64,000 bases of DNA, from NCBI RefSeq assembly GCF_024700885.2, contig NZ_CP117016.1. The stretch is one strand, 5' to 3'. This document shows, piece by piece, positions 1-64,000 of this stretch (positions are counted from its first letter, which is position 1; the number at the start of each line of letters is the position of its first letter). The DNA is from Escherichia coli. GTDB taxonomy: Bacteria > Pseudomonadota > Gammaproteobacteria > Enterobacterales > Enterobacteriaceae. The notes under the pieces are model-generated. The model was given only the letters and a program-made list of their open reading frames with translations. It ran no database searches and was not told where the DNA came from. The position numbers and the translations under genes are program-made.

Positions 1-945
1 GGTCATCATTGCAGTCATAACCAGTCCATTACCGATAGAGCAACCACCTGCAATACTGGCACCGAAGCCCATCAGTACACCACCTAACCCGCTACGTAAT
101 GTTGTTTGTGCATCAGCTGCGCGAACGCGGAACTCACGGCTCCCTTTGGCTGCAATAAATGACCCCACGAAGATCCCTAACACCAGGAAAACGCCCCAGT
201 TAATGTATTTCACGTCACCCGCGACCAGAAATTGCAGAATATTGGCCGTTGGGGAAGTGATTCCTAACCCAAACATGCGTCCGGTTGCTTCACTCAGGGG
301 CCAGGCTAAAAGCGCAATCAAACCGATGAGTACAGCAGTGACAAAGGGATGCCAGCGTTTTTCAAACAGAATATGAGCGATCCCGGTTCGGCGCGGCGGT
401 AAGGTCGCGACTTTGAGTTTTGGCTTCTTCAACTCTTTCATCACCACCCAGAGCGTTATCACCAGCAAAACGGTAACCAACGGCCACACAGACAAATTAA
501 AAGTCTCAGCAATAGAGTTATGTTCAGTACTGTAGTGCTGCAAGGTTTGATTTAAACCACTGGCATGTGGAGAACGCATCACCGCACTCATCACCATATA
601 AGTGAAAAGCGCGATCCAACTGCCGATCAATCCCTCCCCCGCGCGATACCAGGTCCCGGTGGCACATCCACCCGCCAGAACAATTCCCAGCCCGAAGATA
701 TACCCACCTATAACAGTACCAAGCCACGGGAACGCCCCGGCTTCGTAAGTCAGTAGGCCCGCCTGAATTAACGCAAAAACACCCACGCTTTGTACCGAAA
801 TTGCAATCAGCAGGGCATAAAACATGCGATTATTTTTCGCGATATACATATCGCGAAAACCACCAGTCAGGCAAAAACGCCCACGCTGCATGACAAATCC
901 CAGCAGAGCACCACAAATTAGCCCGCTTAATATCATTGAAAACAT
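1..945 (-). CDS. yeeE: Thiosulfate transporter YeeE/TsuA, 3' end truncated by the window edge
   Basis: Reverse-strand ATG at 943-945 opens a frame translating MFSMILSGLICGALLGFVMQRGRFCLTGGFRDMYIAKNN..., recognised as YeeE; frame stays open to position 1. Confidence 0.8.
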   Translation of the reverse strand, partial: MFSMILSGLICGALLGFVMQRGRFCLTGGFRDMYIAKNNRMFYALLIAISVQSVGVFALIQAGLLTYEAGAFPWLGTVIGGYIFGLGIVLAGGCATGTWYRAGEGLIGSWIALFTYMVMSAVMRSPHASGLNQTLQHYSTEHNSIAETFNLSVWPLVTVLLVITLWVVMKELKKPKLKVATLPPRRTGIAHILFEKRWHPFVTAVLIGLIALLAWPLSEATGRMFGLGITSPTANILQFLVAGDVKYINWGVFLVLGIFVGSFIAAKGSREFRVRAADAQTTLRSGLGGVLMGFGASIAGGCSIGNGLVMTAMMT

Positions 946-1123
946 AAATTAATTAACCAGATGAATGTTAATAGGGAAATTATTCATGACTGGTGGAATG
1001 CAGACCAATAACCAAATTCTCTAAATTAGAACAAATGGTTATTAATGAGGATGTCGATAAAAAAGAATAAAAAAACCGGAGCCCAATATTCATTCGACTC
1101 CGGTTTATTATTACAAAAGATGA

Positions 1124-2482
1124 TTACGCTACGTCTTCGTACTGCGGAACCGGATTACGGAAACTCTTGGTGACGCAAGCCAGGTAAATCAGACCGATAG
1201 CCGCCCAGATCAGACCCAGAACCATTGAGCTTTCTTCCAGGTTAACCCACAGCGCACCAACGGTCAGCGCACCACACATCGGCAGGAACAGATACTGGAA
1301 GTGATCTTTCAGCGTCTTGTTACGCTTCTCACGGATCCAGAACTGCGAGATGACCGACAGGTTAACGAAGGTGAACGCCACCAACGCACCAAAGTTGATC
1401 AGCGCTGTAGCCATTACCAGGTCGAAGTTGATTGCCAGCAAGGCAATCGCGCCAACCAGGATGATGTTCATCGCCGGAGTACGCCATTTCGGGTGTACAT
1501 AACCGAAGAAGCTTTTCGGGAATACGCCGTCACGCCCCATTACGTACATCAGACGCGCAACGCCTGCATGCGCCGCCATACCGGACGCCAGTACGGTAAT
1601 GGTGGAGAAGATCAGCGCACCAACCTGGAATGCTTTACCTGCAACATACAGCATGATTTCAGGCTGTGACGCATCCGGATCTTTAAAGCGAGAGATATCC
1701 GGGAAGTACAGCTGCAGGAAGTAAGTTGCAAAGATGAAGATCATGCCGCCAATCAGCGCGGTCAGGAAAATCGCACGCGGGATCACGCGCTCTGCATCTT
1801 TGGTTTCTTCCGACAGGTTGCTGATGCCGTCAAAGCCGGTAAAGGAGAAGCACAGGATTGTCGCCCCGGTAATCATCGGGATAACATGCGCATCGCCAGA
1901 CCAGAATGGACGAGTGCTCGCCAGCGTACCAGCGCCTTCACCTTCAAATACGCCATAAACAACCATGCCCAGAATCACCGCGATCAGCACTACCTGCAAC
2001 ACGACGATTACAGTGTTGAAGTTCGCTACGGATTTCAGACTACGCAGGTTAAAGGCGGTCATAAAGGCCACCAGCGCCACCACAAACATCCACGATGGGA
2101 TGGAAGGCACCAGAGCTTCAAAATAAATTTTCGCCAGCAGAATGTTGATCATCGGCGCGAACAGATAGTCGAGCAGAGAAGACCAACCCACCATAAAGCC
2201 GACAGTCGGGCTAATGGATTTCTGGGCGTAAGTGTATGCAGAGCCAGCAGAAGGATAGCGGCGAACCAGCTTCCCGTAGCTCAGAGCCGTAAACAGGATC
2301 GCAATCAATGCGAACGCATAGGCTGTCGGCACATGACCATCCGTGAGGCCTGAAACGATACCAAAAGTATCAAACAGCGTCATCGGCTGCATATAGGCAA
2401 GACCCATCATTACAACCGGAACTAACGTAAGCGTTTTACGCAATTCCACGCGAGAGGTGTTTGGAGTAACGTTATGCGACAT
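1124..2482 (-). CDS. plaP: Putrescine importer PlaP (APC-family amino acid/polyamine permease)
   Basis: 454-aa ORF in the track (1124..2488); start moved to the [16 protein letters not shown] methionine that I recall as the K-12 PlaP N-terminus. Confidence 0.85.
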
Positions 2483-2748
2483 GGTCATTCTCCTTTACGG
2501 TGATAACCGTCGCGTAAGCAAAAAATTGCCCCATTTTTTTGGATTCCTCAGCGACAACAACTGTCGATTTTTAGTAAATATCTATCCGGTACGAAGCCCG
2601 GCCTCTTGGTATGAATGATTGGTTTGAAGCAAAAAATAACCGACGCTGATGAAACGTCGGTTTTTAGTCATTTTTTGACAGCGGCGCATTGTGCCTAAAT
2701 GGGGGGGAAATGACAAGAGAATGAGAGGCTTGTCATAATAATTTTTCT

Positions 2749-3678
2749 TTAAATGGCTGATTTTCCGTCATCAGATTTTGCATAAACACCGGCGATCGCA
2801 CTATTTGCTAAAATTTCATCCCGCCACCAGCCGCTGGCAAGCCCTGCGGTCTGTTCATTCCAGCCAATCCAGACGGGTTCAAAGAGAGTTTGGGCGACCA
2901 CTTTCTTCTCGATTAACGCGCCACTATCGAGAAACCGTTGCGCCAGATAACGGGGTAAATAGCCGCAGCCGAGGCCGCTAATTTGCAGCTCCAGCTTGGT
3001 TTTAAAATCGAAAACGGTAATGGCTTCTTGTTCGTCGAGAAGTTGTGAGGCCGTAGAAGCGCCTGCCTGCGCAGTATCCCCCACCACAATCGCCCGATAT
3101 CGCTTAATAATACGACGGTTTAACGGCTCTTCTTCCAGAGCTAACGGATGATGAGGCGCGACCGCAAAGACTTGTTCCAGATCGCCCAACCGTGAAAAAC
3201 CAAACTCACTGGAAGATGGTGGCTCATGCATCGCGCCAACAATAATATCCGCTCGCCCCTGAGTCAGGGCATCCCAGGAACCACCGAGTACGCCATTGAT
3301 AAACTTCAGGCGCGTCACGCTATGATGTTGATAAAAAGCTTCAATCAGTGGCGCAAGCAGAGAAAAAGGAAACGTGTCGTCCACGCCAATCACCAGCTCG
3401 TTTTCCCAGCCTTCATGCAGTTTGATCGCCTGCTTTTCCAGTTCTCGCACGGTATGCAGAACTTCCCGCCCTTTCTCTAATAACATTTTTCCGGTACGGG
3501 TGAATTTAGCGCGGTGACCGCTACGATCAAGCAATTGAATATTAAGGTCGCTTTCCAGCTTGTGAACGGTGTAACTCAGAGCGGACGGCGTCTTATAGAG
3601 TTTGGCCGACGCCGCCGCAAAACTGCCTTCTTTTTCTAAGGCATCGAGGATCATCAACACATCCAGCAGTGGTTTCAT
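2749..3678 (-). CDS. yeeY: LysR-family transcriptional regulator YeeY
   Basis: ORF 2749..3699; start trimmed to MKPLLDVLMILDALEKEGSFAAASAKL (N-terminal LysR HTH). Confidence 0.8.
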   Translation of the reverse strand: MKPLLDVLMILDALEKEGSFAAASAKLYKTPSALSYTVHKLESDLNIQLLDRSGHRAKFTRTGKMLLEKGREVLHTVRELEKQAIKLHEGWENELVIGVDDTFPFSLLAPLIEAFYQHHSVTRLKFINGVLGGSWDALTQGRADIIVGAMHEPPSSSEFGFSRLGDLEQVFAVAPHHPLALEEEPLNRRIIKRYRAIVVGDTAQAGASTASQLLDEQEAITVFDFKTKLELQISGLGCGYLPRYLAQRFLDSGALIEKKVVAQTLFEPVWIGWNEQTAGLASGWWRDEILANSAIAGVYAKSDDGKSAI

Positions 3679-3723
3679 ACACGCCCCCTTGCAGTGCATG
3701 CGGCGTCCTGCTGGCGTGATCGT

Positions 3724-4548
3724 TTACTCCAGCGGCATTACCAGCGGATCGGGATACTGGTATTCAAATCCCAGTTCATTACAAATCCGACTGCCATCAA
3801 TAATCTTACCTTTGCCGCTGTCCAGACTATTTCTGAACTGCGGAGGCTCCAGCCCCAGTAAACGGGCCATCTGCGGATAGAAAACATTACGCGCAGGGTG
3901 AGCTGGCGCGCATATATTATAGATGTGTCCGCCTTTAGGTGCCTGTAACAACAGAGTGATAGCGCCAATAACATCTTCTAAATGGACTAAATTAACACCA
4001 TGTTCACCATCAGGCGCGGTTTTTCCGGCAAAGAAGCGTCCGGGATGACGTCCCGGTCCGACCAGCCCCGCAAGACGCAGAATATCGACCGAAGTACCGG
4101 GTAAATTGTGCAGCCAGTCTTCGAGTTCTTCTAATACTCGTCCACTGTTGGTTACCGGATTACGCGGGGTAGTTTCTTTCACCGTGCCTTGCGCGTCGCC
4201 ATAGACAGATGTTGAGCTGGTAAAAATAATGCGGGGAATACGATGGGCCAGCGCGCTATCCACTAACTCTTGTACCGCTTGTAAATAGAACTCATCGCCG
4301 GGGCCGCTACGACGTGCCGGAAGCGTAATGACCAGCGCATCGACATCCATCAGGGCATCCAGATCGTCAGAATCGCAAACTAACTCAGGCTCCATGCGAA
4401 GCAGATAGCTATCAATGCCACTCATTCGGGCCGCTTCGACACCATCTTGTGTGGTTTTACTCCCGGTGACTTGCCAGCCTCGCGCTGAAAGTGACATCGC
4501 CAGCGGCATGCCTAACCACCCTAACCCGACAATTGCGACCTTTTTCAT
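3724..4548 (-). CDS. yeeZ: NAD-dependent epimerase/dehydratase family protein YeeZ
   Basis: 274-aa ORF with N-terminal Rossmann motif VAIVGLGWLG; position matches K-12 synteny. Confidence 0.8.
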   Translation of the reverse strand: MKKVAIVGLGWLGMPLAMSLSARGWQVTGSKTTQDGVEAARMSGIDSYLLRMEPELVCDSDDLDALMDVDALVITLPARRSGPGDEFYLQAVQELVDSALAHRIPRIIFTSSTSVYGDAQGTVKETTPRNPVTNSGRVLEELEDWLHNLPGTSVDILRLAGLVGPGRHPGRFFAGKTAPDGEHGVNLVHLEDVIGAITLLLQAPKGGHIYNICAPAHPARNVFYPQMARLLGLEPPQFRNSLDSGKGKIIDGSRICNELGFEYQYPDPLVMPLE

Positions 4549-4630
4549 CCGTTATCTCCTGATACACCTTAGATCTATAAGGCTACGCTAGCGTATCAAA
4601 ACTGACAATTCATTCTATGAATGAATCTGT

Positions 4631-4885
4631 TCAATAATGATAACGACATGCTGCAATGAGCAGTGAATCGTCGGTAACCGCGTATACCAGACGGTGCTCC
4701 TCTGTAATGCGTCGGGACCAGAAACCTGACAAATTATGTTTCAGGGGTTCTGGCTTCCCCTTACCTTCAAATGGCGTTCTGCGGGTATCTTTGATAAGTT
4801 CATTGATCTTTTTAACAATTCGCTTATCTGTTTCCTGCCAGTACAGATAATCGTCCCATGATTCCTCAGACCAGATTAGTTTCAC
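4631..4885 (-). CDS. yoeB: Type II toxin YoeB (ribosome-dependent mRNA interferase)
   Basis: 84-aa [87 protein letters not shown]; overlaps the upstream antitoxin by 4 bp. Confidence 0.9.
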
Positions 4886-5133
4886 TCAATGATGTCCTTT
4901 TCCGTTCCTTTGCCTGATTTCAGGCTATCGATTGAGTCCATCAATCTCCGGGCGTTAGCGGGGGAGCGCAGTAGATAAGCCGTCTCTTCCAGCGAGTTGT
5001 ATTCTTCGAGTGACATCAGAACACAAGCCTCTCCATTCTGACGAGTAATAAGGATCGGGGCATGATCTTCAACGGCTTTCATCATTGTTGCCGACAAATT
5101 CTGACGCGCTTCGCTGTAGCTAATTGTACGCAT
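4882..5133 (-). CDS. yefM: Type II antitoxin YefM
   Basis: Track ORF 4882..5160; start trimmed to [55 protein letters not shown] (83 aa). Confidence 0.9.
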
Positions 5134-5415
5134 GTCAATCTCCTCTTTTGTACAGTTCATTGTACAATGATGAGCGTTAATTAACTATTTATTAATTAGT
5201 TTGTAGATCAAGGTATTGTCAGTGAGACGAAAATCCAGGCTTCGCTATTTTTGGTGCCATCAGCTTAGAGGACAGTCCTCTTAGCCCCCTCCTTTCCCCG
5301 CTCATTCATTAAACAAATCCATTGCCATAAAATATATAAAAAAGCCCTTGCTTTCTAACGTGAAAGTGGTTTAGGTTAAAAGACATCAGTTGAATAAACA
5401 TTCACAGAGACTTTT

Positions 5416-5466
5416 ATGACACGCGTTCAATTTAAACACCACCATCATCACCATCATCCTGACTAG
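5416..5466 (+). CDS. hisL: his operon leader peptide with seven consecutive His codons
   Basis: atgacacgcgttcaatttaaacaccaccatcatcaccatcatcctgactag translates to MTRVQFKHHHHHHHPD*. Confidence 0.95.
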   Translation: MTRVQFKHHHHHHHPD

Positions 5467-5527
5467 TCTTTCAGGCGATGTGTGCTGGAAGACATTCAGA
5501 TCTTCCAGTGGTGCATGAACGCATGAG

Positions 5528-5566
5528 AAAGCCCCCGGAAGATCACCTTCCGGGGGCTTTTTTATT
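5528..5566 (+). terminator. his attenuator, Rho-independent terminator hairpin
   Basis: GC-rich inverted repeat aaagcccccggaag / cttccgggggcttt followed by a T-run, between hisL and hisG. Confidence 0.85.
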
Positions 5567-5611
5567 GCGCGGTTGATAACGGTTCAGACAGGTTTAAAGA
5601 GGAATAAGAAA

Positions 5612-6511
5612 ATGACAGACAACACTCGTTTACGCATAGCTATGCAGAAATCCGGCCGTTTAAGTGATGACTCACGCGAATTGCTGGCGCGCTGTGGCAT
5701 TAAAATCAATCTTCACACCCAGCGCCTGATCGCGATGGCAGAAAACATGCCGATTGATATTCTGCGCGTGCGTGACGACGACATTCCCGGTCTGGTAATG
5801 GATGGCGTGGTAGACCTTGGGATTATCGGCGAAAACGTGCTGGAAGAAGAGCTGCTTAACCGCCGCGCCCAGGGTGAAGATCCACGCTACTTTACCCTGC
5901 GTCGTCTGGATTTCGGCGGCTGCCGTCTTTCGCTGGCAACGCCAGTTGATGAAGCCTGGGACGGCCCGCTCTCCTTAAACGGTAAACGTATCGCCACCTC
6001 TTATCCTCACCTGCTCAAGCGTTATCTCGACCAGAAAGGCATCTCTTTTAAATCCTGCTTACTGAACGGTTCTGTTGAAGTCGCCCCGCGTGCCGGACTG
6101 GCGGATGCGATTTGCGATCTGGTTTCCACCGGTGCCACGCTGGAAGCTAACGGCCTGCGCGAAGTCGAAGTTATCTACCGCTCGAAAGCCTGCCTGATCC
6201 AGCGCGATGGCGAAATGGAAGAATCCAAACAGCAACTGATCGACAAACTGCTGACCCGTATTCAGGGTGTGATCCAGGCGCGCGAATCAAAATACATCAT
6301 GATGCACGCACCGACCGAACGTCTGGATGAAGTCATCGCCCTGCTGCCAGGTGCCGAACGCCCAACTATTCTACCGCTGGCGGGTGATCAACAGCGCGTA
6401 GCGATGCACATGGTCAGTAGCGAAACCCTGTTCTGGGAAACCATGGAAAAACTGAAAGCGCTGGGTGCCAGTTCAATCCTGGTCCTGCCGATTGAGAAGA
6501 TGATGGAGTGA
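5612..6511 (+). CDS. hisG: ATP phosphoribosyltransferase
   Basis: Track ORF 5573..6511; start set at [25 protein letters not shown]. Confidence 0.9.
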
Positions 6512-6516
6512 TCGCC

Positions 6517-8887
<2,371 letters not shown>

Positions 8888-8888
<1 letters not shown>

Positions 8889-9954
8889 TGAGTCAGAAGT
8901 ATCTTTTTATCGATCGCGATGGAACCCTGATTAGCGAACCGCCGAGTGATTTTCAGGTGGACCGTTTTGACAAACTCGCCTTTGAACCGGGCGTGATCCC
9001 GGAGCTACTGAAGCTGCAAAAAGCGGGCTACAAGCTGGTGATGATCACTAATCAGGATGGTCTGGGAACACAAAGTTTCCCGCAGGCGGATTTTGATGGC
9101 CCGCACAACCTGATGATGCAGATCTTCACCTCGCAAGGCGTGCAGTTTGATGAAGTGCTGATTTGTCCGCACCTGCCCGCCGATGAGTGCGACTGCCGTA
9201 AGCCGAAAGTAAAACTGGTAGAGCGTTATCTGGCTGAGCAAGCGATGGACCGTGCCAACAGTTATGTGATTGGCGATCGCGCGACCGACATTCAACTGGC
9301 GGAAAACATGGGCATTAATGGTTTACGCTATGACCGCGAAACCCTGAACTGGCCAATGATTGGCGAGCAGCTCACTAAACGAGACCGTTACGCCCATGTG
9401 GTGCGCAACACCAAAGAGACGCAAATTGACGTCCAGGTGTGGCTGGATCGCGAAGGTGGCAGCAAGATTAACACCGGCGTTGGCTTCTTTGATCACATGC
9501 TGGATCAGATCGCCACCCACGGCGGTTTCCGGATGGAAATCAACGTCAAAGGCGACCTCTATATCGACGATCACCACACCGTCGAAGATACCGGCCTGGC
9601 GCTGGGCGAAGCGTTAAAAATTGCTCTTGGCGACAAACGCGGTATTTGCCGCTTTGGTTTTGTGCTGCCGATGGACGAATGCCTTGCCCGCTGCGCACTG
9701 GATATCTCTGGTCGCCCGCACCTGGAATATAAAGCTGAATTTACCTACCAGCGCGTGGGCGATCTCAGCACTGAAATGATCGAGCACTTCTTCCGTTCGC
9801 TCTCTTACACCATGGGCGTGACGTTGCACCTGAAAACCAAAGGTAAAAACGATCATCACCGTGTAGAGAGCCTGTTCAAAGCTTTTGGTCGCACCCTGCG
9901 CCAGGCCATCCGCGTGGAAGGCGATACCCTGCCCTCGTCGAAAGGAGTGCTGTA

Positions 9955-9955
<1 letters not shown>
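8888..9955 (+). CDS. hisB: Bifunctional histidinol-phosphatase / imidazoleglycerol-phosphate dehydratase
   Basis: Track ORF 8885..9955; start set at [19 protein letters not shown] (HAD phosphatase motif DRDGTL). Confidence 0.9.
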
Positions 9956-12033
<2,078 letters not shown>

Positions 12034-12040
<7 letters not shown>

Positions 12041-12645
12041 CAGAACAACTACGTCGCGAACTGGACTGGGAAAAAACCGACGGACTTATGCCGGTGATTG
12101 TGCAACACGCGGTATCTGGCGAAGTGTTAATGCTGGGCTATATGAACCCGGAAGCTCTGGACAAAACCATCGAAAGCGGCAAAGTCACCTTCTTCTCGCG
12201 CACTAAACAGCGACTGTGGACCAAAGGCGAAACGTCGGGCAATTTCCTCAACGTAGTAAATATTGCGCCGGACTGCGACAACGACACGTTACTGGTGCTG
12301 GCGAATCCCATCGGCCCGACCTGCCACAAAGGCACCAGCAGTTGCTTCGGCGACACCGCTCACCAGTGGCTGTTCCTGTATCAACTGGAACAACTGCTCG
12401 CCGAGCGCAAATCTGCCGATCCGGAAACCTCCTACACCGCCAAACTGTATGCCAGCGGCACCAAACGCATTGCGCAGAAAGTGGGTGAAGAAGGCGTGGA
12501 AACCGCGCTGGCCGCGACGGTCAATGACCGCTTCGAATTAACCAACGAAGCCTCTGATTTGATGTATCACCTGCTGGTGCTGTTACAGGATCAGGATCTG
12601 GATTTAACGACGGTAATTGAGAACCTGCGTAAACGACATCAGTGA
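12034..12645 (+). CDS. hisI: Bifunctional phosphoribosyl-AMP cyclohydrolase / phosphoribosyl-ATP pyrophosphatase
   Basis: 203-aa [45 protein letters not shown]... Confidence 0.9.
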
Positions 12646-12657
12646 GTTGCGGGGTAA

Positions 12658-12725
12658 GCGGATGCGATATTGTTGTCGCATCCGGCAAAAAAAACGGGCA
12701 AGGTGTCACCACCCTGCCCTTTTTC
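12658..12725. terminator. Candidate bidirectional terminator between convergent hisI and wzzB (two hairpins)
   Basis: Inverted repeats ggatgcgata...tcgcatcc followed by an A-run, then gggcaaggtgtcaccaccctgccc followed by a T-run. Confidence 0.5.
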
Positions 12726-12741
12726 TTTAAAACTGCAAAGA

Positions 12742-13722
12742 TTACTTCGCGTTGTAATTACGCAGAGCGTTACGCCCCAACACAATCCCCGCGCCAACCA
12801 TGCCGCCCAGCAGCACTGCCAGAATCAAGGTAATTGCCTTTTTCGGACTATCGCGACGAATAGGTAACGTCGGTTTCATCACATAACGGTAAGCATGAAT
12901 ATCAAGATCATCAACCTTTAAGCTTTCGATATCCAGCAGGTTTTGACGAGTCTGATAGTAGTTTGGCGAGAACACCAACGGACGGGTCGCCTCGTGCTTA
13001 ATCATCGACTCCAGCGCTTCGCTCCCCAAAAGGAACAACGTATCTTGTGTGATATCTTCGCCAGTCTGTTGAATCTGCGGTTTTGTCACCTGCGCCTGAT
13101 TCGCATACTGCAACGCTTCCTGAATCTGACGGATACGCAGATCTTTCTGCTCCTGCGCGACTACTTCCTGCGTTCTTAAAGAGTCCTGCAAGTTTTTCCG
13201 TCCCAGAGCAATGTTGTCTTTGAGATCCTTTTCTAGCTCTTGATTCACTTTATCGTCAACTTGCTGAATGTATTGGGCCAACTTCATTTGTGCGCCCTCT
13301 GCAGTTTGCCCAACATAAGAAACAGTCAATGGTAATTGCTGGTTCTTAACAGAAGGTTCGATGGTAAGTTTTTCTCGTTCTTCCTGATTATCCAGCGTTT
13401 CTGCTAATGCAGAGAAGGCAGAACTGAAGCGACCAATTAACGTCTCCTGCAAATCCGATACTTTCGGTGCAGCCTGACCATAGATAACATTCATGGCATT
13501 GTTATAGCCAGCAATTTGCCCCACGTCGGGCTGAGTGATAATTGCTGTTGACGTCCATTTCTCCTTCGCTACTGCCAAATATCCAATAGCCAGGGCAATA
13601 GCCACAATGACGGAAATGATGATTGTCATCTTGCCACGCCACAACTGCACTAGTAAATCAATCAAATCAATCTGTTCCGGGTCATGGTTTTGCCCAGAAA
13701 CATTATTATTTTCTACTCTCAT
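12742..13722 (-). CDS. wzzB: O-antigen chain-length determinant (polysaccharide co-polymerase)
   Basis: Track ORF 12742..13758; start trimmed to MRVENNNVSGQNHDPEQIDLIDLLVQLWRGK; transmembrane segments at both ends. Confidence 0.85.
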   Translation of the reverse strand: MRVENNNVSGQNHDPEQIDLIDLLVQLWRGKMTIIISVIVAIALAIGYLAVAKEKWTSTAIITQPDVGQIAGYNNAMNVIYGQAAPKVSDLQETLIGRFSSAFSALAETLDNQEEREKLTIEPSVKNQQLPLTVSYVGQTAEGAQMKLAQYIQQVDDKVNQELEKDLKDNIALGRKNLQDSLRTQEVVAQEQKDLRIRQIQEALQYANQAQVTKPQIQQTGEDITQDTLFLLGSEALESMIKHEATRPLVFSPNYYQTRQNLLDIESLKVDDLDIHAYRYVMKPTLPIRRDSPKKAITLILAVLLGGMVGAGIVLGRNALRNYNAK

Positions 13723-13867
13723 CATTACCCTAACTGACGGAAATTTCCAAGTCCGCATAGTTTAGCGATAATCCTCGTGAATGCTATAGGATAAGTGATA
13801 AAAATAATGAATTGTTGTGTAAGTAACAAAAGACAATCAGGGCGTAAATAGCCCTGATAACAAGATG

Positions 13868-15043
<1,176 letters not shown>

Positions 15044-15223
15044 TCAGAATTAACTTAACTGTGAATCATGATGTTTTTAGCATCCTGATAAGAGCTAAAA
15101 GTTTTAACGCTACGTTGTTCGATGGTCAACGCAACGAAAAACAATTCAGATTTTCTTTATAAGAATAGCTGATATTTATTAAGTTAATATTAAGCAGTGA
15201 AATTTAGTCTATAAGATATTTGG

Positions 15224-15256
15224 CAAAAAAAAGCCCGGTGCAATATACGCCGGGCC
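15224..15256 (-). terminator. Rho-independent terminator downstream of gnd
   Basis: Hairpin gcccggtgcaatatacgccgggc with an adjacent A8 run on the + strand (T-run on the gnd strand). Confidence 0.6.
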
Positions 15257-15282
15257 TCAATTTTATTGTTGGTTAAATCAGA

Positions 15283-16689
15283 TTAATCCAGCCATTCGGT
15301 ATGGAACACACCTTCTTTATCAATACGCTTATAAGTATGCGCACCAAAATAGTCACGCTGTGCCTGGATCAGGTTCGCAGGCAGAACAGCAGCACGGTAG
15401 CTGTCGTAATAGGCAACCGCTGCGGAGAAGGTCGGAACCGGAATACCGTTCTGTACTGCATAAGCAACGACATCACGCAGCGCCTGCTGGTAGTCATCGG
15501 CAATTTGCTTGAAGTACGGAGCCAGCAGCAGGTTAGCGATCTGCGGATTTTCGGCATAAGCATCGGTGATTTTCTGCAGGAACTGCGCACGGATGATGCA
15601 GCCAGCACGGAAAATCTTCGCGATTTCGCCGTAGTTCAGATCCCAGTTGTACTCTTCAGACGCAGCACGCAGCTGAGAGAAGCCCTGGGCGTAAGAAACG
15701 ATTTTGCCCAGATACAGCGCACGACGAACTTTTTCGATGAACTCAGCCTTGTCGCCTGCTGGCTGTGCTTGCGGACCAGAGAGAACTTTAGATGCGGCAA
15801 CACGCTGATCTTTCAGAGAAGAGATATAACGTGCAAACACAGACTCGGTAATCAGCGACAGCGGTTCGCCGAGATCCAGCGCGCTCTGGCTGGTCCATTT
15901 ACCGGTACCTTTGTTAGCCGCTTCATCCAGGATCACATCAACCAGGTAGTTACCGTCTTCATCTTTTTTGGTGAAGATATCTTTGGTGATGTCGATCAGG
16001 TAACTGCTCAGTTCACCGTTATTCCACTCGGTAAAGGTCTGCGCCAGTTCTTCGTTGGTGAGGTTCAGGCCACCTTTAAGCAGAGAATAGGCTTCAGCAA
16101 TCAGTTGCATATCACCGTATTCGATACCGTTGTGAACCATCTTCACATAATGGCCTGCGCCATCGGCACCAATATAGGTAACGCATGGCTCCCCGTCTTC
16201 AGCTACTGCGGCGATTTTGGTCAGGATTGGTGCAACCAGTTCATAGGCTTCTTTCTGCCCACCAGGCATAATAGAAGGACCTTTCAGCGCGCCTTCTTCA
16301 CCACCGGAGACACCGGTACCAATGAAGTTAAAGCCTTCGGCAGAAAGTTCACGGTTACGACGAATGGTGTCCTGGAAGAAGGTATTGCCACCATCAATGA
16401 TGATGTCACCTTTATCGAGATATGGTTTGAGGGAATCAATAGCAGCATCCGTGCCTGCACCTGCTTTCACCATTAACAGGATGCGACGAGGCGTTTCCAG
16501 AGATTCAACAAACTCTTTCACCGTATAGTAAGGAACCAGTTTCTTGCCTGGATTTTCGGCAATCACTTCTTCCGTCTTTTCACGGGAACGGTTGAAAATA
16601 GAGACGGTATAACCACGGCTTTCGATGTTGAGCGCAAGGTTGCGCCCCATCACTGCCATACCGACTACGCCGATCTGTTGCTTTGACAT
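15283..16689 (-). CDS. gnd: 6-phosphogluconate dehydrogenase (decarboxylating)
   Basis: 468-aa [33 protein letters not shown]... Confidence 0.95.
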
Positions 16690-16806
16690 TGTTTACTCCT
16701 GTCAGGGGGTGGTCACCGCGCAAGATATGCGCAGCTTGAAATATGGTATGGATGTTAACTCAGGTTTAGCTTGGGTAGATAGCAGAAGATGTACTTTAGA
16801 CAAGCA

Positions 16807-17205
16807 TCACACGAACGATTTTGCAAAAGAAGGGTCAAATGGCCCCTCCTTAACTTCCACCATAAGAGCACGCGGAGATAGGCATTCGACACTGTGTATA
16901 TCGCCCGGAGAAAACTCCACAATGCTCATTCCAGTATTATCTCCTGCTATAAATTGCTTTATAACCTCACCATTTCTACCATACAAACAAACCTGAAGTT
17001 GCCCCTCCATAACAATGAACATTTCCCACTGATGAGGAAGTTCGTGATAATGCGGTTCAACATAGCTGCCCTTTACTAATGCAATAAGTAAACGCTGTAC
17101 CTTTTCTTGATGCGAGCCGTGCATCATAAGGTGGGAACGTAAACGTTCCGATTGCCCGGCTTGATCATATAATTCGTCGAGTTGGTCATTATCAATTAAT
17201 CGCAT
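16807..17205 (-). CDS. wbuC: Cupin-fold protein, WbuC family (terminal gene of fnl-type O-antigen clusters)
   Basis: 132-aa ORF with cupin-like motif PHYHELPHQWEMFIVMEG; sits after wbuB next to gnd; 14-bp overlap with wbuB. Confidence 0.6.
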   Translation of the reverse strand: MRLIDNDQLDELYDQAGQSERLRSHLMMHGSHQEKVQRLLIALVKGSYVEPHYHELPHQWEMFIVMEGQLQVCLYGRNGEVIKQFIAGDNTGMSIVEFSPGDIHSVECLSPRALMVEVKEGPFDPSFAKSFV

Positions 17206-18406
17206 TGCATGCCTCCAACCTCATTTCTATCGTCTGTGCCGCAGACTCAACGGAGAATTGTTCTTTCAACAATATATTCGCCCCCGAACCAAGTTGCCGG
17301 CGCACATCAATATCATGCAACATTAATAGCGCAGATTGACATAATTTATCGTCCTCACCATTGACATGGATTAATCCCGCATTATTTTGATTGACAATGT
17401 CGAGCAAATCATTTCCGGCATTTACGCTACCTAAAATAGGTAGCGACTGAACCATATAGCCTAATAACTTACCAGGAAAATTATGGGAAGAGTGTCTAGC
17501 GGAAAGAGAAAACAAGCCGATATCCATTTCCGACAAAATGAACTTAAATTCATCTTGGTTAACCGAGGGCAAATAGGTGAAATTCGTCAATGCCCACTCA
17601 GATGCTAATGAATTAATTAATTCAACTTCATCCCCCTGGCCAATAAATAGGAAATGAGCTTGAGGATATGCTGCCATGTTTCTCACAAGTCGCATCAAGT
17701 TTGTCATGTCCTGTGCATGACCTATGTTTCCACCATAGAAGAAAATGGTTTTATCCTCTAGGCCAAGTCGCTTACGTAGTGGTATATAATCCTTGGGTAT
17801 GATCGTTGGTGTTAGGGATGCCCAATTACGCAAAACTTCGCACGGATAGCCTTTATTATCTTTCCGAAAAACATCAAGATTCTTATCAGACATAAGTCCA
17901 ATACGATTTGCCTGACGATAAGATATTTTTTCAAAAAGACGAAAGTAGCGTTCTATTGGGGAACCAGCATTAAGCATTCCTGCATCAATTACCCATTGTG
18001 GAAACATATCTCTTAAAATAAGATAAGCAGGACATTGGCAACGAGCTTTAATTTTTTTAACTAAAGGCCCCCAGAATATGGAAGGTGAATAATAAATCAC
18101 CCCCTCAAAGGTCTCTTTTTTTACCCATTTTTTGATGGCTTTCCACGCCCGATAGGACAAAAGCGTTTCATTGACCGCTCGCTGAATTTTACTTACATCC
18201 TTGAGCGGCCCGCTTTTAAAACGCCATGTTTTTACCCCCTGAAAGGTATCAAAAGAAATCTCTTCTTGCATGCCCGTACCAGGAGTAATTACCGTAACAT
18301 CGTGCCCACGCTGGATAAATTCTTGAGCAAGTTCATGAAACATTTTTGCACCAACACGAGTACTGTTGGGCAGGTAATCATCTATGATTAAAGCAAGTTT
18401 CATCAA
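17192..18406 (-). CDS. wbuB: GT4-family glycosyltransferase, probable L-FucNAc transferase (WbuB-like)
   Basis: 404-aa ORF MMKLALIIDDYLPNSTRVGAKMFHELAQEF...; immediately downstream of fnlC as in other fnl-type clusters. Confidence 0.65.
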   Translation of the reverse strand: MMKLALIIDDYLPNSTRVGAKMFHELAQEFIQRGHDVTVITPGTGMQEEISFDTFQGVKTWRFKSGPLKDVSKIQRAVNETLLSYRAWKAIKKWVKKETFEGVIYYSPSIFWGPLVKKIKARCQCPAYLILRDMFPQWVIDAGMLNAGSPIERYFRLFEKISYRQANRIGLMSDKNLDVFRKDNKGYPCEVLRNWASLTPTIIPKDYIPLRKRLGLEDKTIFFYGGNIGHAQDMTNLMRLVRNMAAYPQAHFLFIGQGDEVELINSLASEWALTNFTYLPSVNQDEFKFILSEMDIGLFSLSARHSSHNFPGKLLGYMVQSLPILGSVNAGNDLLDIVNQNNAGLIHVNGEDDKLCQSALLMLHDIDVRRQLGSGANILLKEQFSVESAAQTIEMRLEACNAIN

Positions 18407-19533
18407 TATTCTTTCCAGACGACTCTCTTAACATAATCTGTGTAAGAGTGAACAATTCTGACAACTTTATCCGACACATTTGGCATGCTGTAATCACTAA
18501 CCTGACGTAAAAGACGGACTTCACCTCGCGGTTGTGTTGCCAGAATATCCAGCGCTTGTAATACGCGTTCACACTCTAACCCCACCATCATGACGGATGC
18601 TTCCTCAAAGCCTTCCGGACGCTCATGCGCTTCCCGGATGTTTACCGCTGGGAAATTCATGATGGATGACTCTTCAGTGATAGTACCGCTATCTGAAAGC
18701 ACAGCTCGTGAGTTCTTCTGCAAGTGGTTATAATCATGGAAACCCAATGGTTTCAGTAGATTTATATTTGAATGAAATTCAATTCCTTGCTCACGGATTC
18801 GGTTACGTGTCCTTGGGTGTGTGGAGACAATAACTGGAAGATTATATTTTTCAGCAACAGTATTTAGAATGTTCGCAAGCTTTACGAGCTGTTTTGGAGA
18901 ATCAACATTCTCTTCACGATGCGCACTTACTACAAAAAACTCACCAGACTGTAGATTCAAACGCGATAGCACATCTGAACCATCAATTTGGGGCATATAA
19001 TATGAAAGAACCTCAAACATAGGGCTACCAGTTTTTATGATCCGATCAGCTGGGATACCTTCAGCCAAGAGATATTCACGAGCAATATCACTGTAGGTCA
19101 TATTGATATCAGCCGTATGGTCAACAATACGTCTGTTGGTTTCTTCAGGCACGCGTTGATCGAAACAACGGTTACCTGCTTCCATATGAAATATAGGCAC
19201 TTTACGGCGTTTGGCCGGAATGGCAGAAATACATGAATTCGTATCGCCCAATACCAGTATTGCTTCAGGTTTTTCGATTTCTAATACTTCATCTACCTTA
19301 ATAATAACCTGACCAATGGTTTCCGCCGCATTTTTACCCGCTGCATTTAAAAAATAATCAGGTTTTCGAACACCCAAGTCATTGAAGAACACTTCATTTA
19401 ATTCGTAATCATAATTTTGACCAGTATGGACAATAATATGCTCGCAGTATTCATCAAACTTAGCAAGAACCCTCGACAAACGGATAATCTCAGGACGGGT
19501 TCCAACAACAGACATAACTTTTAATTTTTTCAT
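18403..19533 (-). CDS. fnlC: UDP-N-acetylglucosamine 2-epimerase (non-hydrolysing), FnlC-type
   Basis: 376-aa ORF MKKLKVMSVVGTRPEIIRLSRVLAKFDEY...HTGQNYDYELNEVFF (WecB/MnaA fold). Confidence 0.8.
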   Translation of the reverse strand: MKKLKVMSVVGTRPEIIRLSRVLAKFDEYCEHIIVHTGQNYDYELNEVFFNDLGVRKPDYFLNAAGKNAAETIGQVIIKVDEVLEIEKPEAILVLGDTNSCISAIPAKRRKVPIFHMEAGNRCFDQRVPEETNRRIVDHTADINMTYSDIAREYLLAEGIPADRIIKTGSPMFEVLSYYMPQIDGSDVLSRLNLQSGEFFVVSAHREENVDSPKQLVKLANILNTVAEKYNLPVIVSTHPRTRNRIREQGIEFHSNINLLKPLGFHDYNHLQKNSRAVLSDSGTITEESSIMNFPAVNIREAHERPEGFEEASVMMVGLECERVLQALDILATQPRGEVRLLRQVSDYSMPNVSDKVVRIVHSYTDYVKRVVWKEY

Positions 19534-20636
19534 TATAGAGGTCTCGCAATAGTATCGGGCTCATCACGGTTGAAAATTTCATTTGCCCAGAGCATGACTA
19601 TTAATTCATCAGTTCCAATATTTGTAATGTCATGTGTCCAACCAGGAACTGTTTCAACAATCTTAAACTCACCCGATGAAACTTTCAGTTCATATCGCTC
19701 ACCGGTAATCACATGTTCAAATTTAAAGCATGCCTGACCTCGAATGACCAAAAACTTCTCATTTTTACTGTGATGGTAATGTCCGCCACGCGTAATACCA
19801 GGGTGAGCAGTAAAAAATGAAAACTGCCCCGCTGAAGGCGTTTTCAACATCTCACAAAAGACTCCGCGGGCATCCCCATAAAAAGGTACCTTGTACGCAA
19901 ACTTCTCTGCTGGTAAATAACTCAGCCATGTAGAATACAATGCACGGGTAAATCCCGCCCCGACAGCCTCTGTGATCAGGGTGGAACGGCTATTTTTGAA
20001 GCTATAAATTAATTCTGCAACTTCACCAACTGTTGTTGAATAAATTGGTGCAACAACTTTATATCCACTTTCAACCGTCCCAGAGAGAAGAGCTATAGCA
20101 TCAGTACAAACATCATCAATATAGACCAGATTGACTGGCGCTGCTGCATCATTGATAGTAATCTCAATATCATTGGAAATATTGTAGCAAAAAGTTGCTA
20201 TAAAAGAATTATAGTTTGGCTTACACCATTTACCAAAAACGTTTGGATATCTGAAAATATAATACGAAGAACCACTAGCAGCAGCATATTTTTCGACATA
20301 GCTTTCAGCTACAGCTTTGCTAACCCCATAAGCATTATTAAGTTCAGCTTGTATCGAAGAACTTAGCATAATTGGTGTATTCTTACCAATAGAAAGGAGA
20401 TACTCAACTATATGCTTTGTTAAATCACTGTTTCCAGAAATAAACTCATCATCAGTCTTAGGTCTATTGATACCAGCTAAGTGATAAATAAAATCGGCAT
20501 CCTGTAAGCCTTGTTCAAGATCTTGCTTCGTTGATTCTCGATCAATTCTAATAAGATCTTTATAACCAAGTTCCTCAAGCCTCAAACATAAATTACGACC
20601 AATAAAACCATTTGCACCAGTAACTAATATTTTCAT
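19533..20636 (-). CDS. fnlB: FnlB/Cap5F-type reductase of the UDP-L-FucNAc pathway
   Basis: Track ORF 19533..20669; start trimmed to MKILVTGANGFIGRNLCLRLEELGY (Rossmann motif at the N-terminus). Confidence 0.75.
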   Translation of the reverse strand: MKILVTGANGFIGRNLCLRLEELGYKDLIRIDRESTKQDLEQGLQDADFIYHLAGINRPKTDDEFISGNSDLTKHIVEYLLSIGKNTPIMLSSSIQAELNNAYGVSKAVAESYVEKYAAASGSSYYIFRYPNVFGKWCKPNYNSFIATFCYNISNDIEITINDAAAPVNLVYIDDVCTDAIALLSGTVESGYKVVAPIYSTTVGEVAELIYSFKNSRSTLITEAVGAGFTRALYSTWLSYLPAEKFAYKVPFYGDARGVFCEMLKTPSAGQFSFFTAHPGITRGGHYHHSKNEKFLVIRGQACFKFEHVITGERYELKVSSGEFKIVETVPGWTHDITNIGTDELIVMLWANEIFNRDEPDTIARPL

Positions 20637-20637
20637 A

Positions 20638-21672
20638 TCATGAATCCAGATTATATTTTTCACCAGCACGAATTGCTCGAATAAAGGCTAATTTTAGCAA
20701 GAGCTCTTTCATGCCTTCAACATCTAACCGTTGAGTATTATGAGAGTTATAATCTTCTATTTCAGATATTCGGCTATCACCTTGCTCAACATATTTGCCA
20801 TAATTAAGGTCACGAAGATCTGGCGGGACACGGTAATAATCGCCCATATCTATAGCAGCGATCATTTCCTCACGACTAAGTAGAGCTTCATATAATTTCT
20901 CGCCATGACGCGTTCCAATGACATTTACCGGATGGTCAGGAACATTTAGTAATTCCTTTAAAGCAATAGCTAATGTGTCAATAGTTGCTGCAGGTGCTTT
21001 TTGCACAAAGATATCACCATTATTACCATGTTCAAACGCATAAAGAACTAAATCTACCGCATCCTCAAGAGTCATCATAAAGCGGGTCATATTAGGATCA
21101 GTTATTGTGAGTGGCTTGCCCGCTCTAATAAGATCAACAAATAATGGAATAACTGAACCGCGAGATGCCATAACATTCCCATAACGGGTACCACATATTA
21201 CTGTTTTATTGCGATCAACATTACGGGATTTCGCGACCATGACCTTTTCCATCATAGCTTTTGAAATACCCATTGCGTTAATCGGGTATACAGCTTTATC
21301 AGTACTTAGGCATACAACCCTCTTCACTTCATTCGCTATAGCTGCTTCAAGAACATTTTCCGTACCAAGGATATTAGTTTTAACGGCTTCCATAGGATGA
21401 AATTCACATGATGGAACTTGCTTAAGTGCCGCTGCATGATATATAAAATCAACACCGCGAGTCGCATTCAAAATACTACGGTAATCTCTGACATCACCAA
21501 TATAGAACTTTAATTTTTGATTATTGTATTTTTTCCGCATATCATCTTGTTTTTTTTCATCACGACTAAATATACGGATTTCTGCAATATCTGTATCAAG
21601 AAATCTATTTAATACAGCATTCCCGAAAGAGCCAGTACCACCAGTAATTAACAGTGTTTTAGATGAAAACAT
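20638..21672 (-). CDS. fnlA: UDP-GlcNAc 4,6-dehydratase/5-epimerase, FnlA/CapE-type
   Basis: 344-aa ORF MFSSKTLLITGGTGSFGNAVLNRFLDTDIAEIRIFSRDEKKQ... Confidence 0.8.
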   Translation of the reverse strand: MFSSKTLLITGGTGSFGNAVLNRFLDTDIAEIRIFSRDEKKQDDMRKKYNNQKLKFYIGDVRDYRSILNATRGVDFIYHAAALKQVPSCEFHPMEAVKTNILGTENVLEAAIANEVKRVVCLSTDKAVYPINAMGISKAMMEKVMVAKSRNVDRNKTVICGTRYGNVMASRGSVIPLFVDLIRAGKPLTITDPNMTRFMMTLEDAVDLVLYAFEHGNNGDIFVQKAPAATIDTLAIALKELLNVPDHPVNVIGTRHGEKLYEALLSREEMIAAIDMGDYYRVPPDLRDLNYGKYVEQGDSRISEIEDYNSHNTQRLDVEGMKELLLKLAFIRAIRAGEKYNLDS

Positions 21673-21713
21673 AATAACCGAACCTCAAATCATTGACAAA
21701 TATACTCTGGAAG

Positions 21714-22892
21714 CTATTTACTTACTTGACCTAACTTATTAGTAATTGAACTCTGTCCACTAAGTGTTACTCTATTCAAAAACATATATATAAAAGATAG
21801 AAAGAAATAGCCGTTAGATCCTAAAACTAAACCTTTGGTATTGAAAATTATCCCAATTAACATCCATATAATTGCTTGATATGTCATTCCAAATGTCGCA
21901 ATAGAAATAGTAAAGATTAAAAATAAAAAGAGTGTAATAAATGTTAACCCACCGTAATTAAACAGTATAACCCAGCCCATATCCGAACTTTGTTTAATAT
22001 CGGGGATTGATGAAGATATGTTTTGCTGTAATCCAAATATAATATTAAAAAAATCTAAATTACCTACAACAAACACATGTTGCTGTAATAAGATATCCAG
22101 AGTTCTTGTGCCATCTCCAGAAACGAACTCATCATAAAATCGAGGAAAGAACACTGCTCCTAAGCTATAAACTAAAACTCCCAAAATCAATACTGTTGCA
22201 ATTTTTATATTAATATTAAGTCTAGAGCAACCGATACCAATAATGGCTGCAATCACAGCCATGTTAGAATTTACGATTTGAGTCAGACAAATTAAAGTAA
22301 TTAAAGCATAACGCCTTTTCATCATAAAAAATGACATATAGATCATCAAAAATGGTGTCATGAAATTTATTTCACCCGACAACCCAAATCCTCTTACTTT
22401 AGCATTTTGTTCCCAAAGATTAACAGAGTCAGACATACCAAAGAAAGTATATAACAATCTTTTTAACTCTGGACTTATATACATACCAAAAAAAATAACT
22501 ATTTGAACCCAGAGAGAATACACTAATATTCGCTCCATTAATTTCAAGTCACCCTTTATGAATCTATTTACTAAATAATACGCAGGAACAAATGAAAATA
22601 AAAACAACATAAATAATCTAACGGTAAAATAACTTTGAAAAGAATGGCTTTTTTGAAACAAATCGAAAACCAAACAAAATAAAAAAATAATTATGAATAT
22701 AGATAACAGCAACAAATTTTTACGATCTATAGATACCAATCCATTGCCCATAGTAATCATAAAATTACGCACTAAATACATAATACCAAAAAATGCAGGA
22801 ATAAATGCCAAATATAAGAAAGGTATTATCAGCGACAATCTAAAAAAAACAACAAAAAATAATAAAAAAGCCATCAATGCATTATACTTCAT
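21714..22892 (-). CDS. wzy: O-antigen polymerase (polytopic membrane protein)
   Basis: 392-aa very hydrophobic, AT-rich ORF with many predicted transmembrane segments; lies between the fnl genes and a glycosyltransferase. Confidence 0.6.
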   Translation of the reverse strand: MKYNALMAFLLFFVVFFRLSLIIPFLYLAFIPAFFGIMYLVRNFMITMGNGLVSIDRKNLLLLSIFIIIFLFCLVFDLFQKSHSFQSYFTVRLFMLFLFSFVPAYYLVNRFIKGDLKLMERILVYSLWVQIVIFFGMYISPELKRLLYTFFGMSDSVNLWEQNAKVRGFGLSGEINFMTPFLMIYMSFFMMKRRYALITLICLTQIVNSNMAVIAAIIGIGCSRLNINIKIATVLILGVLVYSLGAVFFPRFYDEFVSGDGTRTLDILLQQHVFVVGNLDFFNIIFGLQQNISSSIPDIKQSSDMGWVILFNYGGLTFITLFLFLIFTISIATFGMTYQAIIWMLIGIIFNTKGLVLGSNGYFFLSFIYMFLNRVTLSGQSSITNKLGQVSK

Positions 22893-22941
22893 TGTTTTTT
22901 ACCTTCCATACAAATGTCTTAATAAATGAAGATAGCATCAT

Positions 22942-23928
22942 CTATATATACCAGTTCTTAAGCAAATCATCTGTTTTTGAGGTGCCACGCTCTCCAATAC
23001 CATGTATATATGCCGAAATCAACACATATCTGTAAAGAATTGGGAAATAGAGTTTTTTATTTGCATCTGTTTTTTTTAAAAATTGTATTATTTTTTTAAA
23101 AATAAATTTATTGAAAAATATTGATTGGCATATTTTACTAAACGTTTTGTGTTTACTAAATATTTTCTCAACTAGGAATAATTTTTTATTAGTAGAAAAC
23201 ATTTCAGGCCTTACTTTGCTTAATACATTCATACCATCACGTGCTGTAGCACGAATTTTTTTTGTATATCCTTCTATATCGCCACTGTATTCGTGATGTA
23301 ATATTTTAAAATCAGCAAAAATAATTTTGAAGTCATTTTTTTCAAGTTGCCACCCAAACTCATGATCTTCACAACCATAACCAATAAAATTTTCATTATA
23401 TGAAACTATACCTGATGAAAATGCCTTTCTATCAAGAACACAATTCATTGCGACAAAAGTCCAGGCATTCATAGAGATATCAGGACTATCACTAAACTTA
23501 GGGTGTAAAGAGTTCCTGTAGCGATAGTAATTGCTGGTCTCAATGAGTTCATTTTCGAATCTAACTTCCCCACATAAAACGCTTTTACTATTCATTTTTT
23601 TTAAATAGTTCAGCAACGATGATATATATCCACTTGCGGGTATACAATCATCATCAAGAAATATTAAATAATCCCCATGGGCTAGGGATGCTCCGAAATT
23701 GCGCTTAGCGGAGAGTATATTTTTAGTATGTTGATGGATAATATTAATATTTTTCTTTTTATGAATATTATCAGCAACTACATCATCAATTTCTTTACCA
23801 CTATGACTATCGGAAACAATTACTTCTAGGTGTAGACTATTGTCTTTAGCCTGAGAATCGAGCTCAGAGAGAATCAATTCTAATTGAACTGGGCGTTTCC
23901 AAACAGATATTATTACCGAGATATTCAT
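22942..23928 (-). CDS. GT2-family glycosyltransferase
   Basis: 328-aa ORF MNISVIISVWKRPVQLELILSELDSQ... with DDD motif (YLIFLDDDCIP); 4-bp overlap with wzx. Confidence 0.7.
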   Translation of the reverse strand: MNISVIISVWKRPVQLELILSELDSQAKDNSLHLEVIVSDSHSGKEIDDVVADNIHKKKNINIIHQHTKNILSAKRNFGASLAHGDYLIFLDDDCIPASGYISSLLNYLKKMNSKSVLCGEVRFENELIETSNYYRYRNSLHPKFSDSPDISMNAWTFVAMNCVLDRKAFSSGIVSYNENFIGYGCEDHEFGWQLEKNDFKIIFADFKILHHEYSGDIEGYTKKIRATARDGMNVLSKVRPEMFSTNKKLFLVEKIFSKHKTFSKICQSIFFNKFIFKKIIQFLKKTDANKKLYFPILYRYVLISAYIHGIGERGTSKTDDLLKNWYI

Positions 23929-25169
23929 AATTTATGAGGCCTACATACGGTTTTATTTACTTTAATGAATTGTTTAAGCATTCCCATGCCAACGAAAATT
24001 TCAGCTACAATAAGACTCACAATCGCACCCGTTGCTCCATAATATTTACATGCTGGATAAACTATGCTTAAACAAGTAATAGTTCCTAGGAAAATAGATT
24101 TGAAATACTGTTTTTGCATCCCATTAGGTACTAATACAAGTAACCCGACAACTGTATTAAAACCTATGAATATAGGAAGCAATGTCATTAATTGCATTGC
24201 ACCTGCAATTACTTCACCTTTCATGCCGAATATTAATAATGATAATTGGTTGGCAAAAAGTAAAAATGGTATTGCTAAAGCCATGTAAAAAACAAGCAAG
24301 TATTTAAGAATCATTCTAGATTTTAAGTTTGCAATATATGGATTCTCTCTTTGCAAAATGTTAATTCTTGGATAAAAAGCTTGGACTAATGGTGATGCAA
24401 GTCCAGCCAAACCTTGTTTGATCATGTTAGCTGAGTTAAAGATGCCTACATCAAACTTTCCAGATACGCCACCCAATACAAGAGGGGTCAACATTGTGTA
24501 TGCACTAGTCGCAAGTGTTGAACAAAAAAAATGAAATCCATTTTTTAAAATTACTTGAATTTTCTTTATCGGTGGCCTACATAAAAAAATCTCCTTGATA
24601 ATAAGTAAGTAGGCAACGCCACAGAATGAATACAAAATATATGGCATGCTCAATAATAAGGCACTGATGTACATCGGCGTTGCGGGTTTTATAATTAGAT
24701 AAACTGCAACGACTGCTATGCCTCGTGAAAATAGTGACAGCACAGCCATCACACTCATCATTTCCTTACCTTGCAAAAACCAATTTGGATTGAAAACACC
24801 TGCAATTACGGACAGAAAACCAACACATAACAAAGACTTAACGTCGTTAAAAACATAAAAAAAACAGAGTATTATGAGTATTATAGCTGCAATTAGCATT
24901 AATATAAAACGAGCAAGCACCACACCGCAAAAAAATTCAGAATGGTATTTTTTATCGTTATTTAGTGCTATTTCTCTTGTCCCACTATATCCAAAACCAT
25001 ATTCAACAACCATTAACAACACTTGTATAGTTATCAATGAAAAACTCAGATCACCAAAATTCGATACACCAATGACTCTAACAAGATAAGGAAAAATTAA
25101 TAATGGCAGTAGGTAATTGGCACCCTGACTTATTGCAAGGTAAAGAACATTTAGTTTAGTTTTGCTCAA
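23925..25169 (-). CDS. wzx: O-antigen flippase
   Basis: 414-aa multi-pass membrane ORF MSKTKLNVLYLAISQGANYLLPLLIFPYLVRVIGVSNFGDL... (polysaccharide biosynthesis/MOP-type N-terminus). Confidence 0.7.
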   Translation of the reverse strand: MSKTKLNVLYLAISQGANYLLPLLIFPYLVRVIGVSNFGDLSFSLITIQVLLMVVEYGFGYSGTREIALNNDKKYHSEFFCGVVLARFILMLIAAIILIILCFFYVFNDVKSLLCVGFLSVIAGVFNPNWFLQGKEMMSVMAVLSLFSRGIAVVAVYLIIKPATPMYISALLLSMPYILYSFCGVAYLLIIKEIFLCRPPIKKIQVILKNGFHFFCSTLATSAYTMLTPLVLGGVSGKFDVGIFNSANMIKQGLAGLASPLVQAFYPRINILQRENPYIANLKSRMILKYLLVFYMALAIPFLLFANQLSLLIFGMKGEVIAGAMQLMTLLPIFIGFNTVVGLLVLVPNGMQKQYFKSIFLGTITCLSIVYPACKYYGATGAIVSLIVAEIFVGMGMLKQFIKVNKTVCRPHKL

Positions 25170-25247
25170 TGAAGTGCCCCATATACAACAGATATCATTC
25201 GAGTAACTTATTCACATGAATCAATAAGTTGTTTATTCAGGGCAAGA

Positions 25248-26321
25248 TTACGAAAGCCCGCTCCCCGCAAGAACTGACGCCAGATAGTTTCTGTCCATGG
25301 CTGCTTTTCGCATCTTACGTCTTAACCCTGCCTTGAATACCTTATCATTCGTCAAAATATTAATAGCAATGTGCCGTATCCCTGAAAATAAATCTGCTGC
25401 ATTTCCTCTTCTTATTTTGCAGTCGTCTTCATTCATTACCACGTCCAGACGCCAGTGCAGCTTATTCTCCACGTGCCAGTGGTTTCGGATTGCTGTGGCG
25501 AACTTCTCTGCGGTTAAATCAGCAGAACTGATATAATATCTGACCGTCATTTCTGGCTCTTTCTTTTGTTCTGCTATTATTGACCGAAAGGAGACTGCCA
25601 CGCATAATTTCTTCAGACCTTTCCATTCAAACGTGAAATCAAAAAGTTCATCAGGGACATCGCAAACAATATGAAGACGGATTTCGTCTCTGCCGTGACT
25701 CTTTTCACTCATTGCGTAACTGTCATGCTCTGGATTATTTAATTCTTTCAGTGGAAATTTTTCCTCAAAGGCTTTATTAAGCCGCCCCTGATTTCCTTTT
25801 ACAGCGAATAAATAATCACCGCCCTGTTTTTGTATCTTCTCTGCAATATCTTTCTGGCAACCCATCGCATCAGTTGTGATGATTTTTCCTTTAATATCCA
25901 GCATGTTAAGAAGTTCAGGGATAGCTGTAATTTCATTGGATTTCTCATCCGTCCTGATCTGTCCGATGACCAGACTGTGCATTGTTGAGAACGCACTAAT
26001 GACATGAATCGCTCCCTTGCGGCGACTCTTGTCATAAGAATGCCGGAGTGTTTTTCCATCAATTGCGATGAAGTCTTTATCATCTGAAGAATGGCAGTCA
26101 CGCATCCAGTTAATAAAGCACTCGTGAAATTTTGCAGGACTGATACAGGATACAACTCTGGCAATGGTATCGTGAACAGGAATACCATTTTCAAAATCAC
26201 CATATTGCTTCAAAAAATCGAGATGTGTTTCCCCAAAATCCTCTATATCTTCCCAGCCTTCTGCACCCGAAATAACGGCACAAATAGTCAACAGTAGAAT
26301 ATCCGACAATTTATGTTCCAC
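25248..26321 (-). pseudogene. ISAs1-family (H-repeat-associated) transposase, outer copy, N-terminal ~20 codons separated by the nested insertion
   Basis: 357-aa ORF beginning [11 protein letters not shown] aligns to residue 22 onward of the 378-aa inner-copy ORF; roughly 15 substitutions by eye. Confidence 0.7.
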
Positions 26322-26344
26322 TTTCCAGGCTTGTCAGGGAAAGA

Positions 26345-27481
26345 TTACGAAAGCCCGCACCCCGCAAGGACTGACGCCAGATAGTTTCTGTCCATGGCTG
26401 CTTTTCGCATCTTACGTCTTAACCCTGCCTTGAATACCTTATCATTCGTCAAAATATTAATAGCGATGTGCCGTATCCCTGAAAATAATTCTGCTGCATT
26501 TCCTCTTCTTATTTTGCAGTCGTCTTCATTCATTACCACGTCCAGACGCCAGTGCAGCTTATTCTCCACGTGCCAGTGATTTCGGATCGCTGTGGCGAAC
26601 TTTTCTGCGGTTAAATCAGCAGAACTGATATAATATCTGACCGTCATTTCTAGCTCTTTCTTTTGTTCTGCTATTATGGACCGAAAGGAGACTGCCACGC
26701 ATAATTTCTTCAGTCCTTTCCATTCAAACGTGAAACCAATAAGTTCATCAGGGACATCGCAAACAATATGAAGACGGATTTCTTCTCTGCCGTGATTTTT
26801 TTCACTAATTGCGTAACTGTCATGCTCTGGATTATTTAATTCTTTCAGTGGAAATTTTTCCTCAAAGGCTTTATTAAGCCGCCCCTGATTTCCTTTTACA
26901 GTGAATAAATAATCACCGCCCTGTTTTTGTATCTTCTCTGCAATATCTTTCTGGCAACCCATCGCATCAGTTGTGATGATTTTTCCTTTAATATCCAGCA
27001 TGTTAAGAAGTTCAGGGATAGCTGTAATGTCATTGGATTTCTCATCCGTCCTGATCTGTCCGTTGACCAGACTGTGCATTGTTGAGAACGCACTAATGAC
27101 ATGAATCGCTCCCCTGCGGCGACTCTTGTCATAAGAATGCCGGAGTGTTTTTCCATCAATTGCGATGACGTCTTTATCATCTGAAGTATGGCAATCTCGC
27201 ATCCAGTTAATAAAGCACTCGTGAAATTTTGCAGGACTGATACAGGATACAACTCTGGCGATGGTATCGTGAACAGGAATACCATTTTCAATATCACCGT
27301 ATTGTTTTAAAAAATCGAGATGTGTTTCCCCAAAATCCTCTATATCTTCCCAACCTTCTGCACCAGAAATAACGGCACAAATAGTCAACAGTAGAATATC
27401 CGATAATTTATGTTCCACTTTCCAGGCTTGTCTGTAATCGGGGATAATAGAAATATGTTCCATCAATTTTTTAAGTTCCAT
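26345..27481 (-). CDS. ISAs1-family (H-repeat-associated) transposase, intact inner copy
   Basis: 378-aa [66 protein letters not shown]..., recognised as the E. coli H-repeat protein family (YhhI-like). Confidence 0.85.
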
Positions 27482-27834
27482 TTTGTTCTCCTTAATTATG
27501 TAAGGAGTATTTGATCATGTATAAGCAATAAAAAACAGCTTTATGTAATGAGGAATATCTCAATTTTTAAACATAAAATGCGAATTGTTTAGTACAAAAA
27601 AGCAGCATTACGTGATCTTTCCCTGCCAGGCTTGTCTGTAATCGGGAATAACAGAAATATGTTCCATCAATTTTTTAAGTTCCATTTTGTTCTCCTTATT
27701 TAAGCAAGGAGTATTTGATCATATATAAGCTGTGAAAAACAGTTTTAGGTAATGAGGGATATCTCAATTTTTGAACATAAAATGCGAATTATTTAGTACA
27801 AAAAGTGTACTTCTGATAATCTTTCCCTGCCCCT

Positions 27835-27878
27835 AGACACGCTACCGCCCCTGGCTTTACAGCTACCAGAGCACTGCA
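27835..27878 (-). promoter_or_regulatory. JUMPstart element with ops site (RfaH loading site) for the O-antigen operon
   Basis: + strand cacgctaccgcc at 27838..27849 is the reverse complement of the ops consensus GGCGGTAGCGTG; the surrounding ~40 bp closely match the copy upstream of wza. Confidence 0.8.
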
Positions 27879-28134
27879 TGCATGCCTACGATGTAGCGAG
27901 CGTTACCCACTCGCGCTAAACCCGAAAAATTCAAACGCTAATTGTCTTACCAATCCGCTCTGGAAACAAGGAAAATCCTGGAAAACTTTGACTAAAATCC
28001 TATTGCTAACTCGTTGTTATTCTGATTGTTTATATAAAACAACGGCAGGAAAATTCGCAGCAAATTACTTTCGCCACGAATCTTCACTGCCGTTATAATT
28101 TTCTTATCAACCGTTACATTCGGTCAGATTTTCA

Positions 28135-29028
28135 TTATTCGCTTAACAGCTTCTCAATCCCTTTACGGAACTTCGCCCCTTCTTTCAGGTTGCGTAGTCC
28201 ATACTTCACAAATGCCTGCATATACCCCATTTTTTTACCGCAGTCGTAGCTGTCACCTGTCATCAGCATGGCATCAACGGACTGTTTTTTCGCCAGTTCA
28301 GCGATGGCATCAGTCAGCTGAATACGCCCCCATGCACCAGGCTGAGTGCGTTCAAGTTCCGGCCAAATATCTGCAGAAAGCACATAGCGACCAACGGCCA
28401 TGATGTCTGAGTCCAGCGTCTGCGGCTGATCCGGTTTTTCGATGAATTCAACAATGCGGCTGACTTTACCTTCACGGTCCAGTGGTTCTTTGGTCTGGAT
28501 GACCGAGTATTCAGAGAGGTCACCCGGCATACGTTTTGCCAGCACCTGGCTACGGCCCGTTTCATTGAAACGCGCAATCATGGCAGCAAGGTTGTAGCGC
28601 AGCGGGTCGGCACTGGCGTCGTCGATCACAACGTCCGGCAGTACCACGACAAATGGATTGTCACCAATGGCGGGTCGTGCACACAAAATGGAGTGGCCTA
28701 AACCTAAAGGTTCGCCCTGACGCACGTTCATAATGGTCACGCCCGGCGGACAGATGGACTGCACTTCCGCCAGTAGTTGACGCTTCACGCGCTGTTCAAG
28801 GAGAGATTCTAATTCATAAGAGGTGTCGAAGTGGTTTTCGACCGCGTTCTTGGACGCGTGAGTTACCAGGAGGATTTCTTTGATCCCTGCAGCCACAATC
28901 TCGTCAACGATGTACTGAATCATTGGCTTGTCGACGATCGGTAGCATCTCTTTGGGAATCGCCTTAGTGGCAGGCAACATATGCATCCCAAGACCCGCTA
29001 CAGGAATAACTGCTTTTAAATTCGTCAT
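28135..29028 (-). CDS. galF: UTP--glucose-1-phosphate uridylyltransferase-like regulatory subunit GalF
   Basis: Track ORF 28135..29040; start trimmed to [45 protein letters not shown]. Confidence 0.9.
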
Positions 29029-29202
29029 TATTTCATCCACCTGTAAAATGGTTGCTGAATTATAGCTTGTTCGATTTTTTTCGCCAGCATCAATTACCCT
29101 GAATTGATTACTGAATTACTTGTGATGTTACGCCGCTTCGTTGTGGATTGCAGTAGCATTGTTCCTAAGTATGGCTCCATTTTTCCAGGAATGGTCGCAA
29201 AT

Positions 29203-30597
29203 CTACTCCCTCCGTTCTGGCAATCTAAAGTTAATCTTCTCCACATTAACAATATGGTGATTAATCCTGTCGATATCGACGGAGATTTGTCCTTTTTCAT
29301 TCACCGCATGAACATTTGCAAGAGACAGCAGTGTTTCTTTTTTCGCCATAAACACGCCGCGAACGTCTTTGCGCATGTCAAAGTTCATGCTCAATGCGGG
29401 TCCAACTGAGGATTCCTGCATCACATTGATATTTCGCATAAAAAGATGTTGCGGTTTGTTGTGTAACTCCAGCGACGCACGCTTCATCTCAATGTTAGTC
29501 AGCGCCACAAAGGAGACAGCATTCCCGGCGGAGATTTGGATGCCGCGCAATTTATAAGCAAGATGAGTATTATCCAGTTGAATATCATTCACTCGGAAAT
29601 TCTGCGGTATCGAGAGATATTTGCCTTTAATTACCCCATAGCCGATTAACATCCCGGCACTATTAATCATTTCAATATTATCAATCACAAAGTTGTCACA
29701 ACCATAAATAGCAACTGTGGCGTTATCAATACCTGCTTTCTTACTGAAATCCGGCGTGATATTACGAGCTTTGATATTACGGATAACAAAATGTTTACCA
29801 TTTTCAACATGGATCAGTTGCCGACAATCTGATCCCGTGATATTCGCAACGACAAAGTTTTTCACTGCCTGGTTTTCCGGATAATTATTATCGTAAGTAC
29901 TTCCTGCCAGTCCTATGCCAATACCCCAGTTGATTTTGCCGTTAGTACAGTTGATGCGCTCGATGACATGGTCGGATATCAAAATGTCGCGATCATTGAT
30001 TGCTACATTCCATTCAATGGCGTCGCCCTGTAAGTCGCTGAACTTACAATTGGTGATGTTGGCACCGATAATCTGGTTATGAAATCCCTGGCGTAAAATG
30101 GCGTAATTAGCGTGGCTGACGGTCAGGTTATCGATGGTCAAGTTGCGCATGACGCGTTTATTTTTGCCGCCGATATAAATCTGCGTTACCGGGCCAAAAC
30201 CGCTCATCGCCAACCCTTTGATGATGCAGTCAGAACCGCGCACATCCAGGGTGATGTTATGCATACGGCCGCCCTTCTCCCCTGTCACCTGGCTGCCGTC
30301 TTGTAAGACAAAACGCCCTCTGCCGTTGCCGCGCAGGCTTCCAAGGATGTGCAACGTTTTGCCAGGAGGAATGAAGATGCCGGTGTTGATATTTTCACAA
30401 ACGAATCCGGCAGGCACGACGACCGTTTGCCCTTCGCTGAAGGCTTGTTTAAATGAGGCGATCCAGTCGTGTGGGTTGTAGTCGTTAATGTTAACGATTT
30501 GTCGGGCGGGAAGTGCACGGGCGAAAGGGGTATGGAGGAAGGCAAGCGCCGAGCTTGCCGTCAGGAAGGTGCGTCGGGAGAGTTTTTTAAATGGCAT
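29203..30597 (-). CDS. wcaM: Colanic acid biosynthesis protein WcaM
   Basis: 464-aa ORF with twin-arginine-like signal ([21 protein letters not shown]); last gene of the wca cluster by synteny. Confidence 0.85.
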
Positions 30598-30607
30598 ACG
30601 TTCTCCT

Positions 30608-31828
30608 CTATAAAGCCTGCAGCAAGCTGGCGAGTTCTCGATTGATCACCTGCTGGTTAAAATCGTGTTCGACTTTTTCGCGCGCACGTTTGACAACCGT
30701 AGTAAGTTCGTCGGTGTCCAGTTGGCTAAACGCCGCCAGTCGTTGCGCCAGTGCACAGGCATCGTTCTCAGGCACCAGCCAACCGGATTTATCGGCCTCC
30801 ACCAGTTCCGGTATTCCGCTGTGCAGAGTAGAAACAACCGGAATGCCAACCGCCATCGCTTCCATTAGCGCCACCGGAATACCTTCCATATCGCCATCCG
30901 CACCTGTAACCGATGGCAACAGGAAGACATCCGCGTCATCGAGCATCGCTTTCACTTCATGGCTCGGTTTAAAGCCCGGCATCTCTATCACATCTTCCAG
31001 TTGATATTGTTCGATGAGGGTGCGCAGGCGTCGTTCCCACGGGCCAATGCCGAGGATGCGATAGCGAAATGCCACGCCCTGCTCTTTCAACTGGCGGCAG
31101 GCTTCAATCGCCACATGCAGGCCTTTTTTCTCGGTTAAGCGTGCGACGGAGATGATTTCCAGCGGCGTTGCGGGCGCTTTCACCGGACGCGGGCTAAAAC
31201 GCGTCATGTCCACGCCCATGCGCGATACGGCGATTTTTTCCCTCGGGCAGCCCATTTTTTGCAGCCTTCCGGCCCACAGATTGCTTATTGGTAACATCAG
31301 GTCGCCACGGCGAAACAGTTGTTGATATTCGGGAGTGTAGTGGTTGAGCACTTCCCGACTGGAGATATCAATACCGTGGAAGATAGTGGCAATTTTGCCG
31401 CGAATGACACCCAGTTCGCGTAGTTTTGCCGCGGTTACCCCAGCAGGGCCAAAATGAGCGATAAACACATCGGCATGAAACGGTGTTGCGACCTGGCCGC
31501 AAATGGCAGACAAAATCAGGTTCCGCGACTCAGCACCATAGCGTTTGAGGTTAAGCGCCTGCCAGGTATTTTTACGATGAATACCGCGCAACGTCTGGCT
31601 GGCGCGGTGGCGCAGTTTCGCCACTTTGCCTTGTGGCTCGTCCTGTAACCAGCGGGTTCTGGCGGCAAGGTTATATTTTGTCCATGCCGCGTGGGTGTTT
31701 TGTGTGTCGCCTTTTTGCAGCGCGACAATCTCCACCTCAAAGCCCATATCAATAAACGCGGTAATTTGATTGAGGACGAAGGTTTCCGACGACAGTGGAA
31801 ATTTCAGTAAAAAGAAGCCGACCTTCAT
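30608..31828 (-). CDS. wcaL: Colanic acid GT4 glycosyltransferase WcaL
   Basis: 406-aa [35 protein letters not shown]... Confidence 0.85.
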
Positions 31829-33105
31829 TTCGCCTCCCCGATGCGTTCAAGCACAGATTTCACCATCTGCATTCCCGTCTGACGTTCGCGACTGACGGCT
31901 TCGTTAAGTCGCGTGTTCAGTGCCGGAAGCTGGCCTAAGGTATCCGCAACCATCGCTTGCAGGCTGCCGTCTAATAAATGACGGATATCAATTGCCATCT
32001 CTGGTAGCCCCAGTTGTTGCATAATCCCGGCGGATTTATGTTCATAGTTGATGGCAATCGCCGGAGTGGCAAAGTTCATCGAGATAATGGCAGAGTGCAG
32101 GCGCGTACCGACGGTGAGTTCACAGGCCCCCAGAATTTTGCCCATTTCCAGATCGTTGAGTTCATCCATCACCACGTGGTAACGGGCAGGATCGCTGATG
32201 TGCTGGCGAAGATTGAGCGCCACCATGCGGTCGTCTTTGTTATAGCTGTCGATGCCCGTACAGGTGGAAAGCGCAATCACCTGATACCCTTCGTCGAGAA
32301 TGCGATTGACCACCCCGGCAAAGGCTTTTTCATACGCTTGCTGAGTGGTGCCGAGACGTTTGTCGAACGGTGCCAGTTCGCGCAGGGTAATTGCTACCGT
32401 TTTCTGTTGTGCGGCAACGTCCAGCCAGTGTTGAACGGCATAGCTGGCGGTGAAGTCTTCTGTGTGGTGATCGACCAGCCACGCAGTATCGACGCCATGT
32501 TCGACTTTTGCGGTGGTGATATTGCTGCGTTTCATCAGTTCAAGGCTGACCGATTCGCGCAGGATCAGCGCGTCGCAGTGACCAAAAACGTAGTTCGCCA
32601 GTTGGTTAAATTGCTCATCCTGGAATGGACCAACGCTGTGACCAATCATAAATAGCGGCTTTTTCGCCATGAAAGTGCAAAGCGCGTGTTCAAACTGCGG
32701 CACGCCGTAGAGATCGACAAAAAACGATCCGCCGACCTGAATAATGGCGTCGTAACCTGACAGCAGGCGCACGAAGTCAGTGAATCCCTGGGCGATGGCG
32801 ATATTACGCAGCTTGCCAGTGTCGGTGACGCGTGAGAGCAATACCTGATGCTGATAGCGGCGACGGAGGACTTTTTTAACGCGCCCGACAACGCCCGCCG
32901 CGCTGTTGTGTTTTTTCATTTGCAGGAACAGCGGATCGCCCATTACCGGGCGGTTGAGCAGCCAGGAAGAACTGACCGGATAGCGGCTCATCACGTCCAC
33001 TTCGGCGTGTGGATTGAGGATGTTGATGGCATCAAGTAAGCCGCGCAGGATGGCGCTGTCGCCACGATTGCCGCAAGTGTGGTTGCCCAGAATAAGTAAT
33101 TTCAT
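31825..33105 (-). CDS. wcaK: Colanic acid pyruvyl transferase WcaK
   Basis: 426-aa ORF MKLLILGNHTCGNRGDSAILRGLLDAINI... Confidence 0.85.
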   Translation of the reverse strand: MKLLILGNHTCGNRGDSAILRGLLDAINILNPHAEVDVMSRYPVSSSWLLNRPVMGDPLFLQMKKHNSAAGVVGRVKKVLRRRYQHQVLLSRVTDTGKLRNIAIAQGFTDFVRLLSGYDAIIQVGGSFFVDLYGVPQFEHALCTFMAKKPLFMIGHSVGPFQDEQFNQLANYVFGHCDALILRESVSLELMKRSNITTAKVEHGVDTAWLVDHHTEDFTASYAVQHWLDVAAQQKTVAITLRELAPFDKRLGTTQQAYEKAFAGVVNRILDEGYQVIALSTCTGIDSYNKDDRMVALNLRQHISDPARYHVVMDELNDLEMGKILGACELTVGTRLHSAIISMNFATPAIAINYEHKSAGIMQQLGLPEMAIDIRHLLDGSLQAMVADTLGQLPALNTRLNEAVSRERQTGMQMVKSVLERIGEAK

Positions 33106-33179
33106 TATGACCTCAAAAGGAGTTCTAAATTGCGTCGGTGCTATGGTTGATGATTAAGAGTTAAACCGGTGACATATTC

Positions 33180-33266
33180 AAAGCTGTGCTCGATCAGTCC
33201 CCTCGCCCCCTGGGGAGAGGGTTAGGGTGAGGGGGAAAATGCGCACGACCTTACGGGGATAGCCAT
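33180..33266. repeat. G-rich palindromic intergenic repeat (boxC-like)
   Basis: tcccctcgccccctggggagagggttagggtgagggggaaaatgcgcacgaccttacggggatagcc lies between wcaK and wzxC. Confidence 0.4.
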
Positions 33267-34745
33267 TCACCCCGCCCGTAAAAGCATTTTCATTTTTTCG
33301 CTGCGACAAAACTGACGCTTCACTTCCACCACCAGCGGATGGCGCGACAGCACAATCATCACCACAAACGCCAGCACGCCCGCGGCTATTTGCACCGCCA
33401 GCAGCATCCCCAGCGCCAGTTGCCCTTTCAGCAATAGGCCCAGCGCATAACTGACCACCAGTGTCGGCAGCGAGAGATAAAACGGCAGCCACAAACTCAG
33501 GATGTACTGACGATAACTGGAACCGAGCACCGGTTTAATCATCACGAAATAGCTCAGAATGGTGTTGATAATCTGCACCAGCAGGAAACCAAGCGTGACG
33601 CCGATTGCGCCCGCCATCTGCCCACCAATAACAATCGCCGGAATAAACATAAAGGTTTTGAATACGTTGAATTTAAAGCTGATATCGACCCGCGCTTTCG
33701 CCATCAGCAGCGAACCAATCGGGTTCCCCACTGAGCGCAGCAGCCCCACCACACACAGCAATTGCAGCACCGGAATAATGCTGTTCCACTTCTCACCAAA
33801 GACCAGCGGTACACAGTTATTCGACACCACCATCAGCCCCAGCAGCGCCGGAAAGTTGATAATCCCCACTACCGACAGCAGCTTGTAGAAGTTAACGCGC
33901 AGCTTTTCGGTGTCGTCCTGAATTTTGGCAAATGCCGGAAACAACACGCGGGTGATGATTGGGTTCAGCTTCATCGGCGGCACAACGGCCACGTTGTACG
34001 CCAGGTTGTATCCCCCTGCCACGCCCGCGCCGAGAATACGCGCCAGCACCAGCGTTGAAAGGTTGGTATTGAGATAGTTGATGATGCTGTCCGCCGTCAG
34101 CCAGGCACCAAAGCGTAAGTTCGGTGCCACCGACGCCAGCGAGAAATGCAGACCGGGGCGATAAATTTTGCGACCAAAGTAGCCAAACAGCAGCGTTCTT
34201 ACCGCACTATTGACCAGATAACCGAGGATCGCGGTCATCGCCAGTGGCCAGAAATGGGCGCTAACCACCGTAAAAGTGAAGCCCGCCAGCACCGCGCTGG
34301 TTTCGATCATGCCGATTTTGTTGAACTCCAGCTCTTTTTGCATCAACGCGCGGAACTGCTGTCCGTGGGGGATCACCACAAACGCCAGCGACAATGTTTT
34401 AATCAACGGTGCCAGGTCTGGGTTGTTCAGCACGTCACCAATGAGATCACTCAACAAAAACACCGCCACGCACACCACAAGCCCCAGCCCGACGTTCAGC
34501 CAGTACAACGTGGTAAGTTCCAGGTGACTGATTTCTTTTCGCTGAATAATCGAGTTAGCGATACCGAAGTCAGAAAGCGTATCTGCCAGCGCGATAATCA
34601 CCAGCGACACGGTAAGCAGGCCGAACTGGTGGTTGTCGATAATCCGCGCCAGCACGGTCATCTGCACCAGCCCGAGGCCGATGATGATCACCGTGGCAAT
34701 CGCCGACCACTTCGCGCCGCTGATGGTTTTTTCACGTAAGCTCAT
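33267..34745 (-). CDS. wzxC: Colanic acid repeat-unit flippase WzxC
   Basis: 492-aa polytopic membrane ORF MSLREKTISGAKWSAIATVIIIGLGLVQMTVLARI... Confidence 0.85.
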   Translation of the reverse strand: MSLREKTISGAKWSAIATVIIIGLGLVQMTVLARIIDNHQFGLLTVSLVIIALADTLSDFGIANSIIQRKEISHLELTTLYWLNVGLGLVVCVAVFLLSDLIGDVLNNPDLAPLIKTLSLAFVVIPHGQQFRALMQKELEFNKIGMIETSAVLAGFTFTVVSAHFWPLAMTAILGYLVNSAVRTLLFGYFGRKIYRPGLHFSLASVAPNLRFGAWLTADSIINYLNTNLSTLVLARILGAGVAGGYNLAYNVAVVPPMKLNPIITRVLFPAFAKIQDDTEKLRVNFYKLLSVVGIINFPALLGLMVVSNNCVPLVFGEKWNSIIPVLQLLCVVGLLRSVGNPIGSLLMAKARVDISFKFNVFKTFMFIPAIVIGGQMAGAIGVTLGFLLVQIINTILSYFVMIKPVLGSSYRQYILSLWLPFYLSLPTLVVSYALGLLLKGQLALGMLLAVQIAAGVLAFVVMIVLSRHPLVVEVKRQFCRSEKMKMLLRAG

Positions 34746-34746
34746 A

Positions 34747-36141
34747 TCAATATGCCGCTTTGTTAACGAAGCCCTTGAATACCGTCAGGAAAACGATTTT
34801 GATATCGAACCAGACGCTCCATTCGCGGATGTACTCAAGGTCGAACTCGACGCGTTTTTCCATTTTCTCCAGCGTGTCGGTTTCGCCACGCCAGCCATTA
34901 ATCTGCGCCCAGCCGGTAATGCCCGGTTTCACCTTATGGCGCAGCATGTAGCCTTCAATGAGCTGTCGATACTGTTCGTTATGCGCCACCGCGTGCGGAC
35001 GTGGACCGACAATCGACATCCCGCCAGTCAGCACATTGATAAACTGCGGCAATTCGTCCAGCGAGGTGCGGCGCAGAAAGTTCCCCACTTTGGTGACGCG
35101 CGGATCGTTCTGCGTCGCCTGAGTCACCACTTTGTCGTTCTCCATCACTTTCATGGATCGGAACTTCCACACTTTGATCGGTTTGCCATCCATGCCGTAG
35201 CGAGTCTGGCGGAAAATAACCGGCCCCGGTGAGCTCAGTTTCACCGCCAGCGCAATGCAGCACAGCACCGGGGAGATCAGCAGCAGGATAAGCGTCGCCA
35301 GCACAATGTCTTCCGCACGTTTGAGCAGGCGGTTAACCCCGGAAAGCGGCGTGTCATACAGCGGCACCACCGGTACGCCATTCATCTCTTCGAGGCGTGA
35401 ATGGAGAATGTTGAAGGTAAAGACATCGGGGATCAGCAGCACCGAACAGGTGGTGTCCGCCAGTTGATGGACCAGTTTTTTCACTCGCGCGCCGTCGCAC
35501 ATCTGCATCGCGATATAGACGTTATGAATCTTGCCCGCTTTCGCATCCTCGACCAGTTGTTGCAGATTGCCCGCCCAGTCGTTAGAAACGCCGCCCGGTT
35601 TTGGGTCGTGGTATACGCCCACCACTTCAAACCCTAACCACGGCTGATTACGGAAGCTCTCCATCAGCATTTGTCCGGCGGCTAAATCCCCCGCTACGGC
35701 GACCATGCGCTTGTTATAGCCATGATTACGCAGCCAGCCCGCCCCAATGCGAATACATGAACGGCAAACCACCAGTCCGATACTGGTCAGCCCATACCAC
35801 GCCAGCCAGATTTTCAGTTGCGTGTCGAAATCATTGTTGAACGCCACCAGTCCGGCGCTGAAAATCACGCTTAAGGTCCAGTTTTGTAGCAGCAGGGCAA
35901 ATTCTGTCGCTGCCCGAACACCGCGCCATGAGCGATAAAAATCGGTGATGCCGCCCAACATCTGGAACACCACCAGCGTAATCAGCGCCACCAACAGGTG
36001 CATGTAGAGGAATGACAGTCCGCTCACTTCGCAAACCAGCCATAGTCCGGCAAACATGATGGTGATATCTGAAAAGCGTTGCACCATAGAGATTAACGAT
36101 GCATTGGTTTTCGCTCGCTCGCGCTTTTTTAGATTTGTCAT
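34747..36141 (-). CDS. wcaJ: UDP-glucose:undecaprenyl-phosphate glucose-1-phosphate transferase WcaJ
   Basis: 464-aa ORF with the C-terminal sugar-transferase domain (...SIVGPRPHAVAHNEQY...). Confidence 0.9.
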   Translation of the reverse strand: MTNLKKRERAKTNASLISMVQRFSDITIMFAGLWLVCEVSGLSFLYMHLLVALITLVVFQMLGGITDFYRSWRGVRAATEFALLLQNWTLSVIFSAGLVAFNNDFDTQLKIWLAWYGLTSIGLVVCRSCIRIGAGWLRNHGYNKRMVAVAGDLAAGQMLMESFRNQPWLGFEVVGVYHDPKPGGVSNDWAGNLQQLVEDAKAGKIHNVYIAMQMCDGARVKKLVHQLADTTCSVLLIPDVFTFNILHSRLEEMNGVPVVPLYDTPLSGVNRLLKRAEDIVLATLILLLISPVLCCIALAVKLSSPGPVIFRQTRYGMDGKPIKVWKFRSMKVMENDKVVTQATQNDPRVTKVGNFLRRTSLDELPQFINVLTGGMSIVGPRPHAVAHNEQYRQLIEGYMLRHKVKPGITGWAQINGWRGETDTLEKMEKRVEFDLEYIREWSVWFDIKIVFLTVFKGFVNKAAY

Positions 36142-36195
36142 CGTTGTTCCTGTTATTAGCCCCTTACCCGCAATGGGGTAAGGGAAGATCCGACA

Positions 36196-37566
36196 TTACT
36201 CGTTCAGCAACGTCAGCAGAGTTCGCGTTCGCGCTTCCATCAGCGGCACATCACCGCGTGATTCCACATTCAACCGCACCACCGGCTCGGTGTTGGAGGA
36301 GCGCAGATTAAAGCGCCAGTCGGCAAAGGTCATGCTGATGCCATCGGTGCGATCCACCGCCAGCGCCTCGCGGCTAAAGTGCTGTTCCACGCGGTTAATC
36401 GCCTCAACGGGTTGTGCCAGTTTGCTGTTGATCTCACCGCTTGCCGGAAACGCCGCCATCCGGTCGCGCACCAGTTCGCCCAGCGTTTTTCCTTTCAGGC
36501 ACACCAGTTCGGCGACCAGCAGCCACGGGATCATGCCGCTGTCGCAGTAAGCGAAATCACGGAAGTAATGGTGGGCGCTCATTTCGCCACCGTAGATAGC
36601 ATCTTCCTTGCGCATACGTTCTTTAATAAAGGCGTGTCCGGTTTTCGACATTACCGGGGTGCCGCCTGCGGCAGTCACCACATCAACGGTGTTCCAGGAG
36701 AGACGTGGATCGTGGATGATCTTCGCGCCGGGATTTTTTTCGAGGAACGCTTCTGCCAGCAGGCCGACAATGTAGTAGCCCTCGATAAACTGCCCTTTTT
36801 CGTCAAACAGGAAACAGCGGTCAAAATCGCCATCAAAGGCAATGCCCATATCCGCGCCGTGTTTGATGACCGCATTGCGGGTGTCGTCGCGGCATTCCGG
36901 CAGTAGCGGGTTAGGAATACCGTTGGGGAAATTGCCGTCCGGCGTGTTATGCACTTTGATTAACTCCACCGGTGCGCCGAGGGCTTTAAAGCGGGCTTCG
37001 ATGGCGTCCACCACCGGACCCGCCGCGCCATTCCCGGAGTTAATCACCAGCTTGAGCGGCGTAAGTTTTTTGACGTTGATATAACCGAACAGGTGATCAA
37101 CGTAAGCGTCACGCAGATTGATTTGCTGATAGCGACCGCGTTTGGTTTCATCGACGGGAGGAAAGTCGTTGGCTTCTGCCAGACGCTGGACATCGCGCAG
37201 TCCGGTATCGCCGCTGATCGGGCGAGCCCCTTCGCGCACCAGCTTCATGCCGTTGTAATCCATCGGGTTATGGCTGGCGGTAACTTCGATGCCGCCATCC
37301 ACGCCGAGATGGAACGTGGCGAAATAGATTTCTTCTGTGCCGGACATACCGATATCCAGCACATCGACGCCCGCATCCTGTAAACCTTTCGCCAGCGCCA
37401 GTTTTAAGGTTTCGCTGGTGAGGCGGACATCACCGCCTAACACAATGGTTTTCGGTTTGAGAAATTCGCCATAAGCGCGACCAATGCGCCAGGCAATATC
37501 TTCATTCAGTTCTTCGCCTAATTTTCCGCGAATATCATAGGCTTTAAAGCAGGTTAATTTTTTCAT
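36196..37566 (-). CDS. cpsG: Phosphomannomutase
   Basis: Track ORF 36196..37614; start trimmed to [39 protein letters not shown] active-site motif present. Confidence 0.9.
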
Positions 37567-37667
37567 ATCGTTACCCTTTTTCAGGCAATAGTTGGCCCTG
37601 ACCGAAACGGCCAATTTTGTTTTTGTCGTTATTTACCGGAGAATTAATCCAGTTGATTATTCAACGG

Positions 37668-39104
37668 CTACACCCGTCCGTAGCGATCGGCGAAGCGCAC
37701 CACATCATCCTCTTCGAGATAAGAGCCGGAGCGAACTTCAATTAAATCGAGCGGAATTTTCCCCGGGTTTTCCAGGCAATGCGTCGCCCCCAGCGGAATA
37801 TAAATGGACTCGTTTTCACCAAGCAGTTTGATATCACCGTCGATAGTGACTTTTGCCGTTCCCGCAACAACCACCCAGTGTTCCGCACGGTGATGATGCA
37901 TCTGTACCGACAAGCCTTCGCCCGGTTTCACGGTGATGCGTTTCACCTGGTAGCGGTCGCCCGCGTCGATAGAGTCATATTTGCCCCACGGACGATACAC
38001 TTCGCGATGCACCCGATGCTCATGGCGACCATCAGCTTTGATCTGCTCGACCACTTTTTTCACATCCTGCACCGCATTACGGTCGGCAATCAGCACTGCA
38101 TCTTTGGTCTGCACTACCACCAAATCTTTCACCCCGACGGTGGTGACCAGGCCAGATTCGGCGTACACATAGCTGTTTTCAGTTTTGTGATTAATCACAT
38201 CGCCGTGGCAAACGTTGCCCTCGGCGGTGTGGGCGCTGATCTCCCATAATGAAGACCAGGAACCGACATCGCTCCAGCCCGCATCCATCGGCACCACAAC
38301 GGCATCTGCCGTGCGTTCCATGACCGCGTAATCTACCGACTCTTCCGGACAGGCGAGAAACGCCTCTTCATCCACACGAATAAAATCGAGATCCGGATCG
38401 ACGGCGCTCATCGCTTTTTCACAGGCATCGAGAATATCCGGACGATACTTTTTCAGTTCTTCGAGATAGCGTCCGGCACGGAACAGGAACATACCGCTGT
38501 TCCAGTAATATTCGCCACTTGCCACATAGGCCTGCGCGGTTTCCAGATTCGGTTTTTCGACAAACTGCGCCACTTCAAAGGCCACCGCATCCTGCTCACC
38601 CGCCGACACTTCACCGCGACGAATATAGCCATATCCGGTTTCAGGTAGATCCGGCACAATGCCGAAGGTCACCAGCTTGCCCGCTTCGGCATACGGCATG
38701 GCATTACGCACGGCGGCACGGAACGCGTCTTCATCGGCAATCACATGATCCGCCGCCAGCACCAGCATTAATGGGTCGTTCTCCGGGCTATGACGTTTTG
38801 CCGCCAGCGCCGCCAGCGCAATGGCCGGTGCCGTGTTTCGCCCTGCCGGTTCGAGAATAATGTTCTCGGTGAGTTTATTCAGTTGACGCAGCTGTTCCGC
38901 GACAATAAAGCGGTGCTGCTCATTGCAAATCACCACCGGGCTTTCGCACTCCACGCCGTTCAGGCGGCAGATGGTGGTTTGCAGCATGGTGAGATCGCCT
39001 TTCAGGCATAAAAACTGCTTGGGGTAAAGTACGCGGGAAAGCGGCCATAAGCGGCTACCGGAGCCACCTGCCATCACAACTGGATAGAGTTTCGACTGCG
39101 CCAT
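37668..39104 (-). CDS. cpsB: Mannose-1-phosphate guanylyltransferase
   Basis: 478-aa [35 protein letters not shown]... Confidence 0.9.
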
Positions 39105-39106
39105 AA

Positions 39107-40330
39107 TTATCCCCGAATATCATTTATAAATTGACGTAACACGTTCTCTTTATCGAGCGTGCGTTCGGCATATTCACGTGCCACCGTGTTGTGTTTGGGC
39201 AGCAGGAGCGCCTGACGAATCCCCGCCACCAGCGCCTCGACCGATTCCGGTTCCACGCAAACCGCAATGCCCGGAAAGGTTTCGCAAAGCTGTCCCAGTT
39301 CTGTGTGGGCTTCAGCAGTAATCACCGCGTTACCGCCTACCGCCAGAATATTGGTCAGTTTCGACGGCAATACGGCATCTGCCGCGCCGCGTTTTTGCAC
39401 CACCAGATGGCAATCCCCCATCTTCAGCAGTGCGGGTAAAGCGTCATATGATTGCAGCGGAAAAAATTGCATGTTGCGCAGTCCACGCTGCTGCGCCATT
39501 TTTTCCAGCCGCGCTTTGCCGCCGCCCTGCCCGACAATGGCAAAAATAAGCGGTTCATCGCGCAGGCGATCGGCAGCTTCAATAACGTTTTCCAGCCCCT
39601 GCTTTTCACCAATATTGCCGGAGTAAAGAATGATTTTTTTGTTATCCGGCAGGCCAAGCTGGTTACGAAGGGCGTCAACATCGGCGTCTGCAACATGTTG
39701 AAAACGGGCGATTTCCGACCAGTTGGGGAAGAAGATGACGTTTTCCGCCGCCACGCCTTTTTCGATAGCTTTATTCATCATCGAGCGCGAAATCGTGGAG
39801 ACGTTATCGACGTTATGCAGTCCGCTACGTTCGAACGCCGTCGCCAGCTGTGCCACTTTGCCGCCTTTACTTTTTCCGGCAAGGCCCAGCCCCAGCATGG
39901 CGTCCACTTCGTAATCCTGAATATGCAGCACCGTGCGCGCACCAGAAAGTTTCGCCAGCAGGCGCATTCCCGGCGTGCAAAACAGCGTTGGCACCACGCC
40001 GATAATGCGATCCGGCTTCCAGCGACGTTGCGCCATCAACGGAAAAAAACTGCTGACGGCAAAACTGCCGAGATGCAACAGGCGTTTCAGGGTGCTCGGC
40101 TGTTTTGGCACGTACAGCGGGCAGCGCCACACCGTGGCGGCCCCCTCTTCTCGTTTGTACCGCCAGGCGGAATAGTTCTCGCCCACCTGCCATTGCGGGT
40201 AGTAAGGCGGTGCGGTAATAACCCGCACCTCATGACCTTGTGCCGCCAGCCATTCCACCATCTCGCCGGTGTATTTGCCGATGCCGGTTAACTCCGGCGA
40301 GTAGTTAATGCCGTAGACCAGTATTTTCAT
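39107..40330 (-). CDS. wcaI: Colanic acid GT4 glycosyltransferase WcaI
   Basis: 407-aa [38 protein letters not shown]... Confidence 0.85.
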
Positions 40331-40809
40331 AATCCGGGTACTCCGGCACGCTTCTCAGCGAGAAAATAGGCGCGGCTGTTAGCGTGAACATTGTCACTGG
40401 CGAGCAGTGCGTCCGGCGTCAGCCAGCGGTAATCGTCATGCTGCTCATCCGGCAGTAACAGTTCTTCTTCCGCGACTCTGAAGCGAAAACCGAGCACCAC
40501 ATAGTGAGTGGTGAAATCCGTGCCAGAGAAGTTATCGTCATAAAAGTGCTGCCAGACACCGTAAAACTGGCCTGCTGTTATCGGCAGACGCAGCCCCAGT
40601 TCCGCCATCGTCAGCCGCTCAAATGCGGCCTCCAGCGTTTCGTCTTTCTGCACGCGCCCTCCCGGCACAAACCAGTAACCCTGCGCCGGGCGGTTGGTTC
40701 TTTTGCCAAGCAGAAACTCGCCGCGACTGTTCTCGACAATAAAGTCGAGAGAGACAAGCGGAGTGGAGCGCACTACCGTGGCAAAGTCTTCCTGACGTAA
40801 AAACATCAT
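40327..40809 (-). CDS. gmm: GDP-mannose mannosyl hydrolase (Nudix)
   Basis: 160-aa [69 protein letters not shown]; the true start may be the second Met. Confidence 0.85.
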
Positions 40810-41774
40810 TACCCCCGAAAGCGGTCTTGATTCTCAAGGAACCACTGGTAAGTGCTGGCAAGCCCCGCTTCCAGTGAGATTTCGTGATACCAGCCAAGCT
40901 GATGCAGCCGCGTCACATCCAGCAGTTTGCGCGGCGTGCCATCCGGTTTGCTGGCATCAAAAACCACCCGACCTTTGTAACCCACCACTTTGGCGATGGT
41001 TTGCGCCAGCTCGCGGATAGTGCAGTCAACGCCCGTGCCGACGTTAATGTGCGACAGCATCGGCTGGGTGTTCTCCAGCCAGACTTCATGCGCCAGCTCC
41101 ATCACATGAATGCTTGCCGCCGCCATATCATCGACGTGCAGAAATTCGCGCATCGGCGTACCGCTGCCCCACACCACCACGTCCGTCGCATTCTGTGCCG
41201 TCGCCTCGTGGAAGCGACGCAGCAATGCAGGGATCACATGCGAATTACTCGGATGGAAGTTGTCGTGCGGCCCGTACAGGTTGGTCGGCATGACCGAGCG
41301 GTAATCGCGTCCATACTGGCGGTTGTAAGATTCGCACAGTTTGATCCCGGCGATTTTGGCAATAGCATAAGGCTCGTTAGTCGGCTCCAGCGTACCCTGC
41401 AATAACTCGCTTTCTGCCATCGGCTGTTTTGCCAGTTTCGGGTAGATACAGGACGATCCGAGAAACAGCAGTTTGTTCACGTCGTTCTGATGCGCGGCGT
41501 GAATGATGTTGCTCTCAATCATCATGTTCTGGTAGATGAAATCTGCCGGATAGGTGTTGTTGGCAACAATGCCGCCCACTTTCGCCGCCGCCAGATAGAC
41601 CTGGTCAATACGTTCGCTGGCAAAGAAATCATGCACCGCGCGGCTGTCCAGCAGGTTCAGCTCGTCGCGGGTGCGTAATACCAGTTCCACATCACCGCGC
41701 TGTTCGAGCTGCCGCCTGATGGCGGAACCGACCATCCCGCGATGGCCAGCGATAAAAATGCGTTGTTTACTCAT
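40809..41774 (-). CDS. fcl: GDP-L-fucose synthase
   Basis: 321-aa [36 protein letters not shown]... Confidence 0.9.
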
Positions 41775-41776
41775 GC

Positions 41777-42898
41777 TTATGACTCCAGCGCGATCGCCAC
41801 GTCGTAGCCGTGAGATTTCAGCAGAGAGTGTTTTTTCGCCGCTTCAAGGTCATTAGCCACCATTTCAGACACCATCTCTCTGAGGGTGATTTCCGGTTTC
41901 CAGCCCAGTTTTTCGTGCGCTTTGGTCGGGTCGCCGAGCAGCGTTTCAACTTCAGCCGGACGGAAGTAGCGCGGGTCAACGGCGATAATCACATCACCCG
42001 GTTTAACGCCCGGCGCGTCATGCCCGGTGACGGAAACCACAATGCCCTTCTCTTCAACGCCCGTGCCTTCAAAGCGCAGTTTGATGCCCAGCTGTGCTGC
42101 CGCCATTTCCACGAACTGACGTACGGAGTACTGAACGCCGGTCGCGATAACGAAATCTTCCGGTTGTTCCTGTTGCAGCATCATCCACTGCATTTTTACG
42201 TAGTCTTTGGCATGGCCCCAGTCACGCAGGGAATCCATATTGCCGAGGTACAGGCACGACTCCAGCCCCTGGGCGATATTGGCGATTGCGCGGGTGATTT
42301 TGCGGGTAACGAAGGTTTCGCCACGGCGAGGGGATTCATGGTTAAAGAGAATACCGTTGCAGGCGTACATGCCGTAGGATTCGCGGTAGTTAACGGTGAT
42401 CCAGTAAGCGTACAGTTTGGCGACCGCATACGGAGAGCGTGGATAGAACGGCGTGGTTTCTTTCTGCGGAATTTCCTGCACCAGACCATACAGTTCAGAG
42501 GTGGAAGCCTGATAGAAACGGGTTTTCTTTTCCAGACCGAGGAAGCGGATCGCCTCCAGCAGACGCAGCGTACCCATCGCATCAACGTCTGCGGTATATT
42601 CCGGTGACTCAAAAGAAACCGCAACGTGGCTCATTGCCCCCAGGTTGTACACTTCATCCGGCTGCACTTCACGCAAAATGCGCGTCAGGTTGGAGGTATC
42701 ACTCAGGTCGCCATAATGCAGATGGAATTTCGGGTTGCAGGTGTGCGGATCCTGATAAATGTGATCCACGCGCTCGGTGTTGAATGACGATGCACGACGC
42801 TTAATACCATGCACCTCGTAACCTTTTTCCAACAGAAACTCTGCCAGGTAAGAACCGTCTTGTCCGGTTACACCGGTGATGAGAGCGACTTTTGACAT
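41777..42898 (-). CDS. gmd: GDP-mannose 4,6-dehydratase
   Basis: 373-aa [38 protein letters not shown]... Confidence 0.95.
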
Positions 42899-42924
42899 GT
42901 CTTATTCCTCTGTATTTTTTGAAT

Positions 42925-43473
42925 TTATTCAGTTTCAACGCGTTCGCGTATCACCACTGCGGGATTCCCCCGGCAAACCACATTTGCCGGAAGCGATTTA
43001 AAAACACTGCTTCGCGCACCCACGACGGTGCCGTTGCCGATCGTGACGCCAGGGGCAACAAAGACATCGGTTGCCAGCCAGCATTTCTCGCCAATCACAA
43101 TAGGCGTGGCGTTAATGGTGAAATGTTGACTTGCATGGTCGTGGCTACCGGTGCATAAATAACTTTTTTGCGATATCACCGAATGTGCGCCAATGGTTAT
43201 TTCACCGAGGGTATATAAATTGACGTCATCGCCGACCCACGCGTAATCACCTAAGGTTAATTTCCACGGATAGGTAATTTTTACTGACGGACGAATCACT
43301 ACGTTTTTTCCTATTTTTGCGCCGAATAAACGTAATAAAAATGCCCGCCAGCGATACAATACTTGTGGCGACCAGGCAAATAATGTTGCCTGTACTGCCC
43401 ACCACAATTGCACTTTAATAGCGTTGCCGCCCCGGAACCCTTTCGGCACCGAGAAACCACTTAAATCCTGCAT
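42925..43473 (-). CDS. wcaF: Colanic acid acetyltransferase WcaF (hexapeptide-repeat)
   Basis: 182-aa ORF; position in the wca cluster. Confidence 0.8.
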   Translation of the reverse strand: MQDLSGFSVPKGFRGGNAIKVQLWWAVQATLFAWSPQVLYRWRAFLLRLFGAKIGKNVVIRPSVKITYPWKLTLGDYAWVGDDVNLYTLGEITIGAHSVISQKSYLCTGSHDHASQHFTINATPIVIGEKCWLATDVFVAPGVTIGNGTVVGARSSVFKSLPANVVCRGNPAVVIRERVETE

Positions 43474-43488
43474 CGTTTTCCCTTATAT

Positions 43489-44235
43489 TCAGCTTTTGTT
43501 ATATAAGGCTTTCGTCTTTGCGGTCGTACGTTGGCGTAAATGCCAGGATAATTCTGCCCAGAAGCCAGGCACATGTAATATTTGCCGTTGGACTTTTTTG
43601 GCATCAGCACACAATTCCATATTATTGGTGGTAGATACCCCACCCATGGAAAATTCAGACACCAGGCCATTGAGTTTTTTAAATGCATAACCGGCTTTAT
43701 ACATTTTGGCTGCCAGCGCGTAGTCGGACGAAACTTTATATTCCAGGTCATAACGCCATTTTTTCAAGCCGGATACCGGAAAAAATATCGCCTGATGACT
43801 GGCGGGCAGGCTGTGATAAATATACCACCCCGGTTTGGCGCTACGTTTAATCTTATGCCCGTCGCCAAAATCCAGCAGCGCATCGCCGGTGATCATCACG
43901 TTATCTTTTTGCACTTTTAACTTACGGACAAAATTTGCGGCATCCTGATGAAAAATATCGCCCGAGTTGAGAAACAACGCGAACTTGCCTTGTGCCATCG
44001 CAATGCCCTTGTTCATGGCGTCGTAGATACCGTTATCTGGCTCGCTGACAAAGCGTAGGTTATAGATACCATTGAGATTTTCCAGATACTCACGGGTGCC
44101 GTCATTGGAACCGCCATCGACAACAATCCATTCGAAGCTGATATCGTCAGCCTGCGCCAGATGCGCCAACGAGGCATGTGTTTTGACTATCCCTGCGAGG
44201 TTACGAAACGCGACAGTGATTATGCTAAGCAACAT
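43489..44235 (-). CDS. wcaE: Colanic acid GT2 glycosyltransferase WcaE
   Basis: 248-aa [29 protein letters not shown]...[10 protein letters not shown]. Confidence 0.8.
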
Positions 44236-44245
44236 GTTCTTATTC

Positions 44246-45463
44246 TTACCTCGTAATATTTAACGCTTTTCGCAAAATAAACGGACAGACGATTAAAAAT
44301 GCATATTCCGGGCTAAATATCGAACCGGTAAAAAACAGCGATACCGGAGTAAAAAGATATAATTGCACGCGAAAATTGCGGTTATCACCAAAAGCGTTGA
44401 TCATCATTTTTATCACTTTTCCCATGTACCACAGCGATAAAAACACTGCGCACCAGGAAAAATAAATAATCAGCAGATACAAACCATTGTCTATGGTTTT
44501 TCCGACATCCGCACCGTTAAATATTCCGAATGATGCGACATATTCATAAAGTGAGCCAAATCTGACTACACCGTCAATATGGGTCAAAGAATAACCGACC
44601 ATCACCAGCGGACCGACAATACGATAATACGATGACGATCCTTCCGTACCTAAATCGCCCAGACGGGTGGAAATATAAGGAAACGCGATTACCACACCAA
44701 CCAGGAATACAGCCAGAGAAACCAATGCTAACGGTAACTTTTTCTTAATCGCCTCTTTATTCAGATATTGAAATGCCCACTCCAGCAAATAAAACAGGAT
44801 AAAGGTCATAACCCCTGAAAACGATCCGGATAATATTATCCCTGCGAGAATCATAGCATCGGTTTTAGGGGTTTTGATACCAAACTGTTTGATGCTGAGC
44901 CAAATTGAGATTAATGCCAGAGCGAAAAATGCCGGTTCGAAATAAAGTGCTGTCGTGCGCTTGCCGCCGAATTTGATGAAATTCAGCACATAGCTGTTGC
45001 TGTAAATCAGATATTTCGAAATCGACTCCATAATACTGCTGCCACCGGTGAGGATAATTTGCGCCATCTCCACTGCCGCCAGCGCCACCACCAGCCCGAC
45101 CACCAGATAAAAGAAACGTAATATCTTGCGATGGTTGTGTGGCGAAATCGTTTTAAAGCGAATACTCCACACCATGCCAATAATGATCACAATATAGACA
45201 AACAGCATGGTTGAAGTGACGTATTTACCGGCATCCAACGACTGACCAAACAGGTAGTTAAACGCCGTGAGTCCCGCGCCAATCCCTAAGGCAATCATCA
45301 ATTTTTTAACGCTGATGCGTTCTAAAAACAGCAGTAACAAGACAGGTAAAAAAGTGACGATGGTGATGGGGAAACTTTCGCCAAGCTGGGCGATTTTGAC
45401 GTTAACCAACAGGTAAATCAGCGGCAGCAGCAGGTAGCTACAGATTCTGATAGAAGTTGACAT
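44246..45463 (-). CDS. wcaD: Colanic acid polymerase WcaD
   Basis: Track ORF 44246..45535; start trimmed to [28 protein letters not shown] (405 aa, polytopic membrane protein). Confidence 0.8.
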
Positions 45464-46655
45464 ACTCCTCCAGCATCTGTTGTCCACTGTAGGCGGCGCG
45501 GCTGCGCTGGCTGAACTCAGCCAGCGTGGTACCAAATATCGCCTGTGCGATTTCCGGTTTGCTTAACTGCACCAGCTGCAGCACATCTTCTTCGCTGACG
45601 GTTTTACCACCGGATTTTTGCAGCACTTCCCGCGCCGCGTCGCTATGGGTGGCAATCACCGGCACGCCAATCGATAACGCCTCACACAAAATCAGCGGGT
45701 AGTTATCGACGCGAGAACTGAACACCAGCGCATCCATCTGGTTGAGCGCGCTCATCAGTTTACGTTTGTCAGTTTCAAAGCCGTGATTAACAACGTTACC
45801 AGCGGTGAACGGCGAGAACTTACCAAAGGTATGCAGTTCGATTTTGTCGCCCAGCGCCATCATCTCGCGTACCAGTTGCTGGTTAGTTTTGCCGTCGTAA
45901 CGCAGGTCATGCGCCACCACCGCGATTTTCGGCTTGCCCTGGGTTTCGCGTACCGGAGGCAAGTCCGCCAGAATCGCTTCGGTTGCCATATCAATGCCAT
46001 TATTGATAATCCGGCAACGCCCTGGACCGTACAGACTATTGAAAGCATCAGCCACATGCTGGCTGGGGGAAATAAACTGACAGCCCAGCGCCAGCATCTC
46101 ACGGAATAACTGCCGTTTGCCCGCCACCAGTTGGTGTGCGCGATCAATCTTCACCGGCGGATAATTATTTAAGGTCGGGCATTTCTGGCAGCCCGTTTTC
46201 CAGCCTTCGCAACCGTCGGTAAAGGCGCAGCGTCCGGTAACGCTCCAGTGGTCGTGTAGTGTCCAGACCAGAGTGACATCCGTTTTATGGTTTTTCACTT
46301 TTTCGCAAAAGCGCACCACGCTCTTAAGATTCAACCAGTAGCTGTGCAGCACATGAAAATGCAGGACCACCGGACCCGGTGTGCGAGTAATGGTGCGATA
46401 TAACTCATTGAAATTGCCGAACAGATCGCGATTAAGCAGACGAAACAACGCAATGTTCGCCATTGCGGTCATCCGCGGCGTATGTTTGATGACCTGCGGA
46501 TAGTTTTGATGGCCGACGCTCTCTTTGCCGCCTTTGCCGTAGCCGTAGACAAAATGTGACGCCAGCCCCTGTTGCAGCGCACGCAGGTGAAGATCTAACG
46601 CCACACCTGCTGCCCCGCCTTCCGCCAGTCGCACATTAAATTGCAGAATATTCAT
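45438..46655 (-). CDS. wcaC: Colanic acid GT4 glycosyltransferase WcaC
   Basis: 405-aa ORF MNILQFNVRLAEGGAAGVALDLHLRALQQG... Confidence 0.85.
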   Translation of the reverse strand: MNILQFNVRLAEGGAAGVALDLHLRALQQGLASHFVYGYGKGGKESVGHQNYPQVIKHTPRMTAMANIALFRLLNRDLFGNFNELYRTITRTPGPVVLHFHVLHSYWLNLKSVVRFCEKVKNHKTDVTLVWTLHDHWSVTGRCAFTDGCEGWKTGCQKCPTLNNYPPVKIDRAHQLVAGKRQLFREMLALGCQFISPSQHVADAFNSLYGPGRCRIINNGIDMATEAILADLPPVRETQGKPKIAVVAHDLRYDGKTNQQLVREMMALGDKIELHTFGKFSPFTAGNVVNHGFETDKRKLMSALNQMDALVFSSRVDNYPLILCEALSIGVPVIATHSDAAREVLQKSGGKTVSEEDVLQLVQLSKPEIAQAIFGTTLAEFSQRSRAAYSGQQMLEEYVNFYQNL

Positions 46656-47140
46656 TTAATTACCTTCACTCGCGCTTTTTCTCCCACCACCAGCGCGTTG
46701 TCCGGGACAGAGTCGAGCACCACGCTGCCCGCGCCCACGGTGACGTTGTTACCAAGCGTGATATCACCAAGAATAATGACGTTGGCACCGAGTTCGACGC
46801 CGTTGCCAATGTGTGGACATGCCATGTTATCGGCACCACGATTGCCGATAGTGACGCCGTGACGAATGGTGAAATCATCCCCCGCGACCACGTTTTTATT
46901 GATCACCACGGCGTAACCGTGATGGATAGTGAAACGGCGGCCAATGGTCGCGGCGGCCTGGATTTCATAACCGAAAAAGCATTCGGTGATAATGCGATAC
47001 AGCACCAGCAGCGGGGCCGCCCACAGATTGTTGAGGACGTTCTTTTTGCGCCACACCGAACAAAAATGAGCGACGCGATAGGCAAGAACCATGCAGCACG
47101 GACGTAAACTCCAGCTGTTGGCGCGCAGATCTTCCAGCAT
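46652..47140 (-). CDS. wcaB: Colanic acid acetyltransferase WcaB (hexapeptide-repeat)
   Basis: 162-aa ORF MLEDLRANSWSLRPCCMVLAYRVAHF... Confidence 0.85.
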   Translation of the reverse strand: MLEDLRANSWSLRPCCMVLAYRVAHFCSVWRKKNVLNNLWAAPLLVLYRIITECFFGYEIQAAATIGRRFTIHHGYAVVINKNVVAGDDFTIRHGVTIGNRGADNMACPHIGNGVELGANVIILGDITLGNNVTVGAGSVVLDSVPDNALVVGEKARVKVIK

Positions 47141-47142
47141 CT

Positions 47143-47982
47143 TTAGCGCCCCCGAATACCATCAGCCAGACGTTTGCCGTTACGCACCGACAGCAGCGTC
47201 AGCAAAGTGCGCCAGGTCATGCGTTTATTGCGGATCTGGTAGAGGGTAAACAGCTGATATTTTTTGCTGGCGCGGTCAAATTTGTCTTTGTGCTTACGGT
47301 AAAAGTGGAAGTATCCGGAGAATTTTTTCGGTGACGAGGTGATCTGCATTTCGCCGTGATTGATATGCAGGATCTGCGTCGCCTCTTCCACTTTCCACGG
47401 TTCGCCGTACTCCACCACCATCCGCAGGAAGATGTCGTAATCCTGTGCCGCTTTCAGTTCGGTATCGAACAAACACTCTTTGAAACGCCATGCCCAGGTA
47501 AAAACCTGATTGCCAATGATATTGCGTTTGTAGAACAGGCGGCGTGAATACGGCGATTTGGGATACAGCGGCAAGCTTGCCGGTTGGGAATAGACTTCGC
47601 CCTGGCAAACGTAGTCGTTAGCGTACAAAAAGGCATGTGTGACCAGTTGCTGTTTATGGGCGAGGAAGACGCTCAGGCGGTTGGGTGTCCATTCATCATC
47701 ATCATCGATCCCGGTGATGTATTCCCCTTGCGCCAGCATAATCGCCTGGTTACGTACCGCGCACGCCCCGCTGTTAATGTCGTTGTGAATGTAAGTGATG
47801 CGCGGATCGTTGAGGGCGGTGACGTACTGTTGTAGTTGTTCCCAGGAGGTGGAGCAATCATCCACGATAATCATCTCCCAGTTGTTGTAGTCCTGGCGCA
47901 GGACCGATTTTATCGCCCGAATAGCCAGTTGTTGGCGGTTCCAGGTCGGCATATAGATTGAAATCAGCGGATTGTCTTTCAT
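47143..47982 (-). CDS. wcaA: Colanic acid GT2 glycosyltransferase WcaA
   Basis: 279-aa ORF MKDNPLISIYMPTWNRQQLAIRAIKSVLRQDYNNWEMIIVDD. Confidence 0.85.
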   Translation of the reverse strand: MKDNPLISIYMPTWNRQQLAIRAIKSVLRQDYNNWEMIIVDDCSTSWEQLQQYVTALNDPRITYIHNDINSGACAVRNQAIMLAQGEYITGIDDDDEWTPNRLSVFLAHKQQLVTHAFLYANDYVCQGEVYSQPASLPLYPKSPYSRRLFYKRNIIGNQVFTWAWRFKECLFDTELKAAQDYDIFLRMVVEYGEPWKVEEATQILHINHGEMQITSSPKKFSGYFHFYRKHKDKFDRASKKYQLFTLYQIRNKRMTWRTLLTLLSVRNGKRLADGIRGR

Positions 47983-48012
47983 AGGTTGTTCTCACGGCTT
48001 ATGAGCTGGTTT

Positions 48013-48090
48013 GCTTGCCGGATGCGGCGTGAACGCCTTATCCGGCCTACGGGGCGGTGCGAATGCAGGCGTCGTTATTTCGCATCCGAC
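48013..48090. repeat. REP/BIME palindromic units between wcaA and wzc
   Basis: gccggatgcggcgtgaacgccttatccggcctac followed by a second unit ggtgcgaatgcaggcgtcgttatttcgcatccgac that overlaps the wzc stop. Confidence 0.75.
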
Positions 48091-50237
48091 TTATATTCAT
48101 ATTCGTAATAGCCATAATCCTGATACGCGCTGGCGCGGCGGAAGATGGAGTTCAGAATCACCCCTTTCACCGGAATACCGTTTTGCTCAAAGCGGCTCAG
48201 ACTGGTTTCCACTTCTTTCAATGTGTTGACCGCATAACGCGCCACCATTAATGTGGTTCCGACATGACGACCAACAATTGCCGCATCGGTCACTGCCAGA
48301 ATCGGCGGCGTATCAATCAACACCAGGTCGTAGTTTTTACTCGCCCACTTCACCAGTTCGGCAAAGCGTTCGCTCATTAACAGTTCAGAAGGATTTGGCG
48401 GCACCTGACCGCGCGGGATCAGATCAAATTTGGCAATAGAGGTCGGTTTAGCAGCGGTAGTAATATCGCCCTGACCAATCAAAATTTCCGACAGGCCATT
48501 GACGTTATTGGTGCCCAACAGCTCGTGGGTGTAGCCTTTGCGCATATCGCAGTCGATCAACAACACCCGTTTATTGGTCTGACTGATCACCGCCGCCAGG
48601 TTAGCGCAGACAAAGGTTTTACCGATTGACGGGCTAACCCCGGTCATCATCAACACATTGTTCTGCGCCTGCATCATCGCGAAGTGCAGACTGGTACGCA
48701 GACTGCGGATGGCTTCAATCGCCAGATCGGTTGGATTCCCCACTGCCAGTAGCTGGCTTTGTTTATGGCGTTTAACCCCTTTGATGGTTTTAACGCTATC
48801 GCGCGCTTTCTGCCATTCCGACAGCGGGATGCTGGCATAGACGCTGATGCCATGTTCTTCCAGCACCTGCGGGCTTTCGATACCGCGATTAAACAACGAG
48901 CGCAGCAGCACCCCCACGATAGAGAGCATCAGGCCGAGGATAATCGCCCCAAGGATAATCAGCCCTTTCTTCGGTTTTAGCACACCAGGCTGGGTGATTG
49001 CCGGGTCAACAATGCGCACATCGCCGACGGTGCTGGCTTCGGTGATTTTCAGCTCCTGCTCTTTATTCAGCAGCTGCATATAGACCTGCTGACCAGACTC
49101 GACATCGCGGGTCAGACGCACAATTTCCTGCTGGGTTTTCGGCATCGCCGTTACGCGACCATTAAGTTTGGCTTTTTCGTCTTCCAGCGCCTGCCGTTTC
49201 TCCAGCAGCGTGCGGTACGCCGGGTGAACTTTGGTGTACAGCTTGGAGATTTCCGCCTCTTTAAAGGTCAGTTCGTTCAACTGCGCGTCGATGTTCACCA
49301 TCGAATCGAGCACCGCTTTCGCTTCCAGCGGCAGATCAACAGAATCTTTATCCTGACGGAAGGCATTCAGTTTGTTTTCGGCAACATCAAGGCGGCTACG
49401 TACTTCCGGTAACTGTTGCGCGAGGAAAGCGAGGCTTTTCGACGCTTCCGCCGATTTGCGCTCAATATTTTGTTCCTGATAGTTACGGGCGATGCTGTTA
49501 AGAATGTCGCGGATCTGTTCGCGATCTTCACCGGTATAAGTCAGGCTCAGTACGCCTGCGTCTTTGCCGTTCTCCGTTACCGTCAGGCTGTTTTGCAGTT
49601 GATTGATCATCCCCAGCGTGGAGTATTTGGTGACGGTAAACTCACTGCCCGGGCGGGCGTGAATGGCTTCAACCATCAGCGTGACGCCTTCTTTTTTCAG
49701 CATCTGGCCCGCTTGCCCACGGGCGCTAAAGCCGCCGTCGCTGCTCAAAGTGTAGTTTTTGTTGTCCAGCACATTAAGCGTAAACACCTGATCCGCCATC
49801 CCCTTCGGACGGTTAAAGGCGGTCACTTTTACCGTCTCGTTCTGGCGTCCCATCAGGCGATCCCAGCCCGCACCGAAAATCGGGAACGTATTTTTGCTCA
49901 CCGCAATATCGAGGTCGAGATCGTCCACCGTTTTACCAAGCACCAGACGCGAACGAATCAACTGGATCTCGGCGTCCGATGCAGGCGGTTTGTTGGCTAA
50001 TGCCGATCCGATATCCTGCACCAGCGAATTGCCGCTGCTTTGCTCGATTTGTACCAGTGCGTCGGCACTATAAATCGGCGTGGCGAAGAAGGTGTAAACC
50101 ACGGCACAGAGGGCAAATACGGCGGTGATGCCAATCACCCACCAGCGCGCTTCAATGACGGTGCCGACCAGGCGACCAATATCGATTTCATCACTGCCCG
50201 TTACCGGAGCGGCATGTTGTTTTACTTTTTCTGTCAT
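48075..50237 (-). CDS. wzc: Tyrosine autokinase / polysaccharide co-polymerase Wzc
   Basis: Track ORF 48075..50273; start trimmed to MTEKVKQHAAPVTGSDEIDIGRL; Walker A (GVSPSIGKT) and C-terminal Tyr-rich tail YGYYEYEYKSDAK. Confidence 0.9.
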   Translation of the reverse strand: MTEKVKQHAAPVTGSDEIDIGRLVGTVIEARWWVIGITAVFALCAVVYTFFATPIYSADALVQIEQSSGNSLVQDIGSALANKPPASDAEIQLIRSRLVLGKTVDDLDLDIAVSKNTFPIFGAGWDRLMGRQNETVKVTAFNRPKGMADQVFTLNVLDNKNYTLSSDGGFSARGQAGQMLKKEGVTLMVEAIHARPGSEFTVTKYSTLGMINQLQNSLTVTENGKDAGVLSLTYTGEDREQIRDILNSIARNYQEQNIERKSAEASKSLAFLAQQLPEVRSRLDVAENKLNAFRQDKDSVDLPLEAKAVLDSMVNIDAQLNELTFKEAEISKLYTKVHPAYRTLLEKRQALEDEKAKLNGRVTAMPKTQQEIVRLTRDVESGQQVYMQLLNKEQELKITEASTVGDVRIVDPAITQPGVLKPKKGLIILGAIILGLMLSIVGVLLRSLFNRGIESPQVLEEHGISVYASIPLSEWQKARDSVKTIKGVKRHKQSQLLAVGNPTDLAIEAIRSLRTSLHFAMMQAQNNVLMMTGVSPSIGKTFVCANLAAVISQTNKRVLLIDCDMRKGYTHELLGTNNVNGLSEILIGQGDITTAAKPTSIAKFDLIPRGQVPPNPSELLMSERFAELVKWASKNYDLVLIDTPPILAVTDAAIVGRHVGTTLMVARYAVNTLKEVETSLSRFEQNGIPVKGVILNSIFRRASAYQDYGYYEYEYKSDAK

Positions 50238-50239
50238 TC

Positions 50240-50683
50240 TTATACCTGCTCTGCGTTCAATGCCTGCGCCCACTGGCGGGCAGACCGTTCAAGTAATGTG
50301 TACACCGCTGCAAACGTTTCCCGGCTTTTGCGATACGGATCGGGGATTTCACATTCGTTATCCCAGTGACCAAACAGCATCACTTTGCCGCGCATCTCGG
50401 GTGCCATCTCGCATAAGCGTTCGATATGGCGCTTTTCCATGGTCAAAATCAGGTCGTAGTTGCGACACAGGCGACGGCTGATTTGACGGGCACAGTGACC
50501 TTCCAGAGACAGTTGATGTTCTGCGGCGACGCTGATAGCGGTAGGATCAGCGCCCTTACCGACCAGCGCGCCGAGTCCAGCGGACTCCACTTTCAGCTCC
50601 GGGTGATAACGTTGCAGTAAGCGTTCCGCCGTCGGGGAACGGCAAATATTGCCGACACAGACAACTAAGATGTTGTTAAACAT
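50240..50683 (-). CDS. wzb: Low-molecular-weight protein-tyrosine phosphatase Wzb
   Basis: 147-aa ORF with the CVGNICRSP P-loop. Confidence 0.9.
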   Translation of the reverse strand: MFNNILVVCVGNICRSPTAERLLQRYHPELKVESAGLGALVGKGADPTAISVAAEHQLSLEGHCARQISRRLCRNYDLILTMEKRHIERLCEMAPEMRGKVMLFGHWDNECEIPDPYRKSRETFAAVYTLLERSARQWAQALNAEQV

Positions 50684-50688
50684 GACGA

Positions 50689-61750: not shown

Positions 61751-62598
61751 CATGCTTCGTCTGGTTGCCAGCCTTCCGTATACCAGATATGCAACAGCGC
61801 ATAAGAACGCCAGGGCTTCCAGCGCTCGGCATAACGGCGGATTTGCGCTGGTGTCATTCCCGGAAATCGCTGTTTAATCAGATAATCATCCGGCAGGAAA
61901 ACATCTTTCGCCTGCCAGCCACGCAAAGCAAAATAATTCGCCGTCCAGCGCCCGATACCCGGAAAAGTTTGCAGCGTTTTCATCGCCTGCTCCACATCGC
62001 CCGGTATTGTCATTGGTAAGGTGCCCTCCAGCGCCGCATTTGCCAGATGAATCAGCGCCTCTGCCCGTTTCAACGGCATACCTAACGCTTTTAATGCCTG
62101 CGGGTCTGCTGCTGCCAGCCGCTGAGGCGTGGGGAAGCAGATATACTCCGGAAAATCATCCAGCCGTTCGCCATAAAGCTGTACCACTTTGGCAGTCAAT
62201 TTTGCCGCCATCGCCACGCTCACCAGTTGGCCTAAAATCGCCCGCACGCCCTGCTCAAAAGCATCAACACAGCCGGGTAAACGCAATCCGGGCCGCGCCG
62301 CGCCTAACCTGCCCAACGCACCGTTAACAATTTGTGGGTTACATTGCAGATCAAACAGGCGGCTCATTTTCGCCAGACACTCTGCGGCAACAGGTTCTAA
62401 ACCTGCACTTAAATTTATGTGCAGAGTATGGCGGGCTATATCCGGAATAGCAGTCACCACGCCGCGATATTCGCCCACCGCCAGACTACGGGCATAATAA
62501 CTGTCCGCGACCGTTTCCACACTGCTCACCGTACGGGCGGCGAGAAATCCCAACATCCACGACCAGTCATACGGCGGCTGCCAGTTCAGGGTATACAT
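61750..62598 (-). CDS. alkA: DNA-3-methyladenine glycosylase II
   Basis: 282-aa ORF MYTLNWQPPYDWSWMLGFLAARTVSSVETVADSYYARSL... Confidence 0.9.
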   Translation of the reverse strand: MYTLNWQPPYDWSWMLGFLAARTVSSVETVADSYYARSLAVGEYRGVVTAIPDIARHTLHINLSAGLEPVAAECLAKMSRLFDLQCNPQIVNGALGRLGAARPGLRLPGCVDAFEQGVRAILGQLVSVAMAAKLTAKVVQLYGERLDDFPEYICFPTPQRLAAADPQALKALGMPLKRAEALIHLANAALEGTLPMTIPGDVEQAMKTLQTFPGIGRWTANYFALRGWQAKDVFLPDDYLIKQRFPGMTPAQIRRYAERWKPWRSYALLHIWYTEGWQPDEA

Positions 62599-62730
62599 CG
62601 CATCTCCTTATTCATCCGCTTTCAGCATAAACGTTATTCAGACGCTGCGCTTTGCTTTCATATTCCGGTTGTCGCGACGGCAACATTTCGCTAAAGTCAC
62701 GCCCCTTCTTCACCGGCATGGGGATTATTT

Positions 62731-64000
62731 CATGTTTATTGGTTTTGATTACGGTACAGCAAACTGTTCATTGGCGGTCATGCGTGACGGTAAACCGCAT
62801 TTGCTAAAAATGGAAAACGACAGCACGCTGCTGCCTTCAATGCTTTGCGCGCCAACGCGTGAAGCGGTAAGCGAATGGCTGTACCGCCATCATGATGTTC
62901 CGGCAGACGACGATGAAACGCAGGCGCTGTTACGTCGGGCGATTCGTTATAACCGCGAAGAAGATATCGATGTTACGGCGAAAAGCGTGCAGTTCGGTCT
63001 TTCCTCACTGGCACAGTACATTGATGATCCAGAAGAAGTGTGGTTTGTGAAATCACCAAAATCGTTCCTCGGTGCCAGCGGCTTAAAACCGCAGCAGGTA
63101 GCGCTGTTTGAGGATCTGGTCTGCGCAATGATGTTGCACATTCGCCAGCAGGCGCAGGCACAGCTGCCAGAAGCGATTACTCAGGCGGTGATTGGTCGTC
63201 CGATCAACTTCCAGGGGCTGGGCGGTGATGAAGCAAACACCCAGGCGCAAGGGATTCTGGAACGCGCGGCGAAGCGTGCCGGATTCAGGGACGTGGTATT
63301 CCAGTACGAGCCGGTCGCGGCTGGGCTGGATTACGAAGCCACCTTGCAGGAAGAAAAACGGGTGCTGGTGGTGGATATCGGCGGTGGTACGACTGACTGT
63401 TCATTGCTGCTGATGGGGCCGCAGTGGCGTTCGCGTCTCGATCGTGAAGCCAGCCTGCTGGGTCACAGTGGTTGCCGTATTGGCGGTAACGATCTGGATA
63501 TCGCGCTGGCGTTTAAAAACCTGATGCCGTTACTGGGCATGGGTGGCGAAACCGAAAAAGGCATCGCCCTGCCGATTCTGCCGTGGTGGAATGCGGTTGC
63601 CATCAACGACGTTCCTGCACAGAGTGATTTCTACAGTAGTGCCAACGGTCGTCTGCTTAACGATCTGGTACGCGATGCCCGCGAACCGGAAAAAGTGGCC
63701 CTGTTACAGAAAGTCTGGCGTCAGCGTTTAAGCTATCGCCTGGTGCGTAGCGCAGAAGAGAGCAAAATCGCCCTTTCAAGCACTGCGGAAACCCGCGCCT
63801 CACTGCCGTTTATCAGCGATGAACTGGCTACGCTGATTAGCCAGCAAGGGCTGGAAAGCGCCCTCAGCCAGCCACTGGCGCGGATTCTGGAACAGGTGCA
63901 ACTGGCGCTGGATAACGCCCAGGAAAAACCGGACGTTATCTACCTGACCGGCGGTAGCGCCCGTTCGCCGCTGATTAAAAAAGCGCTGGCAGAACAGTTG
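62731..64000 (+). CDS. yegD: Hsp70-family actin-like ATPase YegD, 3' end beyond the window
   Basis: ATG at 62731 opens MFIGFDYGTANCSLAVMRDGKPHLLKMENDSTLLPS... and the frame stays open to the window end. Confidence 0.8.

Follow-up and report, generated by a model that had tools for sequence, protein, structure and literature searches.

The locus at positions 4631-5133 is almost certainly the canonical chromosomal yefM-yoeB type II toxin-antitoxin (TA) operon of Escherichia coli, present as an intact K-12 allele and working as proposed below. All coordinates are those of the window, that is, the whole 64,000-base stretch of DNA that we analysed. Nothing in the sequence speaks against this identity, and the pair, which is known already, has its canonical form, stands at its canonical place and shows no variant feature. 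For this textbook type II TA system the structures have been solved, the promoter and operator mapped and the catalysis worked out, and the copy described here is identical to the one studied. The value of the result lies mainly in a correct annotation, with little significance beyond. Some mild interest arises at the population level, where the operon appears as a dispensable cassette that coexists with an uncharacterised toxin-first module.

Identity and layout of the yefM-yoeB pair

The interval 4631-5133 is filled exactly by two minus-strand open reading frames, yefM and yoeB. yefM (4882..5133, minus strand, ATG at 5133..5131) encodes an antitoxin of 83 amino acids, which is also the primary autorepressor, and yoeB (4631..4885, minus strand, GTG start at 4885..4883) encodes a ribosome-dependent mRNA endonuclease toxin of 84 amino acids. 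The operon is bicistronic, with the antitoxin gene first and the toxin gene second, and the TGA stop of yefM (4884..4882) overlaps the GTG start of yoeB (4885..4883). The resulting 4-bp GTGA overlap (4882..4885, minus strand) can be read directly from the sequence (ATTGAGTGAAACTA), and through it the translation of yoeB is probably coupled to that of yefM. A Shine-Dalgarno motif, AGGAG (5140..5144, minus strand), lies 6 nt before the yefM ATG.

Downstream of yoeB, on the same strand, lies yeeZ (3724-4548). On the other side, hisL (5416-5466, plus strand) is 282 bp from the yefM ATG and divergent from yefM-yoeB, and the His leader RNA (RF00514) was detected by Rfam at 5442-5565 with 131.6 bits. 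The site of the operon is thus between yeeZ and hisL, divergent from his, with the same neighbours in a K-12-type record and in E. coli MLI114. A sequence-only reading of this DNA had proposed a yefM-yoeB pair at 4631-5133, in antitoxin-first order with a 4-bp overlap and adjoining the his operon, and each of these proposals was borne out. That reading gave no strand; the genes are on the minus strand.

The whole window proved to be that of E. coli MLI114 (NZ_CP117013.1; 64000/64000 bases), isolated from human stool and carrying an O15 O-antigen cluster, and the RefSeq annotation of this genome places yefM and yoeB at exactly the same coordinates. Comparison of the translated products with the PDB by phmmer showed that YoeB is identical over its full length to chain E of 2A6Q (100% identity, E = 1.2e-56) and that YefM is identical over its full length to residues 4-86 of chain A of the same entry (100% identity, E = 1.8e-49). 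The same YoeB sequence is found in 2a6r, 2a6s, 4v8x, 6ny6, 6otr, 6oxa and 6oxi, of which 4V8X, 6OTR, 6OXA and 6OXI are ribosome complexes. Family profiles gave the same assignment: YoeB matched Pfam PF06769 (YoeB toxin; E = 2.8e-43, 80/80 profile positions covered), with a secondary match to ParE_toxin, and YefM matched PF02604 (Phd/YefM antitoxin; E = 6.1e-28). Both proteins scored well above the cutoffs of their NCBIfam equivalog models, with 132.8 bits against 51.8 for YoeB (TIGR02116) and 186.6 bits against 121 for YefM (NF008499). Given the phmmer and Pfam E-values and the full-length identity of 100%, these matches are far beyond chance. Residues E46, R59, E63, R65, H83 and Y84 of YoeB, whose roles are described in PMC3814384, are all present at those positions.

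The sequence-only reading had named alignment to the K-12 genes as its check. We ran this alignment against E. coli K-12 yefM-yoeB (b2017/b4539) and found 100% identity for proteins and DNA. Over the 503 bp of coding DNA (4631-5133), identity to K-12-type genomes, among them ER1709 and an O16:H48 strain, is likewise 100%. The GTGA overlap, the Shine-Dalgarno site, the -35, -10 and +1 positions, the two operator palindromes with their spacing and the site between yeeZ and hisL are also the same as in K-12. Only the host background differs: the strain is of serogroup O15, and its yeeZ/yeeY and his genes, on either side of the operon, are about 1.2% divergent.

Distribution of the cassette and its possible role

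Of 5426 complete E. coli genomes, 4216 (78%) contain the yefM-yoeB coding DNA, while the flanks were found in 5416 of them. The operon is therefore dispensable, about 22% of these genomes being without it. The cassette-specific segment spans 648 bp (4626..5273) and is replaced, where yefM-yoeB is absent, by 205 bp of REP-like sequence. About 1200 genomes, including O157:H7 and O6:H16 strains, carry both flanks with this 205-bp segment instead of the operon. At the locus of the O157:H7 strain NE122, for example, only 4000-4625 and 5274-5720 aligned when the region 4000-5720 of the window was used in blastn. The left breakpoint corresponds to the 3' edge of an AT-rich hairpin, AATTCATTC-TAT-GAATGAATT (4608-4628), which is common to both alleles, and the right breakpoint to the centre of an inverted repeat, GCTTAGAGGAC/GTCCTCTTAGC (5263-5285).

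Comparison with the K-12-type locus revealed 66 differences in 5503 bp, and these are unevenly spread. The 882 bp at 4384-5265 show zero differences with respect to a K-12-type genome, whereas the flanking 4.6 kb are about 1.2% divergent. This run of identity suggests that the sequence around the cassette may be a mosaic with a recombinational history. The his-rfb region next to the cassette is recombination-prone. Uneven distribution and horizontal exchange of E. coli chromosomal TA modules are documented in work that appears in the reference list of PMC7167474. The presence/absence pattern observed here is consistent with this known distribution of TA modules and is not new.

The physiological role of the chromosomal yefM-yoeB copy is unsettled in the literature. 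One explanation could be that the intact cassette is a selfish, horizontally exchanged accessory element, kept by addiction or recombination and bringing no stress benefit to its host. Such an element would fit the presence/absence polymorphism with its clean breakpoints, as well as the 882 bp identical to K-12 between more divergent flanks, which suggest recombinational exchange, and a review counts TA systems in the accessory genome (PMC7167474). The activation of YoeB is Lon-dependent and takes place at 42 C (PMC4554461; reviewed in PMC7167474), and heat-activated YoeB caused neither growth arrest nor a change in fitness (PMC4554461; PMC7167474). The absence of a fitness effect at 42 C again favours a selfish element; on the other side, the Lon-dependent activation of YoeB at high temperature is real (PMC4554461), and nothing computed here tells benefit from neutrality. 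We take this explanation seriously while leaning slightly against it. It offers another view of the role only and does not conflict with the molecular mechanism of the canonical, intact operon, which is the reading we retain.

Promoter, operator and proposed mechanism

The L and S sequences of the yefM-yoeB operator were footprinted by Kedzierska et al., who mapped the yefM ATG at +21 (PMC1802561). Because the ATG is at +21, the transcription start, a G, falls at position 5153 of the window (minus strand). Upstream of it, the -10 hexamer TACAAT of the promoter pyy (5159..5164, minus strand) is found inside the L palindrome, and the -35 hexamer TAGTTA (5182..5187, minus strand) lies 17 bp upstream of the -10 hexamer. 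A repeat search recovered the long (L) palindrome TCATTGTACAATGA at 5157..5170, which is the primary YefM binding site and is identical to the footprinted L repeat (PMC1802561), together with the short (S) palindrome TGTACA at 5149..5154, which surrounds the transcription start. The TGTACA cores of the two palindromes are 12 bp apart, centre to centre. In published descriptions, the pyy promoter has a -35 box 5'-TaGttA-3', a 17-bp linker and a +1 G; its -10 box falls within the L repeat, and the S repeat encloses its start site (PMC7730913). The -35 and -10 boxes, the linker, the +1 G, the two palindromes with their spacing and the 6-nt Shine-Dalgarno spacing all match the published descriptions.

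A generic sigma-70 scan missed pyy because its -35 box agrees at no more than 3 of 6 positions. The same scan gave single promoter-like and terminator-like matches inside yoeB, on the wrong strand and at or below chance frequency. Rfam, run on 3500-6500 at E <= 1 and on all 64 kb at the gathering threshold, detected no antisense or small RNA over yefM-yoeB and, near the pair, only the His leader. The AT-rich hairpin that follows yoeB (4608-4628) was considered as the operon terminator and rejected: its fold is weak (z = -1.9) and it is also present in genomes without the cassette, so that it belongs to the conserved flank and cannot count as the terminator of the operon. Two antisense open reading frames within yoeB (4656..4850 and 4736..4861) were likewise considered and rejected.

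The position of the transcription start also bears on the length of YefM. The mechanical list of open reading frames gives yefM as 4882..5160, from an upstream ATG at 5160, which would yield a product of 92 amino acids, and this start had been proposed by an earlier paper, according to PMC1802561. However, the ATG in question occupies -7 to -5, upstream of the mapped +1, and overexpression of yefM including the upstream ATG still gives a product starting at +21 (PMC1802561). In addition, the AGGAG motif is placed 6 nt before the ATG at 5133, and the PDB and NCBIfam models span residues 1-83 from the 5133 start. The 92-residue product is thus nearly inconceivable; since the ATG at 5160 is outside the mapped transcript, the 83-residue YefM is the real one and 5133 is the right end coordinate.

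That the copy is instead a decayed or inactivated remnant, with one of its genes reduced to a pseudogene or its operator mutated, can be set aside with near certainty, for no sign of it was found in the locus, both open reading frames are full length and 100% identical to active crystallised proteins, all the catalytic residues are present and the promoter and operator are identical to those of K-12, even if decay is documented for other chromosomal TA systems (a ccdO157 study figures in the reference list of PMC7167474); this protein and DNA identity, with the intact catalytic residues, refutes it.

For the canonical, intact operon, we propose the following mechanism, in which binding, repression, Lon dependence and cleavage chemistry are taken from published experiments on identical sequences, while our own analysis concerns the identity of the genes, proteins, catalytic residues, promoter, operator and synteny. 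A single sigma-70 promoter (-35 TAGTTA, -10 TACAAT, +1 at 5153) would produce a bicistronic mRNA, from which yefM would be translated using the AGGAG site and yoeB probably by coupling through the GTGA overlap. A YefM dimer would associate with one YoeB and block its active site. YefM would bind the L and then the S TGTACA palindrome, as would its complex with YoeB, with greater avidity; these palindromes covering the -10 box and the start site, the bound operator would exclude RNA polymerase and repress the operon. This agrees with the description of YefM as the primary repressor, which occupies the L repeat before the S repeat, and of YoeB as a co-repressor that enhances binding (PMC1802561), and with repression by steric exclusion of RNA polymerase (PMC7730913). 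Removal of YefM by the Lon protease would free YoeB to enter the ribosomal A site, where, by acid-base catalysis, it would cut the mRNA behind the second nucleotide of the codon in that site, with Glu46 as the base, His83 as the acid, and Arg65 and Tyr84 in a stabilising role. YoeB was indeed described on the ribosomal A site as a dimer that cleaves after the second nucleotide of the A-site codon, with Glu46 acting as general base, His83 as general acid, and Arg65 and Tyr84 stabilising the transition state (PMC3814384). Arrest of translation or growth by the toxin, neutralisation by direct binding of the antitoxin and Lon lability of the antitoxin have been demonstrated by experiment for the K-12 proteins, which are identical in sequence (2A6Q complex; PMC4554461; PMC7167474), and the operon would be expected to behave alike in K-12 and in this O15 strain.

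The axe-txe system of the Enterococcus faecium plasmid pRUM has a homologous Phd/YefM-type antitoxin and YoeB/Txe-type toxin, and shares the -10 hexamer TACAAT and the paired TGTACA L and S palindromes 12 bp apart (PMC7730913). In axe-txe, however, the L repeat is located in the spacer between -10 and -35, and the overlap of the S repeat with the -10 box is only partial. The axe-txe promoter also has a different -35 box, TTGCTT, and is less strongly repressed, and the system has a further, internal promoter (PMC7730913). In the locus described here, L covers the -10 box and S covers +1, which is the K-12 arrangement. A broader likeness links yefM-yoeB to relBE and higBA-like modules, including the one predicted at 54145-54763, which combine a ribosome-dependent mRNA endonuclease toxin of the RelE superfamily with a small DNA-binding antitoxin from the same operon. 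Unlike RelE, YoeB retains a complete RNase catalytic pair (Glu46/His83) and is dimeric on the ribosome (PMC3814384).

A predicted second module between yegH and asmA, and other features of the window

Besides yefM-yoeB, the window contains a pair of genes at 54145-54763 that we predict to be a toxin-first type II-like TA module, as yet uncharacterised. The first gene (54145..54483, plus strand) encodes a predicted toxin of the Gp49/RelE-ParE family of 112 amino acids (Pfam PF05973, E = 1.4e-29), which corresponds to RefSeq WP_001227698.1, a 'type II toxin-antitoxin system RelE/ParE family toxin'. The second gene (54473..54763, plus strand) encodes a predicted helix-turn-helix (HTH, XRE-type) antitoxin of 96 amino acids (Pfam PF13744 HTH_37, E = 4.4e-22), the nearest solved relative of which is PDB 2a6c, 'Helix-turn-helix motif' (E = 3.1e-14). 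The two genes overlap by 11 bp (54473-54483) and are flanked by yegH (to 54070) and asmA (from 54816, minus strand). The NCBIfam hits of the module fell below cutoff, that of the toxin to TIGR02683 scoring 23.1 against 62.85 bits, so that the toxin received no equivalog assignment; a PDB search returned no solved relative for it. Our literature search found no paper mentioning yegH, asmA and antitoxin together.

This module differs from yefM-yoeB in having the toxin gene first and an HTH antitoxin in place of the Phd/YefM fold, and no pairwise similarity was detected between its products and YefM or YoeB. The sequence-only reading, which had announced two different type II modules of opposite gene order in the window, therefore agrees with our results, the yegH-asmA pair being predicted as a module from domains and annotation. 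The two modules are different at the family level, both toxins being reported within the broad RelE/ParE group. No other TA gene appears in the 64-kb window according to the RefSeq annotation of the identical genome.

The second cassette is carried by about 792 of the 5426 genomes (about 15%), O157:H7 included. Genomes without it, such as K-12-like ones, have a stretch of 273 bp with a classic REP element in place of the whole 745-bp intergenic segment (54072-54816). Both cassettes thus alternate with short REP-containing intergenic segments, and their breakpoints lie at or inside small hairpins or inverted repeats. REP- or hairpin-associated recombination might repeatedly exchange TA cassettes with REP elements at set positions between genes, an idea that we consider improbable; if true, such exchange would offer a specific way for chromosomal TA modules to be gained and lost. 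Beside the second module, the 3' end of asmA shares only 89.6% identity with the K-12-like sequence.

Several other features were observed in the window. The O15 O-antigen genes (wzx, wzy, fnlA, wbjC, wecB and others) occupy 17192-25169, and between them and galF, at 25248-27481, lie one intact and one N-terminally truncated transposase gene of the ISAs1 family. A JUMPstart element is found at 27838-27876. The Rfam run on all 64 kb gave gathering-level matches to the STnc240 sRNA (2629-2703, minus strand), between plaP/yoeI and yeeY, to the algC RNA motif (37571-37620, minus strand), at the start of cpsG, and to a second JUMPstart element (52007-52045, minus strand), upstream of the colanic acid cluster. 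Finally, dgcE (yegE, diguanylate cyclase; 58323-61641) is a frameshifted pseudogene according to the annotation of the identical genome, and appears in the window as two overlapping open reading frames, 58323..58856 and 58615..61641.

Follow-up and report, generated by a model that had tools for sequence, protein, structure and literature searches.

Intact hisL attenuator of the standard type upstream of the histidine operon in an Escherichia coli genome

In this work we describe the leader of the histidine operon in a 64,000-nucleotide stretch of Escherichia coli DNA (RefSeq assembly GCF_024700885.2, contig NZ_CP117016.1), referred to below as the window. The eight genes of the operon are present at full length and each of their products has a top NCBIfam model scoring above its curated cut-off, while the start codon of hisG (ATG, 5612) lies immediately downstream of the leader and in the same orientation. 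Directly upstream of hisL, and transcribed away from it, are two toxin-antitoxin genes. The main features of the locus are as follows:

4631-4885, minus strand: yoeB toxin-antitoxin gene
4882-5133, minus strand: yefM toxin-antitoxin gene
5416-5466, plus strand: hisL leader peptide open reading frame of 16 codons, read from the sequence and its translation and annotated by RefSeq as hisL in strains ECONIH4 and K-12
5523-5565, plus strand: intrinsic terminator (the attenuator, helix E:F), with a GC core formed by 5531-5541 and 5547-5557 and a T-run at 5558-5563
5612-12645, plus strand: hisG, hisD, hisC, hisB, hisH, hisA, hisF and hisI, assigned by NCBIfam with RefSeq coordinates in agreement

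The hisL reading frame is preceded by a weak Shine-Dalgarno-like sequence (AGAG, 5406-5409) and translates to MTRVQFKHHHHHHHPD followed by a stop. From the start codon at 5416 its codons run ATG ACA CGC GTT CAA TTT AAA, continue with seven consecutive histidine codons (CAC CAC CAT CAT CAC CAT CAT, 5437-5457) and close with CCT GAC TAG, the stop codon occupying 5464-5466. This stop codon sits in the loop of a hairpin at 5458-5475, so that the reading frame ends within the first hairpin of the leader. Published accounts give the length of the leader peptide as 18 (PMC3896937) or 16 (PMC4046918) amino acids; the 16 codons found here agree with the latter and not with the former. Downstream lies a G+C-rich terminator core of 11 base pairs, GCCCCCGGAAG (5531-5541) pairing across the loop AUCAC with CUUCCGGGGGC (5547-5557), which is directly followed by UUUUUU (5558-5563) and can be extended to a stem of 19 base pairs (5523-5541 with 5547-5565). 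The distance from the hisL stop codon is 64 nt to the GC core and 56 nt to the A/U-extended stem beginning at 5523, and 48 nt lie between the end of the U-run and the hisG start codon. An earlier note, made from the sequence alone, had placed seven His codons and a terminator hairpin at 5416-5566, with a GC-rich hairpin and T-run about 60 nt past the leader peptide; sequence and translation bear out each of these points at the same coordinates.

A scan of the leader region for consensus promoters and terminators reported neither. The terminator was missed because greedy extension of the stem pairs GAGAAA with the U-run and thereby uses up the T tail, and the promoter because each of its hexamers matches the consensus at just three of six positions. 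We considered this blank as evidence against a terminator and rejected it, the hairpin and T-run being plain in the sequence.

Rfam assigns 5442-5565 (plus strand) to the His_leader family (RF00514) with 131.6 bits (E=1.4e-21) against a gathering score of 49; the match covers model positions 1-126 of 126 with no non-canonical pairs flagged, and the search of the leader gave no match to a T-box model. RefSeq labels the same stretch hisL or "His leader region", and the 452-nt neighbourhood as "His leader region", hisL and hisG. The leader transcript (5385-5570) is identical to that of K-12 MG1655. Within 5134-5611 two flanking bases differ from K-12. One is 5266 (T for A), located 5' of the promoter; the other is 5608 (G for C), which falls between the Shine-Dalgarno sequence of hisG and its start codon, 4 nt ahead of the latter. 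There are zero differences within the element. The K-12 and Salmonella enterica hisL leaders share with this copy the same 16-codon, seven-His peptide, the same pairings, the pause hairpin and pause consensus, and the downstream operon. We hold it to be nearly certain that the element is the leader/attenuator hisL, which controls transcription of hisLGDCBHAFI in E. coli by ribosome-mediated attenuation. The textbook ribosome-mediated attenuation of hisGDCBHAFI proposed in the earlier note is thus supported by the RF00514 match, the RefSeq annotation, the identity to K-12 and the intact operon, and the suggestion that the attenuator is fully preserved stands on the identity of 5385-5570 to MG1655. 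The attenuator is already known, intact and ordinary, of the standard E. coli type.

Upstream of and within the leader we located the following transcription signals:

5348-5377, plus strand: presumed primary promoter hisp1, with -35 TTGCTT (5348-5353), an 18-nt spacer and -10 TAGGTT (5372-5377)
5385, plus strand: probable transcription start (+1) of the leader RNA, from published box coordinates
5486-5487, plus strand: putative RNA polymerase pause site, with its 3' end at U5486, G5487 as the next base and G at -10 (5477)

The hexamers TTGCTT and TAGGTT are those that we take to be the his promoter of the Salmonella and E. coli literature. Their position fits the proposed start, with TAGGTT 7 nt upstream of 5385. 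The start itself was placed from PMC10989985, which gives three box positions relative to +1 (46-56, 126-134 and 187-195); these correspond to 5430-5440, 5510-5518 and 5571-5579 only if transcription starts at 5385. Given that start, termination is predicted to yield a leader RNA of roughly 180 nt. Transcription of his is stimulated by ppGpp (PMC3896937). The tip of the pause hairpin (5458-5475) reads CCUGA-CUAGUCUU-UCAGG and holds the hisL stop codon. In the published system the hisL pause hairpin occupies -30 to -11 from the pause site, with the consensus G-10 Y-1 G+1 (PMC9291695); here 11 nt separate the hairpin from U5486, G5477 falls at -10 and G5487 at +1. Hairpin spacing and consensus fit together point to a putative polymerase pause at U5486.

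Constrained folds and helix energies resolve the leader into six segments, A to F, which can pair in alternative ways. In addition to the terminator E:F, the helices are:

5449-5484, plus strand: A:B hairpin (5449-5462 with 5471-5484, -11.7 kcal/mol), which appears in the Rfam structure line and whose tip is the his pause hairpin
5466-5493, plus strand: B:C alternative hairpin (5466-5476 with 5482-5493, -10.6 kcal/mol), which forms when the His codons are masked
5484-5509, plus strand: C:D hairpin (5484-5492 with 5501-5509, -11.9 kcal/mol)
5499-5544, plus strand: D:E antiterminator (5499-5512 with 5531-5544, -15.2 kcal/mol), with the core GAUCUUCC pairing with GGAAGAUC

The GC core of E:F has a helix energy of -23.5 kcal/mol, and the extended stem of 19 base pairs one of -32.2 kcal/mol. 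Segment D can pair with C or with E, and segment E with D or with F, so that these helices are mutually exclusive; RNA folding of the leader for mutually exclusive hairpins was the check that the earlier note had itself put forward, and such hairpins are predicted (D:C against D:E, and E:D against E:F). We examined three ribosome states by folding 5416-5546, a transcript ending before segment F, with the ribosome footprint masked. With no ribosome, A:B and C:D form and the probability that the 5' arm of the terminator is paired is 0.21. When the A site of the ribosome is on the first, third or fifth His codon, B:C and D:E form and this probability rises to 0.81, while a ribosome at the stop codon leaves C:D and a probability of 0.22. 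These states agree with the three-state scheme published for the Salmonella and E. coli leader of identical sequence (PMC4046918).

The full-length leader at equilibrium adopts A:B, C:D (5486-5492 with 5501-5507) and E:F whatever ribosome mask is applied, because E:F (-32.2 kcal/mol) outweighs D:E (-15.2 kcal/mol). Masking of the full-length RNA, which always returned the terminator, was for this reason superseded by the folds truncated before F and by a series of increasing transcript lengths. In that series A:B is the earliest helix without a ribosome and B:C the earliest with a stalled one. With the ribosome stalled, the equilibrium minimum passes through C:D at lengths 94-124 before B:C and D:E appear at 130, and E:F prevails once segment F is present. 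That E:F wins at equilibrium and C:D at intermediate lengths implies that the switch is kinetic and depends on kinetic trapping; in these folding models, equilibrium folding gives the exclusivity of the pairings and the order in which each can first form, and not the decision itself.

To place the leader among its relatives we scanned a genome collection for a pattern of seven His codons followed by CC, which returned mostly unrelated His-rich genes together with eight full leaders from other Enterobacteriaceae genera (119-132 bits in Rfam); a tblastn search with HisG found no divergent leaders among the other loci of that scan. In these close genera the stems are invariant, and changes are confined to hairpin loops, the wobble positions of His codons, codons 2-3 and spacers. 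Across Enterobacteriaceae outside Escherichia the leader is 90-95% identical, compared with 82-85% for hisG and 56-79% for the flanking non-coding DNA. Both conformations are 98.5-99% paired in this close set, whose invariant stems give no covariation signal. A scan of metagenomes with a pause-loop pattern, in which stem positions were free and the E. coli base at 5476 was excluded, gave 120 matches, nine of them true leaders with an in-frame His run and the other 111 attributable to chance. The nine leaders score 76-89 bits with the His_leader model and have hisG (67-70% HisG identity) about 60 nt downstream:

L145, 3236-3396: divergent His leader on a metagenome contig
L177, 5146-5307: divergent His leader on a metagenome contig
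L183, 2227-2386: divergent His leader on a metagenome contig
L197, 1712-1870: divergent His leader on a metagenome contig
L203, 6379-6537: divergent His leader on a metagenome contig
L204, 7797-7955: divergent His leader on a metagenome contig
L207, 3505-3662: divergent His leader on a metagenome contig
L220, 1069-1214: divergent His leader on a metagenome contig
L235, 2174-2333: divergent His leader on a metagenome contig

These divergent leaders resemble E. coli hisL in belonging to the same Rfam family, in having a pause-hairpin loop that contains TAG, and in the complementarity of C, D, E and F. They differ in encoding MRNFVMNIHHHHHPV and a stop, or a similar peptide, with five His codons as opposed to seven, in an insertion of 5 nt that separates B from C, in a longer spacer between D and E, and in their C/D/E segments, which read GGGAG/CUCCC/GGGAG where E. 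coli hisL has GGAAG/CUUCC/GGAAG. Equilibrium folding of the leader on L145 is biased to the read-through state, unlike that of E. coli hisL, and favours B:C and D:E in all ribosome states; the clean three-state outcome therefore does not generalise under a simple equilibrium method. On six of the nine contigs a lysine riboswitch lies approximately 2-3.5 kb from the His leader.

An alignment of 16 leaders, including the nine divergent ones, was used to examine covariation. For the terminator-state helices (A:B, C:D and E:F) 89.1% of cells are paired, and changes on both sides affect 8 pairs and 38 cells; for the antiterminator helices (B:C and D:E) the corresponding values are 89.6%, 3 pairs and 15 cells, and slid controls show 34-55% pairing. 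None of 500 shuffles reached these both-side changes in either the terminator or the antiterminator state, a control that ignores relatedness in a sample of about two clades, in which each compensatory pair amounts to approximately one event. B:C is paired in 100% of cells across the 16 leaders and shows a compensatory GC/AU change at alignment columns 58:76, C:D has two compensatory pairs (columns 76:97 and 79:94), D:E a compensatory CG/UA change (columns 94:139), and E:F compensatory changes at five pairs. Column 76 thus covaries with both 97 (C:D) and 58 (B:C), and column 94 with both 79 (C:D) and 139 (D:E); two alternative partners for each of these columns is the pattern expected of alternative pairings. 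Two long-range helices of the minimum-energy fold (5423-5429 with 5516-5522 and 5437-5442 with 5508-5513) are invariant in the close genera; as parts of the mechanism we set them aside, their pairing falling to 63-80% with the divergent leaders, where the alignment is uncertain.

The arrangement of these elements is consistent with the following course of events. Transcription would start at approximately 5385, and RNA polymerase would pause near U5486 after formation of the A:B (pause) hairpin, allowing a ribosome to load on hisL. When His-tRNA is plentiful, the ribosome would reach the stop codon at 5464 and cover A and B, so that C:D forms and the free segment E pairs with F once F has been made; E:F and the U-run would then end transcription at about 5563, before hisG. 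When His-tRNA is scarce, the ribosome would stall on the seven His codons (5437-5457) and cover only A, leaving B:C and D:E to form, the terminator to come too late, and the polymerase to read through hisG to hisI. In the case of an untranslated hisL, A:B, C:D and E:F would be expected to form and lead to termination. The model that opposes A:B, C:D and E:F to B:C and D:E goes back to Johnston et al. 1980 and is presented in PMC4046918. The read-through response to His-tRNA by ribosome stalling is documented in Salmonella, whose leader peptide gene is identical (PMC4046918), and pausing, stalling, termination and kinetic coupling come from published experiments on identical sequence (PMC4046918, PMC9291695; overview in PMC3896937). 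For this copy, then, the elements, the family, the exclusive pairings, the covariation and the intact operon were computed, and the dynamics would carry over from those experiments by identity of sequence.

A 2023 proposal (PMC10989985) adds a further component, in which DnaA bound to 'rDnaA boxes' of the leader RNA holds the ribosome, blocks D:E and boosts termination, an assisted attenuation that we think improbable here; the leader would on this view be in part a protein-dependent riboswitch superimposed on the classical mechanism. Box-like sequences are present at 5430-5440, 5510-5518 and 5571-5579, each with two mismatches to TTWTNCACA, and are invariant in the Enterobacteriaceae genera sampled; furthermore, a dnaA mutant shows approximately 4-fold higher his transcription, and the leader RNA is enriched in RIP (PMC10989985). 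However, the number of boxes with two or fewer mismatches in the window, 1185 or roughly one every 54 nt, is what chance would give (expected 1146 +/- 33), and the leader itself holds 7 such matches where 3.6 are expected (P = 0.08). Their conservation needs no further cause because they overlap leader codons and segment D, which are already constrained, and they are absent from all nine divergent His leaders. In the leader, therefore, the boxes are neither in excess of chance nor conserved family-wide, and the authors of the proposal found no in vitro binding and by their own account lack conclusive evidence of direct binding. Conservation of the leader exceeds that of hisG, including in unpaired stretches and the long-range helices, and might reflect an extra layer of control, a suggestion that we rate as somewhat less probable still; such a layer might consist of a protein partner such as DnaA, or of a closed fold of the untranslated state that enforces termination.

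As a rival to ribosome-mediated attenuation of the standard type, which remains our preferred reading, the leader could be a decayed or strain-specific variant that looks intact and yet contains a change shifting its set point in this strain. The leader does vary within the species. Of 5426 complete E. coli genomes, 5423 match the element in its 452-nt surrounding region and the other three give no leader match; the 155-nt leader is at least 99% identical in 5084 of these genomes, 95-99% identical in 316 and 90-95% identical in 23, and the DNA analysed here departs from K-12 at 5266 and 5608. Both positions are, however, outside the regulatory part of the leader transcript, and 5385-5570 agrees at every base with K-12 and many further genomes. 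A strain-specific decay, to which we had given very little weight, is thus refuted for the attenuator itself. Among the E. coli matches, one genome has six leader-matching places and one match is plasmid-borne. In E. coli 14EC017 (NZ_CP024134.1, 1926686-1926807) the match starts only at nucleotide 34 of the leader and a 'His leader region' is annotated without a hisL coding sequence, which suggests a disrupted hisL 5' end in that strain.

The 155-nt leader folds with -68.4 kcal/mol compared with -37.4 +/- 3.8 for 200 dinucleotide shuffles (z = -8.2), and its opposite strand folds comparably well (z = -8.4). Folding energy alone leaves the strand unfixed because any hairpin-rich DNA folds well both ways; the element is assigned to the plus strand on account of the reading frame, the T-run and the downstream hisG. 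The least probable reading, that of chance or of a wrongly assigned strand, with a short His-rich reading frame lying uncoupled beside the ordinary terminator of the oppositely oriented yefM-yoeB genes, gains something from the equally good reverse fold and from the ability of hairpin terminators to work both ways, but is refuted by the transcription of yefM-yoeB away from the leader (yefM start at 5133, minus strand), which leaves no upstream need for a terminator, by a T-run that is 3' of the hairpin on the plus strand only, by the full-length covariance-model match on that strand, and by the recurrence of the reading frame, hairpin and hisG in this arrangement at 17 other loci, distant ones with 67-70% HisG identity included.

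The hisL attenuator belongs to a wider class of amino acid operon leaders. The trpL, pheL, leuL, thrL and ilvL leaders share with it a reading frame rich in cognate codons, overlapping hairpins and a terminator before the first gene, and differ in their regulatory codons and sequence families. The his leader comprises six segments, A to F, with three hairpins in the terminating state, and trpL four segments, 1 to 4. In leaders of the trpL type, too, a pause of the polymerase links transcription with translation (PMC9291695; see also PMC1183508). The his T-box leaders of Gram-positive bacteria reach the same outcome, with uncharged tRNA-His deciding between terminator and antiterminator (PMC3896937); T-box RNAs, however, bind tRNA directly and without a leader peptide, whereas hisL here is a translated reading frame of His codons. 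No new biology follows from the attenuator described here. It serves as a positive control: a classic regulatory element could be recognised correctly from raw sequence, and its known mechanism was recovered by a family model, by constrained co-transcriptional folding and by covariation among retrieved relatives. As regards annotation, both the histidine operon and the region controlling it are confirmed as intact, in the form that is standard for E. coli.

The surroundings of the operon hold several further elements:

2629-2703, minus strand: STnc240 sRNA (Rfam, 68.2 bits)
17192-27481, minus strand: O-antigen cluster, with fnlA, a WbcJ-type reductase and a wecB-like epimerase
27838-27876, minus strand: JUMPstart element, one of a pair (60 and 57 bits), between galF and the O-antigen genes
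37571-37620, minus strand: algC RNA motif (78 bits), immediately 5' of the cpsG phosphomannomutase gene (ATG near 37566)
52007-52045, minus strand: JUMPstart element, the other of the pair, upstream of wza at the head of the colanic-acid cluster

STnc240 also occurs 1.1-2.3 kb from the his leader at seven of the other Enterobacteriaceae loci retrieved, and this synteny is therefore conserved. The yefM-yoeB locus (4631-5175) carries two TGTACA half-sites in its promoter region, at 5149 and 5161. Some E. coli genomes begin to match the his region only at 5274, 5284 or 5338, and upstream of the respective position they differ from the window. At 54368-54376 the window is without the IS1A insertion that ECONIH4 has in a RelE/ParE-family toxin gene beside yegH. 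In the O-antigen cluster (17192-27481) there were no detected rml genes, and two tandem ISAs1-family transposase reading frames (25248-26321 and 26345-27481; 97% identical DNA) adjoin galF. ECONIH4 has a his leader region that is 100% identical to the one described here and an unrelated O-antigen cluster of the O13/O129/O135 type with ISSpu7 insertions, from which it follows that the O-antigen locus has been swapped beside a conserved his region.

Follow-up and report, generated by a model that had tools for sequence, protein, structure and literature searches.

[quoted passage not shown] 2005 J Clin Microbiol 43:703). It agrees with the present locus in all eight genes, in their order and in their position at galF-gnd, and its biosynthetic genes are without difference from those found here. 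A comparison with known fnlABC-containing clusters, as suggested in a first-pass annotation of this DNA, finds one part of the locus in two further E. coli clusters. The gnd-proximal module fnlA-fnlB-fnlC-wbuB-wbuC is common to O118/O151, with 98.6% DNA identity over 4.85 kb, and the fnlA-wbuC module also occurs in O145, with 94.8% identity over 4.85 kb. The likeness ends at the 5' end of fnlA in both cases. The wzx, wzy and other glycosyltransferase genes of O118/O151 and O145 are unlike those of O15, and O118/O151 has in addition three acetamidino-modification genes and ribitol-phosphate-type genes that are absent from O15.

More distant relatives are found in other species. Three enzyme families are common to this cluster, to Cap5/8 E-F-G of Staphylococcus aureus and to WbjB-C-D of Pseudomonas aeruginosa O11, where the UDP-L-FucNAc pathway (Kneidinger et al. 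2003, as cited in PMC7685785) feeds a capsule or another species' O antigen, and where neither the downstream transferases nor the polymer are those of O15.

Gene content and serogroup of the locus

The window, that is, the whole 64-kb stretch of E. coli DNA analysed, contains eight intact open reading frames at positions 16807-25169, all on the minus strand. Read from galF to gnd, they are wzx, a GT2 glycosyltransferase gene, wzy, fnlA, fnlB, fnlC, wbuB and wbuC. They are flanked by gnd (15283-16689) and galF (28135-29028), and the gene of the chain-length regulator WzzB is located at 12742-13758. The gene labels are backed by Pfam and NCBIfam, and that of wzy by its source name and membrane topology. 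The content and order are thus those given in the first-pass annotation, but its inventory of the gnd-galF interval overlooked ca 2.6 kb of ISAs1 elements (25238-27829). Its statement that there are no rml or other dedicated sugar-pathway genes beyond fnl holds, as neither rml, man, glf nor any other nucleotide-sugar gene was found between gnd and galF in the open reading frames or by Pfam and NCBIfam. There is likewise no wzm/wzt ABC transporter reading frame at the locus (ORF list, Pfam) and no initiating transferase gene within the cluster (Pfam, NCBIfam); wecA lies outside the window.

The base composition divides the cluster in two. The GC content is 0.311 over wzx-GT2-wzy and 0.396 over fnlA-wbuC, to be compared with ca 0.52 in the distant flanks, and A/T homopolymers of 6 bases or more number 24 in the wzx-wzy block vs 8 in a flanking segment of the same size. 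These values agree with the AT-richness and long A/T runs that had been noticed by eye for this segment.

The first gene, wzx (23925..25169, minus strand, TTG start), codes for the O15 O-unit flippase of 414 aa, with ca 10 hydrophobic segments and a match to PF01943 (E=6.3e-33). It is followed by the GT2 glycosyltransferase gene (22942..23928, minus strand, 328 aa, PF00535 E=6.6e-19), in whose product the DDD motif reads IFLDDDCIP, and by wzy (21714..22892, minus strand), the gene with the lowest GC content of the cluster, 28.8%. The 392-aa product of wzy is assigned as the O15 O-antigen polymerase from its source name and membrane topology; it is polytopic, with ca 9 hydrophobic segments. Wzy has no match in Pfam or NCBIfam, and NCBIfam is without any model for this Wzx. 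Such misses by family models are usual among Wzy proteins. The evidence for the serogroup was therefore taken from DNA identity and source names.

The exact Wzx and Wzy protein sequences, each present on at least 1000 contigs, bear the source names 'O15 family O-antigen flippase' and 'O15 family O-antigen polymerase', respectively. At the DNA level, wzx, GT2 and wzy are 100% identical to many RefSeq genomes with these NCBI (PGAP) 'O15 family' names, and among 5,426 complete E. coli genomes, 99 carry the wzx-GT2-wzy segment with an identity of at least 99%. All eight genes recur in the record 'E. coli O15:H12 strain 2273-PO3', with 99.5% identity over the fnlA-wbuC block and 98.5% over the wzzB-galF stretch, while strain MLI114 is 100% identical to the window across all 64 kb. 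The label O15 rests here on the NCBI gene naming and on the organism name of one record, 2273-PO3. Taken together with the pathway discussed below, we estimate a probability of ca 95% that the locus is the E. coli serogroup O15 cluster, Wzx/Wzy-dependent and with the biosynthesis as proposed.

As judged from sequence, the locus is a Wzx/Wzy-dependent O-antigen cluster, since it has the position between galF and gnd, a flippase and a polymerase, and a JUMPstart/ops element. The earlier description of a Wzx/Wzy-dependent, non-K-12 cluster of the L-FucNAc type is hence supported. That description had left the serogroup unassigned; the name given here is O15.

To our knowledge, every in-silico serotyping scheme includes the O15 cluster, and because it was already sequenced in 2005, the present assignment carries little weight as a discovery. 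The cluster is already known, and the serogroup name and the nested insertion sequences are all that is added to the earlier description. The assignment has the practical use that it types the source strain, and O15 is among the serotypes of the ExPEC9V/10V bioconjugate vaccines (PMC11813929; PMC9614730).

UDP-L-FucNAc pathway and proposed assembly of the repeat unit

The gene fnlA (20638..21672, minus strand, 344 aa) codes for a predicted UDP-GlcNAc 4,6-dehydratase/5-epimerase, which scores 757.6 against the TIGR04130 equivalog (cut-off 730) and matches the solved structures 4j2o (E=1.7e-190) and CapE 3vvb (E=1.9e-150). In the alignment it shows M-G-I-S-K (MxxxK) in place of the usual SDR YxxxK, like CapE-type enzymes, and it would perform the first step of the pathway. 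Next to it is fnlB (19533..20636, minus strand), of wbjC/capF type, which codes for a predicted UDP-2-acetamido-2,6-dideoxy-beta-L-arabino-hexul-4-ose reductase. Its length of 367 aa is counted from the RefSeq start, the longest open reading frame extending to 20669. FnlB has Pfam Polysacc_synt_C and Epimerase matches and exceeds the NF047837 equivalog cut-off (550.7 vs 500), and its best solved relative, over the full length, is S. aureus Cap5F (2zkl, E=1.6e-100). The third gene, fnlC (18403..19533, minus strand), codes for a predicted non-hydrolysing UDP-sugar 2-epimerase of 376 aa (PF02350 E=1.7e-93; TIGR00236 220.8 vs cut-off 210), which matches S. aureus CapG (7ya2) over residues 1-374 with E=1e-125 and would catalyse the final step to UDP-L-FucNAc.

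It has to be considered whether these genes instead yield another 2-acetamido-2,6-dideoxy-L-hexose, such as L-QuiNAc or L-RhaNAc, or the acetamidino sugar L-FucNAm. FnlA is common to the L-QuiNAc pathway (PMC4379981), and the nearly identical module of O118/O151, as well as that of O145, belongs to clusters whose WbuB enzymes have been assigned to an L-FucNAm linkage (PMC7685785). However, the reductase is of the WbjC/CapF type according to the equivalog score and the Cap5F match, and the rmlD model gives just 18 bits, which speaks for a C-4 reductase of the CapF/WbjC type and not for an RmlD-like one of the QnlB/WbvR type. Moreover, the AglZ/HisF2, HisH and N-acetyl sugar amidotransferase genes that are adjacent to fnlA in O118/O151 are absent from this cluster. 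In view of the reductase family and the lack of amidotransferase genes, an L-QuiNAc or L-FucNAm pathway is rejected, and a different product sugar in general is considered highly improbable. By their sequences, the fnl genes are thus true CapE/CapF/CapG-type UDP-L-FucNAc enzymes; the equivalog scores and the full-length matches to CapE, CapF and CapG bear out the L-FucNAc pathway of the first-pass annotation.

Directly after fnlC, and before wbuC, lies wbuB (17192..18403, minus strand), which codes for a GT4 glycosyltransferase of 403 aa with Pfam Glyco_transf_4 and Glycos_transf_1 domains. The cluster of sequences at 90% identity to which it belongs includes a member with the source name 'glycosyltransferase WbuB'. 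The WbuB proteins of homology group HG5, which have at least 51% identity to one another, have been assigned the L-FucNAc-(alpha1->3)-D-GlcNAc linkage (PMC7685785). The GT4 domains, the gene position and the identity of the wbuB-containing module to those of O118/O151 and O145 place the present WbuB in this group, and it is predicted to form the same linkage. The last gene of the cluster, wbuC (16807..17205, minus strand), adjoins gnd and codes for a WbuC-family cupin of 132 aa (TIGR04366 cupin_WbuC, 143.2 bits vs cut-off 42; RefSeq entry WP_001236679.1).

The O15 repeat is reportedly ->2)-beta-D-Gal-(1->3)-alpha-L-FucNAc-(1->3)-beta-D-GlcNAc-(1->, so that, besides L-FucNAc, it contains two sugars that housekeeping pools supply. 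That this repeat contains L-FucNAc is in keeping with the prediction made in the first-pass annotation. A unit of three sugars, Gal, L-FucNAc and GlcNAc, fits the two glycosyltransferases of the cluster together with WecA. In the proposed mechanism, housekeeping UDP-GlcNAc would be converted into UDP-L-FucNAc by FnlA, FnlB and FnlC, and WecA, encoded elsewhere, would initiate the unit with the transfer of GlcNAc-1-P to undecaprenyl phosphate. WbuB would then add alpha-L-FucNAc onto O-3 of GlcNAc, and the GT2 enzyme beta-D-Gal from housekeeping UDP-Gal. The latter enzyme is predicted to act on L-FucNAc, its linkage being obtained by elimination from the O15 structure. The trisaccharide unit would be flipped over the inner membrane by Wzx, after which Wzy would join the units via a GlcNAc-(1->2)-Gal bond, WzzB would set the length, and WaaL would ligate the chain to lipid A-core.

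Nested ISAs1 elements between JUMPstart and wzx

Upstream of the cluster, a 39-bp JUMPstart element is found at 27838..27876 on the minus strand by pattern match and direct reading, with the ops sequence GGCGGTAG at 27842-27849. It is the RfaH loading site of the O-antigen operon. The element is identical to that of an O40 strain. The wzx start codon follows ca 2.67 kb downstream of it, and at a distance of 8 bp downstream lies the left end of an ISAs1-family element (25238..27829, minus strand; ISEc1-like, 'H-repeat'; NF033564 414 bits).

This outer element measures 1,291 bp once an inner element and one copy of the duplicated target are removed. It is oriented like the operon. The inner element interrupts its transposase gene, and RefSeq gives the 3' part as a pseudogene without N-terminus. 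The ends are inverted repeats of the types CAGGGAAAGATTATC... and ...GATTACGA. A target duplication is absent, the two flanks, TGTCTAGGGG and AATAAACAAC, being different from each other. Having a transposase and inverted repeats, it is an ISAs1 element, one whose flanks do not stem from one simple insertion. Its two junctions are found in 98 and 100 genomes, which are essentially all O15-cluster genomes.

The inner element (26335..27625, minus strand, 1,291 bp, NF033564 404 bits) is 96.3% identical to the outer one and sits in the region of codon ~20 of the outer transposase gene. Its own transposase gene (26345-27481, 378 aa) is intact, its inverted repeats are CAGGGAAAGAT..., and a 10-bp target duplication, ACAAGCCTGG, is present at 27626-27635 and 26325-26334. 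The DDE transposase, the inverted repeats at its ends and the target duplication mark it as a member of the ISAs1 family. Chromosomal ISEc1 copies, at 96-97% identity, have in common the 1,291 bp, the CAGGG... terminal inverted repeats and the 378-aa DDE transposase. The present arrangement differs from 'H-repeat' elements elsewhere in that one copy lies inside another and the outer one has no target duplication.

Transcription would probably start upstream of JUMPstart/ops and, aided by RfaH, cross 2.6 kb of co-oriented nested elements before reaching wzx. We infer both this read-through and the LPS phenotype of the cluster. The separation of wzx from its promoter and ops could in principle lower the expression, such that the strain would be O15 by genotype with a poorly expressed or silent antigen (rough or semi-rough LPS), and one weak terminator-like site is indeed present on the operon strand within the outer element, at 25690-25674. 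A search of the region for promoters and terminators is uninformative, with counts near the shuffle expectation. However, the number of terminator-like sites is about that expected from shuffling, all eight genes are intact, and both elements are oriented like the operon. Furthermore, hardly any O15-cluster genome is without the outer element, which the one named O15:H12 carries as well, and the nested form is found in 62 genomes, many of them from human isolates. RfaH antitermination acts over long distances. A silenced O15 antigen is accordingly judged very unlikely.

A different role of the elements can be put forward tentatively, although we regard it as rather doubtful. Since the outer element is near-universal in O15, lies 8 bp after JUMPstart and lacks a target duplication, it could be a scar of the assembly of the O15 cluster, in which the low-GC wzx-GT2-wzy block may have been joined to the shared fnlABC-wbuBC module. 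The outer or the nested copy might also tune the O-antigen expression, either through a longer RfaH-dependent leader or through an outward promoter supplied by the insertion sequence.

The O40 cluster also has ISAs1 remnants just downstream of JUMPstart. As its insertion site lies ca 40 bp more downstream, that insertion is of independent origin. A site after JUMPstart shared across serogroups as a recombination hotspot finds no support, as the O40 insertion point differs. Within O15, strain 2273-PO3 (O15:H12) lacks the inner element and carries one intact copy at the site of the outer one. Of the O15 genomes, about 99 in number, 62 show the nested junction. The nested vs single form is a simple marker by which O15 strains can be divided into sublineages.

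Gene content and serogroup

The cluster at 16807-25169 consists of eight consecutive ORFs, all on the minus strand and separated by short gaps or small overlaps. Going from galF to gnd, these are wzx (23925-25169; Pfam Polysacc_synt, E=6e-33), a GT2 glycosyltransferase gene (22942-23928; PF00535, with a DDD motif), wzy (21714-22892; ca 9 hydrophobic segments and no family match in Pfam and NCBIfam profile searches), fnlA (20638-21672; TIGR04130 equivalog, 757.6 bits, cut-off 730), fnlB (19533-20636; NF047837 equivalog, 550.7 bits, cut-off 500), fnlC (18403-19533; PF02350, 1.7e-93, and TIGR00236 above cut-off), wbuB (17192-18403; GT4 domains) and wbuC (16807-17205; TIGR04366, 143 bits, cut-off 42). 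Beyond wbuC lie gnd (15283-16689), ugd and wzzB, and on the other side galF (28135-29028) is followed by the colanic-acid cluster. GC content drops to 0.311 in wzx-GT2-wzy and to 0.396 in fnlA-wbuC, compared to ca 0.52 in the distant flanks, and wzx-wzy contains 24 A/T homopolymer runs of 6 or more bases versus 8 in a flank of equal length. These ORFs, family matches and composition values bear out the coordinates, gene order and AT-richness given in the first-pass annotation, and there is nothing unusual about the biosynthetic genes themselves.

When 5,426 complete E. coli genomes were searched by megablast with the 3.5 kb wzy-GT2-wzx DNA, 99 of them gave matches, all of which were at least 99% identical and chromosomal. 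The NCBI pipeline names the genes in these genomes 'O15 family O-antigen flippase' and 'O15 family O-antigen polymerase', and for each of Wzx, Wzy, GT2 and WbuB the identical protein sequence is recorded, with the same names, from at least 1,000 contigs. The same eight genes are present in a record named by its submitter 'Escherichia coli O15:H12 strain 2273-PO3', where fnlA-wbuC is 99.5% and the wzzB-galF stretch 98.5% identical to the window. Over its full 64 kb, the window matches E. coli MLI114 from human stool in Mali (NZ_CP117013.1 1961716-2025715, reverse strand) at 100% identity. Judged by this DNA identity, the gene names and the O15:H12 record, the serogroup, which the first-pass annotation had left unassigned while interpreting the cluster correctly, can now be named as O15. 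The cluster is already known; its reference is GenBank AY647261 (Beutin et al. 2005). The O15 serotype is clinically relevant and, according to PMC9614730 and PMC11813929, part of the ExPEC9V/10V vaccines.

UDP-L-FucNAc pathway and proposed O-unit assembly

Over their full lengths, FnlA, FnlB and FnlC are homologous to the S. aureus enzymes for UDP-L-FucNAc, namely CapE (3vvb, 1.9e-150; also 4j2o, 1.7e-190), CapF (2zkl, 1.6e-100) and CapG (7ya2, 1e-125), respectively. In the FnlA alignment, M-G-I-S-K occupies the position where the SDR YxxxK motif usually sits, a trait of CapE-type enzymes. Two other nucleotide-sugar routes were considered and rejected. Against an L-QuiNAc route, FnlB is a WbjC/CapF-type and not an RmlD-like reductase, the rmlD model scoring just 18 bits, while for an acetamidino-sugar route the modification genes that adjoin fnlA in the O118/O151 cluster are absent here. 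The homology to CapE/F/G and the reductase type of FnlB thus support the earlier reading of the fnl genes as the UDP-L-FucNAc pathway.

Besides fnlABC, no rml, man or other nucleotide-sugar genes were found among the ORFs between galF and gnd. The two transferases for three sugars agree with the unit that had been predicted, namely L-FucNAc plus housekeeping sugars. The O15 repeat unit is reported by Perepelov et al. (2011, Carbohydr Res 346:381) to be ->2)-beta-D-Galp-(1->3)-alpha-L-FucpNAc-(1->3)-beta-D-GlcpNAc-(1->, and the gene content fits this structure exactly. Assembly would start with GlcNAc placed by WecA, after which WbuB would add L-FucNAc and the inverting-type GT2 would add beta-Gal from housekeeping UDP-Gal, the unit-to-unit GlcNAc-(1->2)-Gal bond being made by Wzy. 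In the review PMC7685785, the L-FucpNAc-(alpha1->3)-D-GlcpNAc linkage is ascribed to the WbuB homology group, and FnlA/B/C are given as the UDP-L-FucNAc pathway.

A shared module in other O-antigen clusters

The gnd-proximal half of the cluster, fnlA-wbuC (4.87 kb), was found in 176 genomes, 99 of them at 99% identity or more (the O15 group), 11 at 95-99%, 38 at 90-95% and 28 at ca 80% or below. In the O118/O151 cluster of E. coli 2013C-4538 (locus L005, 9001-13866), fnlA-fnlB-fnlC-wbuB-wbuC shares 98.6% identity with the O15 module, a likeness that does not extend past the 5' end of fnlA; O145 strains fall in the 94.8% identity class. The O15 layout is the familiar one of a shared sugar-pathway module joined to wzx, wzy and transferase genes that are specific to the serogroup and lower in GC, with which the earlier remark on horizontal acquisition is consistent. 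It is also consistent with surveys (including PMC4379981) that place fnlABC in 11-15 O-groups. The GalF protein (WP_000183060.1) is identical among the O15, O40 and O118/O151 strains examined.

In two O15 genomes, NZ_AP022536.1 (1930384-1936025; hit H66) and NZ_CP071002.1 (3587451-3593512; hit H67), the fnlA-wbuC match comes in two pieces, with an IS1 and an IS5 transposase, respectively, annotated beneath, and 'polysaccharide biosynthesis protein' stands in place of the fnlA name. The pattern points to an insertion within fnlA, and such a variant may be O-antigen-negative.

Nested ISAs1 elements and other features of the window

The 2.97 kb that separate wzx from galF are not empty but hold JUMPstart and nested insertion sequences. 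The eight genes listed earlier between gnd and galF stand; that list had left out two ISAs1-family elements at 25238-27829. The 39-bp JUMPstart (27838-27876, minus strand) contains ops, GGCGGTAG, and 8 bases past it begins the outer element (25238-27829; 'H-repeat', ISEc1-like), whose transposase gene is interrupted at about codon 20 by the inner element (26335-27625; 1,291 bp, with an intact 378-aa transposase gene). A 10-bp target duplication, ACAAGCCTGG, borders the inner element on both sides, and removing this element with one duplicated copy leaves an outer element of 1,291 bp in which the 378-aa reading frame is intact. The inner and outer elements share 96.3% identity, and both are oriented in the operon direction. 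No target duplication was found at the outer element, its flanks being TGTCTAGGGG and AATAAACAAC.

Using 80-bp queries spanning each junction, we found the JUMPstart-outer junction in 100 complete genomes, the outer-wzx junction in 98 and the inner-outer junction in 62. Strain 2273-PO3 has one intact element at the identical site, and the window aligns to it end to end once the inner element is deleted in silico. On the basis of these counts and the single-element strain, the outer element is a fixed, ancestral component of the O15 cluster, and the inner one, having inserted later, marks a large sublineage. The nested pair that follows ops is a minor curiosity, possibly useful as a lineage marker. 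The O40 cluster of E. coli AR_0369 (locus L002, 9809-14068) has three degraded ISAs1 transposase genes, one directly downstream of JUMPstart, but its insertion point is ca 40 bp further downstream than that of O15; wzx is frameshifted in this strain.

A transcript from the galF-proximal promoter would have to cross 2.6 kb of insertion sequence before reaching wzx, and RfaH-dependent read-through is the likely mechanism. A promoter/terminator consensus scan of the insertion-sequence region gave counts near shuffle expectation. Two further exact ops matches lie upstream of wza, at 52011-52018 and 52598-52605 (minus strand), the former, 183 bp before the wza start, presumably being the colanic-acid JUMPstart; another, which may be a chance match, is at 39337-39344 within the colanic-acid region.

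Elsewhere in the window, dgcE (diguanylate cyclase; 58323-61641, plus strand) is a frameshifted pseudogene by the annotation of the identical MLI114 sequence. A RelE/ParE-family toxin gene lies between asmA and yegH (54145-54763) together with a helix-turn-helix gene, likely its antitoxin, and the yefM-yoeB toxin-antitoxin pair (4631-5133) adjoins the his operon.

Follow-up and report, generated by a model that had tools for sequence, protein, structure and literature searches.

Anatomy of the locus

The window analysed here is a 64,000-nucleotide stretch of Escherichia coli DNA, and the interval 25238-27829 within it (2,592 bp, minus strand) contains nothing but sequence of ISEc1, an ISAs1-family insertion sequence known as the H-repeat of Rhs elements. 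This interval separates galF and the O-antigen operon leader from the O15 wzx gene. The nested ISEc1 pair stands where the E. coli O15 O-antigen gene cluster begins, and the JUMPstart/ops element lies 8 bp upstream of it (Table 1). An earlier note on this DNA had described two H-repeat/ISAs1 transposase genes in tandem, and both are present: one is an intact open reading frame, and the other lacks its N terminus. The same arrangement accounts for the annotation of O15 genomes, in which one intact and one "N-terminally truncated" ISAs1 transposase are found beside wzx.

Table 1. Features of the nested ISEc1 pair and its surroundings in the window
Feature	Coordinates	Strand	Description
O15 wzx	23925..25169	-	first O-antigen gene downstream of the IS pair; ORF; identical sequence is RefSeq 'O15 family O-antigen flippase'
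Outer ISEc1, 3' part	25238..26334	-	1,097 bp; right terminal repeat CAGGGCAAGATTACG at 25238; 97% identical to inner copy
Outer transposase remnant ORF	25248-26321	-	357 aa, N-terminally truncated; NF033564, 414 bits
Target-site duplication, copy 1	26325..26334	.	CCAGGCTTGT, 10 bp; from repeat finding and element lengths
Inner ISEc1 element	26335..27625	-	complete, 1,291 bp; ends CAGGGAAAGAT...ATCTTTCCCTG; inverted repeats found
Inner right terminal inverted repeat	26335..26352	+	CAGGGAAAGATTACGAAA on plus strand
Inner transposase gene	26345..27481	-	intact ORF, 378 aa; NF033564, 404 bits
Inner left terminal inverted repeat	27608..27625	-	CAGGGAAAGATCACGTAA on minus strand
Target-site duplication, copy 2	27626..27635	.	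CCAGGCTTGT, 10 bp
Outer ISEc1, 5' part	27626..27829	-	204 bp including duplication; left terminal repeat ends at 27829; 144-bp leader; ATG at 27685; first 20 codons
JUMPstart/ops, O-antigen operon leader	27838..27876	-	Rfam RF01707, 60 bits (gathering score 35), E = 2.9e-12
galF	28135-29040		on the same side of the IS pair as the O-antigen operon leader

The ends of both elements are marked by the terminal motif CAGGGNAAGATYA, which occurs at 25238 and 26335 on the plus strand and at 27625 and 27829 on the minus strand, exactly at the predicted element ends. The whole window has five matches to this motif, compared with 0.48 expected by chance. The two terminal inverted repeats of the inner element, CAGGGAAAGATCACGTAA and CAGGGAAAGATTACGAAA, match at 16 of 18 positions. 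A repeat finder detects two sets of direct repeats, one spaced by 1,097 bp (25237-25536 and 26334-26633, 97% identity) and one spaced by 204 bp (27422-27600 and 27626-27804, 92% identity). The latter is the 5' segment of about 195 bp that had been noticed as duplicated within the intact copy; the complete homologous 5' blocks extend over 27422-27625 and 27626-27829.

When the two outer parts are rejoined (25238-26334 plus 27636-27829), they form a collinear element of 1,291 bp with an open 378-codon frame. This reconstructed outer element aligns end to end with the inner copy, which has the same length, and both read CAGGG...CCCTG from end to end. The inner copy interrupts the outer transposase at codons 17-20 (…YRQAW), in agreement with the earlier estimate of codon ~20. 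The outer gene is thereby split at codon 20, leaving a 5' fragment that would encode its first 20 residues, five further residues and then a stop. In strain MLI114, RefSeq lists the sequence identical to the outer 3' part as a pseudogene 'missing N-terminus'.

Transposase and family membership

Elements of the ISAs1 family, as catalogued in ISfinder, have a single ORF, a length of about 1.2-1.5 kb and terminal inverted repeats of about 14-22 bp that start with CAGGG, and they generate target-site duplications of 8-10 bp. The inner copy has a single ORF of 378 aa, a length of 1,291 bp, CAGGG repeats matching at 16/18 positions and a 10-bp target duplication. Both ORFs match the NCBIfam profile NF033564 (ISAs1 family transposase equivalog; cutoff 70) with the scores given in Table 1. 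The inner transposase also matches PF13808 (DDE_Tnp_1_assoc) over residues 8-94 (4.2e-33) and PF01609 (DDE_Tnp_1) over residues 102-343 (2.5e-29). Judged by these profile matches, it is an ISAs1-family transposase with a predicted DDE domain architecture, and in some genomes RefSeq names it 'ISAs1-like element ISEc1 family transposase'. Its gene and both of its ends are intact, and the inner ISEc1 copy may still be mobile.

The O15 inner element resembles the ISEc1 copies at yhhI, ydcC and ybfD, with 95-97% identity over 1,291 bp, CAGGG termini and the DDE_Tnp_1_assoc and DDE_Tnp_1 domains. Unlike the Rhs-associated copies, the O15 pair resides at an O-antigen locus.

Length of the target-site duplication

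The 11-mer CCAGGCTTGTC is found on both sides of the intact copy, at 26325-26335 and 27626-27636. The earlier note had reported this sequence correctly but placed its first occurrence one base too far along (26326..26336), and had read it as an 11-bp target-site duplication. A direct repeat does lie exactly at both inner ends, but it is 10 bp long. The 11-mer has a third occurrence, at 27422-27432, because it belongs to the IS sequence itself, so the informative fact is the overlap of the two outer halves. Numbered along the plus strand of the IS, the outer 3' part runs to position 1097 and the outer 5' part starts at 1088, an overlap of 10 bp. The eleventh base that the two sides share is a C (26335 and 27636). 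On one side it opens the inner terminal repeat, on the other it is the next base of the outer element, and the agreement between the two is coincidental. The target duplication of the O15 inner copy is the 10-bp sequence CCAGGCTTGT (ACAAGCCTGG on the IS strand).

A duplication of 11 bp is ruled out on two counts: the inner element would shrink to 1,290 bp and its ends would be asymmetric, and each of the five clean ISEc1 duplications measures 10 bp. The other four come from further ISEc1 insertions with the duplications GGCTTGTCTG (L004), GTCAACTGAC (L012, in tssA), CTATATAAGG (L010) and GGGTTCCAAT (L022). Together they fix the target duplication length of ISEc1 at 10 bp. The five share no apparent target consensus. 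Adjoining the O15 self-insertion site is GGAAAG, which matches the terminal repeat; this match was judged too short to be meaningful, and it is absent from the other targets.

Distribution of the junctions and the single-copy allele

The distribution of the arrangement was surveyed in 5,426 complete E. coli genomes with 50-bp megablast queries that take 25 bp from each side, so that a match must span the junction. The junction of wzx with the outer IS and that of the outer IS with JUMPstart were each found in 98 of these genomes, the inner-left junction in 62 and the canonical inner-right junction in 56. Every match is chromosomal and lies at the O15 locus, in genomes of diverse hosts, countries and laboratories. 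Among the 98 genomes found with each outer junction in the 5,426 searched, none belongs to another serogroup with an IS-JUMPstart junction. At least one nested genome is titled O15:H18, a label taken from the record title.

These counts bear on whether the pair could be an artefact of the source assembly, through an expanded repeat or a mis-join. Repeats of about 1.1 kb with 96-97% identity are a classic difficulty for short-read assemblers, but here the exact 50-bp inner-right junction recurs in 56 independent complete genomes and the other inner junction in 62. Three database genomes match the window at 100% identity over 2,851 bp (others among the matches listed are 98.5-98.8% identical), and the window is base-identical to strain MLI114 over 49,285 bp. 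The probability of an artefact is close to nil.

About 36 of the 98 O15-type genomes lack both inner junctions. The two that were looked at directly, C3 and PSJ-14 (loci L001 and L002), have one uninterrupted 1,291-bp copy with identical wzx and JUMPstart junctions. Both ends of this copy are of the outer type; it shows 24-26 differences from the outer element compared with 61-63 from the inner, and the reconstructed outer element aligns to the single-copy alleles without gaps. The single outer-type copy is the empty-site allele of the inner insertion. Such an allele is predicted if the inner copy arrived by transposition, and a tandem duplication makes no such prediction.

Divergence of the two copies

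The inner and outer elements differ at 56-58 of 1,291 nucleotides (4.4%), the lower figure being the count from the end-to-end alignment of the rejoined outer element with the inner copy. The difference rises to 8% in the 5' leader. Within the coding sequence there are 34 nucleotide differences, which fall in 18 synonymous and 16 non-synonymous codons and change 16 amino acids; the earlier note had estimated about 15 by eye. Its view that this is no recent tandem duplication agrees with the 4.4% divergence and with the several diverged nested forms found across many strains.

That the pair arose from one ISEc1 by tandem duplication or by unequal crossing-over, with the terminal and flanking repeats as by-products and no transposition, is extremely improbable. 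The copies are direct repeats in the same orientation, and unequal recombination does occur at this locus, as the deletion allele of PS1Phumofeces1 illustrates (see below). However, both terminal repeats of a complete 1,291-bp unit, and a 10-bp overlap of the outer halves, lie at the junction to the exact base, the copies are as far apart as described above, and the single-copy allele is outer-type throughout rather than a consensus of both copies. The complete inner unit, the flanking repeat, the collinear reconstructed outer element and the natural empty-site allele all point instead to the insertion of one copy into another, as the earlier note had proposed.

Of the 5,426 complete E. coli genomes, 5,342 carry ISEc1, the median being five places, and copies elsewhere are typically 95-97% identical to the inner copy. 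Because it is near-universal, occupies few places and has copies diverged to this extent, ISEc1 is an old, slow element. No donor of the inner element at 99% identity or above was found outside the O15 locus in the 5,426 complete genomes, where the best match is 97.4% identical. Between nested and single-copy alleles, the flanking O15 genes are 0.55% apart and the outer IS 1.9%; the higher divergence of the outer IS fits relaxed constraint on a dead copy.

A model of how the pair arose

Taken together, these data make it very probable that a diverged ISEc1 transposed, in the same orientation, into a resident ISEc1 between the JUMPstart/ops leader and O15 wzx, and that the pair has since been inherited and recombined. 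A resident ISEc1 would first have sat between the leader and wzx of the O15 cluster. The second element would have landed at codons 17-20 of the resident transposase gene, duplicating 10 bp of target and splitting and inactivating that gene, with its own transposase presumably catalysing the event. The inner copy would have retained both of its terminal repeats and an intact transposase gene. The nested pair would then have travelled with the O15 cluster, both by inheritance and by transfer between lineages, and have been remodelled via homologous recombination between its direct repeats. The direction of change is probably insertion rather than precise excision. Three points weigh against the simple account: the outer copy lacks a target duplication of its own, the best match to the inner element outside the O15 locus is 97.4% identical, and a genome paper describes H-repeat transposition as not observed in experiments (PMC3032704).

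The outer copy and the cluster boundary

The arrival of the outer copy is not documented as a simple insertion, because it has no target duplication of its own: its flanks read GTTGTTTATT and CCCCTAGACA. Most of the resident ISEc1 copies inspected are likewise without a duplication, including those at ydcC, yhhI, next to nrfB and at yafV-Rhs. The O15 inner copy differs from most resident copies in having both a clean 10-bp duplication and a natural empty-site allele.

The outer copy lies at the boundary of conserved and serogroup-specific DNA. ISAs1-family elements have been met at such loci before; IS1358 is a member of this family in the Vibrio cholerae rfb region. In Salmonella group D2 rfb, an H-repeat remnant at a recombination junction has been proposed as a mediator of cluster assembly (PMC3715488). 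The O15 case is similar in that an ISAs1-family element occupies an O-antigen cluster boundary and that the outer copy also lacks a duplication. Unlike the Salmonella D2 remnant, the O15 element is complete and has a second copy inside it, and any part that it played in assembling the O15 cluster would be hypothetical.

Transcription of the O-antigen genes from upstream of JUMPstart would have to read through the IS block. A promoter and terminator scan gave counts only slightly above shuffled expectation and nothing usable.

Later recombination at the locus

Several O15 alleles are derived forms of the kind expected from a nested pair. PS1Phumofeces1 has a 1,495-bp block made up of one complete chimeric IS together with the duplication and the outer 5' end of 204 bp. 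Its sequence is that predicted for an exact crossover product of the outer 3' part with the inner copy, a recombinational deletion of 1,097 bp. NCTC86 and B-2207 have a second kind of deletion: they keep the inner-left junction and have lost 168 bp of the outer copy beside the inner right end. In one nested sub-type, 11 bp of the dead outer gene are duplicated.

A reciprocal exchange is seen in all three further nested alleles that were compared in detail, those of Ecol_316, WP8-S17-ESBL-12 and ATCC 8739, in which, relative to the window, a patch of at least 464 bp has been swapped between the two copies. The swap was scored at 15 diagnostic sites in 25805-26268 and at their paralogues in 26902-27365. 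Two of the three alleles have 15/15 sites exchanged, and ATCC 8739 has 14 outer and 13 inner sites exchanged. The swap would arise by an intramolecular double crossover, with a circle excised and then re-integrated. In the window, the outer patch agrees with the single-copy allele at 11 of the 15 sites, for which reason the window's rarer nested form looks ancestral.

Comparison with other ISEc1 stacks

The O15 pair is an ordinary nested transposon and belongs to known biology. ISEc1 (H-rpt), ISAs1-family elements in O-antigen clusters, tandem H-repeats at Rhs loci and the insertion of one IS into another were already established, and IS-in-IS conglomerates are well described (PMC5756416). Unlike such conglomerates generally, the O15 pair is a self-insertion, by the same element and in the same orientation. 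No paper on a nested H-repeat in the O15 cluster was found in the literature searched, and the main texts of Iguchi 2014 and DebRoy 2016 do not mention one.

The closest parallels are the H-repeat stacks at Rhs loci, such as ybfD/ybfL/ybfQ beside RhsC in K-12 and the stack at yafV-Rhs, where the same element lies head to tail, with copies abutting or interrupting each other. The majority of Rhs stacks are truncated and do not resolve into single clean insertions, whereas the O15 pair is complete and can be reconstructed in full. At yafV-Rhs, STEC1575 and 26 other genomes have one complete ISEc1, flanked by the 10-bp duplication GGCTTGTCTG at IS coordinates 1091-1100, nested in a second copy of the same orientation. 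The O15 site, at 1088-1097, is 3 bp away. Other same-orientation stacks have breakpoints at plus-strand IS coordinates of about 771, 911, 1182 and 1271.

These stacks raise the question of whether the nested unit formed elsewhere, for example in an Rhs-associated stack, and was copied into the O15 ISEc1 by homologous recombination or gene conversion. Rhs loci often carry stacks of ISEc1, the nested pair in the 27 yafV-Rhs genomes is very similar, and patch exchange between ISEc1 copies is documented at the O15 locus itself. Nevertheless, the exact window junction occurs at the O15 locus only (56/56 matches), and the different duplication of the Rhs nested pair, with its 3-bp offset, indicates that this pair was not the source. 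Moreover, the outer halves around the inner copy are of the same lineage as the single-copy allele. Import of a ready-made unit is thus very unlikely, and transposition of the inner copy into the resident O15 element remains the preferred reading.

The proximity of the two self-insertion sites also invites the tentative suggestion, rather unlikely at present, that the first ~60 bp of the ISEc1 transposase gene contain a preferred site for the element's own insertion. Its basis is two self-insertion events, with no consensus in the five duplications and with a sampling of stacks that is biased by the queries used; coincidence or a shared regional accessibility would be alternatives.

Implications

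The transposition of H-repeat (H-rpt) elements 'has not been observed' experimentally, according to a genome paper (PMC3032704). For this element, an insertion-bearing and an empty-site allele exist as a natural pair at the O15 locus, a polymorphism of some small value. In the O15 alleles seen, 1.3, 1.5, 2.4 or 2.6 kb of IS DNA separate the JUMPstart/ops antitermination signal from the first O-antigen gene, and these alleles are thus natural material for the study of long-range read-through. The deletions and the reciprocal patch swap are records of recombination that could mark lineages of the O15 cluster.

If ISEc1 does favour a site in its own transposase gene, new copies would tend to knock out resident ones, a built-in limitation of copy number. 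That could be part of the reason why almost every E. coli genome has ISEc1, but in few copies that are rarely seen to move.

Exchange and deletion within the O15 nested pair

A patch no shorter than 464 bp has been exchanged reciprocally between the outer and inner ISEc1 copies when the window allele is compared with three other nested O15 alleles, those of Ecol_316, WP8-S17-ESBL-12, and ATCC 8739 (L013, L014, and L015). All 15 of the 15 diagnostic sites are swapped in the first two, at an offset of 1,097 bp, and in ATCC 8739 the swapped sites number 14 in the outer copy and 13 in the inner. The inferred cause of this exchange is intramolecular recombination, in the form of a double crossover with the two direct repeats as partners. 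On sequence comparison, the window form of the patch looks ancestral because its outer patch agrees with the single-copy allele, in which one outer-type ISEc1 is uninterrupted, at 11 of 15 diagnostic sites. The nested allele of the window is common to only three other genomes; the remaining nested O15 alleles among the matches listed are 98.5–98.8% identical to it.

Two further structures, found in three strains, are derived alleles of the nested pair. PS1Phumofeces1 carries a 1,097-bp recombinational deletion that leaves a complete chimeric IS followed by the 204-bp outer 5' end, and in both NCTC86 (L018) and B-2207 (L017) 168 bp of outer sequence are deleted beside the right end of the inner copy.

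Surroundings of the outer copy

Only 8 bp separate the outer ISEc1 from the JUMPstart/ops element, and the copy displays no target-site duplication when its flanks are compared (window 25228-25237 versus 27830-27839). Such duplications are likewise absent from most resident ISEc1 copies examined. A possible explanation for the outer copy is that DNA at this boundary of the O15 cluster was rearranged in association with the IS.

The spacer between galF and JUMPstart also yields a weak, sub-threshold Rfam match to the plant microRNA family MIR8001. It scores 30 bits, where the gathering score is 90, and almost certainly reflects a hairpin that arose by chance. Elsewhere in the window, the diguanylate cyclase gene dgcE is broken into overlapping ORFs (58323-58856 and 58615-61641), and RefSeq labels it frameshifted in the identical sequence of strain MLI114.

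Self-insertion and stacking at other loci

An independent, same-orientation insertion of ISEc1 into ISEc1 occurs at the yafV-Rhs locus in 27 genomes. As seen in STEC1575, it is flanked by the 10-bp duplication GGCTTGTCTG, 3 bp from the insertion point in the window, and the terminal 12 bp of its outermost left end are tandemly duplicated (two copies of GATCTTTCCCTG).

In eco-241, a group II intron encoding an LtrA reverse transcriptase/maturase interrupts ISEc1 between plus-strand IS coordinates 204 and 205, and another complete ISEc1 lies 21 bp away.

Head-to-tail, same-orientation ISEc1 stacks are common at Rhs-associated and other loci, with the interrupted copies broken at plus-strand IS coordinates of approximately 771, 911, 1182, and 1271.

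Coordinates of ISEc1 structures and other features
Feature	Sequence	Coordinates	Strand
Exchanged patch, outer copy	Window	25805-26268	
Exchanged patch, inner copy	Window	26902-27365	
MIR8001 match	Window	28033-28100	-
dgcE	Window	58323-61641	+
Recombinational deletion allele	L016 (PS1Phumofeces1)	3026-4520	
yafV-Rhs nested pair	L004 (STEC1575)	2466-5055	
Intron-interrupted ISEc1	L006 (eco-241)	3776-6956	
ISEc1 stack	L007 (K-12 derivative MGY)	1287-3900	
ISEc1 stack	L011 (E. coli W)	966-2776	
ISEc1 stack	L005 (WG5)	3236-4936	
ISEc1 stack	L010 (APEC IMT5155)	965-3550

Follow-up and report, generated by a model that had tools for sequence, protein, structure and literature searches.

The leader of the O15-type O-antigen operon in the Escherichia coli DNA analysed here (a window of 64 kb, by which we mean the whole stretch) contains two copies of the ISAs1-family element ISEc1, of which the inner one moved into the outer one by transposition. 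Across the O15 clusters sampled, the outer copy is fixed; the inner copy was added in one lineage. The nested leader is a standard, long-established O15 architecture that is annotated in RefSeq; it is already known and is not a new disruption. The explanation that best accounts for the locus as a whole, and that we consider probably correct, combines nested ISEc1 copies, an ancestral outer copy and expression by read-through of polymerase loaded with RfaH. In this explanation, the outer IS would be an ancestral part of the O15 cluster that is fixed in it, and the inner IS would be a later insertion marking one allelic lineage. Our own additions are small: the outer IS is universal in O15 as sampled, the cluster occurs as alleles with a single and with a nested IS, and O15 and O3 have in common a short stub downstream of ops.

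By its flanking genes, the O-antigen locus on the minus strand of the window is of the E. coli O15 type (Table 1). An O15-type wzx and wzy are present between galF and gnd, and the gene order is wzx, a family-2 glycosyltransferase gene, wzy (encoding a wzy-like membrane protein), fnlA, fnlB, fnlC, wbuB, wbuC and gnd. Among the matches listed, wzx is 99.6-100% identical to genes annotated as 'O15 family O-antigen flippase', and a gene neighbouring wzx bears the annotation O15 family polymerase. In an identical genome (MLI114), PGAP places the start of wzx at the same position. Upstream of the operon, the 39-nt JUMPstart element has ops, read as GGCGGTAGnnTG, on the non-template strand of the operon, i.e. 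on the strand of wzx; exact copies of ops occur twice in the window as compared to 0.11 expected by chance. The conserved galF-rfb intergenic region is presumably the site of the O-antigen promoter. The distance from ops to wzx is 2,668 nt and decreases to 76 nt once the IS block is removed. The 68-nt leader immediately upstream of wzx has the same sequence in genomes with a single IS and in genomes with the nested form, and it matches O15 genomes only.

Table 1. Features of the interval from galF to wzx in window coordinates, listed from galF towards wzx.
Feature	Position	Strand	Basis or remark
galF	28135..29028	-	Last conserved gene before the O-antigen operon; PGAP of identical genome MLI114, Pfam NTP_transferase
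galF-rfb intergenic region, conserved	27877..28134	-	95-99% identity in most of ~4,000 E. coli genomes of other O types
JUMPstart	27838..27876	-	Rfam RF01707, 60 bits, E 1.5e-11, gathering score 35
ops, GGCGGTAGCGTG	27838..27849	-	Exact match, within JUMPstart
ops-to-IS spacer, TCTAGGGG	27830..27837	-	8 nt; direct reading
IS block	25238..27829	-	2,592 bp; two 1,291-bp ISAs1-family (ISEc1, H-repeat) elements
Outer ISAs1/ISEc1, left part	27626..27829	-	204 bp; IRL CAGGGAAAGATTA and first 20 transposase codons
Predicted hairpin, outer IS	27692..27711	-	Equivalent of the inner-IS hairpin; predicted folds
Outer-transposase stub ORF	27685..27608	-	25 codons; stop codon lies within the inner IS
Target-site duplication, ACAAGCCTGG	left 27626..27635, right 26325..26334	-	10 bp; direct reading
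Inner ISAs1/ISEc1, complete	26335..27625	-	1,291 bp; terminal inverted repeats CAGGGAAAGAT
Predicted hairpin CUCCUUA-N6-UAAGGAG, inner IS	27488..27507	-	Pairs the transposase Shine-Dalgarno sequence; inverted repeat, predicted folds
Inner transposase gene, intact	26345..27481	-	378 aa; Pfam DDE_Tnp_1_assoc and DDE_Tnp_1
Outer ISAs1/ISEc1, right part	25238..26334	-	1,097 bp; transposase remnant and IRR
Outer transposase remnant, without N-terminus	25248..26333	-	PGAP 'incomplete; missing N-terminus'
AT-rich spacer, IS right end to wzx start	25170..25237	-	68 nt; O15-specific DNA starts here
wzx, O15 flippase	23925..25169	-	First gene of the operon; 414 aa, TTG start

The window has exactly four IS ends (27829, 27625, 26335 and 25238), and their order is that of one element inside another. 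The inner IS interrupts the outer transposase gene after approximately codon 20, and removal of the inner copy together with one ACAAGCCTGG from the outer IS leaves an element of 1,291 bp with an uninterrupted ORF of 378 aa. The inner IS is flanked by the 10-bp duplication of ACAAGCCTGG, which may also be read as a duplication of 8 bp around an IS that is 2 nt longer. By contrast, no target duplication is present at the outer IS, which is flanked by TCTAGGGG and AATAAACAAC. The two copies differ at 58 of 1,291 positions (95.5% identity); because they are only this similar, we conclude that the inner IS derived from another genomic copy. Inner IS, outer IS and wzx have one common orientation. 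The two copies are nested with zero passenger DNA between them and, thus, do not form a composite transposon.

The assignment to the ISAs1 family holds for both copies. DDE_Tnp_1_assoc and DDE_Tnp_1 domains are detected over both transposase ORFs with E-values from 1e-27 to 2e-33 (2e-33 and 1.6e-29 for the inner transposase, with the same domains in the outer remnant), and the intact protein has 378 aa. Both elements have a size of 1,291 bp, within the range of ~1.2-1.5 kb of the family, and have short inverted repeats of the form CAGGGAAAGAT(T/C)A, in which 11-13 of the first 14 positions match. PGAP labels the genes 'ISAs1 family transposase' and, in ATCC 8739 and B-2207, 'ISAs1-like element ISEc1 family'. 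The exact inner transposase protein is found on 98 public contigs, and the names of its protein clusters agree with ISAs1/ISEc1. The initial annotation had described a nested IS block of ~2.6 kb, oriented like the operon, between ops and wzx, and the four IS ends, the ORFs, the Rfam match and the PGAP annotation confirm this description. The span given for it (25170-27878) does contain the block; however, the block proper is shorter, and the remainder of the span consists of the 68- and 8-nt spacers and JUMPstart. Similarly, of the two transposase genes through which transcription was said to read, both exist as ORFs but the inner one alone is intact, the outer one being split.

To what extent is this arrangement specific to the window? 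We surveyed 5,426 complete E. coli genomes with junction-specific queries. O15 wzx is present in 99 of these genomes (60 of which are listed, at 99.6-100% identity), and the junction between ops and the IS at exactly this position is present in 99. The nested junction between inner and outer IS was found in 62 of the 5,426 genomes, and in ~35 only one IS occupies this site. A synthetic empty site, in which ops and the following 8 nt are joined to the 68-nt wzx leader, had no match in the 5,426 genomes; nor did we find a case among them in which the O15 flanks lie close together without an IS. The locus had initially been considered notable as an insertion that could have changed O-antigen expression or its RfaH dependence relative to strains of the same O type without it, and a comparison with such strains had been suggested. 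With 99 wzx genes, 99 junctions and no empty site, the first idea does not hold, and no insertion-free O15 strain was found for the second; instead, the natural contrast is between genomes with one IS and genomes with the nested form.

The single-IS form was checked in M160133, in which an IS of 1,291 bp with an intact transposase gene is present at the identical site with identical flanks; its identity to the outer copy, as reconstructed from the nested form, is 98.1%. In the nested genomes listed, wzx is 99.8-100% identical to that of the window; in listed genomes in which the ops-IS junction is 98.8% identical, with M160133 as the one checked to be single-IS, wzx is ~99.6-99.7% identical. 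Because wzx identity and ops-IS junction identity differ together, we conclude that there are two alleles of the O15 cluster. The exact 41-nt pattern of the wzx leader had no match in contigs representing one genome per species and matched one contig, with the single-IS form, in JGI metagenomes. The genomic contexts of the exact Wzx protein are either nested or on contigs broken in the IS, and all long contexts are nested. The 62 complete genomes with the nested form come from humans, livestock, birds and water; one strain was deposited as O15:H18, and the capsulated strain M12 also has the nested form. In 171 genomes, the block was matched at a coverage of at least 80%, and these were considered as further nested blocks in other O types; this interpretation was rejected because same-strand ISAs1 copies within ~2 kb of galF make it a better explanation that the search joined separate pieces. 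Apart from O15 and O3, roughly 50 genomes have an ISAs1 copy this close to galF.

Individual genomes deviate locally from these two forms. B-2207 has a deletion of 168 bp within the outer remnant, and in PKF4, which belongs to the nested lineage, a deletion extends from the outer IS into wzx. In some other genomes of the nested lineage, IS1 is inserted in or replaces fnlA, or the glycosyltransferase gene or wzy is disrupted.

The outer IS is probably a relic of an IS-mediated event by which the O15 module was assembled or imported, as judged from its sequence context, i.e. because it lacks a target duplication and is positioned at the boundary between the conserved backbone and the O15-specific DNA of low GC content. 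Directly downstream of the IS, the GC content drops to ~0.32. In most of the other O types listed, homology with the galF-rfb region extends precisely to the final base of ops (query position 297) and no further. By analogy, this pattern fits the role in O-antigen cluster assembly that the Reeves laboratory has put forward for H-repeat elements, as in Salmonella group D2, in which an H-repeat remnant at a recombination joint is the proposed mediator of cluster assembly (PMC3715488). In D2 as in O15, an IS of the same family is present in the rfb cluster at a boundary between DNAs of different origin. However, in O15 the IS is full-length (and intact in the single-IS lineage) and located in the 5' leader 8 nt past ops rather than in an intergenic position, and in one lineage a second copy is nested inside it. 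For E. coli, an IS sequence in the O15 locus was mentioned for NCTC 86 in comparison with the reference strain G1201 (PMC5382810), and the O15 IS is not specifically discussed in the surveys Iguchi 2015, DebRoy 2016 and Liu 2020.

A related arrangement is found in the O3-type cluster of SLK172, the junction of which is present in 22 genomes. As in O15, ops is followed by the 8-nt TCTAGGGG, ISAs1-type ends and a co-oriented ISAs1 copy that precedes the O-specific genes. Different from O15, an extra segment of ~88 nt, which adjoins other ISAs1 copies elsewhere in E. coli, separates the first ISAs1-type end from the ISAs1 copy, this copy is degenerate (it is frameshifted and its right end has decayed), and the O3 genes downstream are unrelated. 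Because O15 and O3 have in common the stub after ops followed by ISAs1, and because the O15 IS is without target duplication, the ISAs1 ends at ops might mark an old joint that was reused for swapping O-antigen modules, and the alleles with one and two IS copies might set different O-antigen levels or a different dependence on RfaH or Rho. We offer this reading only tentatively and regard it as possible but doubtful. If it were true, the one-IS and two-IS alleles would amount to a natural allelic series with which to gauge the length of untranslated foreign RNA that a polymerase carrying RfaH can cross.

Given that ops is far upstream of wzx, transcription of the O15 operon has two options, to pass through the IS block or to begin within it; on this structural point, the interpretation in the initial annotation holds. 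Once recruited at ops, RfaH remains bound over the full length of the operon, keeps NusG out and blocks Rho, and it increases rfb expression ~300-fold (PMC5449661). From the layout of the leader, we suggest that read-through with RfaH from the conserved promoter is the likeliest route of O15 expression. In this model, transcription would start at the promoter upstream of JUMPstart, RfaH would load at the intact ops, and the RfaH-modified, Rho-resistant polymerase would cross the IS DNA, which measures 1.3 kb in the single and 2.6 kb in the nested form, into wzx. The tolerance towards the IS copies would then be the same as the one that RfaH gives to other long, poorly translated operons. Read-through is favoured because ops and JUMPstart are intact, and because there is no downstream ops, no convincing IS promoter and no strong terminator. 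Specifically, we found no second ops-like site between the IS and wzx and no strong terminator on the sense strand, on which a single weak terminator-like hairpin was detected. Moreover, the sense RNA of the block contains more G (581) than C (455) and has no C-rich window among 50, which argues that it would be a poor substrate for Rho loading.

Two features of the block may work against read-through by raising the exposure of the transcript to Rho. Firstly, ~1.1 kb of outer remnant may be untranslated in the nested form. Secondly, a hairpin that pairs the Shine-Dalgarno sequence of the transposase gene is predicted in the minimum-free-energy and the centroid folds of both IS copies. If these hairpins formed on read-through RNA, they would, speculatively, limit translation of the transposase from the operon transcript, and by blocking this translation they may leave more of the RNA accessible to Rho. 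In that case, the anti-Rho activity of RfaH would, again speculatively, matter more.

Known RfaH-type systems are similar to the O15 leader in part. In alpha-haemolysin plasmids, the gap between hlyR, which has ops, and hlyC contains nothing, IS2, or IS1 and IS2, and hlyA transcription is strong with each of these arrangements (PMC2918590), which makes them a direct precedent. Thus, as in O15, one or two IS copies are located between a leader with ops and the first gene of an RfaH-type operon; however, in the hly plasmids the copies belong to the IS1 and IS2 families and lie side by side, and IS-free alleles are known for hly and not for O15. The group 3 (K96) capsule locus of M12 has its ops 1,473 bp ahead of kpsD, and its expression is RfaH-dependent (PMC13410964). 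Because ops works at this distance, distance itself is no barrier. This leader is in a different locus and, unlike that of O15, contains a kpsM fragment and a hypothetical gene and no IS. In the capsule screen of M12, transposon insertions that hit 'ybfL' and 'rbfX' were considered as a sign of expression of the IS-wzx region and rejected, because complementation failed in the non-kps mutants and because the paper also covers spontaneous capsule loss.

Alternatively, a promoter borne by the IS copies, either a transposase promoter or a hybrid site at the inner/outer joint, could drive the O15 operon independently of ops and RfaH. We consider this unlikely. Two candidate sites on the sense strand would fit such a scenario, i.e. 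TATACA-17-CATAAT (27523..27495), which closely precedes the inner transposase gene, and CTGACA-18-TAAATT (26337..26308) across the joint between inner and outer IS; there is no strong terminator between the transposase genes and wzx, and for the hly plasmids it has been discussed that IS elements activate the genes that follow them (PMC2918590). However, with 11 promoter-like sites the block is near the expectation from shuffled sequence (9.1 +/- 2.8), although simple promoter scans of this kind also miss the known O-antigen promoter region and so leave room for IS-borne promoters. No convincing promoter was found near the right end of the IS, the best site within 230 nt of wzx scoring poorly, and the hybrid site is absent from the single-IS form, which is likewise O15. 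In addition, transcripts that start downstream of ops would lack RfaH and be exposed to Rho across an AT-rich operon of 9 kb, and ops and JUMPstart are perfectly conserved.

As a second alternative, the inner insertion might be polar, in which case strains with the nested form would make little or no O15 antigen and be functionally rough or semi-rough. Nesting adds 1.3 kb and leaves the outer remnant probably untranslated. In M12, the O15 cluster did not give a capsule mutant protection against human serum, and the authors speculate that the LPS might be rough (PMC13410964); decayed variants also occur in the nested lineage (the wzx deletion in PKF4, IS1 at fnlA, and the disruptions in the glycosyltransferase gene or wzy). 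Nevertheless, 62 complete genomes from varied sources have the nested form, and the genes downstream, where listed, are intact with 99.8-100% identity. A silent AT-rich operon of 9 kb would be unlikely to stay so well conserved, and polarity of precisely this type is known to be suppressed by RfaH (PMC5449661). P4-NR (O15:H21H54) was smooth in the acriflavine test, and a rough variant arose on subculture (PMC7294653). Because O15 strains can be serotyped and at least one, P4-NR, which may have either allele, is smooth, the IS arrangement is compatible with O-antigen production. Altogether, we regard polarity of the inner insertion as improbable. Finally, a recent strain-specific transposition or an assembly duplication without wider significance, which might be considered because IS copies are frequent (a median of six ISAs1-matching places per genome) and repeats are prone to mis-assembly, is refuted by the identity of the nested junction in 62 and the presence of the ops-IS junction in 99 independent complete genomes and by the 58 differences between two copies that are merely 95.5% identical.

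Earlier work has documented both the presence of H-repeat elements in O-antigen clusters and that of IS elements past ops. With expression by RfaH-loaded read-through as the preferred explanation, the O15 leader is an example of how antitermination of the RfaH type allows horizontally acquired operons to accommodate mobile DNA in their leaders. The two alleles make O15 a natural comparison of 1.3 and 2.6 kb of IS DNA in clinically relevant lineages, e.g. ST69 O15:H18. Lastly, adjacent deletions arising from an IS beside wzx could plausibly convert smooth strains into rough ones; a deletion of this kind is present in PKF4.

The outer IS of the nested allele (within the block at 25238..27829 in the window) and the IS of the single-IS lineage, represented by strain M160133 (L002 1441..2731), differ at 24 of 1,291 nt (1.9%), and these codon differences comprise 15 synonymous and nine non-synonymous changes. 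By contrast, wzx, which adjoins the IS, has diverged by only ~0.3%. Gene conversion between the IS and ISAs1 copies elsewhere in the genome may account for its excess divergence over wzx, as may relaxed constraint. The single-IS O15 cluster is also present on metagenome contig OCAS01000021.1 (L005), in which the first G of ops is replaced by A (AGCGGTAGCGTG; 2010..2030).

The nested allele itself occurs in several decayed forms. In B-2207, 168 bp are deleted from the outer transposase remnant and, as judged by coordinates, the same deletion is present in the NCTC 86 genome (LT601384). In PKF4, a deletion spans from the outer IS into wzx and has removed ~840 nt of this gene. Among the other decayed genomes (L009, L011, L012 and L016), IS1 lies in or replaces fnlA, or a glycosyltransferase gene or wzy is disrupted. 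For NCTC 86, the O15 locus was said in the genome paper to have lost wzx and wbuS (PMC5382810). This statement contrasts with a match to wzx in NZ_LT601384.1 (828241..829552) that covers the query from end to end with 99.8% identity (1,312/1,313 nt), possibly with a 1-nt indel.

The 8 nt following ops in the O15 cluster, TCTAGGGG, are shared with the O3-type cluster of SLK172 (L003 4286..5700; ops GGCGGTAGCGTA). In SLK172, an ISAs1-like end comes after these 8 nt, and a segment of ~88 nt and a frameshifted, co-oriented copy of ISAs1 then precede the O3 genes. In the set of 5,426 complete E. coli genomes, a same-strand ISAs1 copy lies within ~2 kb of the galF end in ~72 non-O15 genomes, 22 of which have the O3-type junction of SLK172, leaving ~50. 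The ~88-nt segment occurs in ~2,300 genomes at 87-90% identity and, in HeN100 for instance, adjoins an ISAs1 copy near yafV.

Additional RNA elements and promoter-like sites in the window are listed in the table. The second JUMPstart/ops presumably serves as leader to the wza-wca operon for colanic acid, upstream of galF.

RNA elements and promoter-like site in the window
Feature	Position	Strand	Description
Second JUMPstart/ops	52007..52045	(-)	Rfam, 57.3 bits; exact GGCGGTAGCGTG
algC RNA motif	37571..37620	(-)	Rfam, 78 bits; within colanic acid gene region
Shine-Dalgarno hairpin, inner IS	27488..27507	(-)	
Shine-Dalgarno hairpin, outer IS	27692..27711	(-)	
CTGACA-18-TAAATT	26308..26337	(-)	Best promoter-like match of the region

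The best promoter-like match is formed where the right end of the inner IS meets outer IS sequence and is found only in the nested allele. In the inner IS, a promoter-like -10 hexamer (CATAAT) sits in the loop of a hairpin, CUCCUU(A/G)-N6-UAAGGAG, that is kept in both IS copies and pairs the Shine-Dalgarno sequence of the transposase. This hairpin may guard against activation through read-through transcription.

Follow-up and report, generated by a model that had tools for sequence, protein, structure and literature searches.

The locus analyzed here is the spacer between two adjacent genes of the colanic acid operon within a 64-kb window, by which we mean the whole stretch of Escherichia coli DNA under study (64,000 nucleotides). 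Both genes lie on the minus strand. The upstream gene in the operon, wzxC, is a 492-aa ORF for the colanic acid flippase (33267-34745, with its stop codon at 33267-33269), and the downstream gene, wcaK, is a 426-aa ORF for a pyruvyl transferase (31825-33105); both names were taken from the RefSeq annotation of matching regions in other E. coli genomes. The flanking ORFs delimit a spacer of 161 bp (33106-33266), and the wcaK ribosome-binding site, GAGG at 5 nt before the ATG, lies within the sequence peculiar to this spacer allele. On the plus strand the spacer contains the 37-mer CCCCTCGCCCCCTGGGGAGAGGGTTAGGGTGAGGGGG (33199-33235), which occurs once in the window and falls inside the interval 33180-33266 that a sequence-only reading had singled out. 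The motif is intergenic, with the wzxC stop 31 bp away on one side and the wcaK start 93 bp away on the other. We also observed that the wca genes adjoin a low-GC stretch (16001-32000, GC content of 0.41 versus ~0.51 elsewhere in the window), which may be an O-antigen cluster, acquired by horizontal exchange, on the downstream side of the colanic acid operon.

The sequence-only reading described the feature as a G-rich palindromic repeat between wcaK and wzxC. The repeat is indeed present in the spacer; however, it is not a simple palindrome but a series of three blocks, namely, a C-rich arm followed by two G-rich arms, with CCTG and TTA between them. Complementarity of the C block to either of the G blocks extends to 9 of 10 positions. 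In 9-nt-block notation, and always on the plus strand, pattern matching placed the C-rich arm (block 1, CCCTCGCCC) at 33200-33208, with its mismatched position at G 33205, and the first G-rich arm (block 2, GGGAGAGGG) at 33213-33221, while the second G-rich arm (block 3, GGGTGAGGG; 33225-33233) was placed by pattern match and fold. Loop 1, read from the sequence and the pattern match, is the CCTG at 33209-33212 and is the sole variable part among the exact cores of other genomes. Loop 2 is the TTA at 33222-33224, which defines type A under the published type definition (PMC4666352). In the predicted fold-back DNA hairpin, block 1 pairs with block 3, and T 33228 stands opposite G 33205.

The core is flanked by a left arm (ACATATTCAAAGCTGTGCTCGATCAGTC; 33172-33199, plus strand), delimited by flank comparison and by paralogous BLAST matches that begin at 33185-33197, and by a right arm (GGAAAATGCGCACGA; 33234-33248, plus strand), into which paralogous matches reach as far as 33239-33248. 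Part of the left arm, ...CTCGRTCRGTC, is common to the other copies compared, namely, those of K-12 pstA-pstB, Pseudocitrobacter, Cedecea, and Pseudomonas. In the right arm, GCGCAC is inverted relative to GTGC at 33186-33189, giving an outer 4-bp stem that was seen in the DNA fold, and tails like ...GCGCAC are present in other enterobacterial copies. Because paralogous matches span 33185-33248 at 90-95% identity, and from the flank comparisons, the element is placed at roughly 33172-33248. One further symmetry was observed, an 8-nt perfect inverted repeat (GAAAATGC/GCATTTTC; 33235-33242 and 33284-33291, 41 nt apart) that spans the wzxC stop codon and has one arm directly abutting the core; it may be due to chance.

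Since both genes lie on the minus strand, the mRNA bears the C-rich complement of the motif and the G-rich strand is the template of transcription. From the negative GC skew of the plus strand across the window, we infer that the G-rich strand is also the leading-strand template, and it would therefore not be the strand most exposed in single-stranded form. The same strand contains four G-tracts of at least 3 nt with loops of 1-7 nt, which is the definition of a G-quadruplex motif (GGGG-AGA-GGG-TTA-GGG-TGA-GGGGG; 33212-33235, plus strand).

The three-block layout is that of BoxC, a repeat that was later redescribed as the PIT element and then as TMECO (Bergler 1992; Hoyne and Maher 2000; Holder et al. 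2015; PMC4666352). The published BoxC consensus, 5'-CCCTCNCCC N3-6 GGGNGAGGG N3 GGGNGAGGG-3' (PMC4666352), was matched exactly and only once in the window, at 33200-33233 on the plus strand, and not at all in 100 dinucleotide shuffles. With its TTA loop 2, the window copy is of type A, and it belongs to the common "mm" subtype, which has one mismatched triplet (CCCTCGCCC versus GGGAGAGGG). In the fabI-ycjD spacer of K-12, next to fabI (envM), the archetypal copy has the sequence CCCTCGCCCCTCTGGGGAGAGGGTTAGGGTGAGGG; it follows the same pattern, and loop 1 is its sole difference from the window core. When a 66-nt query was used to search 5,426 complete E. coli genomes, relatives were found in 5,419 of them, at a median of 16 places per genome, and 79,668 of the 79,700 places were chromosomal. 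K-12 has 23 strict copies (PMC4666352). Moreover, the window copy is already catalogued in Supplemental Table S8 of Holder et al. 2015, as no. 62 (APEC O1) and no. 293 (BL21-Gold) (PMC4666352), and these entries agree in sequence and coordinates with the genome hits found here. In APEC O1, the wzxC-wcaK copy is one of only two strict TMECO copies genome-wide. The element and this particular copy are thus already known, and the finding amounts to the correct recognition of a known, catalogued repeat copy.

These data bear out the suggestion of the sequence-only reading that the motif may be a boxC-type intergenic repeat, to which the exact consensus match, the many genomic copies, including the archetypal fabI/envM one, and the published listing all testify; the search for copies genome-wide, which it had proposed, showed that the motif is far from unique to this site. 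It had also judged the motif to be unlike the REP units elsewhere in the window, and this was borne out as well, in that the REP core motif (GCCKGATGCGRCG...CGYCTTATCMGGCCTAC) is absent from 33106-33266 and has window hits at 48034 and 61677-61724. In addition, the spacer matched no Rfam 15 family; the best hit, to an unrelated eukaryotic family, scored 18.1 bits (E value of 0.57), below the gathering score of 40. The comparison with the K-12 junction revealed a 275-bp spacer made up of REP/BIME units, without similarity to the window spacer. The motif is GC-rich and imperfectly palindromic and sits at the place of the K-12 REP units, which is what a chance palindrome or a divergent REP/BIME unit might look like. 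However, none would be expected by chance, near-identical copies are numerous in each genome, and the spacer has no REP consensus and is unrelated to the K-12 REP units in alignments. Copy number, pattern statistics, and the REP-motif scan together rule out either identity, to which we give a negligible probability.

BoxC does resemble REP/BIME elements in general character, as both are short, GC-rich, imperfectly palindromic, interspersed intergenic repeats, and REP units fill this very junction in K-12 and, judged by spacer lengths, in most other strains too. The two differ in that their sequences are unrelated, BoxC has three blocks where REP has a single hairpin, and BoxC is present in ~20 copies compared with several hundred for REP/BIME; furthermore, REP has a partner transposase (RAYT/TnpA-REP) and known protein binding, neither of which is known for BoxC. 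Within its own family, the window copy agrees with BoxC/PIT/TMECO in its exact consensus match, type A loop, common mismatched triplet, intergenic position, multiple copies, and published record, and it lies within an operon, as does the K-12 pstA-pstB copy. It departs from the K-12 copies in two respects: loop 1 is 2 nt long, whereas K-12 type A copies mostly have 3 nt (in the 10-nt-block notation of Table 1 of PMC4666352), and the window copy is solo, whereas many enterobacterial copies, and those at five sites in K-12, are accompanied by an inverted type-B partner.

We compared the junction across E. coli by using the spacer plus 150 bp of each gene as a query, which matched 4,645 of 5,426 genomes. 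The allele carrying BoxC was found at full length in 274 of the 5,426 genomes, a 5% minority. Other spacers measured ~70 (empty), 145, 179, 275 (K-12), 371, 468, 564, and 661 bp, and the wzxC-wcaK spacer was thereby seen to be a length-polymorphic hotspot across the species. From 179 bp upward the lengths form a ladder with steps of ~96 bp, which fits variable numbers of REP/BIME units, with the unit structure verified for the 145-, 179-, and 275-bp alleles only. The ~70-bp allele represents the empty state, and the REP units are inserted between ...GTTCGTTGC and CGGAACCG... The BoxC allele is not the empty spacer with BoxC added. Its entire spacer, including the wcaK ribosome-binding region, is divergent and can be aligned with the common spacer near both gene ends only. 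Since the whole spacer is divergent, the window allele is not a simple insertion; a clean insertion boundary at this locus was sought against the empty, O26, O157, and K-12 alleles, and the attempt failed.

Sequence identity was 100% for the 161-bp allele in ATCC 11775 and BL21(DE3) and for the 66-nt element in E. coli C, REL606, and APEC O1, genomes in which BoxC place counts are 3-4 versus 18. Because identical sequences occur in strains with widely differing BoxC place counts, the allele has probably been moved between E. coli lineages by recombination, as judged from these sequence comparisons.

The sequence-only reading proposed that the element could influence mRNA stability or polarity inside the operon, and this proposal found no support. 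It can be framed as a cis-acting RNA element, in which a GC-rich hairpin protects the upstream wzxC message from 3'-5' exonucleases or attenuates read-through into wcaK. Such a role gains some appeal from the position of the motif within a transcribed operon spacer, from a short GC hairpin that is possible on the mRNA-sense strand (in the CCCUCUCCCC/GGGGCGAGGG region), and from the REP elements that occupy the same junction in K-12. REP elements stabilize upstream mRNA. However, no terminator-like site and no sigma-70 promoter-like site was detected on either strand in 32900-33500, and the mRNA-sense hairpin is followed by ACUGAUCG, without a U-run. The mRNA-sense spacer fold was no better than that of shuffled sequences (z of 0.11), and the single-stranded DNA folds were likewise unexceptional (z of -0.2 to -1.5; ViennaRNA). 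Of the two strands, the G-rich one folds better, since its mismatch is a G-T wobble; on the C-rich strand, that of the mRNA sense, the mismatches are more severe. As Watson-Crick folds are no better than those of shuffles, there is no structure-based case for an RNA element. Furthermore, the junction tolerates an empty spacer or 1-6 REP/BIME units in natural strains, and ~95% of E. coli genomes carry other spacers, including the ~70-bp one without any repeat. Published tests of BoxC elements, in the summary given in PMC4666352, found neither promoter nor terminator activity and no effect on RNA polymerase. We therefore regard a cis-acting RNA role as very unlikely.

A functional role could instead be sought in the DNA itself, with a triplex or G-quadruplex that stalls polymerases, drives rearrangement, and is kept for adaptive variation by the capsule/O-antigen region. 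ViennaRNA models Watson-Crick hairpins only, and not triplexes or quadruplexes, so that the z values above understate the non-B potential. The plus strand has four G-tracts together with the C-G-G layout of a triplex, and near-identical type A "mm" oligonucleotides, of which loop 1 is the sole difference, form a stable triplex in vitro with a Tm of about 74 C, as established by CD and NMR (PMC4666352). NMR of full TMECO oligonucleotides indicated a triplex and not a G4 (PMC4666352). TMECO is associated with variable intergenic regions, and its loci vary more than control loci do (PMC4666352); the wzxC-wcaK junction is itself highly polymorphic, and two other BoxC loci show indels ending in 7-9-bp direct repeats. 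However, most of the polymorphism at this junction consists of the ~96-bp REP/BIME ladder, and because that ladder sits in alleles without BoxC, BoxC is not its cause. DMS footprinting in vivo gave no sign of a triplex (PMC4666352), and the G-rich strand would be neither the lagging-strand template nor the nontemplate strand of transcription. On balance, a selected non-B DNA function at this locus seems unlikely.

The reading that we prefer, and hold to be very probable, is that the window motif is a solo type-A BoxC copy that sits passively in the transcribed wzxC-wcaK spacer, carried on a recombination-borne allele, and that it most likely has no required function in the operon. BoxC is a roughly 60-bp noncoding interspersed repeat with a 36-nt core of one C-rich and two G-rich arms, whose G-rich strand, when single stranded, can fold back as a hairpin or, as published in vitro, as an intrastrand purine-motif triplex. 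Here it would have arrived within the divergent spacer allele, moved between E. coli lineages by recombination, and it would be selfish or a relic in its behavior, with local polymorphism through indels and recombination as its chief effect. Alongside the observed identity, copy number, distribution, and allelic replaceability of the element and the observed absence of terminator-like and promoter-like signals, we infer both the neutrality of this copy and its arrival by recombination. The GC-rich hairpin may still exert a modest effect on mRNA decay or on wcaK translation. For the window itself, the motif can be annotated as a BoxC/TMECO repeat, which matters little there, and the wzxC-wcaK spacer is better treated as a hypervariable, dispensable junction than as a regulatory site. 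This is of use when capsule and O-antigen regions are compared and when the wca operon is engineered in B strains, which have the BoxC allele, as opposed to K-12, which has the BIME allele.

Other copies were also examined for signs of mobility. Where type A and type B copies form an inverted pair, of about 100 bp, the pair ends in 21-nt terminal inverted repeats, CCCTCACCC(CGG/TAA)CCCTCTCCC. No direct repeat of a 7-mer or longer was found across the window copy, and no consistent target-site duplication was found around the window copy and about 50 other copies. At pstA-pstB, within the pst operon, K-12 has a 92-bp BoxC-carrying segment that many genomes lack. The 8-bp direct repeat AACCGTGT marks both of its ends, and the 8-mer occurs a third time just after the core. 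At yjdP-phnP, a pair consisting of a degenerate B copy and an A copy is represented by nested deletion alleles. In O157 a truncated A copy is retained, with the junction in TCGCCCCTC, and in other strains the whole element is missing, with junctions in CCCTC-type (CCCTCNC) microhomology. Deletion between short repeats accounts for the indels at both loci no less well than insertion with target duplication does, and, because the direct repeats at the indel ends include element sequence, the two directions are indistinguishable without an outgroup. The fabI-ycjD region was also considered as a source of an empty site; strains without ycjD carry an eefRABCD replacement with no BoxC at the junction, and this region is therefore uninformative for mobility. 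BoxC thus resembles MITEs in its A/B pairs with terminal inverted repeats and in its presence/absence polymorphism, and differs from them in having no convincing target-site duplication and no known classical transposase.

The distribution of the core extends well beyond E. coli. The exact 36-nt core, with loop 1 left free, was scanned for in GTDB representatives, one genome per species, and was found in at least 120 stretches. Among the matches listed, it occurs in many Enterobacteriaceae, Pseudomonas, and Stutzerimonas, in the alphaproteobacteria Devosia, Azospirillum, and Asticcacaulis, and in metagenome-assembled genomes labelled Planctomycetota (Kuenenia), Chloroflexota, Desulfobacterales, Verrucomicrobiales, Gastranaerophilales, and a Doudnabacteria (candidate phyla radiation) genome. 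The sequences that flank the core are lineage specific and are repeated within each genome, which argues against contamination and for a core that is a module inside different longer repeats. In Enterobacter, the core is found inside a longer conserved repeat (...ggctgagggatccccacaaaat...cactaaaccatt-core-aacatacggctctggtggtcattccgttcacc...), and in Pseudomonas it is preceded by a left arm, conserved over about 45 nt (tttcaggtcgatgtagctc.aagaacaactcggtcagtc); by their sequences, these repeats look like MITE-sized families built around the same core. A looser pattern has been reported in 262 proteobacterial genomes (Holder et al., PMC4666352), and we found no discussion in the literature of the exactness of the core across phyla. 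Such exact conservation across phyla argues for some constraint on the sequence and against BoxC being junk as a family.

To our knowledge, BoxC has been without a known partner protein or means of spread since 1992. Candidate partner genes were approached from the repeat and from the gene. In the repeat-first approach, ORFs within 2.5 kb of 125 cores were clustered, and, among the matches listed, one specific small family adjoined the core at seven loci from several unrelated lineages. This recurrent family is DUF559 (PF04480; E values of 1e-34 to 1e-50), and its members are 43-64% identical to E. coli YcjD. In the alignment, D49, E60, and D62 are invariant, which makes them candidate catalytic residues of YcjD. 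The two largest neighbor clusters, judged by their representative sequences only, were ABC-transporter ATPase-like and a spurious GC-rich ORF-like group, and they were set aside, the DUF559 cluster alone being specific. When every ORF in the 1.05 Mb of core-containing loci was searched with a profile, seven proved to be DUF559 ORFs. Every one of the seven lay at most 68 bp from a copy of the TMECO pattern, and six had copies on both sides. At the stop codon of K-12 ycjD there is a degenerate type-B-like hairpin, and the archetypal BoxC lies 168 bp downstream of the gene.

In the gene-first approach, DUF559 loci were taken from IMG/VR regardless of any repeat. Strict TMECO copies were present on both sides in 2 of the 30 closest loci, and half-site clusters were present on both sides in five more. 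In most of the remaining loci, the gene is bracketed by inverted copies of analogous repeats that differ in sequence and share the layout of a C-arm, a loop, a G-arm, a hairpin or short loop, and a second G-arm. Significant flank-to-flank repeats (z above 4.5) were detected for 13 of 16 DUF559 genes, compared with 0 of 32 control positions in the same loci. YcjD-like DUF559 genes are therefore systematically bracketed by BoxC-type repeats. We found no paper that links DUF559, ycjD, or COG2852 with BoxC or with any repeat.

This bracketing suggests, by analogy, a partnership like that of REP and RAYT. In the REP-RAYT/REPIN system, too, a single-copy small nuclease gene is bracketed by a structured repeat that also has many solo and paired copies in the genome. 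In contrast, the REP-RAYT/REPIN enzyme is an HUH Y1 transposase, whereas here it is a Vsr-like PD-(D/E)XK nuclease (DUF559) whose action on the repeat is putative, and no such gene stands beside the window copy. DUF559 falls in one group with the T/G-mismatch nickase Vsr and the homing endonuclease I-Bth0305I (PMC3424549), and the closest solved structure to YcjD is 3HRL. We propose, tentatively and as a possibility just short of the probable, that BoxC-type three-block repeats are the cognate DNA elements of YcjD-like DUF559 nucleases. On this proposal the nuclease would have the repeat as its target, the conserved T:G mismatch in the fold-back hairpin being one candidate site, or it would spread or homogenize the copies. 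The autonomous unit would be a DUF559 gene bracketed by two repeat copies, and solo or paired BoxC copies would be nonautonomous derivatives of it, with spread or homogenization through nuclease-initiated recombination, possibly following nicking at that mismatch. The window copy has wzxC and wcaK as its neighbors, with no YcjD-like DUF559 gene within about 100 bp, and would rank among the solo derivatives and not among the gene-bracketing copies.

Within E. coli, phylogroups A, B1, and C carry ycjD where the eefRABCD island would otherwise stand, and B2, E, and F lack the gene (PMC12817139); in the loci examined here from strains without ycjD, the island was likewise found in its place. Published numbers of strict TMECO copies are 1-2 in CFT073, UTI89, UM146, IHE3034, JJ1886, and APEC O1; 6-7 in IAI39, CE10, and one neighboring entry; 11 in O157:H7; 13-15 in 042 and UMN026; 13-23 in UMNK88, BW2952, and K-12; and 29-30 in IAI1, O26:H11, and W. 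Under the phylogroup assignments that we assume for these strains, B2-type strains, with eefRABCD in place of ycjD, have 1-2 strict copies, and K-12-like and B1-type strains with ycjD have 13-30. It is suggestive that BoxC copy number tracks the presence of ycjD by phylogroup, a correlation that is confounded by phylogeny. The gene has been re-acquired in ST69 and ST182.

If BoxC-type repeats are indeed the cognate elements of YcjD-like nucleases, this would explain why an exact 36-nt noncoding core is found across phyla and why BoxC loci are prone to rearrangement. It would likewise explain why B2 strains, which have no ycjD, retain only 1-2 copies, and what YcjD does. The bracketing of DUF559 genes thus provides a concrete hypothesis for E. 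coli K-12, which has both ycjD and 23 BoxC copies.
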